Source of the DNA: Eledone cirrhosa
Taxonomy: Eukaryota
Assembly (NCBI GenBank): GCA_964016885.1
Contig: OZ024764.1
Span: 20,646,001 to 20,710,000, forward strand
Direction of reading: 5' to 3'
DNA: 64,000 nt
The notes beneath the pieces were generated by a model. The model was not told the DNA's origin, did no database searches, and saw only the letters and a list, made by a program, of their open reading frames with translations. The position numbers and the translations under genes were made by a program. Each line of letters begins with the position of its first letter. The stretch's first letter is position 1. Positions 1 through 64,000 of the stretch are shown one piece after another.

Positions 1-1850
1 CCCATCCAGCTGTGGGTGGGTACCAGGTTGGGATGTGTGGCTGCTGTCCACGCTGCCAGAGCATTTGCCAACTTGCCCTCCTCATCCCCCAAGGTCATCC
101 TCAAACTTGACCCCAGGAATGCCTTCAACTCCGTCAGCCGTAACATCGTCCTCGGCTCAGTAAGAGAGAGGGTCCCACAACTCTACCACTTTGCTTGGCA
201 GGCTTATCGGGAGCCCTCCTACCTCTCTTTCAGTGACCAGATCATCACCTCTGCCTCAGGAGTCCAACAGGGTGACCCACTCTGGGACCCCCCCCCCCCC
301 GCACTGGACATTGATGACGTCACCATGATGGGGGCTGAGTTGGACCTCAATGTCTGGTAGCTCGACGACGCCTGTTTCGGGGGAACTCCGGATATGGTTC
401 TCGCCACTGCCAACAGGATGGTGGAGGAGCTTGGCGCCGGGGTCTCCAGATCAATAGCTCCAAATGTGAGCTCTGGATCCTCAACCACCCGGCTTCTTAA
501 CACCAACAGCTGATCGACCTGTTCGCAGAGTCCTTCCCTTCCATCACGGTCCCTCCCCCGTCGGCTTGGTGCTCCTTAGGAGCCCCAATTACAGACCTGG
601 CCTTCGGGTCAACCATCCAATCGAAGATGGTTGGCCTTGAGCAGCTGCTGAGGAATATTGAAGATATCGAACCCCATCAAGGTTTCTTCTTACTCAGGAT
701 CTACCTGTCTATTCTTAAGCTTCTGTATCTGCTCAGGGTCAGCCCCTCTCACAGATTTCCATCCTGCCTCCAACGCTTCGACGACCTAATCTTCGAGAGA
801 CTCGAGTGTCTGGTCAATGTTAGTAAGTGTTCGTCCCTCTCTCTCCCCTGCTTCCTTTCCTCCACCCAAGCTTGCAGCATCCTCTCCTCTCCAACATGGA
901 CTAGTTCCAACAGGGAGTTGTGTGAAGCTCTCCAGCAATGGAGTGAGTTGGGCTTGTCTCTTCCTGAGAAGGTGGAGGACAGTCGAAGTCAGAGAACTTG
1001 GGACAGGATACGTTGGAATGCCACCTTCGACTCCCTCTTCGTCCTCTCAGATCAGTTTACAAGGTGCCGCTTACCATCTGCCAGCGCCAAATACTCCGGT
1101 GACTGGGTCGATGCCTTACCCGTGGCCAACGTTGGAGGCCTACTCAGCCTGGATGAACTTCGTGTCTCCATCACCCTCAGAGTGGGAGCTGACGTCTGCA
1201 TGGGTTTGAGATGTGGCTAACTCCTCAACTCCACAGGCCCCCACGGTCTTTCTTGCCGCCTGAATGCCGGCCACTTTGCCCGTCACACGGAGCTAAACTT
1301 TATTCTGAAGAGAGCTTTGGCCCGGGCAAACATCCCCTCAGTCTTGGAACCATCTGGGTTGTCCAGAAGTGACGGCAAAAGACCTGACGGCCTTACCCTG
1401 TGCCCCTGGTCGAGAGGCAGGTGTCTACTCTGGGACGTCACTGTTAGTGACTCCTTTGCTCTTTCCCACATCCTTGATGCTGCGGTAAGGACGAGAGCCA
1501 CAGCTTCGGCAGCCGAGCGGAGTAAGACCCTCAAATACTCTGATCTGTCGGCCAGCTACATTTTTCAGCCTGTGGCTTTCGAGACGTTTGGGGGAGTCGG
1601 TCCGCTGACTGCGAGGTTCCTTTCCTCACTGGCGGCTCGCCTTATAGAGGTAACTGGCGAAATTGCAAGGGCGCTTGGCTGTTCCAGCACCTCAGCCTCG
1701 CCATCACCCGATGTAACACTGCCAGTGTGCTGGCTTGCCTCAAAACTCATTAGAGAGGTTTCCCAGTACCCCTCGTTGCTGTCTTTTGCTCTGGTGTTGG
1801 CTCCGTTTTCCACCCCTTCCTTTACATTTTCTTTAATATTGCAACATTGA
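1..1850 (+). mobile_element. Dead CRE-clade non-LTR retrotransposon (RT plus restriction-like endonuclease), copy 1, cut by the window start
   Basis: RT motifs KLD.RNAFNSV, SGVQQGDP and VW*LDD (YLDD with a TAG stop at 358-360); CCHC knuckle, RH, GKRPDG..PW..G..L.WDVT and E..K..KY motifs of an RLE; frameshifts. Confidence 0.85.
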
Positions 1851-2135
1851 AGGAATTTATCTTTCATTGTATCATCCTTTATAGTGTTACCGAGGCATTT
1901 GTAATGTTATTTATATATTTAAAACATATTTCTTATGTTATTCTACTGTAAATTTATTTATATGCTCTGTTTATATTTTCATTCTGAAGGAACTTATCCA
2001 CTTGTGTTGATATAAGTGATGCTATGACTTTCCTCTAAGCATTGTGTCATTATATATGTTATTATAAACGTGAATAAATTGAATTTATAGTGTGATAATA
2101 GGCCACACCTCACAACCTAGGGGTTAACTACACAC

Positions 2136-2278
2136 TTTGAGGCAAGCCAACACACTGGCAGCATTACAACGGGTGATGGTGAGGCTAAGGTGCTGAAATA
2201 ACCAGGTACCCTCACGGGTATCACCTGACACCTCAGTAAGGTGAGGCTACGGTGCTGAAATAACCAGGTACCCTCACT
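2136..2278 (-). mobile_element. Short inverted fragment of a related CRE 3' coding end, with an internal duplication of about 38 bp
   Basis: The reverse complement of 2136-2241 aligns with 1640-1744 (cagcacct.agcctc.ccatcacccg.tgtaa..ctgccagtgtg.tggcttgcctcaaa). Confidence 0.8.
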
Positions 2279-2636
2279 GAAATGACTAGATTTGTAGAAA
2301 AAGTAGGGTGAAAGTATACAAAGAGATGTAGTTTCACAGATCTACTCACACCTCACGTTGGGTGAGAATAATTATTTTTCTTAGAATTCTTGCTATACCC
2401 CTTTTCCAGTATTTTTTCTCTGGACCCCTTAGATACTTGCGATAGACGTTTTATTTCTCAGTATTAGGGTTAGGGTTTCCGTTTTCAGGAAGAAAAGTCG
2501 ATTGCAAACATCTAAGGGTTCGAGAAATAAAATTAAGGAAAGATAATTATTTCCCAGCCAACTGGAGAAGTGTGTAGCTCTTCTTAACTCTGATAATCCT
2601 GTCTCCCACTTCTTTATCTACAAATCTAGTCGTTTC
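2279..2636. mobile_element. Foldback MITE with long imperfect inverted arms and a central (TTAGGG)2
   Basis: The termini gaaatgactagatttgtagaaaaag and ctttatctacaaatctagtcgtttc are inverted repeats; inner arms also pair; ttagggttaggg lies at 2464-2475. Confidence 0.75.
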
Positions 2637-2643
2637 CTGCTAC

Positions 2644-3275
2644 TTTGTTCCCTGGGGTATGCCTTAGTATTTGACACCATCTATCTGTCTTACTCCCTAA
2701 CTAGCAAGAAGTCAATCTGTCTCATGTGCTCACCTGATTGGTAGGTTATTAGGTGGTTGGTAGGTTTCTTGAAGTGTTGCAAATGGTTAGTTCACTTGCA
2801 TCACAAAATACAAGAAGCCTCACTCCTTCTTTGTTTCTTGAGCCATAACCATGACCACCATGTACCCCAGTGTATCCATCCTGGAGCTGTCCAACATGAC
2901 CATTGAGGTCCCCTGCTATTATAACTAGGTCTCTGTCATTGTGGTTATCTCTACTTATTCCTTTTCTACATATGGCCACTTTCCTGAAGGTGTCAGGGTC
3001 TTCTCTCCTATCCATTACCACTTTAGTTTTGGCTAAGTATATTCTCAGAACTTACCATTTCAAATTCTATATCTATAGCTGGTCATCTACATAGAGAAGT
3101 TTCCATAGACAGCCAGTCTTAAACCTCTCTGTTATGGCTTGGAGAACTATGATGAACAACAGTGGGCTAAGAACTAAACCATGATGAACTCCTACCTGTA
3201 CCTTCAATTCCTCACTAAAAACACTTTACTGACAGCTTCTAACAAGCTATTCTTCTACACCTAATTTCCTTAACC
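2644..3275 (-). mobile_element. Decayed RTE-clade LINE fragments (AP-endonuclease C-terminal part and RT pieces)
   Basis: ORF 2749-3021 contains IIAGDLNGHVG..GVHGGHGYGSRNKEG; an RT piece (VHHG.VLSPLLFII) lies near 3150-3200. Confidence 0.8.
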
Positions 3276-3481
3276 CTTTAGTATATAAACTGGCCATATC
3301 TGGCCAGAATTCTCCCACATCTTTCTGTTCAAACTGGCCGTTACTGGTCACTTATACTTATGTTAAGTTATTGTTCTCAAAATAAATAACATGAAAATCT
3401 CAGATTTGACTTTATGAGAGATAAAGCATTTACTGTGAAAATATGATAGTAAATATAGAGTAATGTGAATACTAAAGGGTT

Positions 3482-3776
3482 AATCTAATGTCACTAATAA
3501 CTACTTTTATCAGTCAGTTTAATCTAATGTCACTAATAACTACTTTTATCTGTCAGTTTAATCTAATGTCACTAATAACTACTTTTATCAGTCAGTTTAA
3601 TCTAATGTCACTAATAACTACTTTTATCAGTCAGTTTAATCTAATGTCACTAATAACTACTTTTATCAGTCAGTTTAATCTAATGTCACTAATAACTACT
3701 TTTATCAGTCAGTATAATCTACTGCCACTAATAACTACTTTTATCAGTCAGTCTAATCTAATGTCACTAATAACTA
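3482..3776. repeat. 39-bp intronic minisatellite, about 7.5 copies
   Basis: Unit aatctaatgtcactaataactacttttatcagtcagttt. Confidence 0.97.
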
Positions 3777-4113
3777 ACCTATGTTAGTCAGCACATTCTT
3801 CACCAAGGAAGGCCTTAGTATTTATTACAGTCCATTTATCAATATAGAAATATTATATGAAATTTGTACTGATGTATTACAAGTTTCTCAGTATCTTATA
3901 ATGTTCTTTTATTATTTCAGAACACCAGAGGACATTGGCATTAAAGAGCACGTTACATCAGTCTTATCCTCAACATTAACCATTTCTAATGAAAGACACT
4001 AACCATCATTTTCAAATAATTTTGAAAACACTCAACACTTTGAAGTGATTTAGTAATATAACTAAATTTCTCAGTATTAAGCTGTGAATTATGTGAGAAA
4101 CTGAGGTGATTGA

Positions 4114-5079
<966 letters not shown>

Positions 5080-5297
5080 TTGTATCAATATCAAACTCAT
5101 TACATCATACTACAACAACAACAACAACAACAACAATTGTGTAGATCCATCAACCTTGCTAAAACTGGGGTCAACCTTGTAGGTTTTACCTAGGACAGGG
5201 ATCATAAAACCACTTTTCCATTTTTGAAGCAGTGTTTGAAGATTTTGTGTAAATTAAAGTTTTTCTCTTTAAACTTTGATTTATTATACTTTAACAG

Positions 5298-6042
5298 GTA
5301 AGATATATATTTGTATTTTTAGTAAAGGTTGGGAACTTCTGTAATTTAAACCTGCCAATAAAATGAAAACTTTTGTTGTTAGTCAGACATTGATATTAAT
5401 TCTATTGTCCTGTACATTGTCTCAAATATCACAGATTTTAACAATAACGACAGAAATCAATAACTTGTAAGACTAATATCTAGCTTCCATTTTAATTATT
5501 TGATATTGTTGTTCCTCTCCTGCCTCTTCAGGTCTTTTAGATTTCAACTTCTATCTACTGTACTATTCCATCACCAAGGCAACATTCATCTGGGTGGCAG
5601 CTTACATCAACTACAGATCTCCAACCCTTCTATCTCCAGATAGTCTTGTATCTGTCAGTCCCTCTATATCTTATATTTAACAGGGAGATGTTTTACTCTC
5701 CAACCCTTCTATCTCCAGATAGTCTTGTATCTGTCAGTCCCTCTAGATCTTACACCTAGTATCTAGTCTATGTTGATTGGTACGTCTTTCTCCAGTAAAG
5801 GAGTTAATATTCCCAACCATCTGTCTATCCTGTTTTCTGATGAGAATGAAGTCAATCTAGTTTATCTCTTCACCTGATTGAAGTAACTAGATCAAGTAAC
5901 TAGATGCTTTCCTGTAAGTTAGTTTTGCAGTGTTTGTGTCACCATGTAAGGTTTATATCTATTAATATAGAGATGTAGTAAAGTTTTCACTGCTGTATCT
6001 CTATTTTCTAAATATCTTAATAATGTTTCTCTACTATTTCAG
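5298..6042 (+). other. Predicted intron downstream of the ZNF1 stop codon
   Basis: Donor AACAG|GTAAGA at 5298 and acceptor ctctactatttcag at 6042; the donor is conserved in all units (21837, 40311, 42280, 62920). Confidence 0.45.
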
Positions 6043-6430
6043 AATATCACATGACCTTGACAGAAAAGAGTCTTTTAAAGACAACAAAAAGATGTTACAT
6101 ACAAGTGATATAAACTTGTTTAGTCTGTGGTGAATTATGGTGAAATATTTCTTCTGAATTGAGATAAATAACAACATTTTCCTTTTTCGCTGTATGGAGT
6201 ATTTACAAGATGATTTTACATTCTGATTAAACTTCGGATATTTACAAAGGAGTTTTCAAAATATTTGGATATTGACAAAGATCACATTTGGTAAAATTAT
6301 GAACAATAGAAATATTTACATCAACATAGGAATATTTTCCAGAAGAGATGGGAAAATCATATACCACTAATATTTGTGGTAAAGTATTCTCTCTTCTTTA
6401 TATGTAGAACATCTAACTAAACACTTTAAC
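6043..6430 (+). pseudogene. Vestigial ZNF exon (paralog of the main coding exon, one decayed finger)
   Basis: Acceptor context and internal motifs match the 5' part of the ZNF exon; the finger relic is clearest in the unit-2 copy at 22898-22977. Confidence 0.55.
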
Positions 6431-6898
6431 TAACAAACTATTGTGCTATAGAATTGACAAACTTGAGGAATCTTTAATAAATGTTACAGATTTCTCCAAA
6501 CTGTCATTTACTAACTTTAATTTGAAGCTATATTATCTATATACTACTAAAACTCTGTGATTGTGTCTTGTCCGTAATTTAATACAGCTAAAACAGTGCA
6601 TAATGGGGAAATACTTTGAAAAGAATAAAACAAGTTTTGTATAAAATGGAGCACAGGTTCCCAAGATACGGGGTTTTCTGGGTACCTTGATAAATATAGG
6701 GAGAGAAAGAGATAGTGGTTGTGAGAGTGAGGAGACAGATGGAAGAGAGAGAGAGAGAGCTGCTGGTGTTGTTTAATAAAATGTGTGCATATATATATAT
6801 ATACATATGTGTCTATATATATATATATGTCTGTATATTTTAACTATTTGAAAATTATTTTTAAGTGAACATGATTTTAAAATAATAGTTTTAAGGGA

Positions 6899-6928
6899 AC
6901 GTGACCCAACAGGTCGCGGGTGGTCTAG
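6899..6928 (+). mobile_element. Possible Helitron 3' terminus (hairpin followed by CTAG)
   Basis: Stem-loop cgtgacc-caaca-ggtcgcg followed by ggtggtCTAG|T; copies at about 25874 and 44331. Confidence 0.35.
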
Positions 6929-7336
6929 TTTGTTACTAAATACTAGATATTAGAGGGTTATGTTGTTCTAGATGTGCTGGAAGAGCTATTCCATCTTGTG
7001 AGGTTCACACCAGTAGCTAGCCACCTCAGCACCTATGGTGGTATATTTATTATATTATTTATTCTTTATCATTAACATTAATATAAAAGATAATTATATA
7101 TTTTTAGGGAAGAACCTCTAATTTCATATAGCTTAGGGCTTCAGTAGGTAAAAGTCTGCCCCTGCTTGTCTTGTATTTTTTAGGGGAGAAGTTAGGGAAT
7201 ACTGTTATTGTGTGAAAGTTTTCTAAATCTTCTTCAGCCACTAACATGGAGAAGATATTTCAGTAAAAAGGTTCACATCCTGACATCTATAGCTGTTAAC
7301 AATGAGATTGGAATTCATTATTAAACAAATGTTATA

Positions 7337-8080
7337 TCATCATCACTGTTTTACATCTGTTTTTTCATGCTGGCATGGGTTAGACGAGTTATCCTGTTGT
7401 AAGCAATGCCAGGTCAGGTGACCACGTGTTGCTCCTACAGAACAAATTTTAGATTGGTTTCTACAGCTGGATGCCCTTCCTAGCACCAACCTTATTTACA
7501 TTGAGTACTGGGTGCATTTTACCATCTTACCATCACGACCACTTTACAGTGTGCGCTGGGTGCTTTTTGTTGTGACACCTACATGACCACTTTATAGTGT
7601 GGACTGGGTACTTTTTGTTGTGACACCAACATGACCATTTTAAAGTTTTGGCTGGGTACTTTTTGTTATCACCTACATGACCACTTTACAGTGTGGGCTG
7701 GGTGCTTTTTGCTGTGACACCTATGCAACCGCTTTATAGTGTGGGCTGGTTTCTTTTTGTCATATCACCTACATGACCACCTTATAATGTTGGCTGTGTG
7801 TTCTTTGCAGTGTGGGCTGGTTTCTTTTTGTCATATCACCTACATGACCACCTTATAATGTTGGCTGTGTGTTCTTTGCGGTGTGGGCTGGTTTCTTTTT
7901 GTCATATCACCTACATGACCACCTTATAATGTTGACTGTGTGTTCTTTGCAGTGTGGGTTGGGTGCTTTTTGTCATATCTCCTACATGACCACCTTATAA
8001 TGTTGACTGTGTGTTCTTTACAGTGTGGGTTGGGTGCTTTTTGTCATATCTCCTACCCAACCACTTTGCAGTGTGGGCAG
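7337..8080 (-). mobile_element. RTE 3' UTR/tail with expanded 48-bp and 71-bp internal tandem repeats
   Basis: A (CAT)n tail, ctacagctggatgcccttcct and the repeat match the reverse complement of the RTE 3' UTR at 24950-25145 and 25540-25793. Confidence 0.75.
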
Positions 8081-8084
8081 TGAA

Positions 8085-8625
8085 ATATCAGTAATGCACC
8101 AGCTCCAATATTCAGTAATCAGAAGAAGGGAGGTAGGCATAAAAGCCAAACTTGCTGTCTTCAAATCGGTTTTTGTGCCAACCCTTACCTATGGTCACAT
8201 ATCTTGGGTAATGATCAAAAGAATATGATTGGGAATACAAATGGCAGATATGGGATTCCTCTGAAGGGTCTTTGAAGGAACTTTTCTCAATAAAGTGCAT
8301 AGCTCTGAGATCAGAGAGTCACTCCAGGTGGAGCTGTTACTTCTCCGAATTGAGAGATCACAGCTGCAATACTATGGCCATGTGGTTAGAATGTCTGAGG
8401 AAAGAATCACTGGATAGATTTTACAGGCAAAACTAACCGGCAGGAGACCCAGGGGTAGACCTGAGCAAGATGGTCACATAACATCCATGAGCTTGGCTGG
8501 TCTCTCTGGGAGATCCAGCCAGATCAGTTGGAGTGGGTTGCTTCTGACAGGACCTGTTGGAGGTAGTGTTTGAGGACTCTGCCCCCAAGACCCTCTCAGG
8601 AATGACTGGATTAATAAGAAGAGGT
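8085..8625 (+). mobile_element. Decayed RTE-like LINE C-terminal fragment
   Basis: KAKLAVFKSVFVPTLTYGH.SW, QL.YYGHV.RM and GRRPRGRP motifs with stops. Confidence 0.7.
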
Positions 8626-8999
8626 TGAGGTTACATCATCAACATCAGATTTCCCTGCTAGCAAGGGTTTAATGAGTCTACTTCAACCAAGTAAGTACTG
8701 AAGTGAGGCTACTGATCTCCCAGATGGACCAAGGATCTGAGACTTATTTACATAAGGTCTCATTTGCTACTGAGTGCACAGAAAAGGTTGTCATGTCTTT
8801 CTCATGATTGAAGGGTTCTCCGACACTATTGTCGGGCAAGCTTTCTATGGCTAGATGTCCTTCACATGACCAACCACATTACAGCCTGTGTTGGGTGTGT
8901 TTATCATGTAGGTGAGACGTAACAAACTGAGGGTTCTCCAAGGTCCACATAGGTCACATGTGTTGTCTGAGGGTTGCACACTACAACTAATTATGTACA

Positions 9000-10838
9000 C
9001 GACAACTAATTAGTCATTTAATAAAATATATTGCAGAAAGATTTGTTACTTAAATTTAGAAACATACAATGTACATACAAATGTTTTAGCAGCATTCATG
9101 AATACAAAGTAATGAAGTAGTTTGACAAAAAACTAAAATTTCACATGTCAACATATACTTGCAGATTGTAACAGCAACAAATACATTGTACACAAATAAC
9201 AACAGTTGAAAACTGAACATTTATTTGCTACTATTCAACCATTTTTAGTGTTTTGTCCTGAGGCTTGACACTTCTTTCTGTTGACAATGTTTGGTATGTC
9301 TGGCTGAAATGTCTGTACAGTTCCAACTTTAATCAGAAATGACAAGTGTTGATCAGTCAGCCTTGTTCTCTGAGAAGTTTTTGTTAATTTCATGAAGGAA
9401 AATAACTGTCCACTCACATAGGTAGAACCAAACATTGCCATAATCTTTGTGACAAACTTTCTGAAGTTAATACACTTTTTAGGAAGGTATGAAAAGAAAC
9501 CAGGTATCCCCATTACAAGATACTATGTTCTGAGTGTAGAATCTGACTGCATTTCCAATAGTTCCATCTGCAGGCATTCTTCTGCCTTCATCAAAGGTGA
9601 ATGGTGCTGAGAATAATGTAATCTGATGTTCAAAAAATGAGAAATCACAAAATCTTTCTTGAAATTTCTTTAACAACAATTCCAGGTGACTGTCATACTT
9701 AGCTAAGCTAAATACAGACTCAGTATTGGCAGTGTTTTTCAGCTCTTTGCACATAGGGAAATGAACTAAATTTTCATCTGACAACGGAGATTTCCATAAG
9801 CTTAGTTTTCTAATGAAGCACTTGATGTCATCATTCAACTGATTGATGGGTTTGTTTTAACCTTGTAATTTCAAATTAAGATCAGTTAATTGTGCAGTAA
9901 TATCCACAGCAAAAATCAGGTGTTGGAGCCAACTTTCATCTTTTATTTCATCTGTGTTTTAACCTTTTATCTCCAAAAACACAATTATTTCTTGTCTCAA
10001 CAAATAGCATCTTTTCAGCACTTTGTGACATGTCAGCCAGCAGACTTCTGTGTAGAATTGAACATCGGTGAACTGATTATCCAAAATTTCTAATAGAAAC
10101 ATGTTCAAACCTTGATGATACAGCCTTTAACTGTTATTTCAGATCACCTGACATTTCATTAATCTGTTGAGCAACAGTGTTCCTGGTTAATGAAATGTCT
10201 TTGAATAACTCTGCTTTCTCTGGACAATTTCAGCTGTTTTTACAAAATCTCCTTCACTGTAAGATTTCCCACTCATGGCAATCATTCGACTGAGTTCATA
10301 GCTTGCAGTAACAGAAGTGACATCCTCTTCCTGAATTAACATAAAACAGGTCTGTTGCTGTGTCAAGTTAGACTTCAATTCCTTGAGTCTTGAAACACAC
10401 ATTGGGCCTTCATATTTATCGTAAGATTGATGGTTTGTTTCATAATGTCTTTTTAAATTGTACTCTTTTGGCATGGAGATGTAGTTGTTACAAATTAAAC
10501 AGTGTATTTTTCTGTTCACCATTGGGCAAAAATACTGTAATTCCCACTTTTCTTGAAACACTTGCCCTTCTTCGTTCAATTTCCTTTTTCTCTTAGCTGG
10601 AGGAGCACTAACCATTTCAAAAACAAAATCTTTTGAAATTTTGAAAGAAAGTTTTCTGTTAATGAGCTGCACGTGATTAATGGAAGTTAAAAGTAGTTGA
10701 CAAAAATTGCACAAAAAAAATAATTGTATCGAAAAATTTTTAAATTTTATATTACGAAAATGAAACATGCTCGCACTGTAAAAACCTTTGTGTGGGCCGC
10801 AGGTTTGCTTGCAAAGGGCCGCATGTTTGACATGTCTG
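9000..10838 (-). mobile_element. Decayed hAT (Buster/SPIN, GTF2IRD2-like) DNA transposon, copy 1
   Basis: N-terminus KRK...FQEKWELQYF..CLIC..KEYNLKRHYETNH; dimerisation motif MFGSTY...LFS.MK..K...RTRLTDQHL; 5' end CAGACATGTCAAACATGCGGCCC at 10838; internal deletions; left boundary uncertain. Confidence 0.85.
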
Positions 10839-10989
10839 ATGTAGGTTACCAACACTAGGGAGGGCAGCATGTCCATCAGTGTCTTCTTCTACATTAACTA
10901 CCAGGAGGTCACCACATGAGACAAAGACCAAAGACTACATTTCAAAGAAGGGTCATAAAAGAACTAAATCCAAAAGTCCTCGCAGCAAA

Positions 10990-11395
10990 AAACAATTAAT
11001 TGAGCTTTGGGTCTAGGTCAAGGGGCAGAAGTGCTGTACCCTGTGGATAAGACTGCTAAAGTATTTGCCCCGGACAGTGACACCCACTGCAATAGCCACC
11101 CCAACCCCATGGGACTCCCTCTTCAGAAGGGCCACCAACGTTCTGATCTTACAGAGGAGCTTGGCAGTACAGGGTCCAAGTACTTCTGAGCTCTCGATGG
11201 TGACCGGTGTGAAGAGACCTACAATTGATGTCATCCCAGTTATGTTGGACTGTAATATACTGGGGTATAGTGAGGCCTTAACCTGTCACAGCCGAGCCAC
11301 CCAGGGTTGTGTCATCTAGGTACCAGACAGGGGTGACTAGACCATGTTGTCAACTGTCAACACCAATAGGAGTGAGGCGAGTGGGTCCCCTTGCT
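10990..11395 (-). mobile_element. Diverged CRE-like RLE C-terminal fragment
   Basis: FTPVTIESSEVLGP.TAKLL..I followed, after a frameshift, by WLLQWVSL resembles FQPVAFETFGGVGP.TARFL..L..WLFQHLSL of the long CRE. Confidence 0.55.
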
Positions 11396-11646
11396 AGACA
11401 CCATATATAAAACGTATTTGCTAATTACTTTAATGAATAATTTGTTTCATACGTAATTATTACTTTTAACACAATAGGATTTTGTACACGTGTTTGTTTG
11501 AAAACATCTTTCAAAGAAGTATGAGACAGTCTTTTGTAGTGTTTATTATAATAAATTATTGTATGTTGAGCTGTTTTAACTTCTCCACCTTCTATTATTT
11601 TATATTGTTTTTGTGAAAAAACGAGATCTTTTTCATATATATATAT

Positions 11647-11858
11647 GAAGGCGTGTGGCTGAGTGGTTAGAGAATTGGATTCGGAATTGTGAGGTTGTGA
11701 GTTCGATTCTCAGACTGGGCGATGCGTTATGTCCTTGAGCAAGACAGTTTATTTCACGTTGCTCCTTCTACCTGGAGTTGCGACCGATAGATAGTATTAG
11801 CAATTGCAAAGACCAATGGAAACATTGTTTCCTCGGTCCGATTTGACGAAAAGTCGAT
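11647..11858 (+). mobile_element. tRNA-derived SINE
   Basis: A box TGGCTGAGTGG, B box GTTCGATTC, then a tgtccttgagcaagac core; sits between (TA)n tracts. Confidence 0.75.
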
Positions 11859-12189
11859 CATAAAAAATATATATATAGAGAGAGAACAACACACAAACAT
11901 ACACTACTGTATTACATATGTAAGGGGAGACAACTCTCGTTACATCCACCCTTCTTTTTGATATACGTACTTTAAATACTTAGTTCAATGGAACCTGCTT
12001 TATTTTGTCCTAAGTAGATTTCTGTTTAAGTATTTACGAGATTCACAATGATTCACGTAGAGACCCCAGTTAGTGATGTTTTCGTCTCCCTCCCACATCC
12101 TACATGCTGTAGTAAAAGTGAGGGTCACTGTTTCTGTAGACGAACGAAATAAAAGTTAAACTACCAGTAATTATCGACAAAGTATTTAT

Positions 12190-12375
12190 TCCAGTCTGTG
12201 ATGTTTGAGAAGCTGGGCTGCTGATAAAGAAGTTGTGGTCACTGTTGGCGGCTGGCTTTACCGAAGTACCCGATGACTCTTGTGAGGGTACTTAGCTGTT
12301 CTGGCAACTTAGCCCCCATATGACCCGATCTTACCGAGATACCCGGTGATCTCTGTAAGAGTACTTAGCTGTCCT
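12190..12375 (+). mobile_element. Short decayed CRE RLE-end fragment with an internal duplication, just upstream of the promoter
   Basis: ccagtctgtgatgtttgag...ctttaccgaagtacccgatgactcttgtgagggtacttagctgttc resembles 1565-1700 and the reverse complement of 2136-2241; copies at about 31152-31335 and 50700-50885. Confidence 0.55.
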
Positions 12376-12452
12376 ATTTTAATTACATTTACTGTTTTCA
12401 ACTTTATTTTTTTTATTACAAACTTTACATAATTTAATTCCGTAAAAATATT

Positions 12453-12598
12453 TTTACGTCACAAAAAAACTTGACCTTTGACATTGAAGCATGCGCAGTG
12501 GTGCAGTTGTCGACTTCCTGTCCACGTGTTAGTCTTCCTACAACAACATTTAGACAACATTTCTGTAAATACTAAACACCTGAGACTATAATGTAAGT
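12453..12598 (+). promoter_or_regulatory. Putative core promoter and non-coding exon 1 of ZNF2
   Basis: Dense motif cluster in AT-rich DNA: TTACGTCA (ATF/CREB-like), TGACCTtTGACAT (DR1-like), GCATGCGCA (NRF1-like), ACTTCCTG (ETS), CACGTG, TTAGTC (Inr-like), then donor GTAAGT at 12593. Confidence 0.6.
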
Positions 12599-13589
12599 AT
12601 TATGTCTATTAATATTGTAGATTTAAGCTCACTTTTCACATCACGAATATATATTTTCTTGTTTGTTTCATTACTGGAAATATAAAATGTTATCGTAATT
12701 ATCTATATTTTACCTACCTCTAATTAATTAAAGTGAAAACTTTTGTTGTTGCTGAAAAATAAATTAACAAAACTAAATATTTAAATATTCTAAAGGTCGT
12801 TTTTATATTATGTGATGATATAATTAATATATTTTATTACAATTGTATAAGTTTACAGTAGAATAACGTTGTAAATATGTTTTAAATATATACATAAATA
12901 ACATAAGTGTGTAAATAACATTATAAATTGCTGGCAATTCCTTGAGAAAGACATTACAAATATATTGTCTAAACTGTGTATAATAATATAATTTATTGAA
13001 CAATAATGATAAAGGAAAGAAAAACACAGTGGGAGATGGCAATTGACCACCAAACGAGGTAAACATTTTCAACTTTCCCCTTTTTTTGCTTTGTCCGAGA
13101 CAACTCAAAATATTCTTCAAGGAACTGGATTTTCCATTCGGTTGGATCAAACGGATTTTACCATTTATAATCTACGGAGAGGAATAACAGATGTTCGGAG
13201 GAAAAAAGAATTGTTTGTGGCAACAACGTAGGGAACCAACCTGGAGCAATTGTATCACACAATTATACTTTCCTCCTTAACATACACTTACAATTTTTCA
13301 AAATCAAACCCCCCAAATATAAAATATAAATAATTATAAATGGCGAGGAACCATCCCATCTCCCTCTTGAAATAACCTGAATCTATTTATAGTCAGGTGT
13401 GACTGAAAGGTCAATCCATACTTCCATTCTATTTCACAGAATTAGAAGCTTTGACCACTTGATAGAATTCAGGTCCAGTAATGTAATCACTCCGTAATTG
13501 TAAACATCTTGTATCACTATCATTCAGGTTTTGATTTTACTCAAAATGTTTTTGCCCATGTTTTTTTTTTTCTTTTTTTTTTACACAAA

Positions 13590-16500
13590 CTCACAATTTC
13601 GGTTTTTACTGCGGATTTACCCATGCGAACTATTACACAAACTCACAGCCTTAGATTTTGTATTCCTAGCGTTTTTATTTTCCTTCTCTTTGCATGTTCA
13701 GTGCTCTTTCTCTCCCACTGTATTTACCTGCCTCTCACATGACCACACTCCTCTCCACGCACTCATCATCTTCTCACTCCTTCTACACCTTCCATCCCTC
13801 CCCTTGCTCAACCCTTACTTCCTCCTCGCGCACAGTCCACCTAGGTATTCGTTCAACCCGCCGGTGGCCCGATGTTTCGACCGAACTATCACCGGCGATT
13901 GCCGATTGCTAAAGTTGCCACCACTTTAACCTAGTCCACTCTAGGTGGGGGTGGCATGCGTCGAACGACCAAGAGACCTGCTTGGTGGAACGACTATGTG
14001 ACAACCGGTCAGCCTTCGACCTCTCATTCTCCACCAACTGCAGCACGCACGAGAGGAGCTAACTTGACCCCACCTACCCTCTCCTCTCCTTCACGGCAGA
14101 TTCCGAACGAATCCAACCCGGCCAACCACACCACCCCTACAACTGTTAGCTCACCACCCAACCTCCGCTTTAGTCCCACCGTTAGAACCACTGCTGTCTC
14201 CTTTACTGACTCACTCCCTTCACCGATTCCAACGCTGGCCCTCTACTGCCGGCTGTTGCCAGCCCGCCACCTGATTGCGCCCTCTGTGCTCGCACTAACC
14301 AGTACTTAAAGACAATTAAATGTCACCTATGCCACGCAACCTACCACAGAAGCTGTGTCGGCATCACCAAAGCTCAAGCCGAAAGGCTCCAACACTGGAC
14401 TTGTCATCGGTGCCACTTCAGGGAGCTCGGAACAGCTTTGCAGGTGCCCTCTCTAATTTACTGAAAAACGTTTGCTCGTCCAACAATAGACTGGCAGAAA
14501 TTGTTTTTGTTTCCCCTCATCTCTCTTCATGTGCACAATGCGAACTCGGGTTCCCTCAAGTCCTCTCTCAAGCGGCAGTTCCAGCTGTTTGAGTCCACCC
14601 CAACCACGTCTCATCTCAGTTCGTCTCCGAGCTCGGTGTCCACCAACAGACAACCGGTAGACCTCAAGCGAGCCGTCAATGCCAAATTCAGCGAATTTGA
14701 CATTAAAGGGGCTGTCCTCCCTTGCTCCATGCAACTCTGACTCTCGTGAGCGTCTGAAAGAGAAGCACCCCCAGATGATCAGCAACACTGGCCCGAACCA
14801 CCAGAATACTTGAGACCGGTTTACACCACCAATATCATCAGAAAGGCGATTTCATCCTTCCCCGCTGGGTCAGGCGTGGGAATTGATGTCCTTCATCCTC
14901 AACACCTCAAGGATGGTATCTCCTTATCGGCCGGTGATGCCGGACTCGAGCTCTTGGAGAGTCTGACTCAGTTTGTGAATCAGTGAACGTTCTCCCGTTC
15001 ATCCGCCCACTGTTCTTCGGTGCGAAGCTATTTGGTCTCACCAAGCCCAACGGGGACCTGCGCCGCATTGCGGTTGGCTGCACACCTCGCCGCCTCACTG
15101 CAAAGGCGTGATTGCTGTTGGTCTCCAACCCACTGGCGGAGGAATTTTCCCCCATCCAGCTGTGGGTGGGTACCAGGTTGGGATGTGTGGCTGCTGTCCA
15201 CGCTGCCAGAGCATTTGCCAACTTGCCCTCCTCATCCCCCAAGGTCATCCTCAAACTTGACCTCAGGAATGCCTTCAACTCCGTCAGCCGTAACATCGTC
15301 CTCGGCTCAGTAAGAGAGAGGGTCCCACAACTCTACCACTTTGCTTGGCAGGCTTATCGGGAGCCCTCCTACCTCTCTTTCAGTGACCAGATCATCACCT
15401 CTGCCTCAGGAGTCCAACAGGGTGACCCAGTAGGGACCCCCCCCCCCCCTCCGCACTGGACATTGATGACGTGACCAAGATGGGGGCTGAGTTGGACCTC
15501 AATGTCTGGTAGCTCGACGACGCCTGTTTGGGGGGAACTCCGGATATGGTTCACGCCACTGCCAACAGGATGGTGGAGGAGCTTGGCACCGGGGTCTCCA
15601 GATCAATAGCTCCAGATGTGAGCTCTGGATCCTCAACCACCCGGCTTCTTAACACCAACAGCTGATCGACCTGTTCGCAGAGTCCTTCCCTTCCATCACA
15701 GTCCCTCCCCTGTCGGTTTGGTGCTCCTTAGGAGCCCCAATCACAGACCTGGCTTTCGAGTCAACCATCCAATCGAAGATGGTTGGCCTTGAGCAGCTGC
15801 TGAGGAATATTGAAGATATCGAACGCCATCAAGGTTTCTTCTTACTCAGGAACTACCTGTCTATTCCTAAGCTTCTGTATCTGCTCAGGGTCAGCCCCTC
15901 TCACAGATTTCCATCCTGCCTCCAACGCTTCGACGACCTAATCTTCGAGAGACTCGAGTGTCTGGTCAATGTTAGTAAGTGTTCGTCCCTCTCTCTCTCC
16001 CCTGCTTCCTTTCCTCCACCCAAGCTTGCAGCATCCTCTCCTCTCCAACATGGACTAGTTCCAACAGGGAGTTGTGTGAAGCTCTCCAGCAATGGAGTGA
16101 GTTGGGCTTGTCTCTTCCTGAGAAGGTGGAGGACAGTCGAAGTCAGAGAACTTGGGACAGGATACGTTGGAATGCCACCTTCGACTCCCTCTTCGTCCTC
16201 TCAGATCAGTCTGCAAGGTGCCGCTTACCATCTGCCAGCGCCAAATACTTCGGTGACTGGGTCGATGCCTTACCCGTGGCCAACGTTGGAGGCCTACTCA
16301 GCCTGGATGAACTTCGTGTCTCCATCACCCTCAGAGTGGGAGCTGACGTCTGCATGGGTTTGAGATGTGGCTAACTCCTCCACTCCACAGGCCCCCACGG
16401 TCTTTCTTGCCGCCTGAATGCCGGCCACTTTGCCCGTCACACGGAGCTAAACTTTATTCTGAAGAGAGCTTTGGCCCGGGCAAACATCCCCTGTCTTGGA

Positions 16501-17001
16501 ACCATCTGGGTTGTCCAGAAGTGACGCAAAAGACCTGACAGCCTTACCCTGTGCCCCTGGTCGAGAGGCAGGTGCTTAATCTGGGACGTCACTGTTAGTG
16601 ACTCCTTTGCTCTTTCCCACATCCTTGATGCTGCGGTAAGGACGAGAGCCACAGCTTCGGCAGCCGAGCGGAGTAAGACCCTCAAATACTCTGATCTGTC
16701 GGCCAGCTACATTTTTCAGCCTGTGGCTTTCGAGACGTTTGGGGGAGTCAGGCCGCTGACTGCGAGGTTCCTTTCCTCACTGGCGGCTTGCCTTATAGAA
16801 GTAACTGGCGAAATCGCGAGGGCGCTTGGCTGTTCCAGCACCTCAGCCTCGCCATCACCCGAGGTAACACTGCCAGTGTGCTGGCTTGCCTCAAAACTCA
16901 TTAGAGAGGTTTCCCAGTACCCCTCGTTGCTGTCTTTTGCTCTGGTGTTGGCTCCGTTGTCCACCCCTTCCTTTACATTTTCTTTAATATTGCAACATTG
17001 A
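13590..17001 (+). mobile_element. Dead CRE-clade retrotransposon, copy 2 (near full length, intronic)
   Basis: Same RT and RLE motifs, plus AISSFPAGSG.GIDVL.PQHLKD and KPNGDLRRIAVG; shares its stops with copies 1 and 3; deletion of about 100 bp at 14420. Confidence 0.85.
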
Positions 17002-17286
17002 AGGAATTTATCTTTCATTGTATCATCCTTTATAGTGTTACCGAGGCATTTGTAATGTTATTTATATATTTAAAACATATTTGTTATGTTATTCTACTGT
17101 AAATTTATTTATATGCTCTGTTTATATTTTCATTCTGAAGGAACTTATCCACTTGTGTTGATATAAGTGATGCTATGACTTTCCTCTAAGCATTGTGTCA
17201 TTATATATGTTATTATAAACGTGAATAAATTGAATTTATAGTGTGATAATAGGCCACACCTCACGCCCTAGGGGTTAACTACACAC

Positions 17287-17787
17287 TTTGAGGCAAGCCA
17301 ACACACTGGCAGCATTACAACGGGTGATGGTGAGGCTAAGGTGCTGAAATAACCAGGTACCCTCACGGATATCACCTGACACCTCAGTAAGGTGAGGCTA
17401 CGGTGCTGAAATAACCAGGTACCCTCACTGAAATGACTAGATTTGTAGAAAAAGTAGGGTGAAAGTATACAAAGAGATGTAGTTTCACAGATCTACTCAC
17501 ACCTCACGTTGGGTGAGAATAATTATTTTTCTTAGAATTCTTGCTATACCCCTTTTCCAGTATTTTTTCTCTGGACCCCTTAGATACTTGCGATAGACGT
17601 TTTATTCCCCAGTATTAATGTTAGGGTTTCCGTTTTCAGGAAGAAAAGTCGATTGCAAACATCTAAGAGGTCGAGAAATAAAATTAAGGAAAGATAATTA
17701 TTTCCCAGCCAACTGGAGAAGTGTGTAGCTCTTCTTAACTCTGATAATCCTGTCTCCCACTTCTTTATCTACAAATCTAGTCGTTTC
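17287..17787. mobile_element. Inverted CRE fragment (17287-17429) plus foldback MITE (17430-17787), unit-2 copies
   Basis: Near identical to 2136-2636. Confidence 0.78.
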
Positions 17788-17794
17788 CTGCTAC

Positions 17795-18285
17795 TTTGTT
17801 CCCTGGGGTATGCCTTAGTATTTGACACCATCTATCTGTCTTACTCCCTAACTAGCAAGAAGTCAATCTGTCTCATGTGCTCACCTGATTGGTAGGTTAT
17901 TAGGTGGTTGGTAGGTTTATTATAACTAGGTCTCTGTCATTGTGGTTATCTCTACTTATTCCTTTTCTACATATGGAGCAGAGCCACTTTCCTGAAGGGG
18001 TCAGGGTCTTCTCTCCTATCCATTACCACTTTAGTTTTGGCTAAGTATATTCTCAGAACTTACCATTTCAAATTCTATATCTATAGTTGGTCATCTACAT
18101 AGAGAAGTTTCCATAGACAGCCAGTCTTAAACCTCTCTGTTATGGCTTGGAGAACTATGATGAACAACAGTGGGCTAAGAACTAAACCATGATGAACTCC
18201 TACCTGTACCTTCAGTTCCTCACTAATCACACTTTACTGACAGCTTCTCAAAAGCCATTCTTCTACACCTACTTTCTTTAACCCT
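17795..18285 (-). mobile_element. Decayed RTE fragments, unit-2 copy with an extra internal deletion at about 17917
   Basis: Homologous to 2644-3275. Confidence 0.75.
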
Positions 18286-18491
18286 TTAGTATATAAAATG
18301 GCCATATCTGGCCAGAATTCTCCCACATCTTTCTGTTCAAACTGGCAGTAACTGGTCACTTATACTTATGTTAAGGTATTGTTCTCAAAAGAAATAACAT
18401 GAAAATCTCATAGATTTGATATTATGTGAGATAAAGCATTTACTGTGAAAATATAATAGTAAATATAGAGTAATGTGAATACTAAAGGGTT

Positions 18492-19332
18492 AATCTAATG
18501 ACACTAATAACTACTTTTATCTGTCAGTATAATCTAATGTCACTAATAACTACTTTTATCAGTCAGCATGATCTAATGTCACTAATAACTACTTTTATCA
18601 GTCAGTATAATCTAATGTCACTAATAACTACTTTTATCAGTCAGTATAATCTAATGTCACTAATAACTACTTTTATCAGTCAGTTTAATCTAATGTCGCT
18701 AATAACTACTTTTATCAGTCAGTATAATCTAATGTCACTAATAACTACTTTTATCTGTCAGTTTAATCTAATGTCACTAATAACTACTTTTATCAGTCAG
18801 TTTAATCTAATGTCACTAATAACTACTTTTATCAGTCAGTTTAATCTAATATAACTAATAACTACTTTTATCAGTCAGTTTAATCTAATCTCACTAATAA
18901 CTACTTTTATCAGTCAGTTTAATCTAATGTCACTAATAACTACTTTTATCTGTCAGTTTAATCTAATCTCACTAATAACTACTTTTATCAGTCAGTTTAA
19001 TCTAATGTCACTAATAACTACTTTTATCAGTCAGTTTAATCTAATGTCACTAATAACTACTTTTATCAGTCAGTTTAATATAATGTCACTAATAACTACT
19101 TTTATCAGTCAGTTTAATCTAATCTCACTAATAACTACTTTTATCAGTCAGTTTAATCTAATGTCACTAATAACTACTTTTATCAGTCAGTTTAATCTAA
19201 TGTCACTAATAACTACTTTTATCAGTCAGTTTAATCTAATCTCACTAATAACTACTTTTATCAGTCAGTTTAATCTAATGTCACTAATAACTACTTTTAT
19301 CAGTCAGTATAATCTACTGCCACTAATAACTA
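18492..19332. repeat. 39-bp minisatellite, about 21.5 copies
   Basis: Same unit as 3482-3776. Confidence 0.97.
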
Positions 19333-20275
19333 ACCTATGTTAGTCAGCACATTCTTCACCAAAGAAGGCCTTAGTATTTATTACAGCCCATTTATCAATA
19401 TAAAAATATTATATAAAATTTGTAGTGATGTATTACAAGTTTCTGAGTATCTTATAATGTTCTTTTATTATTTCAGAATACCAGAGGACATTGGCATTAA
19501 AGAGCATGTTACATCAGACATATCCTCAACATTAACCATTTCTAATGAAAGACACTACCCATCATTTTCAAATAATTTTGAAAACACTCAACACTTTGAA
19601 GGGATTTAATAATATAACTAAATTTCTCAGTATTAAGCTGCTATTTGGAACATAACTTTGCACAATCTCATGAAGTTACAATGGAAAGTTTTTAGATAAA
19701 TATAAAGACTGGTATGAAAAGGATAAAACACTTTTATATCAGTTGTTTCATCAACACTATTATTTAAAGATTAAAGGAAGCTGTTATACAGAACAGATAC
19801 AACCTTGTTTATATAAATCTATGGGAGAAATACTGTGAAATATTTCTTGTTAACTCAATAACCCTTCTATTCTTTACTGTCTGGAATATGTAGAAGATAC
19901 AAAATAAAGCTGAAGAAATTTACACATGATTTTGTAAGATCTTCATATATTGACAAAGATGATAGTAGATGGAACTACAGGAGTAGAAATATTTCCATTA
20001 TTACAGGAATAACTAATGAAATGAAAACTAGAAAAATTAGATTCTTCACTGTCTGGAATATGTACAAGATGATTTTATATGTATATTAAACTTGAAGACA
20101 TCAACAAAACAGTTTGTATCATCTTTAAATATAAAGAAAGACCAAGTTGATGGAAATATATCTGGAGGAATATGTTTTAGGAATAATATTATAAACATAA
20201 AGAAGAAAAATATCCATATATTGCGAGGAGAAAAATATTAAAACTGTGAATTATGTGAGAAATTGAGGTGATTGA

Positions 20276-21580
<1,305 letters not shown>

Positions 21581-22593
21581 CAGTAGTACCTTAACCAAGC
21601 ATGTGTGTATTCATACAGAAGTTTAGCTGTATCAATATCAAACTCATTACATCATACTACAACAACAACAACAATTGTGTAGATCCATCATCCTTGCTAA
21701 AACTGGGGATAACCTTGTAGGTTTTATCTATGACAGGGATCATAAACACCAGGTTTCCATTTTTGAAGTAGTGTTTGAAGATTTCGTGTAAATTAAAGTT
21801 TTTCACATTAAACTTTCATTTATTATACTTTAACAGGTAAGATATATATTTGTATTTTTAGTAAAAGTTGGGAACTTCTGTAATTTAAACCTGCCAATAA
21901 AATGAAAACTTTTGTTGTTGTTAGTCAGACATTGATATTAATTCTATTGTCCTGTACATTGTCTCAAATATCACAGATTAAAAAGATTTTAACAATAACA
22001 ACAGAAATCAATAACTTGTAAGCCTAATATCTAGCTTCCATTTTAACTATTTGATATTGTTGTTCCCCTCCTGTCTCTTCAGGTCTTTTAGATTTCAACT
22101 TCTATCTACTGTACTATTCCATCACCAAGGCAACATTCATCTGGCTGGCAGCTTACATCAACTACAGATCTCCAACCCTTCTTTCTCCAGATAGTCTTGT
22201 ATCTGTCAGTCCCTCTAGATCTTATATTTAACAGGGAGATGTTTTACTCTCCAACCCTTCTACCTCCAGATAGTCTTGTATCTGTCAGTCCCTCTAGATA
22301 TTACACCTAGTATCTAGTCTATGTTGAGTGGTACGTCCTTCTCCAGTAAAGGAGTTAATATTCCCAACCATCTGTCTATCCTGTTTTCTGATGAGAATGA
22401 AGTTAATCTAGTTTATCTCTTCACCTGATTGAAGTAACTAGATCAAGTAACTAGATGCTTTCCTGTAAGTTAGTGTTGCAGTGTTTGTGTCACCATGTAA
22501 GGTTTATATCTATTAATATAGAGATGTAGTAAAGTTTTCACTGTTGTATCTCTATTTTCTAAATATCTTAATAATGTTTCTCTACTATTTCAG

Positions 22594-22980
22594 AACATCA
22601 CATGACCTTGACAGAAAAGAGTCTTTTAAAGACAACAGAAAGATGTTACATACAAGTGATATAAACTTGTTTAGTCTGTGGTGAATTATGGTGAAATATT
22701 TCTTCTGAATTGAGATAAATAACAACATTTTCCTTTTTCACTGTCTGGAATATTTACAAGATGATTTTACATTCTGATTAAACTTTGGATATTTACAAAG
22801 GAGTTTTCAAAATATTGGATATTGACAAAGATCACATTTGATAAAATTATGAACAATAGAAATATTTACATCAACATAGGAATATTTTCCAGAAGAGATG
22901 GGAAAATCATTATACCACTGTAATATTTGTGGTAAAGTATTCTCTCTTCTTTATATGTAGAACATCTAACTAAACACTTT
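22594..22980 (+). pseudogene. Vestigial ZNF exon, unit 2
   Basis: 22898 reads MGKSLYHCNICGKVFS then, frameshifted, HLTKH; compare [16 protein letters not shown] at the start of the intact ZNFs. Confidence 0.65.
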
Positions 22981-23086
22981 AACAAACTATTGTGCTATAG
23001 AATTGACAAACTTGAGGAATGTTTAATAAATGTTACTGATAGAATGTTTAATAAATGTTACTGATAGAATGTTTAATAAATGTTAC

Positions 23087-25145
23087 TGATAGAGGGACCA
23101 GCAGTGTTAGTCGAAGGTAGTATAATAAGTAAGGCAATCAAAGATATGAAGACGGGTAAGGCGGCTGGGCCTTCGGAAATAGTTGCTGAGATGCTGAAAG
23201 CCTCCGGTACGGTGGGACACACCATGGTCACCCGGATAGTAAACCAAGTCATACAGAATGGGGTTGTTCCGAAGGACTGGCGTAGCAGCATCATCGTTAA
23301 CTGTTACAAGGGTAAAGGAGACGCTCTAGATAGGAGTAACTATAGAGGCATTAAATTAATCGACCAGGTCATGAAGGTCACGGAAAAAGTAATAGCGCAA
23401 CTAATCAGAGAGAGAATTAACCTAGATGAAATGCAGTTCGGATTTGTGTCAGGCAAAAGTACCACAGACGCTCTTTTCATTGTACGACAACTACAGGAGA
23501 AGTACCTAGCTAAAAGTAAACCCCTATACTTAGCTTTTGTCGACTTGGAGAGAGCCTTCGACAGAGTCCCCCGTTCCATTATCTGGTCGGCTCTTAGAAA
23601 ACTAGGTGTTGACGAATGGCTTGTGAGAGCCATACAAGCCATGTATAAAGAAACAGTCAGCAAGGTTAGAATTAACAACGAATATAGTGAAGAGTTTAGC
23701 GTAAAAGTTGGTGTCCATCAGGGCTCTGTTCTTAGCCCCCTACTATTTATTATTGCCCTTCAGGCTATAACAGAGGAGTTCAAGACCGGCTGTCCATGGG
23801 AACTCCTATAAGCAGATGATCTAACGCTCATAGCTGAATAAATGGCCGAGCTAGAGAAGAAATTCCAAACATGGAAGCACGGCCTAGAATCAAAAGGCCT
23901 TAAAATTAACCTGGCTAAGACTAAAGTTCTAGTTTGTAGGAAAGAAAATAAGGCGCTGGTCCCCTCCGGGAAATGGCCATGCTCAGTGTGTAGGAAAGGC
24001 GTAGGTAGAAACTCCATTTTATCTCCCAAATGCAAAGTATGGGTGCATAAAAGATGTAGTGGGATCACAGGTAAGCTAACTAAGAACACAGATTTTACAT
24101 GTGGCCGGTGCTCTGGTGCAATAATTAGCAGCAAGTGCCCACGAAATACTAGCTCATTCAACTGCGCAGAGGGCTCTATAGAAATAGTGGACAGCTTCCG
24201 TTACCTGGGTGACAAAATCAGCAGTGGGGTAGGGTGCTCTGAAAGTACAGTAGCTAGAGTCAGAACTGGATGGAAAAAGTTCGGAGAGCTTATACCACTA
24301 TTAGCCGCTAAAGGGTTCTCCCTAAAAATGAAAGGCAGGTTGTATGATGCCTGCATACGAACAGCAATGTTGCATGGCAGTGAGACCTGGGCATTGTGTG
24401 CAGAGGATATACGCAGATTAGAGAGGAACGAAGCTTGCATGCTCCGCTGGATGTGTAATAGTAATATACGTGAACGGCAAAGCATAAACGAACTAAGGAA
24501 AAAATTAGAAATAAGAGGGATCAGATGTTTACTCGAGAGAAGGCTACGTTGCTATGGTCACGTGATGCACATGAAAGACGACAGCTGTATAACAAAGTGC
24601 AGGGCAATAAAGATAGATGGTAGCCACGGAGTAGGCAGACCCAGGAAAACCTGGGACGAGCTGATAAATTCCGACCTCACACACTTACACCTCTCCAAGA
24701 CAATGTCACTGGACCGAGACCTTTGGCGGTACTCAGTAACAGAGAAGACCCGCCTTACCTAAATACAAAGTAAAACCTACTAGTCAGTAGGCATCTCTAA
24801 CAAAATTCACCCCGTCCCACCACCCCCACTCTATCCACACCGCCCCCTTCAATGCAAAGTTATGTTGGTGCCACAACATCCAGGCCAAAACAAACGAGAT
24901 CGTGTAGGTGCCACGACAAAAAAATACACAGTCCATGCTGTAATGTGACCGTGTAGGCAACACGGTAAAAACCTCCCAGCCCCACACTGTAAATGTGGTT
25001 GGTGTTAGGAAGGGCATCCAGCTGTAGAAAACCCGCCAGACAGTCCTATGCGAGCAAGACAACCACTCTTGCCTCAAGTAGGAAAACCCCCGTCCAAACC
25101 AATGCAAGCGTGGAACAGGGACGTTAAACGATGATGATGATGATT
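23087..25145 (+). mobile_element. 5'-truncated RTE-clade LINE, specific to unit 2
   Basis: RT (KAAGPS, NYRGIKL, FVDLERAFDRV, GVHQGSVLSPLLF, *ADD), PHD-like Cys domain, C-terminal GRPRKTW, 3' UTR and (GAT)n tail; the empty site is visible at 6478-6500. Confidence 0.93.
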
Positions 25146-25415
25146 ATTTCTCCAAACTGTCGTTTACTAACTTTAATTTGAAGCTATATTATCTATATAC
25201 TACTAAAACTCTGTGATTGTGTCTTGTCTGTAATTTAATACAGCTAAAACGGTGCATAATGGGGAAATACTTTGAAAGGAATAAAACAAGTTTTGTATAA
25301 ATTGGAGCACAGGTTCCCAAGATACGGGGTTTTCTGGGTACCTTCATAAATATAGGGAGAGAAAGAGATAGTGGTGGTGAGAGAGTGAGAGCTGGTGGTG
25401 TTGTTTAATAAAATA

Positions 25416-25453
<38 letters not shown>

Positions 25454-25495
25454 CGTATGTTCATATATATGTATCTGTATATATATATACGTATG

Positions 25496-25793
25496 AAGCA
25501 TATAGACAATATGCCCCCACACCCTCCCATTGCAAGGTGGTCGTGGAGGTGCCACGGCAAAAAAGCACCCAGCCCACACTGTAAAGTGGACATGTAGGCG
25601 CCACGAAAAAGCAGCCAGCACTCACTGTAAATGAGGTTGGTGTTAAGAAGGGCATCCAGCTGTAGAAATCAAGCCAAATCAGTTCCTGTATGAGCAAGGC
25701 ATGGTCAGCCGAGCAGACGCTGCCCACAACAGGACAACTCGTCTAACCCATGCTAGCATGGAAGAACGGACGTAAAACGGTGATGATGATGAT
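25496..25793 (+). mobile_element. Short RTE 3'-UTR-only insertion with a target-site duplication
   Basis: Starts aagcatatagacaatatgcccccacaccctc (matches the RTE 3' UTR at 31978-32010, reverse strand) and ends in (GAT)n; flanked by atatatatatacgtatg on both sides. Confidence 0.8.
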
Positions 25794-26309
25794 ATATATA
25801 TATATACGTATGTGTATATTTTAACTATTTAAAAATTATTTTAAATGACTTTTAAAAAATAGTTTTAAGGGAACGTGACCCAACAGGTCGCGGGTGGTCT
25901 AGTTTGTTACTAAATACTAGATATTAGAGGGTCATGTTGTTCTAGATGTGCTGGAAGAGCCATTCCATCTCGTGAGGCTCACACCAGCAGCTAGCCACCT
26001 CAGCACCTATGGTGGTATATTTATTATATTATTTATTCTTTATCATTAACATTAATATAAAAGATAATTATATATTTTTAGAGAAGAACCTCTAACTTCA
26101 TATAGCTTAGGGCTTCAGTAGGTAAAAGTCTGGCCCTGCTTGTCTTGTATTTTTTAGGGGAGAAGTTAGGGAATACTGTTATTGTGTGAAAGTTTTCTAA
26201 ATCTTCTTCAGCCACTAACATGGAGAAGATATTTCAGTAAAAAGGTTCACATCCTGACATCTATAGCTGTTAACAATGAGATTGGAATTCATTATAAAAC
26301 AAATGTTAT

Positions 26310-27575
26310 ATCATCATCACTGTTTAACATCAGTTTTTCTGCCCTGGCATGGGTTAGACGAGTTATCCTGTTGTAAGCAATGCCAGGTCAGGTGACCACG
26401 TGTTGCTCCTACAGAACAAATTTTGGTTTGGTTTCTACAGCTGGATGACCTTCCTAGAACCAAGCTTATTTACATTAAGTACTGGGTGCTTTTTGTTGTG
26501 ACACCAACATGACCACTTTACAGTGTGGACTGGGTACTTTTTGTTGTGACACCTACATGACCACTTTACAGTGTGGACTGGGTACTTTTTGTTGTGACAC
26601 CTACATGACCACTTTACAGTGTGCGTTGGGTGCTTTTTATTGTGACACCTACATGACCACTTTACAGTTTGGACTGGGTGCTTTTTGTCGTGACACCTAC
26701 ATGACCATTTTAAAGTTTTGGCTGGGTACTTTTTGTTGTCACCTACATGACCACTTTACAGTTTGGACTGGGTGCTTTTTGTCGTGACACCTACATGACC
26801 ATTTTAAAGTTTTGGCTGGGTACTTTTTGTTGTCACCTACATGACCACTTTACAGTTTTGGCTGGGTGCTTTTTGCCGTGACACCTACGCAACTGCTTTA
26901 CAGTGTGGGCTGGTTTCTTTTTGTCATATCACCTACATTTCCAGCTTATAGTGTTGGCTGTGTGTTCTTTGCAGTGTGGGTTGGGTGCTTTTTGTCATAT
27001 CTCCTACCCAACCACTTTGCAGTGTGGGCAGTGAAATATCAGTAATGCACCAGCTCCAATATTCAGTAATCAGAAGAAGGGAGGTAGGCATAAAAGCCAA
27101 ACTTGCTGTCTTCAATGAGGTTTTTGTGCCAACCCTTACCTATGGTCACATATCTTGGGTAATGACCAAAAGAATATGATTGGGAATACAAATGGCAGAT
27201 ATGGGATTCCTCTGAAGGGTCTTTGAAGGAACTTTTCTCAAAGTGCATAGCTCTGAGATCAGAGAGTCACTCCAGGTGGAGCTGTTACTTCTCCGAATTT
27301 ATAGATCACAGCTGCAATACTATGGCCATGTGGTTAGAATGTCTGAGGAAAGAATCACTGGATAGATTTTACAGGCTAAACTAACTGGCAGGAGACCCAG
27401 GGGTAGACCTGAGCAAGATGGTCACATAACATCCATGAGCCTTGGCTGGTCTCTCTGGGATATCCAGCCAGACCAGTTGGAGTGGGTTGCTTCTGACAGG
27501 ACCTGTTGGAGGGAGTGTTTGAGGACTTTGCCCCCAAGACCCTCTCTGGAATAAGTGGGTTAATAAGAAGATGTT
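26310..27575. mobile_element. RTE tail with 48-bp repeat (-, 26310-27035) and RTE-like C-terminal fragment (+, 27040-27575), unit-2 copies
   Basis: Homologous to 7337-8625. Confidence 0.72.
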
Positions 27576-27949
27576 GAGGCTACATAATCAACATCAGATT
27601 TCCCTGCTAACAAGGGTTTACTGAGTCTACTTCAACCAAGTAAGTACTGAAGTGAGGCTACTGATCTCTAGACAGACCAAGGATCTGCGACTTATTTACA
27701 TAAGGTCTCATTTGCTACTGAGTGCACAGAAAAGGTTGTCATGTCTTTGTCATGATTGAAGGGTTCTCCGACACTATTGTCGGGCAAGCTTTCTATGGCT
27801 AGATGTCCTTCACATGACCAACCACATTACAGCCTGTGTTGGGTGTGTTTATCATGTAGGTGAGGCATAACAAACTGAGGGTTCCCCAAGGGCCACATAG
27901 GTCACGTGTTGTCTGAGGGTTGCACACTACAACTAATTATGTACATTAC

Positions 27950-29799
27950 AACTAATTAAGGTCATTTAATAAAATATATTGCAGAAAGATTTGTTACTTA
28001 AATTTAGAAATATACAATGTACATACAAATGTTTTAGCAGCATTCATGAATACTAAGTAATAAAGTAGTTTGACAAAAAAGTAAAATTTAACATGTCAAC
28101 ATATACTTGCAGATTGTAACAGCAACAAATATATTGTACACAAATAACAACAGTTGAAAACTGAACATTTGTTTGCTACTATTCAACCATTTTTAGTATT
28201 TTGTCCTGAGGCTTGACACTTCTTTTTGTTGACAATGTTTGGCATGTCTGGCTGAAATGTCTGTACAGTTCCAACTTTGATCAGATGACAAGTGTTGATC
28301 AGTCAGCCTTGTTCTCTGAGAAGTTTTTGTTAATTTCATGAAGGAAAATAACTGTCCACTCACATAGGTAGAACCAAACATTGCCATAATCTTTGTGACA
28401 AACTTTCTGATGTTAATAAACTTTTCAGGAAGGTATGAAAAGAAACCAGGTATCCCCACTACAAGATACTTTGTTCTGAGTGTAGAATCTGACTGCATTT
28501 CCAATAGTTCCATCTGCAGGCATTCTTCTGCCTTCATCAAAGGTGAATGGTGCTGAGAATAATGTAAACTGATGTTCAAAAAATGAGAAATCACAAAATC
28601 TTTCCTGAAATTTCTTTAACAACAATTCCAGGTGACTGTCATACTTAGCTAAGCTAAATACAGACTCAGTATTGGCAGTGTTTTTCAGTTCTTTGCACAT
28701 AGGGAAATGAACTAAATTTTCATCTGACAACGGAGATTTCCATAAGCTTAGTTTTCTAATGAAGCACTTGATGTCATCATTCAACTGATTGATGGGTTTG
28801 TTTTTACCTTGTAATTTCAAGTTAAGATCAGTTAATTGTGCAGTAATATCCACAGCAAAAATCAGGTGTTGGAGCCAACTTTCATCTTTTATTTCATCTG
28901 TGTTTTAACCTTTTATCTCCAAAAACACAATTATTTCTTGTCTCAACAAATAGAATCTTTTCAGCACTTTGTGACATGTCAACCAGCAGACTTCTGTGTA
29001 GAATGGAACATCGGTGAACTGATTATCCATATCTTCTAATAGAAACATGTTCAAACCTTGATGATACAGCCTTTAACTGTTGTTTCAGATCACCTGACAT
29101 TTCATTAATCTGTTCAGCAACAGTGTTCCTGGTTAATGAAATGTCTTTGAATAACTCTGCTTTCTCTGGACAATTTCAGCTGTTTTTACAAGACATTGCT
29201 TTACAAAATCTCCTTCACTGTAAGATTTCCCACTCATGGCAATCATTTGACTGAGTTCATAGCTTGCAGTAACGGAAGTGACATTCTCTTCCTGAATTAA
29301 CATAAAACAGGTCTATTGCTGTGTCAAGTTAGACTTCAATTCCTTGAGTCTTGAAACTCACATTGGGCCTTAATATTTATCGTAAGATCGAGGGTTTGTT
29401 TCATGATGTCTTTTTGAATTGTACTCTTTTGGCCTGGCGATGTAGTTGTTGCAAATTAAACAGTATATCTTTCTGTTCACCATTGGGCAAAAATACTGTA
29501 ATTCCCACTTTTCTTGAAACACTTGCCCTTCTTCGTTCAATTTCCTTTTTCTCTTAGCTGGAGGAGCACTAACCATTTCAAAAACGAAATCTTTTGAAAT
29601 TTTGAAAGAAAGTTTTCTGTTAATGAGCTGCACGTGATTAATGGAAGTTAAAAGTAGTTGACAAAATTTGCAAAAAAAAAATAATTGTATCGAAAATGTT
29701 TTAAATTTTATATTACGAAAATGAAACATGCTCGCACTGTAAAAACCTAAGTGTGGGCCGCAGGTTTGCTTGCCAAGGGCCGCATGTTTGACATGTCTG
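27950..29799 (-). mobile_element. Decayed hAT (Buster/GTF2IRD2-like) transposon, copy 2
   Basis: Homologous to 9000-10838; contains DITAQLTDLNLKLQGKN. Confidence 0.85.
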
Positions 29800-29954
29800 A
29801 TGTAGGTTACCAACACTAGGGAGGGCAGCATGTCCTTCAGTGTGTTCTGCTACATTAACTACCAGGAGGTCACCACATGAGACAAAGACTACATTTCAAA
29901 GAAGGGTCATAAAAGAACTAAATACGAAAGTCCTCACAGCAACAAGCAAATAAT

Positions 29955-30355
29955 TGAGCTTTGGGTCTAGGTCAAGGGGCAGAAGTGCTGCGCCCTGTGG
30001 ATAAGACTGCAAAAGTATTCGCCCCGGGCGATGGACAGTGACACCCACTGCAACAGCCACCCCAACCTCATGGGACTCCCTCTTCAGAAGGGCCACCAAC
30101 GTTCTGATCTTACAGAGGAGCTTGGCAGTACGGGGTCCAAGTACTTCTGAGGTCTCGTTGGTGACCGGTGTGAAGAGACCTACAATTGATGTCATCCCAG
30201 TTATGTTGGACTGTAATATACTGGGGTATAGAGAGGCCTTAACTTGTCTCAGCCGGGCCACCCAGGGTTGTGTCATCTAGGTACTAGACAGGGGTGACTA
30301 GACCATGTTGTCAACTGTCACCACCAATAGGAGTGAGGCGAGTGGGTCCCCTTGC
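29955..30355 (-). mobile_element. Diverged CRE-like RLE fragment, copy 2
   Basis: Homologous to 10990-11395. Confidence 0.55.
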
Positions 30356-30608
30356 GAGACACCATATATAAAAACGTATTTGCTAATTACTTTAATGAAT
30401 AATTTGTTTCATACGTAATTATTACTTTTAACACAATAGGATTTTGTACACGTGTTTGTTTGAAAACATCTTTCAAAGAAGTATGAGACAGTCTTTTGTA
30501 GTGTTTATTATAATAAATTACTGTATGTTGAGCTGTTTTAACTTCTCCACCTTCTATTATTTTATATTGTTGTTGTAAAAAAACGAGATCTTTTTCATAT
30601 ATATATAT

Positions 30609-30820
30609 GAAGGCGTGTGGCTGAGTGGTTAGAGAATTGGATTCGGAATTGTGAGGTTGTGAGTTCGATTCTCAGACTGGGCGATGCGTTATGTCCGTGA
30701 GCAAGACATTTTATTTCACGTTGCTCCTTCTACTTGGAGTTGCCACCGATAGATAGTATTAGCAATTGGAAAGACCAATGGAAACATTGTTTCCTCGGTC
30801 CGATTTGACGAAAAGTAGAT
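30609..30820 (+). mobile_element. tRNA-derived SINE, copy 2
   Basis: Homologous to 11647-11858. Confidence 0.75.
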
Positions 30821-31402
30821 CATAAAAAATATATATAGAGAGAGAGAGAAACACACAAACATACACTACTGTATTACATATGTAAGGGGAGATAACTCTC
30901 GTTACATCCCCCCTTCTTTTTGATATACGTCCTTTAAATACTTAGTTCAATGGGACCTGCTTTATTTTGTGTCCTAAGTAGATTTCTGTTTAAGTATTTA
31001 CGCGATTCACAATGATTCACGTAGAGACCCCAGTTAGTGATGTTTTTGTCTCCCTCCCACATCCTACATGCTGTAGTAAAAGTGAGGGTCACTGCTTCTG
31101 TAGACGAACGAAATAAAAGTTAAACTACCAGTAATTATCGGCAAAGTATTTATTCCAGTCTGTGATGTTTGAGAAGCTGGGCTGCTGACAACGAAGTTGT
31201 GGTCACTGTTGGCAGCTGGCTTTACAGAAGTACCCGATGACTCTTGTGAGGGTACTTAGCTGTTCTGGCAACTTAGCCTCCATATGACCCGATCTTACCG
31301 AGATACCCGGTGATCTCTGTAAGAGTACTTAACTGTCCTATTTTAATTACATTTACTGATTTAAACTTTCATTTTTTATATTACAAACTTTACATAATTT
31401 AA

Positions 31403-31884
31403 GCTGAACACCGATGGCTACATCCACGTTCTGAGCGAGGTAGTAAAGCCCTGGATCGACCAGGTAGCTGCAGGTAGGCTGTACGTGTGGCAGCAAGACC
31501 CAAGCCTTGCTGTCAGAGAACTTCGTCGACCACACTTCACCTGACATCTGGCCTCCCAGCTTGCCTGACTGCAACCCCCTCGACTTCTTTGTGTGGGACG
31601 CAGTGGAACGAGACACCAACAGATGTAGCTGCAATACGAAAGACGATCTGAAGGCCAGCATCACAAGTGATTTAGGGGCCTAAGTCGGGGGACAGTGACG
31701 AAGGCCTGTAGCTGGTTCCGAGGCCGTCATCAAAGCCAATGGCGGGTTTATGGAGTGAGATCGAAAGAACAAGTCATGAAGACAAACTGACAGAAGTTTG
31801 ATAAATATATCTTAAAAAATAAAACTACTGTCTTATTTTTTCCTAGACAGTAATCTTGCGAACAAATATCGTCCGCACCCTGTA
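31403..31884 (+). mobile_element. 3' part of a Tc1/mariner (maT-like) transposon
   Basis: Encodes WPPSLPDCNPLDFFVWDAVE; right end ...ccgcaccctg|TA. Confidence 0.8.
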
Positions 31885-31974
31885 TATATGTGTGTGTGTC
31901 TGTGGCCTTAATACCCTAGTCACAGACACACTCATACACACACACACACACACAAGTAATAATTTCGTTCAACA

Positions 31975-33110
31975 ACATGAGGGTGTGGGGGCATATTGTC
32001 TATATGCTTCAGCTTGTACCCGTGGGGTGGTCGGGTCTTCTGTATTACTGCATGACGCCAGAGGTCACGGTCGTGTGTCATCGCCTTTGAGAGGTGTAAT
32101 TGGGTAAGGTCGGCTTTTATTACCTCATCCCAGGTCTTCTTGGGTCTCCCCACTCCACGGCTTCCATCGACTTCTAGTGCTCTGCACCTTTTTATGCAGC
32201 TGTCATCCTTCATACGCATCACATGTCCATACCAACGCAACCGCCTCTCCTGCACACAGCATTTGATTCCTCTTATGCTCAGTCTCTCTCTCAATTCGTT
32301 TATGCTTTGCCGTTCACGTATATTACTATTACACATCCAACAGAGCATGCAGGCTTCGTTTCTTTCTAATCTACGTAAGTCTTCCACCTTCAGCGCCCAG
32401 GTCTCACTACCATGTAACATTGCTGTTTGTATGCACGTATCATACAGTCATGAACTTTTTCCATCCCATTCTTACCCTAGTTATTGTACTTTCCGAACAC
32501 CCACCTCCGCTCCTAATTCGGTCACCTGGGTAGCAAGAGCTGTCTACTGTTTCTACAGAGCCCTCTCAGAGATTGGTGGTACTTATTTCCTGTGGCTGTT
32601 TGCTGCTTGCTGTCCCAGCACAACTGCTACATGTGAAGCATGCTTCATTCTTAATTAAGCTTCATGAGATCCCGCTACATCTCTTGTGTACCCATTGTTT
32701 GTATTTGGGGCAGAGGATGGAGTTCCTACCTACACCTTTCCCACATACTAAGCAAGGCCATTTCCCTGAGGGGATCTGGGTTCTGCTTTCTCGTCTACTT
32801 ACAAGGACCTTAGTCTTTGTCAGGTTGACTTTGAGTCCCTTTCTTTCTAGTCGCTGCTTCCAAGTTTGGAATTTCTTCTCTAGTTCTACCATAGAGTCAG
32901 CTATAAGTGTGAGGTCATCAGCATACAGGAGTTCCCATGGGCATCCGGTCTTAAACTCCTCCGTTATTGCCTGCAGAACTATGATGAACAGGAGAGGGCT
33001 AAGAACAGAGCCCTGGTGGACACTGACCCGTATGCTAAATTCCTCTCTCTAGTCATTGCTAATGCTAACTCTGCTGACTGCTCCCCTATACATGGCTGGT
33101 ACAGCTTTCA
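31975..33110 (-). mobile_element. RTE LINE 3' fragment with internal deletions
   Basis: MLHGSETWAL..RRLERNEACML, RLRWYGHVMRM, WELLYADD; related to 23087-25145. Confidence 0.88.
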
Positions 33111-33259
33111 CATTTCGGGGTCAACTTCCTTTCAAACTATTATCCCATTATGCCCAGTTTTAGCTGTATTACATTAGAGACACAATCACAGAGTTTTAGG
33201 TTTATAATGTTATAGTATCATGATAGGGTAATACAGTTATTTATAGACCTGTGGTAAAT

Positions 33260-33389
33260 GTTGGTTCAGTACACCCTGGGGGATGTTAGTGTTGGTTCAG
33301 TCCACTCTGGGGGGTGTTAGTGTTGGTTCAGTCCACCCTGGGGGGTGTAAGTGTTGGTTCAGTCTACCCTGAGGGGTGTCAGTGTTGGT
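33260..33389. repeat. About 31-bp tandem repeat, 4 copies
   Basis: Unit gttggttcagtccaccctggggggtgttagt. Confidence 0.85.
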
Positions 33390-33409
33390 CAATGATAACC
33401 TTTATAACT

Positions 33410-33825
33410 TGAGACCTGTTGGTGAGGACAAGCTGGAAGTGGTGACATCTTTCTGCTACCTGTGTGACATGTCAGCTGGAAGTGGAGCCAAGTTCACTGC
33501 CATTGTGCTGTGCCTCTCCACAGGTAACAAGTTTAGGCAGCTTCTCCTAATCCTCAAGACATGCTGGCTACCATTAGTCACCATGGGGCAGATTTATAAC
33601 ACCTGTGGGAGAAGTGTGTTGTTTCATGCCAGCGAGACCTGGGCCATGTTATCTGACTGTCTGAATTGACTCTGAAGAAATAACAGAGCTATGATCCACT
33701 GGATGTCTAGTGTGACCATTGAGGATGATGTCAGCTCAACTGAGCTCCTAAAAAAACTGCTGATCGACAACCTCAAGGATGTGTTTCACAGGAGACACAT
33801 GCACTGGTATGGCCATGTTGTGCAT
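33410..33825 (+). mobile_element. Old RTE fragment
   Basis: LEVVTSFCYL.DM...IYNTC.RSVLFHASETWA. Confidence 0.7.
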
Positions 33826-36285
33826 TCTCTCTCAACTCATCTATGACTGGTCGTTGATGCACATTGACATTGCACATCCAACGGAGCATACTTGCTTCAT
33901 TTTTCTCCAGCCGTTGCATATCCTCTGCAGTTGCTGTCCGTGTCTCACTACCGTGCAGCATCACACATCTCACGCAGGCATCACCAGCCATTCGTTCTTA
34001 GAGAGAAACTCTTCTTTGTCAACAGAGGAAGCAGCCCCCTAAACTTCTTCCAACCCGTCCTTATTCTAGATACTATGGCATCTGGGCACCCTCCTCCCAT
34101 GCTAATTTGATCACCTAGGTATCGGAAGCTATCAACCACTTCTATAGAACCTATCTGCATTGGAAAAAATGTGTCTATCACTGCGACTTCTACTGTCAAA
34201 TTTCCCTGTATGTAGTTTTCCCTACCTGTTAGTTTGCCTGCTATCCCACTACATTTCTTGTGTACCCAAAATCTGCATTGTGTACATTATAGAATTTATG
34301 CCAGTTCCTTTTCTACATATTAAACAAGGCCATTTCCCTGATGGAATGACAGTTTTGTCCTCTTTTCTACTTCCCATGGGCACCTAGTCTTAAACTCCTC
34401 TGTTATGACTTGGAGGACTATAATGAACAAGAGCGGGCTGAGGACCGAACCCTGATGTACTCCTGCATCTGTAATTCCTCACTAAACTCCATGCCTACCC
34501 TCACTTTACTGACAGCACCTCTGTACATAGCTTGCACTGTCTTCACAAACTATTCCTCTACACCTAGTTTCCTTAGGGACCACCAGATGACAGATTGGGG
34601 TACTCTATCAAAGGCCTTCTCTAGGTCAACAAAAACTAAGTATAGTGGTTTTCTTCTCTAAGAACCTCTCTTGTAGTTGTCTCACTAAGAAGAGGGCATC
34701 TGTTTGACTCTTTCTCTAAGTTGCGCTAGTATTCTTTCTGTCACTTTCATAACCTGATCCATCAGTTTTATACCCCTATAATTACTCCCCTCCAGAACAT
34801 ACCCTTTACCTTTACCTCAAATTATGAGAATACTGCTGCACCAGTCTTTGGGTATGACATCACCATATATAGATTGATTTATGATGCATGCAACCAGTTT
34901 AATTCCTACTTCTCTTGATGCCTTCAGCATCTCAGCAACTATCACCAACAGTCCAGCGGACTTACCATTTTTCATTTCCTTAATTGCCTCTTGCACCCTA
35001 TAGTCGTCAATCTCAATAGCTGGTCCTTCTGTCGGGTCTACTGAAGGTAGCTCCCCTCCTATTCATTCTCCACATTCATCAGTCTCTCATAATGACATTT
35101 CCAGGCCTCCTTTTTTTTGAGAATCAGTGACACTAAGTGCACCAACATCCTGATTTACACTGACACACTGCCTTGCAATGCGGAACACTGCACTTCTCTG
35201 ATCTCCCCATCGCAGGACATTGGCAAACCTTCTACTCTCAGCCTCCCTGCATGTTAAGTAAACATGACATCTAGCTTCTCTCTTAGTGGCTGTGAATCGG
35301 TCTCTACCCCTACCATTTTTCCAAGCCTTTTGCCTCTAATGGCTCTATCTACCATGCTGTTCCACCACCAGGTCACCCTCTGTCTGGTTGGAGCTCTGCT
35401 CCAGCCACAAGTTTCTTCAGTAACATGCAGTAAGTTGTCACGTAAGAAATTCCAGTTATCGTCCATGTCATAGGACTCTAAATCGTCTTCTTTTTCGTCA
35501 TACACATCTTGAAGGGCTTCCCTAATTTATATTTTAGTGAAAGGTCTTTTAGTTTCCAGACCTTCCTTTTTCACACTTTCTTGTATGTCTCTCTTTGTCT
35601 CTTGCTTACTGAGATGTCACTAACAACTAACCTATGTTGGGGGGTTACATTGTTCCCTGGGGTATGCCTTAGTATTTGACACCATCTATCTCTCTTCCTG
35701 CCTAACTAGCAAGAAGTCAATCTGTTTCAGGTGTTCACCTAATTGGTAGGTTATTAGGTGGTTGGTAGGTTTCTTGAAGTGTTGCAAATGGTTAGTTCAC
35801 TTGCATCACAAAATACAAGAAGCCACACTCCTTCTTCATTTCTTGAGCCATAACCATGACCACCATGTACCCCAGTGTATCCATCCTGCAGCTGTCCAAC
35901 ATGACCATTGAAGTCCCCTGCTATTATAACTAGGTCTCTGTCATTGTGGTTATCTCTACTTATTCCTTTTCTACATATGGAGCAGGGCCACTTTCCTGAA
36001 GGGGTCAGGGTCTTCTCTCCTATCCATTAGCACTTTAGTTTTGGCTAAGTATATTCTCAGAACTTATCATTTCAAATTCTATATCTATAGTTGGTCATCT
36101 ACATAGAGAAGTTTCCATAGACAGCCAGTCTTAAACCTCTCTGTTATGGCTTGGAGAACTATGATGAACAACAGTGGGCTAAGAACTAAACCATGATGAA
36201 CTCCTACCTGTACCTTCAATTCCTCACTAAACACACTTTACTGACAGCTTCTCACAAACCATTCTTCTACACCTAATTTCTTTAA
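33826..36285 (-). mobile_element. Long decayed RTE LINE (endonuclease end, tether, RT, C-terminus), continuous with the fragment shared by all units
   Basis: VTWWWN, LEKAFDRVP, EVVDSFRYLGDQI and MLHGSET motifs; 35650-36285 matches 2644-3275. Confidence 0.82.
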
Positions 36286-36495
36286 CCCTTTAGTATATAA
36301 ACTGGCCATATCTGGCCAGAATTCTCCCCCATCTTTCTGTTCAAACTGGCCGTAACTGGTCATTTATACTTATGTTAAGGTATTGTTCTCAAAATAAATA
36401 ACATGAAAATCTCATAGATTTGATATTATGTGAGATAAAGCATTTACTGTGAAAATATAATAGTAAATATAGAGTAATGTGAATACTAAAGTGTT

Positions 36496-37640
36496 AATCT
36501 AATGTCACTAATAACTACTTTTATCAGTCAGTATAATCTAAAGTCACTAATAACTACTTTTATCAGTCAGTATAATCTAATGTCACTAATAACTACTTTT
36601 ATCAGTCAGTTTAATCTAAAGTCACTAATAACTACTTTTATCAGTCAGTTTAATCTAAAGTCACTAATAACTACTTTTATCAGTCAGTATAATCTAAAGT
36701 CACTAATAACTACTTTTATCAGTCAGTATAATCTAAAGTCACTAATAACTACTTTTATCAGTCAGTATAATCTAATGTCACTAATAACTACTTTTATCAG
36801 TCAGTATAATCTAATGCCACTAATAAATACTTTTATCAGTCAGTTTAATCTAATGTCACTAATAACTACTTTTATCAGTCAGTATAATCTAATGCCACTA
36901 ATAAATACTTTTATCAGTCAGTTTAATCTAATGTCACTAATAACTACTTTTATCTGTCAGTATAATCTAATGTCACTAATAACTACTTTTATCAGTCAGT
37001 ATAATCTAATGTAATAACTACTTTTATCAGTCAGTATAATCTAATGTCACTAATAACTACTTTTATCAGTCAGTATAATCTAAAGTCACTAATAACTACT
37101 TTTATCAGTCAGTATAATCTAAAGTCACTAATAACTACTTTTATCAGTCAGTATAATCTAATGTCACTAATAACTACTTTTATCAGTCAGTATAATCTAA
37201 TGCCACTAATAAATACTTTTATCAGTCAGTATAATCTAATGCCACTAATAAATACTTTTATCAGTCAGTTTAATCTAATGTCACTAATAACTACTTTCAT
37301 CAGTCAGTATAATCTAATGTCACTAATAACTACTTTTATCTGTCAGTATAATCTAATGTCACTAATAACTACTTTTATCAGTCAGTATAATCTAATGTAA
37401 TAACTACTTTTATCAGTCAGTATAATCTAATGTCACTAATAACTACTTTTATCAGTCAGTATAATCTAATGTCACTAATAACTACTTTTATCAGTCAGTA
37501 TAATCTAATGTCACTAATAACTACTTTTATCTGTCAGTATAATCTAATGTCACTAATAACTACTTTTATCTGTCAGTATAATCTAATGTCACTAATAACT
37601 ACTTTTATCAGTCAGTATAATCTACTACCACTAATAACTA
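36496..37640. repeat. 39-bp minisatellite, about 30 copies
   Basis: Same unit, with aagtca, atgcca..aat and 34-bp variants. Confidence 0.97.
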
Positions 37641-38602
37641 ACCTATGTTAGTCAGCACATTCTTCACCAAGGAAGGCCTTAGTATTTATTACAGTCCATT
37701 TATCAATATAGAAATATTATATGAAATTTGTACTGATGTATTACAAGTTTCTGAGTATCTTATAATGTTCTTTTATTATTTCAGAATACCAGAGGACATT
37801 GGCATTAAAGAGCACGTTACATCAGACATATCCTCAACATTAACCATTTCTAATGAAAGACACTACCCATCATTTTCAAATAATTTTGAAAACACTCAAC
37901 ACTTTGAAGGCATTTAGTAATATAACTAAATTTCTCAGTATTAAGCTGCTATTTGGAACATAACTTTGCACAATTTCATGAAGTTATAATGGAAAGTTTT
38001 TAGATACATATAAAGACTGATATGAAAAGGATAAAACACTTTTATATCAGTTGTTTCATCAACACCATTATTTAAAGACTAAAGGAAGCTGTTATACAGA
38101 ACAGATACAACATTGTTTATATAAATCTATGGGAGAAATACTGGAAAATATTTCTTGTAAACTCAATAACACTTCTATTCTTTGCTGTCTAGAATATGTA
38201 GAAGATACAAAATAAAGCTGAAGAAATTCACAAATGATTTTGTAAGATCTTCATATATTGACAAAGATGATAGTAGATGGAACTACAGGAGTAGAAATAT
38301 TTCCATTATTACAGGAATAACTAATCAAATAAAAACCAGAAAAATTAGATTCTTCGTTTTCTGGAATTTGTACAAAATGGTTTCATATGTATATTAAACT
38401 TGAAGCGATCTACAAAACAGTTTGTATCATCTTTAAATATAAAGAAAGACCAAAGTTGATGTAAATATATCTGGAGGAATATGTTTTAGGAATAATATTA
38501 TAAACATAAAGAAGAAAAATATCCATATATTGACAGAAGAAAAATATTAAAACTGTGAATTATGTGTGAAACTGAGGTCATTGATATCTTTTAGTAGGAG
38601 TT

Positions 38603-40054
38603 ATGTCGAAAAATATAGTAAAATCACCATTCCACTGTGATATCTGTGGCAAATCATTCTCTCGTAGTAATCAGCTAACTACTCACAAACGTATTCATAC
38701 AGGAGAGAAGCCTTATAAGTGTGATATCTGTAACAAATCATTCAGTCACAGTAGTAGCGTCAGAGTTCACAAACAAATTCATACAGGAGAGAAGCCATAT
38801 CACTGTGACATCTGCGGTAATTCATTCTCTCAGAGTAATCACCTAACTACTCACAAATATATTCATACAGGAGAGAAACCATATCATTGTGACATCTGTG
38901 GTAAATCATTCTCTCATAGTCATCACCTAACTACTCACAAACATATTCATACAGGAGAGAAACCATATCACTGTGACATCTGTGGTAAATCATTCTCTCA
39001 GAGTCATCACCTAACTACTCACAAACGTATTCATACAGGAGAGAAACCATATCATTGTGACATCTGTGGTAAATCATTCTCTCATAGTAATCACCTAACT
39101 ACTCACAAACGTATTCATACAGGAGAGAAGCCTTATAAGTGTGATATCTGTAACAAATCATTCAGTCACAGTAGTAGCGTCAGAGTTCACAAACAAATTC
39201 ATACAGGAGAGAAGCCATATCACTGTGACATCTGCGGTAAATCATTCTCTGACAGAAGTAGCTTTGTTAAACACCATCGTATTCATACAGGAGAGAAACC
39301 ATATCACTGTGACATCTGTAGTAAATCATTCTCCTACAGAAGTAGCTTTGTTAAACACCATCGTATTCATACAGGAGAGAAGCCATATCACTGTGACATC
39401 TGTGGTAAATCATTCTCTCAGAGTCATCACCTAACTACTCACAAACGTATTCATACAGGAGAGAAGCCATATCATTGTGACATCTGTGGTAAATCATTTT
39501 CTCGTAGTCACCTAACTACTCACAAACATATTCATACAGGAGAGAAGCCATATCACTGTGAAATCTGTGGTAAATCATTCTCTCATAGTAAAACCTTAAC
39601 TACCCACAAATGTACTCATACAGGAGGGAGGCCATATCACTGTGATATCTGTGATAAATCATTCTCTCAGCATAAAACCTTAACTATCCACAAACGTACT
39701 CATACAGGAGAGAAGCCATATCACTGTGACATCTGTGGTAAATCATTCTCTCATAGTAATACCTTAGCTATCCACAAACGTACTCATACAGGAGAGAAGC
39801 CATATCATTGTGACATCTGTGGTAAATCATTCGCTGACAGAACTAGCTTAGCTACCCACAAACGTACTCATACAGGAGAGAAGCCATATCACTGTGACAT
39901 CTGTGGTAAATCATTCTCTCATAGTAATACCTTAGCTACCCACAAACGTACTCATACAGGCGAGAAGCCATATCCCTGTGACATCTGTGGTAAATCATTC
40001 AGTCACCGTAGTAACTTAACTACCCACAAACGTACTCATACAGGAGTACTCTGA
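38603..40054 (+). CDS. Poly-C2H2 zinc-finger protein ZNF3 (17 fingers, finger 11 one residue short)
   Basis: Intact ORF; acceptor at 37784; no promoter/exon-1 copy upstream within its unit. Confidence 0.85.
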   Translation: MSKNIVKSPFHCDICGKSFSRSNQLTTHKRIHTGEKPYKCDICNKSFSHSSSVRVHKQIHTGEKPYHCDICGNSFSQSNHLTTHKYIHTGEKPYHCDICGKSFSHSHHLTTHKHIHTGEKPYHCDICGKSFSQSHHLTTHKRIHTGEKPYHCDICGKSFSHSNHLTTHKRIHTGEKPYKCDICNKSFSHSSSVRVHKQIHTGEKPYHCDICGKSFSDRSSFVKHHRIHTGEKPYHCDICSKSFSYRSSFVKHHRIHTGEKPYHCDICGKSFSQSHHLTTHKRIHTGEKPYHCDICGKSFSRSHLTTHKHIHTGEKPYHCEICGKSFSHSKTLTTHKCTHTGGRPYHCDICDKSFSQHKTLTIHKRTHTGEKPYHCDICGKSFSHSNTLAIHKRTHTGEKPYHCDICGKSFADRTSLATHKRTHTGEKPYHCDICGKSFSHSNTLATHKRTHTGEKPYPCDICGKSFSHRSNLTTHKRTHTGVL

Positions 40055-41290
40055 CAGTAGTACCTTAACCAAGCATGTGTGTATTCATACAGAAGTTTAG
40101 CTGTATCAATATCAAACTCATTACATCATACTACAACAACAACAACAATTGTGTAGATCCATCATCCTGGCTAAAACTGGGGTTAACCTTGTAGGTTTTA
40201 CCTAGGACAGGGATCATAAACACCAGGTTTCCATTTTTGAAGTAGTGTTTGAAGATTTTGTGTAAATTAAAGTTTTTCACATTAAACTTTGATTTATTAT
40301 ACTTTAACAGGTAAGATATATATTTGTATTTTTAGTAAAGTTGGGAACTTCTGTAATTTAAACCTGCCAATAAAATGAAAACTTTTGTTGTTGCTAGTCA
40401 GACATTGATATTAATTCTATTGTCCTGTACATATATCACAGATTAAACAGATTTTAACAATAACAACAGAAATCAATAACTTGTAAGCCTAATATCTAGC
40501 TTCCATTTCAACTATTTGATATTGTTGTTCCTCTCCTGTCTCTTCAGGTGTTTTAGATTTCAACTTCTATCTACTGTACTATTCCATCACCAAGGCAACA
40601 TTCATCTTGCTGGCAGCTTACATCAACTACAGATCTCATCAGTGGTTCACAACAGGCTGTCTGAAAGAAACTTGCAGATATCTTCTATGTCATAGCTATC
40701 AATCTCCTCCTCCTTATCATATGTACCACTCTCACAGTCCCTCTAGATCTTATATTTAACAGGGAGATCTTTTACTCTCCAACCCTTCTATCTCCAGATA
40801 GTCTTGTATCTGTCAGTCCCTCTAGATCTTACACCTAGTATCTAGTCTATGTTGAGTGGTACGTCCTTCTCCAGTAAAGGAGTTAATATTCCCAACCATC
40901 TGTCTATCCTGTTTTCTGATGAGAATGAAGTCAATCTAGTTTATCTCTTCACCTGATTGAAGTAACTAGATCAAGTAACTAGATGGTTTCCTGTAAGTTA
41001 GTGTTGCAGTGTTTGTGTCACCATGTAAGGTTTATATCTATTTTATATAGAGATGTAGTAAAGTTTTCACTGTTGTATCTCTATTTTCTAAATATCTTAA
41101 TGTTTCTCTACTATTTCGGAATATCACATGACCTTGACAGAAAAGAGTCTTTTAAAGACAACAGAAAGATGTTACATACAAGTGATATAAACTTGTTTAG
41201 TCTGTGGTGAATTATGGTGAAATATTTCTTCTGAATTGTGATAAATAACAACATTTTCCTTTTTCACTGTCTGGAATATTTACAAGATGA

Positions 41291-42078
<788 letters not shown>

Positions 42079-42719
42079 CTGTGTCAATATGAAACTCATT
42101 ACATCATACTACAACAAATGTGTAGATCCATCATCCTTGCTAAAACTGGGGATAACCTTGTAGGTTTTACCTATGACAGGGACCATAAACACCAGGTTTC
42201 CATTTTTGAAGTAGTGTTTGAAGATTTTGTGTAAATTGAAGTTTTTCACATTAAACTTTGATTTATTATACTTTCACAGGTAAGATATATATTTGTATTT
42301 TTAGTAAAGGTTGGGAACTTCTGTAATTTAAACCTGCCAATAAAATGAAAACTTTTGTTGTTGCTAGTCAGACATTGATATTAATTCTATTGTCCTGTAC
42401 ATTGTCTCAAATATCACAGATTAAACAGATTTTAACAATATCAACAGAAATCAATAACTTGTAAGCCTAATATTTAGCTTCCATTTTAACTATTTGATAT
42501 TGTTGTTCCCCTCCTGTCTCTTCAGGTCTTTTAGATTTCAACTTCTATCTACTGTACTATTCCATCACCAAGGCAACATTCATCTGGCTGGCAGCTTACA
42601 TCAGCTACAGATCTCATCAGTGGTTCACAACAGGCTGTCTGAAAGAAACTTCCAGATATCTTCTATGTCATAGCTATCAATCTCCTCCTCCTTATCATAT
42701 TTATCATGTAGAACATCTC

Positions 42720-43215
42720 TGAATTTATATTTAACAGGGAGATCTTTTACCGTCCCTACCCTTTTCTCTAGGTTGTCTTGTATCTCTCTCACAGTCCCTA
42801 TATATATCTTATATTTAACAGGGAGATCTTTTACTATCCCTACCCTTTTCTCTAGATTGTCTTGTATCTCTTTCACAGTCCCTCTAGATCTTATATTTAA
42901 CAGGGAGATCTTTTACTAGCCCTACCCTTTTCTCTAGGTTTTCTTTTACCTCTCTCACAGTCCCTCTAGATCTTATATTTAACAGGGAGATCTTTTACTA
43001 GCCCTACCCTTTTCTCTAGGTTTTCTTTTACCTCTCTCACAGTCCCTCTAGATCTTATATTTAACAGGGAGATCTTTTACTCTCCAACCCTTTTCTCTAG
43101 GTCGTCTTGTACCTCCCTCACAATCCCTGTAGATCTTATATTTAACAGGGAGATCTTTTACTCTCCAATCCTTCTACAGATAGTCTTGTATATGTCATTC
43201 CCTCTAGATCTTACA
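42720..43215. repeat. 82-bp minisatellite derived from RTE coding sequence, about 6 copies
   Basis: Period 82 (42878, 42960, 43042); unit tccctctagatcttatatttaacagggagatcttttac...ctctcacag. Confidence 0.9.
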
Positions 43216-44767
43216 CCTCGTATCTAGTCTATGTTGAGTGGTACGTCCTTCTCCAGTAAAGGAGTTAATATTCCCAACCATCTGTCTATCCTGTTTTCTG
43301 ATGAGAATGAAGTCAATCTAGTTTATCTCTTCACCTGATTGAAGTAACTAGATCAAGTAACTAGATGGTTTCCTGTAAGTTAGTGTTGCAGTGTTTGTGT
43401 CACCATGTAAGGTTTATATCTATTTTATATAGAGATGTAGTAAAGTTTTCACTGTTGTATCTCTATTTTCTAAATATCTTAATGTTTCTCTACTATTTCG
43501 GAATATCACATGACCTTGACAGAAAAGAGTCTTTTAAAGACAACAGAAAGATGTTACATACAAGTGATATAAACTTGTTTAGTCTGTGGTGAATTATGGT
43601 GAAATATTTCTTCTGAATTGTGATAAATAACAACATTTTCCTTTTTCACTGTCTGCAATATTTACAAGATGATTTTACATTCTGATTAAACTTTAGATAT
43701 TTCCAAAGGAGTTTTCAAAATATTTGGATATTGACAAAGATCACATTTGGTAAAAATTATGAACAATAGAAATATTTACATCAACATAGGAATATTTTCC
43801 AGAAGAGATGGGAAAATCATTATACCACTGTAATATTTGTGGTAAAGTATTCTCTATTCTTTATATGTAGAACATCTAACTAAACACTTTAACTAACAAA
43901 CTATTGTGCTATAAAATTGACAAACTTGAGCAATGTTTAATAAATGTTACAGATTTCTCCAAACTGTCGTTTACTAACTTTAATTTGAAGCTATGTTATC
44001 TATATACTACTAAAACTCTGTAATTGTGTCTTGTCTAATTTAATACAGCTAAAACAGTGCATAATGGGGAAATACTTTGAAAGGAATAAAACAATTTTTG
44101 TATAAATTGGAGCACAGGTTCCCAAGATACAAGGTTTTCTGGGTACCTTTATATATATAGGGAGAGAAAGAGATAGTGGTTGTGAGAGTGAGGAGACAGA
44201 TGGAAGAGAGAGAGAGCTGGTGGTGTTGTTTAATAAAATGTGTGTGTGTGTATATATATATACGTATGTGTATATTTTAACTATTTAAAAATCATTTTTA
44301 AATGACTTTTAAAAAATAGTTTTATTGGAACGTGACCCAACAGGTCCCGGGTGGTCTAGTTTGTTACTAAATACTAGATATTAGAGGGTTATGTTGTTCT
44401 AGATGTGCTGGAAGAGCCATTCCATCTTGTGAGGTTCACACCAGCAGCTAGCCACCTCAGCACCTATGGTGGTATATTTATTATATTATTTATTCTTTAT
44501 CATTAACATTAATATAAAAGATAATTATATATTTTTAGAGAAGAACCTCTAATTTCATATAGCTTAGGGCTTCAGTAGGTAAAAGTTTGGCCCTGCTTGT
44601 CTTGTATTTTTTAGGGGAGAAGTTAGGGAATACTGTTATTGTGTGAAAGTTTTCTAAATCTTCTGCAGCCACTAACATGGAGAAGATATTTCAGTAAGAA
44701 GGTTCACATCCTGACATCTATAGCTGTTAACAATGAGATTGGAATTCATTATTAAACAAATGTTATA

Positions 44768-45781
44768 TCATCATCACTGTTTAACATCAGTTTTTTCACG
44801 CTGGCATGGTTTAGACGAGTTATCCTGTTGTAAGCAAAGCCAGGTCAGGTGATCACGTGTTGCTCCTACAGAACAAATTTTGGTTTGGTTTCTGCAGCTG
44901 GATGCCCTTCCTAGCACCAACCTTATTTACATTGAGTACTGGGTGCATTTTACCATCTCACCATCACGACCTCTTTACAGTGTGGGCTGGGTGCTTTTTG
45001 TTGTGACACCTATATGACCACTTTACAGTGTGGGCTGGGTGCTTTTTGTTGTGACAGCTACATGACCACTTTACAGTGTGCATTGGTTACTTTTTGTTGT
45101 GACACCAACATGACCACTTTATAGTGTGGACTGGGTACTTTTTGTTGTGACACCAACATGACCATTTTAAAGTTTTGGCTGGGTACTTTTTGTTGTCACC
45201 TACATGACCACTTTACAGTGTGGGCTGGGTGTTTTTTGCCGTGACACCTATGCAACCGCTTTACAGCGTGGGCTAGTTTCTTTTTGTCATGTCACCTACA
45301 TGACCAGTTTATAGTATTGGCTGTGTGTTCTTTACAGTGTGGGCTGGTTTCTTTTTGTTATATCACCTACATGACCACCTTATAGTGTTGGCGGTGTGTT
45401 CTTTGCAGTGTGGGCTGGTTTCTTTTTTTCATGTCACCTACATGACCAGTTTATAGTATTGGCTGTGTGTTCTTTACAGTGTGGGCTGGTTTCTTTTTGT
45501 CATATCACCTACATGACCACCTTATAATTTTGACTGTGTGTTCTTTGCAGTGTGGGCTGGTTTCTTTTTGTCATATCACCTACATGACCACCTTATAATG
45601 TTGACTGTGTGTTCTTTACAGTGTGGGTTGGGTGCTTTTTGTCATATCTCCTACCCAACCACTTTGCAGTGTGGGCAGTGAAATATCAGTAATGCACCAG
45701 CTCCAATATTCAGTAATCAGAAGAAGGGAGGTAGGCATAAAAGCCAAACTTGCTGTCTTCAATTAGGTTTTTGTGCCAACC
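44768..45781 (-). mobile_element. RTE tail with 48/71-bp repeats (third copy)
   Basis: Homologous to 7337-8180. Confidence 0.72.
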
Positions 45782-46463
45782 CTTTGGATATTTACAAAGG
45801 AGTTTTCAAAATATTTGGATATTGACAAAGATCACATTTGGTAAAATTATGAACAATAGAAATATTTACATCAACATAGGAATATTTTCCAGAAGAGATG
45901 GGAAAATCATTATACCACTAATATTTGTGGTAAAGTATTCTCTCTTTATATGTAGAACATCTAACTAAACACTTTAACTAACAAACTATTGTGCTATAGA
46001 ATTGACAAACTTGAACAATGTTTAATAAATGTTACAGATTTCTCCAAACTGTCGTTTACTAACTTTAATTTGAAGCTATATTATCTATATACTACTAAAA
46101 CTCTGTGATTGTGTCTTGTCCGTAATTTAATACAGCTAAAACAGTGCATAATGGGGAAATACTTTGAAAAGAATAAAACAAGTTTTGTATAAAATGGAGC
46201 ACAGGTTCCCAAGATACGGGTTTTCTGGTTACCTTCATAAATATAGGGAGAGAGCGAGACAGTGGTGGTGAGAGAGTGGGCGCTGGTGGTGTTGTTTAAT
46301 AAATTGTGTGTGTGTATATATATATATACGTTTATTGTGTGAAAGTTTTCTAAATCTTCTTCAGCCACTAATATGGAGAAGATATTTCAGTAAAAAGGTT
46401 CACATCCTGACATCTATAGCTGTTAACAATGAGATTGGAATTCATTATTAAACAAATGTTATA

Positions 46464-47010
46464 TCATCATCACTGTTTTACATCAGTTTTTCCTTCCTGG
46501 CATGGGTTAGACGAGTTATCCTGTTGTAAGCAATGCCAGGTCAGGTGACCACGTGTTGCTCCTACAGAACCAATTTTGATTTTGTTTCTACAGCTGGATG
46601 CCCTTCCTAGCACCAACCTTATTTACATTGAGTACTGGGTGATTTTTACTATCTAACCAACTCGACCACTTCACAGTGTGGGCTGGGTGCTTTTGTACTT
46701 TTTGTCATGGCACCTACATGACCACTTTACAGTGAGTACTGGGTACTTTTTATCGTGACACCTACAGTACCACTTTACAGGGTGGACTGGGTACTTTTTT
46801 CCATGATACCAATGTGACCACTTTACAGTGTGGATTGGGTACTTTTTGTCGTGACACCTACATGACCACTTTACAATGTGGAATGGGTACTTTTTGTTGT
46901 GACACCTACATGACCACTTTACAGTGTGGATTGGGTACTTTTTGTCGTGACACCTACACAACCTCTTTACAGTGTTGGCAGTGAAATCTAATGCACCAGC
47001 TTCAGTAATC
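46464..47010 (-). mobile_element. RTE tail with 48-bp repeats (fourth copy)
   Basis: Same tail and repeat. Confidence 0.72.
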
Positions 47011-47058
47011 AGAATATACATATACACACACACAAACACAAATATATATATATATATT

Positions 47059-49125
47059 CAGTGGTACCTTGACTTACAAGTGTCCCAACTAATAAGTTTT
47101 TCGAGATACGAGCCCTCTCTCGGCTGATTTTTTGCGTTGAGTTCCAGAGTAAAATTCGGGTTACGAATCAGCTTCAGATGCCCCGCCACTAGTTGGCATA
47201 GTGACCGCCACAGGCAATACCGTAACACCCGCCCGGCATCCCATGGCTTCGAAGAAAGTGAGGGCGAAGGACAGTTCTGAGAAGAAGAAGCAGATGATGT
47301 GTATTGAATTAAAGAAAGAAATTATAGAAAAACATGACCAAGGTGTGTGTAGTGGACTTGGTGAAGTAGTACGAGCGTAGCACTTCTACGATATGTACCA
47401 TACTGAAGTAGGAGGACTTGATAAAGGCTATAACCCCAGCTAAGGGTGGTAAAATAATTTCTAAATAGCGGACATCTATCCATGAAAATATGGAAAAGCT
47501 GCTGATGGTGTGGTTGACGGAGAAGCAGCTCGCAAGAGATACTGTGATGAAGATTATAATATGTGAGAAGGCACGAGCTATTTACGCTGATTTGCTGCAG
47601 CAGACCCCAGGTACTTCTACGGACGAGCCATCGGCAAGCCCTTTAATGCCAGTCGGGGTTGGTTTGAGAATTTTAAAAAGAGGACCTGCATTCACTCAGT
47701 TGTCAGGCATGGTGAGGCAGCGAGCGCGGATATGAAGGCAGCTGAGGATTACCTCAAAACCTTTGCCGGAATTATAGCAGCCAAAGGATACATCCCTCAG
47801 CAAGTCTTTAACTGTGATGAAACAGGACTTTTTGGGAAGAAGATGCCAAGGAGGACTTATATAACGGCAGAGGAGAAGAGGATGCCTGGCCACAAACCCA
47901 TGAAGGATAGGCTAACCCTCGCACTGTGTGCCACTGAGCGGCGAGTGTTAGATTAAGTTGCCGCTCGTTTATCATTCAGAAAACTCCAGAACCTTTAAGT
48001 CACATAAGATTCTGAAAGAAAAACTGCAGGTTATGTGGAGGGCAAACCCGAGGTCATGGGTCACCAGGTAGTTCTTTGTGGAGTGGGTGAATTTGGTCTT
48101 TGGTCCTGACGTTAAAAAATATCTCCATGAAAATAACCTACCCCTGTAAACCCTTCTTGTCCTACATAATGCACCTGCTCACCAACCCACCCTCGAAGAG
48201 TTCAAGTTTATAAAGGTCCTCTACCTTCCACCAAACACCACCCCTATCCTACAGCCCAAGGACCAGCAGGTACCTTCTAATTTCAAGAAGCTCTTCACCA
48301 AGCACCTGTTCAGTCGCTGCTTTGAAGTGACGGAGAGCACAAACTTCACCCTTGAGAGGTCTGGAAGGACCATTATAACATCGTGATATGCCTCAGAATT
48401 ATCGATATGACATGGTAGGGTCTTACAAAGAGGACCTTGACCTCTACATGGAAGAAGCTGTGGCCTGAAGTTGTGTCTAAAACGGACTTTGAAAGACTCG
48501 AACCCGAAGCGGCAGTGGTGGAGGAGATTGTACCCCTCGGTAAGTCCATGGGCTTGGGCATGGATGAAGGTGACATCAACGAGCTCATCGAGGAGCACCC
48601 CGAGGAAATGACAACGAAGGAATTAAAGGAGCTACAGACACAGCAATACACGGAGTTTTTGCAGGAAATAGGTGACACAGAGGAGGTTATCTCAACAAGT
48701 GAGATGAAACAAACCTCATTAGACAGGTTTTTATCGAAAATCCCTGCAGATAAAAGTGAGGAAAGCGTGGCGAAAAGAGCAAAAATCAGCGAATAAGATT
48801 CAGTTATTCAGTTCATCCTTTCTCCTCCGTCAACATCCTCAAGTCGTCTGATCTCCAAGATAGATGCTGTACATTCTACTTAATAATACTAGTTTATTGT
48901 AGTACATTCTATTGTATTGTTTTTTATATACAATATTTGTTATTTATAAGTACATTTTTCTTATTTAAAAACACGTAACAAAACAAACTGTGGTTTTTTG
49001 GGGGTCTGGAACGGATTAATGGCATTTTATTTTATTTCAGTGGGGAAAATTGATTTGACATACGAGTAATTTAAGTTACGAGGTCCTCCACGGAACAAAT
49101 TAAACTCATAAGTCAAGGTACCACA

Positions 49126-49126
<1 letters not shown>
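47059..49126 (+). mobile_element. Near full-length, dead Tigger/pogo DNA transposon
   Basis: TIRs cagtggtaccttgacttac and taagtcaaggtaccacag; CENP-B-like HTH (IELKKEIIEKH, MEKLLMVWL) and DDE (VFNCDETGLF.KKMPRRTYI, KDRLTL); stops and frameshifts. Confidence 0.92.
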
Positions 49127-49159
<33 letters not shown>

Positions 49160-49168
49160 GAAGGAACG

Positions 49169-49332
49169 ATCGACTTTCGTCAAATCGGACCGAGGAAGCA
49201 ATGTTTCCATTGGTCTTTCTAATTGCTAGTACTATCGGTCGCAACTCCAGGTAGAAGGAACAACGTGAAATAAAGTGTCTTGCTCAAGGTCATAACGCAT
49301 CGCCTGGTCCAGGAATCGAACTCACAACCTCA
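49169..49332 (-). mobile_element. tRNA-derived SINE, reverse orientation, A box missing
   Basis: Reverse complement of about 11690-11858. Confidence 0.75.
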
Positions 49333-50327
49333 AGATATATATATATAAATGAAGAATATAGAAATTATTGTAGCAAAAAGCCAACAGTATTCCATTTCAT
49401 TTCATTTCATTTGAGTTTGAGTCCATGCTCAGGCCAAGTCGAAGACTCCACCCTCAATCGAAGACTCCACCCATTATATATATTTATATATAGTATAAAA
49501 GAGAAAACACAGGTAAGCATTAAGAGAAGGATTTTATCCAGGTATTTACGACCGTTTCATTGGTAAGTGCAACCTTATATTTCTATCCTGCAAATAGCAG
49601 CCACTCAATTATAATTGTTGTTCTGTTCACAGTCCAAATTTTCAAAATAGTAAGTTACTCTTGAAATAATTCTTAATATATAGAGAAAAACATTTATTTG
49701 GAATTGTATTTACTAGTATAGAGAGAGAGGAATCAGAAGGTGAGGGGACAGACGGAATAGTATAGAGAGAGAGGAAGGGGGAAGAGGTAGGAAGTAGAGT
49801 GACAAACTGAGATGGAGGGAGGGGTAGAGGTGGCAGGATTCTTTGGTCAGTTTTGACAGCAGACTTCATGTCGTGGAATGTAGTGAGTTAAAGAGAATTA
49901 AATTGATCATTTTTGGAGGGATGGATATATATATATATAGTTAAATATTAGACAGGAACAAAAAACAGGCAGTGCAAATGGTAGTTTATACCGAGAGAGA
50001 GACAGACAAACACATCTATACCCCTACCACAGTAAAACAAAACATATGTAAGGGGAGACAACTCTCGTTACATCCCCCCTTCTTTTTGATATACGTCCTT
50101 TACATACTTTGTTCAATGGAATCTGCTTTATTTTGTGTCCTAAGTAGATTTCTGTTTAATTATTTACGAGATTCACAATGATTCACGTAACAAAGTTACT
50201 TACATAGAGATATATTTCACATAGAATCACAACAAATGAAAATATTAAGTCAACATTCTGTCAATCAGTCTCACATCACATGGGGTGCTGGAGTCTCCTT
50301 CTAATACTTTCTGAGACAGTCTTACCT

Positions 50328-50473
50328 CGAGTGATAGCAAGGCTAAGATGTTGGAACTACCAAACACCCTCATATGTATCACCTGACACCTCGGTAAGGA
50401 GAGCTGCCAACGATAACAAGAACCTCGTTGTCAGGGACCTATCTCCTCCAAACTTCTCCAACACCACAGACTA
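50328..50473 (-). mobile_element. CRE RLE-end fragment unique to this spacer
   Basis: ggctaagatgttggaactaccaaacaccctcatatgtatcacctgacacctcggtaagg resembles 2183-2241. Confidence 0.65.
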
Positions 50474-50963
50474 GAATATTCTACTCTTTATTCCCTATCA
50501 AATATATTTCAGTCTAGTCATTTGTCTTGTATCTTGTATATATATTTTCAAAACTAACTGTCACATTTGTAAGACCCCAGTTAGTGATGTTTTTCTCTCC
50601 CTCCCACATGCTACATGCTGTAGTAAAAGTGAGGGTCACTGCTTCTGTAGACGAACGAAATAAAAGCTAAACTACCAGTAATTATCGGCAAAGTATTTAT
50701 TCCAGTCTGTGATGTTTGAGAAGCTGGGCTGCTGACAACGAAGTTGTTGTAACTGTTGGCGGCTGGCTTTACCGAAGTACCCGATGACTCTTGTGAGGGT
50801 ACTTAGCTGTTCTGGCGGTTTAGCCTCCATATGACCCGATCTTACCGAGATACCCGGTGATCTCTGTCAGAGTACTTAGCTGTTCTATTTTAATTACATT
50901 TACTGATTTCAACTTTCATTTTCTTTATTACAAACTTTACATAATTTAATTCGGTAAAAATAT

Positions 50964-51109
50964 TTTACGTCACAAAAAAACTTGACCTTTGACATTGAAG
51001 CATGCGCAGTGGTGCAGTTGTCGACTTCCTGTCCACGTGTCAGTCTTCCTCCAACATCATTTAGAAAACATTTCTGTAAATACTAAACACCTGAGACTAT
51101 AATGTAAGT
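50964..51109 (+). promoter_or_regulatory. Putative core promoter and non-coding exon 1 of ZNF4
   Basis: Same motif cluster as 12453-12598; Inr-like TCAGTC at 51040; donor GTAAGT at 51104. Confidence 0.6.
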
Positions 51110-52099
51110 ATTATGTCTATTAATATTGTAGATTTAAGCTCACTTTTCACATCACAAATATATATTTTCTTGTTTGTTTCATTACTGGAAATATAAAATG
51201 TTATCGTAATTATCTATATTTTACCTACCTCTAATTAATTAAAGTGAAAACTTTTGTTGTTGCTGAAAAATAAATTAACAAAACTAAATATTTAAATATT
51301 CTAAAATATCGTTTTTATATTATGTGATGATATAATTAATATATTTTATTACAATTGTATAAATTTACAGTAGAATAACGTTGTAAATATGTTTTAAATA
51401 TATACATAAATAACATAAGTGTGTAAATAACATTATAAATTGCTGGCAATTCCTTGAGAAAGACATTACAAATATATTGTCTAAACTGTGTATAATAATA
51501 TAATTTATTGAACAATAATGATAAAGGAAAGAAAAACACAGTGGGAGATGGCAATTGACCACCAAACGAGGTAAACATTTTCAACTTTCCCCCTTTTTTT
51601 GCTTTGTCCGAGACAACTCAAAATATTCTTCAAGGAACTGGATTTTCCATTCGGTTGGATCGAACGGGTTTTACCATTTATAATCTACGGAGAGGAATAA
51701 CAGATGTTCGGAGGAAAAAAGAATTGTTTGTGGCAACAACGTAGGGAACCAACCTGGAGCAATTGTATCACACAATTATACTTTCCTCCTTAACATACAC
51801 TTACAATTTTTCAAAATCAAACCCCCCAAATATAAAATATAAATAATTATAAATGGCGAGGAACCATCCCATCTCCCTCTTGAAATAACCTGAATCTATT
51901 TATAGTCAGGTGTGACTGAAAGGTCAATCCATACTTCCATTCTATTTCACAGAATTAGAAGCTTTGACCACTTGATAGAATTCAGGTCCAGTAATGTAAT
52001 CACTCCGTAATTGTAAACATCTTGTATCACTATCATTCAGGTTTTGATTTTACTTAAGTCTTGCCCATGTTTTTTTTTTTTTTTTTCTTTTTTACACAA

Positions 52100-55000
52100 A
52101 CTCACAATTTCGGTTTTTACTGCGGATTTACCCATGCGAACTATTACACAAACTCACAGCCTTAGATTTTGTATTTCTAGCGTTTTTATTTTCCTTCTCT
52201 TTGCACGTTCAGTGCTCTTTCTCTCCCACTGTATTTATCTGCCTCTCACATGACCACACTCCTCTCCACGCACTCATCATCTTCTCACTCCTTCTCCACC
52301 TTCCATCCCTCCCCTTGCGCAACCCTTACTTCCTCCTCGCGCACAGCCCACCTAGGTATTCGTTCAACCCGCCGGTGGCCCGATGTTTCGACCGAACTAT
52401 TACCGGCGATTGCCGATTGCTAAAGTTGCCACCACTTTAACCTTGTCCACTCTAGGTGGCAGTGGCATGCGTCGAACAACCAAGAGACCTGCTTGGTGGA
52501 ACGACTAATGTGACAACCGGTCAGCCTTCGACCTCTCATTCTCCACCAACTGCAGCACGCACGAGAGGAGCTAACTTGACCCCACCTACCCCTCTTCTCC
52601 TTCACGGCAGATTCCGAACGAATCCAACCCGGCCAACAACACCACCCCTACAACTGTTAGCTCACCACCCAACCCCCGCTTTAGTCCCACCGTTAGAACC
52701 ACTGCTGTCTCCTTTACTGACTCACTCCCTTCACCGAATTCCAACGCTGGCCCTCTACTGCCGGCTGTTGCCAGCCCACCACCTGATTGCGCCCTCTGTG
52801 CCTGCACTAACCAGTACTTAAAGACAATTAAATGTCACCTATGCCACGCAAGCTACCACAGAAGCTGTGTCGGCATCACCAAAGCTCAAGCCGAAAGGCT
52901 CCAACACTGGACCTGTCATCGGTGCCACTTCAGCTCCGACTATTCCGTGGGGATGACCAACACTCTACCGACGACTTTGCCACAACCCCTAGGGCTTCTC
53001 CAAATCAAAGCTCGTTAACCGAACCCTTAAGGTAGCTCGGAACAGCTTTGCAGGTGCCCTCTCTAATTTACTGAAAAACGTTTGCTCGTCCAACAATAGA
53101 CTGGCAGAAATTGTTTTTGTTTCCCCTCATCTCTCTTCACGTGCACAATGCGAACTCGGGTTCCCTCAAGTCCTCTCTCAAGCGGCAGTTCCAGCTGTTT
53201 GAGTCCACCCCAACCACGTCTCATCTCAGTTCGTCTCCGAGCTCGGTGTCCACCAACAGACAACCGGTAGACCTCAAGCGAGCCGTCAATGCCAAATTCA
53301 GCGAATTTGACATTAAAGGGGCTGTCCTCCCTTGCTCCATTGCAACTCTGACTCTCGTGAGCGTCTGAAAGAGAAGCACCCCCCAGATGATCAGCAACAC
53401 TGGCCCGAACCACCAGAATACTTTAGACCGGTTTACACCACCGATATCATCAGAAAGGCGATTTCATCCTTCCCCGCTGGGTCAGGCGCGGGAATTGACG
53501 TCCTTCGTCCTCAACACCTCAAGGATGGTATCTCCTTATCGGCCGGTGATGCCGGACTCGAGCTCTTGGAGAGTCTGACTCAGTTTGTGAATCAGTGAAC
53601 GTTCTCCCGTTCATCCGCCCACTGTTCTTCGGTGCGAAGCTATTTGGTCTAACCAAGCCCAACGGGGACCTGCGCCGCATTGCGGTTGGCTGCACACCAC
53701 GCCGCCTCACTGCAAAGGCGTGATTGCTGTTGGTCTCCAACCCACTGGCGGAGGAATTTTCCCCCATCCAGCTGTGGGTGGGTACCAGGTTGGGATGTGT
53801 GGCTGCTGTCCACGCTGCCAGAGAATTTGCCAACTTGCCCTCCTCATCCCCCAAGGTCATCCTCAAACTTGACCTCAGGAATGCCTTCAACTCCGTCAGC
53901 CGTAACATCGTCCTCGGCTCAGTAAGAGAGAGGGTCCCACAACTCTACCACTTTGCTTGGCAGGCTTATCGGGAACCCTCCTACCTCTCTTTCAGTAACC
54001 AGATCATCACCTCTGCCTCAGGAGTCCAACAGGGTGACCCACTCGGGACCCCCCCCCCCGCACTGGACATTGATGACGTCACCAAGATGGGGGCTGAGTT
54101 GGACCTCAATGTCTGGTAGCTCGACGACGCCTGTTTGGGGGGAACTCCGGATATGGTTCTCGCCACTGCCAACAGGATGGTGGAGGAGCTTGGCGCCGGG
54201 GTCTCCAGATCAATAGCTCCAAATGTGAGCTCTGGATCCTCAACCACCCGGCTTCTTAACACCAACAGCTGATCGACCTGTTCGCAGAGTCCTTCCCTTC
54301 CATCACAGTCCCACCCCCGTCGGCTTGGTGCTCCTTAGGAGCCCCAATCACAGACCTGGCCTTCGAGTCAACCATCCAATCGAAGATGGTTGGCCTTGAG
54401 CAGCTGCTGAGGAATATTGAAGATATCGAACCCCATCAAGGTTTCTTCTTACTCAGGAACTACCTGTCTATTCCTAAGCTTCTGTATCTGCTCAGGGTCA
54501 GCCCCTCTCACAGATTTCTATCCTGCCTCCAACGCTTCGACGACCTAATCTTCGAGAGACTCGAGTGTCTGGTCAATGTTAGTAAGTGTTCGTCCCTCTC
54601 TCTCCCCTGCTTCCTTTCCTCCACCCAAGCTTGCAGCATCCTCTCCTCTCCAACATGGACTAGTTCCAACAGGGAGTTGTGTGAAGCTCTCCAGCAATGG
54701 AGTGAGTTGGGCTTGTCTCTTCCTGAGAAGGTGGAGGACAGTCGAAGTCAGAGAACTTGGGACAGGATACGTTGGAATGCCACCTTCGACTCCCTCTTCG
54801 TCCTCTCAGATCAGTCTGCAAGGTGCCGCTTACCATCTGCCAGTGCCAAATACTCCGGTGACTGGGTCGATGCCTTACCCGTGGCCAACGTTGGAGGCCT
54901 ACTCAGCCTGGATGAACTTCGTGTCTCCATCACCCTCAGAGTGGGAGCTGACGTCTGCATGGGTTTGAGATGTGGCTAACTCCTCCACTCCACAGGCCTC

Positions 55001-55640
55001 CACGGTCTTTCTTGCCGCCTGAATGCCGGCCACTTCGCCCGTCACACGGAGCTAAACTTTATTCTGAAGAGAGCTTTGGCCCGGGCAAACATCGCCTCAG
55101 TCTTGGAACCATCTGGGTTGTCCAGAAGTGACGGCAAAAGACCTGACGGCCTTACCCTGTGCCCCTGGTCGAGAGGCAGGTGCCTAATCTGGGACGTCAC
55201 TGTTAGTGACTCCTTTGCTCTTTCCCACATCCTTGATGCTGCGGTAAGGACGAGAGCCACAGCTTCGGCAGCCGAGCGGAGTAAGACCCTCAAATACTCT
55301 GATCTGTCGGCCAGCTACATTTTTCAGCCTGTGGCTTTCGAGACGTTTGGGGGAGTCGGGCTGCTGACTGCGAGGTTCCTTTCCTCACTGGCGGCTCGCC
55401 TTATAGAGGTAACTGGCGAAATCGCAAGGGCGCTTGGCTGTTCCAGCACTTCAGCCTCGCCATCACCCGAGGTAACACTGCCAGTGTGCTGGCTTGCCTC
55501 GAAACTCATTAGAGAGGTTTCCCTGTACCCCTCGTTGCTGTCTTTTGCTCTGGTGTTGGCTCCGTTGTCCACCCCTTCCTTTACATTTTCTTTAATATTG
55601 CAACATTGAAGGAATTTATCTTTCATTGTATCATCCTTTA
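52100..55640 (+). mobile_element. Dead CRE-clade retrotransposon, copy 3 (most complete)
   Basis: RT and RLE motifs as above; a deletion at 55640 removes the inverted fragment and most of the MITE. Confidence 0.85.
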
Positions 55641-55667
55641 TCTACAAATCTAGTCGTTTCCTGTTAC

Positions 55668-56305
55668 TTTGTTCCCTGGGGTATGCCTTAGTATTTGACA
55701 CCATCTATCTGTCTTACTCCCTAACTAGCAAGAAGTCAATCTGCCTCATGTGCTCACCTGATTGGTAGGTTATTAGGTGGTTGGTAGGTTTCTTGAAGTG
55801 TTGCAAATTGTTAGTTCACTTGCATCACAAAATAAAAGATGCCTCACTCCTTCATCGTTTCTTGAGCCATAACCATGACCACCATGTACCCCAGTATATC
55901 CATCCTGGAGCTGTCCAACATGACCATTGAAGTCCCCTGCTATTATAACTAGGTCTCTGTCATTGTGGTTATCTCTACTTATTCCTTTTCTACATATGGA
56001 GCAGGGCCACTTTCCTGAAGGTGTCAGGGTCTTCTCTCCTATCCATTACCACTTTAGTTTTGGCTAAGTATATTCTCAGCACTTACCATTTCAAATTCTA
56101 TATCTATAGTTGGTCATCTACATAGAGAAGTTTCCATAGACTGCCAGTCTTAAACCTCTCTGTTATGGCTTGGAGAACTATGATGAACAACAGTGGGCTA
56201 AGAACTAAACCATGATGAACTCCTACCTGTACCTTCAATTCCTCACTAAACACACTTTACTGACAGCTTCTCACAAGCCATTCTTCTACACCTAATTTCT
56301 ATAAC
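55668..56305 (-). mobile_element. Decayed RTE fragments, unit 4
   Basis: Homologous to 2644-3275. Confidence 0.78.
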
Positions 56306-56512
56306 CCTTTAGTATATAAACTGGCCATATCTGGCCAGACTTCTCCCACATCTTTCTGTTCAAACTGGCCCTAACTGGTCACTTATACTTATGTTAAGGT
56401 ATTGTTCTCAAAATAAATAACATGAAAATCTCAGATTTGATATTATGTGAGATAAAGCATTTACTGTGAAAATATAATAGTAAATATAGAGTAATGTGAA
56501 TACTAAAGTGTT

Positions 56513-59500
56513 AATCTAATGTCACTAATAACTACTTTTATCAGTCAGTTTAATCTAATGTCACTAATAACTACTTTTATCTGTCAGTATAATCTAATGT
56601 CACTAATAACTACTTTTATCTGTCAGTTTAATTTAATGTAATAACTACTTTTATCAGTCAGTTTAATCTAATGTCACTAATAACTACTTTTATCTGTCAG
56701 TATAATCTAATGTCACTAATAACTACTTTTATCTATCAGTATAATCTAATGTCACTAATAACTACTTTTATCAGTCAGTTTAATCTAATGTAATAACTAC
56801 TTTTATCAGTCAGTATAATCTAATGTCACTAATAACTACTTTTATCTGTCAGTTTAATCTAATGTCACTAATAACTACTTTTATCAGTCAGTTTAATCTA
56901 ATGTCACTAATATACTACTTTTATCAGTCAGTTTAATCTAATGTAATAACTACTTTTATCAGTCAGTTTAATCTAATGTCACTAATAACTACTTTTATCA
57001 CTCAGTTTAATCTAATGTCACTAATAACTACTTTTATCAGTCAGTTTAATCTAATGTAATAACTACTTTTATCAGTCAGTTTAATCTAATGTCACTAATA
57101 ACTACTTTTATCACTCAGTTTAATCTAATGTCACTAATAACTACTTTTATCAGTCAGTTTAATCTGTCACTAATAACTACTTTTATCAGTCAGTTTAATC
57201 TGTCACTAATAACTACTTTTATCAGTCAGTTTAATCTGTCACTAATAACTACTTTTATCAGTCAGTTTAATCTAATGTCACTAATAACTACTTTTATCAG
57301 TCAGTATAATCTAATGTCACTAATAACTACTTTTATCAGTCAGTTTAATCTGTCACTAATAACTACTTTTATCAGTCAGTTTAATCTGTCACTAATAACT
57401 ACTTTTATCAGTCAGTTTAATCTAATGTCACTAATAACTACTTTTATCAGTCAGTTTAATCTAAAGTCACTAATAACTACTTTTATCAGTCAGTTTAATC
57501 TAATGTCACTAATAACTACTTTTATCAGTCAGTTTAATCTGTCACTAATAACTACTTTTATCAGTCAGTTTAATCTAATGTCACTAATAACTACTTTTAT
57601 CAGTCAGTTTAATCTAATGTCACTAATAACTACTTTTATCAGTCAGTTTAATCTAATGTCACTAATAACTACTTTTATCAGTCAGTTTAATCTAATGTCA
57701 CTAATAACTACTTTTATCAGTCAGTTTAATCTAATGTCACTAATAACTACTTTTATCAGTCAGTTTAATCTAATGTAATAACTACTTTTATCAGTCAGTT
57801 TAATCTAATGTCACTAATAACTACTTTTATCAGTCAGTTTAATCTAATGTCACTAATAACTACTTTTATCAGTCAGTTTAATCTGTCACTAATAACTACT
57901 TTTATCAGTCAGTTTAATCTGTCACTAATAACTACTTTTATCAGTCAGTTTAATCTAATGTCACTAATAACTACTTTTATCAGTCAGTTTAATCTAATGC
58001 CACTAATAACTACTTTTATCAGTCAGTTTAATCTAATGTAATACCTACTTTTATCAGTCAGTTTAATCTAATGTCACTAATAACTACTTTTATCAGTCAG
58101 TTTAATCTAATGTCACTAATAACTACTTTTATCAGTCAGTTTAATCTAATGTAATAACTACTTTTATCAGTCAGTTTAATCTAATGTCACTAATAACTAC
58201 TTTTATCAGTCAGTTTAATCTAATGTAATAACTACTTTTATCAGTCAGTTTAATCTAATGTAATAACTACTTTTATCAGTCAGTTTAATCTAATGTCACT
58301 AATAACTACTTTTATCAGTCAGTTTAATCTAATGTCACTAATAACTACTTTTATCAGTCAGTTTAATCTAATGTAATAACTACTTTTATCAGTCAGTTTA
58401 ATCTAATGTCACTAATAACTACTTTTATCAGTCAGTTTAATCTAATGTAATAACTACTTTTATCAGTCAGTTTAATCTAATGTCACTAATAACTACTTTT
58501 ATCAGTCAGTTTAATCTAATGTAATAACTACTTTTATCAGTCAGTTTAATCTAATGTAATAACTACTTTTATCAGTCAGTTTAATCTAATGTCACTAATA
58601 ACTACTTTTATCAGTCAGTTTAATCTAATGTCACTAATAACTACTTTTATCAGTCAGTTTAATCTAATGTAATAACTACTTTTATCAGTCAGTTTAATCT
58701 AATGTCACTAATAACTACTTTTATCAGTCAGTTTAATCTAATGCCACTAATAACTACTTTTATCAGTCAGTTTAATCTAATGTAATAACTACTTTTATCA
58801 GTCAGTTTAATCTAATGTCACTAATAACTACTTTTATCAGTCAGTTTAATCTAATGCCACTAATAACTACTTTTATCAGTCAGTTTAATCTAATGTAATA
58901 ACTACTTTTATCAGTCAGTTTAATCTAATGTCACTAATAACTACTTTTATCAGTCAGTTTAATCTAATGCCACTAATAACTACTTTTATCAGTCAGTTTA
59001 ATCTAATGTAATAACTACTTTTATCAGTCAGTTTAATCTAATGTCACTAATAACTACTTTTATCAGTCAGTTTAATCTAATGTCACTAATAACTACTTTT
59101 ATCAGTCAGTTTAATCTAATGTCACTAATAACTACTTTTATCAGTCAGTTCAATCTAATGTCACTAATAACTACTTTTATCAGTCAGTTTAATCTAATGA
59201 CACTAATAACTACTTTTATCAGTCAGTATAATCTAATGTCACTAATAACTACTTTTATCAGTCAGTTTAATCTAATGTCACTAATAACTACTTTTATCAG
59301 TCAGTTCAATCTAATGTCACTAATAACTACTTTTATCAGTCAGTTTAATCTAATGACACTAATAACTACTTTTATCAGTCAGTATAATCTAATGCCACTA
59401 ATAACTACTTTTATCAGTCAGTTTAATCTAATGTCACTAATAACTACTTTTATCAGTCAGTATAATCTAATGTCACTAATAACTACTTTTATCAGTCAGT

Positions 59501-59563
59501 TTATTCTAATGTCACTAATAACTACTTTTATCAGTCAGTATAATCTACTGCCACTAATAACTA
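56513..59563. repeat. 39-bp minisatellite, about 80 copies, with 36-bp and 34-bp variants
   Basis: Same unit; about 3.05 kb. Confidence 0.98.
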
Positions 59564-60518
59564 ACCTATGTTAGGCAGCACATTCTTCACCAAAGAAGGC
59601 CTTAGTATTTATTACAGTCCATTTATCAATATAGAAATATCATATGAAATTTGTACTGATGTATTACAAGTTTCTGAGTATCTTATAATGTTCTTTTATT
59701 ATTTCAGAATACCAGAGGACATTGGCATTAAAGAGCACGTTACATCAGACATATCCTCAATATTTACCATTTCTAAAATATTACCCATCATTTTCAAATA
59801 ATTTTGAAAACACTCAACACTTTGAAGGGATTTAGTAATATAACTAAATTTCTCAGTATTAAGCTGCTATTTGGAACATAACTTTGCACAATTTCATGAA
59901 GTTACAATGGAAAGTTTTTAGATAAATATAAAGACTGGTATGAAAAGGATAAAACACTTTTAAATCAGTTGTTTCATCAACACCATTATTTATAGACTAA
60001 AGGAAGCTGTTATACAGAACAGATACAACCTTGTTTATATAAATCTATGGGAGAAATACTGGGAAATATTTCTCGTAAACTCAATAACACTTCTATTCTT
60101 TGCTGTCTGGAATATGTAGAAGATACAAAATAAAGCTTAAGAAATTTACACATGATTTTATGAGATCTTCATATATTGACAAAGTTGATAGTAGATGGAA
60201 CTACAGGAGTAGAAATATTTCCATTATTACAGGAATAACTAATTAAATAAAAACCAGAAAAATTAGATTCTTCACTGTCTGGAATATGTACAAGATGATT
60301 TTATATGTATATTAAACTTGAAGAGATCTACAAAACAGTTTGTATCATCTTTAAATGTAAAGAAAGACCAAAGTTGATAGAAATATATCTGGAGGAATAT
60401 GTTTTAGGAATAATATTATAAACATAAAGAAGAAAAATATCCATATATTAAGAGGAGAAAAATATTAAAACTGAATTATGTGAGAAACTTAGAAGATTGA
60501 TATTTTTTAGTGGGAGTT

Positions 60519-62681
60519 ATGTCGAAAAATATAGTAAAATCACCATTCCACTGTGATATCTGTGGTAAATTATTCTCTAAAAATACTAAATTAACTAGAC
60601 ATAAACTAAGTCATAAAGTAGAGAAGCCATATCACTGTGATATCTGTGGTAAATTATTCTCTAAAAATATTAAATTAACTAGACATAAACTAAGTCATAC
60701 AGAAGAGAAGCCATATCACTGTCATATCTGTGGTAAATCATTCTCTAAAAATACTAAATTAATTAGACATAAACTAATTCATGCAGAAGAGAAGCCATAT
60801 CACTGTGATATCTGTGGTAAATTATTCTCTAAAAATAGTAAGTTAACTAGACATAAACTAAGTCATACAGAAGAGAAACCATATGACTGTGATATCTGTG
60901 GTAAATCATTCTCTAAAAATACTAAATTAACTAGACATAAACTAATTCATGCAGAAGAGAAGCCATATCACTGTGATATCTGTGGTAAATCATTCTCTAA
61001 AAATACTAAATTAATTAGACATAAACTAAGTCATACTGAAGAGAAACCATATGACTGTGATATCTGTGGTAAATCATTCTCTAAAAATACTAAATTAACT
61101 AGACATAAACTAATTCATGCAGAAGAGAAGCCATATCACTGTGATATCTGTGGTAAATCATTCTCTAACAATACTAAATTAACTAGACATAAACTAAGTC
61201 ACACAGAAGAGAAGCCATATCACTGTGATATCTGTGGTAAATCATTCTCTAAAAATACTAAATTAACTAGACATAAACTAAGTCATACAGAAGAGAAACC
61301 ATATGACTGTGATATCTGTGGTAAATTATTCTCTAAAAATACTAAATTAACTAGACATAAACTAATTCATGCAGAAGAGAAGCCATATCACTGTGATATC
61401 TGTGGTAAATCATTCTCTAAAAATACTAAATTAACTAGACATAAACTAATTCATGCAGAAGAGAAGCCATATCACTGTGATATCTGTGGTAAATCATTCT
61501 CTAAAAATACTAAATTAATTAGACATAAACTAAGTCATACTGAAGAGAAACCATATGACTGTGATATCTGTGGTAAATCATTCTCTAAAAATACTAAATT
61601 AACCAGACATAAACTAATTCATGCAGAAGAGAAGCCATATCACTGTGATATCTGTGGTAAATCATTCTCTAAAAGTAATAAATTGACTAGACACAATTGT
61701 AGTCACACAGGAGAGAAGCCATGTAACTATATCTTTGGTAAACCATTTTCTGAAAGTAATAACTTAGCTAGAGACAAACTAAGTCACACAGAGGAGAAAC
61801 CATATCACAATGATATTTGTGGTAAATATTTCTCTTATGTGAGTACCTTAACAAATTACAAACATATTCCTGCAGGAGAAACACCATATTATTGTGATGT
61901 CTGTGGTAAATCATTCTCTAAAAATACAAAGTTAACAAGACACAAAGAAAGACATTCAGGAGAGAAGCTATATCACTGTGATATCTGTGATAAATCATTC
62001 TTTCATAGTACTACCTTAACTAAACACCAACATATTCATACAGGGAAGAAACCATATGACTGTGATATCTGTGGTAAATCATTTTCTCAAAGTTATACCT
62101 TAACTGTTCATAAGCGTATTCATACAGGCGAGAAGCCATATCACTGTGATATCTGTGGTAAATCATTCCCCCTTAGTACTAACCTCACTACTCACAAACG
62201 TATTCATACAGGTGAGAAGCCATATCAATGTGACATCTGTGATAAATCCTTCTGTCAAAGTGGTAACTTAACTATCCACAAACGTATTCATACAGGAGAG
62301 AAGCCACATCATTGTGATATCTGTGGTAAATCATTCTCTAACAGAAGCTGCTTCACTAAACATCAACGTATTCATACAGGAGAGAAGCCTTATCACTGTG
62401 ATGTCTGTGATAAATCATTCAGCCAAAGTAGTAGCTTAACTCATCACAAACGTCTTCATACAGGAGAGAAGCCATATCACTGTGACATCTGTGGTAAATC
62501 ATTCTCTAAAAGTGGTAACTTAACTACCCACAAACGTATTCATACAGGAGAGAAGCCACACCACTGTGACATCTGTGGTAAATCATTCTCTCACAGTAGT
62601 ACCTTAACTATCCACAAATGTACTCAAACCGGAGAGAAACCATATCACTGTGGTAAAGCATTCTCCCCCGTAGTAACTTAA
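60519..62681 (+). CDS. Poly-C2H2 zinc-finger protein ZNF4 (25 finger units, about 22 canonical; N-terminal 14 homogenised)
   Basis: Intact ORF from the ATG homologous to the other units; acceptor at 59707; fingers 15, 16 and 25 are degenerate. Confidence 0.92.
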
Positions 62682-63359
62682 CCAAGCATGTGCGTATTCA
62701 TTCAGAAGTTTAGCTGTATCAATATCAAACTCATTACATCATACTACAACGACAGCAATTGTGTAGATCCATCATCCTTGCTAAAACTGGAATTAACCTT
62801 GTAGGTTTTACCTAGGACAGGGATCATAAAACCAGGTTTCCATTTTTGAAGCAGTGTTTGAAGATTTTGTGTAAATTAAAGTTTTTCACATTAAACTTTG
62901 ATTTATTATACTTTAACAGGTAAGATATATATTTGTATTTTTAGTAAAGGTTGGGAACTTCTGTAATTTAAACCTGCCAATGAAATGAAAACTTTTGTTG
63001 TTGCTAGTCTGACATAGATATTAATTCTATTGTCCTGTACATTGTCTCAAATATCACAGATTAAACAGATTTTAACAATAACAACAGAAATCAATAACTT
63101 GTAAGCCTAATATCTAGCTTCCATTTTAACTATTTGATATTGTTGTTCCTCTCCTGTCTCTTCAGGTGTTTTAGATTTCAACTTCTATCTACTGTACTAT
63201 TCCATCACCAAGGCAACATTCATCTGGCTGGCAGCTTACATCAACTACAGTTCTCATCAGTGGTTCACAACAGGCTGTCTGAAAGAAACTTGCAGATATC
63301 TTCTATGTCATAGCTATCAATCTCCTCCTCCTTATCATATGTATCATGTAGAACATCTC

Positions 63360-63910
63360 TGAATTTATATTTAACAGGGAGATCTTTTACTGTCCCTACC
63401 TCTTTCTCTAGGTTGCCTTGTACCTCTCTCACAGTCCCTCTAGATCTTATATTTAACAGGGAGATCTTTTACTGTCCCTACCCTTTTCTCTAGGTTGTCT
63501 TGTACCTCTCTCACAGTCCTTGTAGATCTTATATTTAACAAGATCTTTTACTGTCCGTACCCTTTTCTCCAGGTTGTCTTGTACGAGTCTCACAGTCCCT
63601 CTAGATCTTATATTTAACAGGGAGATCTTTTACTGTCCCTACCCTTTTCTCTAGGTTGTCTTGTACCACTCTCACAGTCCCTCTAGATCTTATATTTAAC
63701 AGGGAGATCTTTTACTGTCCCTACCTCTCTCACAGTCCCTCTAGATCTTATATTTAACAGGGAGATCTTTTACTATCCCTACCCTTTTCTCTAGGTTGTC
63801 TTGTACCTCTCTCACAGTCCCTCTAGATCTTATATTAAACAGGGAGATCTTTTACTCTCCAACCCTTCTTTCTCCGGATAGTCTTGTATCTGTCAGTCCC
63901 TCTAGATATT
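63360..63910. repeat. 82-bp RTE-derived minisatellite, about 7 copies
   Basis: Same unit as 42720-43215. Confidence 0.9.
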
Positions 63911-64000
63911 ACACCTAGTATCTAGTCTATGTTGAGTGGTATGTCCTTCTCCAGTAAAGGAGTTAATATTCCCAACCATCTGTCTATGCTGTTTTTTATG

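What the first reader, a model, noticed from the sequence alone, without database searches (positions are those of the whole stretch)
60519..61710. ZNF4: 13-14 consecutive fingers with one recognition helix (KNTKLTR), a candidate simple-repeat reader
Seen: fingers 1-13 (plus variant 14 and finger 17) carry K/T/K/R at helix positions -1/2/3/6 with rare changes, and use non-canonical TEEKPY/AEEKPY linkers that often alternate as a 168-bp doublet. Two broken fingers separate this block from a diverse 9-finger C-terminal block. No paralog in the window uses this helix. Known: each C2H2 finger reads about 3 bp, and R at position 6 usually specifies G. Inference: a bipartite protein whose N-terminal block could bind about 40 bp of a G/T-rich triplet-periodic repeat (microsatellite, RTE tail or satellite) or RNA, having expanded as a coding minisatellite in the manner of PRDM9. 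Finger 17 may be the seed.
Basis: partly seen in the sequence, partly recalled or inferred. Interest (0 to 1): 0.72.

Follow-up and report, generated by a model that had tools for sequence, protein, structure and literature searches.

The report
Repeated GG-reading zinc-finger block family
This gene, likely from an octopus relative, starts with 13-14 near-identical zinc fingers, a block shared in 3 to 17 copies by 18 young neighbouring genes; the fingers are predicted to read GG-N triplet repeats such as (GGT)n weakly, but binding is untested and the block likely grew mostly by copying errors.

Summary
The block is real but not unique to this gene. Fingers 1-14 all keep Lys3 and Arg6, 10 of the first 13 are exactly K/T/K/R, and none of their 13 linkers is TGEKP. 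The window lies in a young cluster with at least 195 gene starts. Eighteen of 109 genes examined carry the same N-terminal block in 3-17 copies, and no other helix forms runs this long. The seed is finger 1 (31 of 32 carriers), not finger 17. Published Lys3/Arg6 helices read GGG and GGC, so the predicted site is (GGN)n; (GGT)13 occurs about 49,500 times in the genome, but (TAG)13 is commoner. Leu at position 9 and Gly-to-Glu linkers predict weak binding per finger. Block dN/dS is about 0.9, and broken units were copied along. Only Lys3/Arg6 escape the family's usual turnover (3 of 64 versus 94 of 562 changes; post hoc). It is not PRDM9-like. Best reading: mutation-driven amplification of a GG-reading finger; a selected, length-sensing microsatellite reader stays possible (about 0.2). 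The scan had noted finger shuffling in this cluster before, not this block.

The parts
59708..60518 (+). Likely 5' untranslated part of the last exon, beginning after a pyrimidine-rich AG at 59706-59707; stops in all three frames, 14 ATGs
   Evidence: Sequence; frames; a contig of run X3 aligns from 59708 with 30 unmatched letters before it, while an X1 contig runs across; no protein homologue for two of the three frames
60519..62681 (+). Finger-only C2H2 ORF, 720 aa, family leader MSKNIVKSP
   Evidence: leader pattern has 195 exact hits in the genome
60546..61637 (+). Fingers 1-13: amplified Lys3/Arg6 block, Leu at helix position 9, x-E/V-E-K-P linkers; 11 distinct 84-nt units
61638..61721 (+). 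Finger 14 (KSNKLTR, TGEKP linker), fixed end of the block in all 17 module genes
61722..61886 (+). Broken fingers 15-16, shared by 17 genes; 18 amino-acid-changing versus 3 silent variants among them
61887..61970 (+). Finger 17: older Lys3/Arg6 relative; helix protein identical to the block, with 3 silent differences in helix codons plus one at the following His
61971..62642 (+). Fingers 18-25: diverse array with mostly canonical linkers (finger 25 lacks its last His); shared in part with L025, L026, L027, L028, L036
62643..62681 (+). Terminal stub; one C fewer in a C run than in paralogue L026, so the frame ends early (real or homopolymer error)

Best explanation
One first finger with Lys3 and Arg6 has been copied, likely by unequal crossing-over, into an N-terminal block of 3-17 units in 18 young paralogues, and the block is predicted to read (GGN)n triplet repeats such as (GGT)n weakly, with its length likely set mostly by mutation rather than selection. 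Shown: the block, its spread, its variable copy number, private duplications in separate genes, and loss of the canonical Arg9 and linker Gly. Inferred: unequal crossing-over and gene conversion as the copying process; GG recognition from analogous helices; low affinity per finger, so that binding would rest on many fingers over a long tract; the C-terminal array would give each paralogue a second, unique specificity.
For: Copy number 17, 14, 14, 13, 9, 9, 8, 8, 7, 7, 7, 5 x5, 3, 3; the four closest paralogues (17, 14, 13, 9 units) lie within 1.3% in upstream DNA. Identical 84-nt units are shared between genes and private variants are duplicated within genes. L024 (14 units) and L036 (7) fall outside the 12-gene clade of the upstream tree, so the block expanded or moved more than once (bootstrap not settled, L024 only 38% aligned). 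Neighbouring block units differ by 4.8 nt versus 13.0 in other genes, a better substrate for mispairing. Near-neutral change: 14 silent versus 39 amino-acid alleles over 58 distinct units, ratio 0.91; contact codons 1 versus 8. Broken units were copied too: Cys-to-Arg three times in L024, 7 of 160 units without a ligand; a helix-deleted unit in L121 and L122. GG readout: RSDKLVR is the GGG module (PMC6146835), ESSKLKR a GGC binder (PMC4838357). Lys3 stands in 114 and Arg6 in 111 of 115 positionally defined units, while -1 and 2 vary (92 and 86 of 115); changes at 3+6 are 3 of 64 versus 94 of 562 in other fingers, p=0.0097. Older fingers keep Arg6 under AGA, CGA and CGG codons (L123). Weak interface: position 9 is Leu in 117 of 165 such fingers versus Arg in 842 of 1079 others; linker Gly is replaced in 123 of 165 versus kept in 1002 of 1081; both residues support binding (PMC11327367, PMC7293014).
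Against: No binding data. The 3+6 test is post hoc (one of six pairs, about 0.06 after correction at this cut-off, 0.02 and 0.24 at the other two), its changes are not independent, and 3 of 64 is not clearly below a uniform 2 of 28. Lys at -1 reading G/T is recalled, not from a call. Against pure mutation: only this helix forms runs above 5 among 106 genes, though at nucleotide level other genes reach 7 fingers (4 of 91) and only 4 of 18 block genes exceed that. Target abundance does not discriminate: (GGT)13 49,525, (GAT)13 25,632, (TAG)13 160,131 overlapping hits. Six of 18 block genes end abnormally, versus 25 of 91 others.
Confidence: 0.45

Rival explanations
1. The block does not bind DNA sequence-specifically: with canonical linkers and Arg9 lost it is a neutral passenger, a spacer, or a basic RNA- or protein-binding arm, and the C-terminal fingers do the targeting.
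For: [quoted passage not shown]
Against: Zinc ligands and core change less (3 silent, 3 amino-acid, ratio 0.26; small counts); Lys3/Arg6 kept across silent divergence in finger 17 and L123, where linkers are Gly-type; linker Lys is invariant in 115 units.
Confidence: 0.3
2. The block is a selected, length-sensing reader of (GGT)n/(GGN)n microsatellites: weak fingers summed over many units would favour long tracts, and the subfamily would coat or stabilise them.
For: The only helix amplified past 5 among 106 genes; long arrays in at least two upstream backgrounds; GG positions fixed and third-base position free; about 49,500 perfect 39-bp sites; four paralogues encode block-only proteins; precedent in Zscan4 on (CA)n (PMC7083622, abstract start).
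Against: No purifying signal over the contact codons as a set; 13 genes keep only 1-2 units; one early duplication plus runaway mispairing explains the tail; no near-identical unit among pieces listed for three other organisms (not proof of absence).
Confidence: 0.2
3. The array is an assembly expansion.
For: Copy number of this one gene was not checked with spanning reads (no listed piece spans the stretch); a 1-nt C-run difference near the stop may be a read error.
Against: 11 of 13 units differ in sequence; 18 genes with different unit orders; no N in the window; helix-plus-linker contig with 1 difference in a second sample, X3; X1 contig identical over 61650-61789.
Confidence: 0.03

Closest known systems
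Coleoid cephalopod expanded C2H2 zinc-finger clusters (PMC12513265, part 1 of 7 read; PMC9068888, passages)
   Same: Large lineage-specific cluster of multi-finger C2H2 genes; here at least 195 leader hits, the first 100 listed all within 3.3 Mb of one contig.
   Different: The parts read describe gene numbers, clusters and expression, not a subfamily with one amplified helix. The taxon here is inferred (finger style, recalled; 3.0-Gb genome; earlier notes), not shown: the Octopus hits reach only 54% identity.
PRDM9 zinc-finger minisatellite (PMC5519329, passages; PMC3890296, listing)
   Same: Near-identical 84-nt units turning over by duplication and conversion.
   Different: No SET, KRAB or SSXRD match in the ORF; PRDM9 concentrates diversity at contact residues (0.33-1.0 in rows seen), this block does not (0.13; long paralogues 0.06-0.18); a multigene subfamily, not one locus.
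Zscan4, a natural microsatellite-binding C2H2 protein (PMC7083622, abstract start and outline)
   Same: Precedent for a multi-finger protein reading a simple repeat, as predicted here.
   Different: Zscan4 binds (CA)n with direct evidence and has a SCAN domain; here the site is predicted only, triplet-periodic, and the protein is fingers alone.
Lys3/Arg6 helices RSDKLVR (GGG module, PMC6146835) and ESSKLKR (GGC binder, PMC4838357); one passage each
   Same: Lys at 3 and Arg at 6 with a 5'-GG triplet.
   Different: Different residues at -1, 1 and 2, and used singly in engineered arrays; here Leu9 and Glu-linkers in 13 copies.
TE-targeting metazoan ZNF expansions, KRAB-ZNF and FiNZ-ZNF (PMC10547256, passages)
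   Same: Young paralogues with variable contact residues; the C-terminal array and the rest of the family fit (diversity share median 0.39 in 84 genes).
   Different: No effector domain found in the ORF; the N-terminal block is homogenised rather than diversified.

Membership tests
Classical tandem C2H2 array | C-x2-C-x12-H-x3-H fingers with core Phe and Leu at 28-residue period | tested here: met
   22 intact fingers; PF00096 E=2.5e-109
Classical tandem C2H2 array | TGEKP-like linkers with Gly at +2 | tested here: not met
   0 of 13 in the block; met in most C-terminal linkers
Classical tandem C2H2 array | Arg at helix position 9 (common binding mode) | tested here: not met
   Leu in fingers 1-13; 117 of 165 such fingers
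PRDM9 | KRAB, SSXRD and PR/SET domains | tested here: not met
   None among the 25 shown of 28 Pfam matches of the ORF; upstream exons were not located
PRDM9 | Near-identical finger units (coding minisatellite) | tested here: met
   4.8 differences per 84 nt among fingers 1-13
PRDM9 | Amino-acid diversity concentrated at DNA-contact positions | tested here: not met
   0.133 at -1/2/3/6, against 0.33-1.0 in the table rows seen and 4/28 = 0.14 if uniform
PRDM9 | Allelic copy-number variation among individuals | not testable with these tools
   Only paralogue variation seen
Coleoid C2H2 cluster genes | Many recent paralogues in a genomic cluster | tested here: met
   (upstream DNA 94-99% identical in the pairs aligned)
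Coleoid C2H2 cluster genes | Cephalopod origin | tested here: inconclusive
   Protein searches were swamped by generic fingers; inferred only
Coleoid C2H2 cluster genes | Nervous-system expression | not testable with these tools
   No tissue-labelled data available
Microsatellite-binding zinc fingers (Zscan4 type) | Direct sequence-specific binding to a simple repeat | not testable with these tools
   Predicted from analogues only; sites exist

The most novel reading that the evidence does not exclude
A young subfamily has evolved natural homopolymeric finger arrays that measure (GGT)n/(GGN)n microsatellite length: weakened finger-finger joints make binding depend on many units at once, paralogues with 3 to 17 units form a ladder tuned to different tract lengths, and the C-terminal array or the block-only forms direct them to subsets of tracts.
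Probability: 0.2. Interest if true: 0.8.

Novelty: new variant of a known kind. Interest (0 to 1): 0.45.

Why it matters
Targets of the expanded cephalopod-type zinc fingers are almost all unknown, because each array predicts a long, uncertain site. This subfamily gives one simple prediction, (GGN)n, and a natural series of 1 to 17 units, so one binding assay can tell whether such arrays read microsatellites or are by-products of recombination. If they read tract length, this would be a natural counterpart of engineered repeat-binding arrays and a link between a repeat-rich genome and its finger expansion. If not, it shows that homogeneous arrays can arise with no selection and should not be over-read.

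Tried and rejected
No RNA holder listed. Run X3 (same organism label, second sample, kind not on record) holds block and module contigs and looks spliced at 59708, but its nature and this gene's own share are not shown; the module piece listed matches the commoner paralogue allele. Three other organisms: no listed piece crosses helix and linker with fewer than 5-8 differences per 50-70 nt; only 8 pieces a run are listed, so absence is not shown. Two whole-protein homologue searches gave only generic fingers of 28-55% identity. Idea that the 811 nt before the ATG is a decayed N-terminal domain: no hit for either of two frames searched, dropped. Atlas look-up returned nothing usable. Single-sequence AlphaFold model of fingers 10-18: mean pLDDT 41.6, uninformative. 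PDB searches: generic arrays, none of the displayed alignments has this helix. Finger 17 as seed: rejected. Strict 168-bp period: only partial. Telomeric TTAGGG as target: rejected by reasoning, one helix cannot read both triplets. Local RTE tail as target: no (GGT)4 or longer in the window. A-to-I editing of the A-rich helix codons: cannot be told from contigs; A-to-G differences appear in DNA runs too. An earlier count said 11 of 13 exact helices; the right count is 10.

Full report
Observation. The ORF at 60519-62681 encodes 720 residues of C2H2 fingers behind a 9-residue leader. Fingers 1-13 are K/T/K/R at -1/2/3/6 in 10 of 13 cases, all 14 first fingers keep Lys3 and Arg6, and no linker of fingers 1-13 is TGEKP. 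Two broken fingers follow, then finger 17 with the same helix, seven more intact diverse fingers, a finger lacking its last His and a stub. The 168-bp doublet is partial. The other arrays of the window lack the helix.

Context. The window is G000:C25:20646001-20710000 of a 3.0-Gb assembly. The family leader has 195 exact hits, of which the 100 listed lie at 19.1-22.4 Mb of C25. A degenerate pattern for the helix has 82 hits in 21 loci, all on C25, and the broken-finger module has 17 hits. I fetched the 100 listed genes and the helix or module carriers, 109 genes in the final set; most of the 95 unlisted leader hits were not examined, and carriers beyond 22.4 Mb were picked by the helix or module. 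Eighteen genes have a block of 3-17 units and 13 have 1-2. The finger type is first in 31 of 32 carriers, so finger 1 is the likely seed; finger 17 is an older relative with three silent helix differences. The organism is likely an octopod; this is inferred from recalled finger style, genome size and earlier notes, as protein searches gave only generic hits.

Is it unusual? Of 106 genes, the ten longest single-helix runs (6-18) are all of this type and others stop at 5. At nucleotide level, with periods of 1-4 fingers allowed, other genes reach 7 (4 of 91) and block genes 16, with 4 of 18 above 7. So the block is the extreme tail of a process that acts on the whole family. It is no assembly artefact as a class: units differ (11 of 13 distinct), orders differ among genes, and a second sample holds the unit; the exact count in this gene was not verified.

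How it arose. The family is young: upstream DNA is 94-99% identical in the pairs aligned. The four closest paralogues carry 17, 14, 13 and 9 units within 1.3% upstream divergence, and L024 and L036 carry blocks on other upstream backgrounds (rough support, L024 partly aligned). Private variants are repeated within genes, including a Cys-to-Arg unit three times in L024. Unequal crossing-over with conversion between paralogues is the inferred process; neighbours differing by 4.8 rather than 13.0 nt favour it.

Selection. Over 58 distinct units from the 17 module genes, defined by position and not by helix (one helix-deleted unit each in L121 and L122 left out), there are 14 silent and 39 amino-acid alleles, ratio 0.91; contact codons 1 and 8; ligands and core 3 and 3. 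Uniform helices thus need no selection. Yet changes at positions 3+6 are 3 of 64, against 94 of 562 in 622 other distinct fingers (p=0.0097; 0.040 and 0.0035 at the other two distance cut-offs; post hoc among six pairs), while -1 and 2 change at the family rate. This shows lack of the family's diversification at 3 and 6, not purifying selection: 3 of 64 is near the uniform 2 of 28. Older fingers in L123 keep Arg6 under three codons. The PRDM9 statistic (PMC5519329, passages) is 0.13 for the block, 0.39 for fingers 17-24 and median 0.39, minimum 0.32, in 84 other genes.

What it would read. RSDKLVR is the GGG module in a designed protein (PMC6146835, one passage) and ESSKLKR was chosen as a GGC binder, with noted non-specificity of helices at that step (PMC4838357, one passage). 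Both share Lys3/Arg6, so the block is predicted to read (GGN)n over about 40 bp; G or T under Lys-1 is recalled. (GGT)13 has 49,525 overlapping hits, but (GAT)13 has 25,632 and (TAG)13 160,131, so availability proves nothing. Two departures predict weak binding: the linker Gly, which caps the helix (PMC11327367, passages; PMC4169156, passages), is Glu or Val, and position 9, where Arg gives the most functional mode (PMC7293014, passages), is Leu. A long, weak, periodic array would need long tracts, or would not bind specifically at all.

Gene form and expression. A contig of run X3 starts at 59708, just after a pyrimidine-rich AG, with 30 unmatched letters, which suggests an exon starting there; X3's kind is not on record, so this is a hint. 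The 811 nt up to the ATG are closed in all frames, hold 14 ATGs and gave no homologue for two frames. No effector domain was found in the ORF; upstream exons were not located.

Known systems and novelty. The gene fits the clustered cephalopod-type C2H2 expansion (PMC12513265, part 1 of 7; PMC9068888, passages) and TE-linked ZNF turnover (PMC10547256, passages). It shares PRDM9's minisatellite mechanics but fails its domain and diversity tests. Zscan4 is the precedent for a microsatellite reader (PMC7083622, abstract start and outline). Paper searches listed nothing on this block; one search found no paper holding the helix with 'zinc finger'. Supplements and subscription papers were not searched. 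Earlier notes of this scan describe finger shuffling in this cluster but none names this helix.

Verdict. A real, subfamily-wide, recently amplified block with a sharp prediction, GG-N repeats, and mixed evidence on selection. Mutation-driven amplification of a weak GG reader 0.45; non-specific or passenger block 0.3; selected length-sensing reader 0.2; artefact 0.03. New variant of a known kind; interest 0.45.

Noticed in passing
L039, L040, L121, L122: Four paralogues share a 2-nt deletion in the broken module that ends the protein just after the Lys3/Arg6 block, giving block-only proteins of 3-6 intact fingers.
   Followed up: partly
L121:2259-2970, L122:2321-3032: One block unit has lost 21 nt covering the recognition helix, in frame.
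   Followed up: partly
L024:4479-6434: 14-unit block without the broken module, on a different upstream background, with a Cys-to-Arg unit at positions 7, 11 and 14.
   Followed up: yes
L123 (minus strand): Divergent family member (leader with Asp) whose fingers 1-3 and 6 keep Lys3/Arg6, with Arg coded AGA, CGA and CGG and mostly Gly linkers; may show the older state.
   Followed up: partly
L081, L124: Finger arrays that end in a poly-His run, apparently a CAC/CAT triplet repeat inside the coding frame.
   Followed up: no
window 56511-59563 (also 3480-3776, 18490-19332, 36495-37640): A 39-bp minisatellite upstream of each ZNF exon with 80.6, 7.6, 21.6 and 29.6 copies; it is open in one frame for up to 242 codons.
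   Followed up: no
window 63365-63911 and 42725-43166: 82-bp tandem repeat downstream of two ZNF genes.
   Followed up: no
window 501-1850, 15653-17001, 54260-55609: Co-duplicated GC-rich retroelement remnants resembling non-LTR elements with a restriction-like endonuclease (label recalled, not tested).
   Followed up: no
window 23080-24762 and 31932-33052; 10187-10888 and 28425-29849: Broken RTE-like reverse-transcriptase frames and hAT-like transposase remnants (labels recalled, not tested).
   Followed up: no
window 41291-42100: A second, frameshifted finger array right behind the third ZNF gene, without the family leader.
   Followed up: no
G000 whole genome: Very long triplet microsatellites are abundant: 13-unit hits of TAG 160,131, GGT 49,525, GAT 25,632, overlapping counts.
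   Followed up: partly
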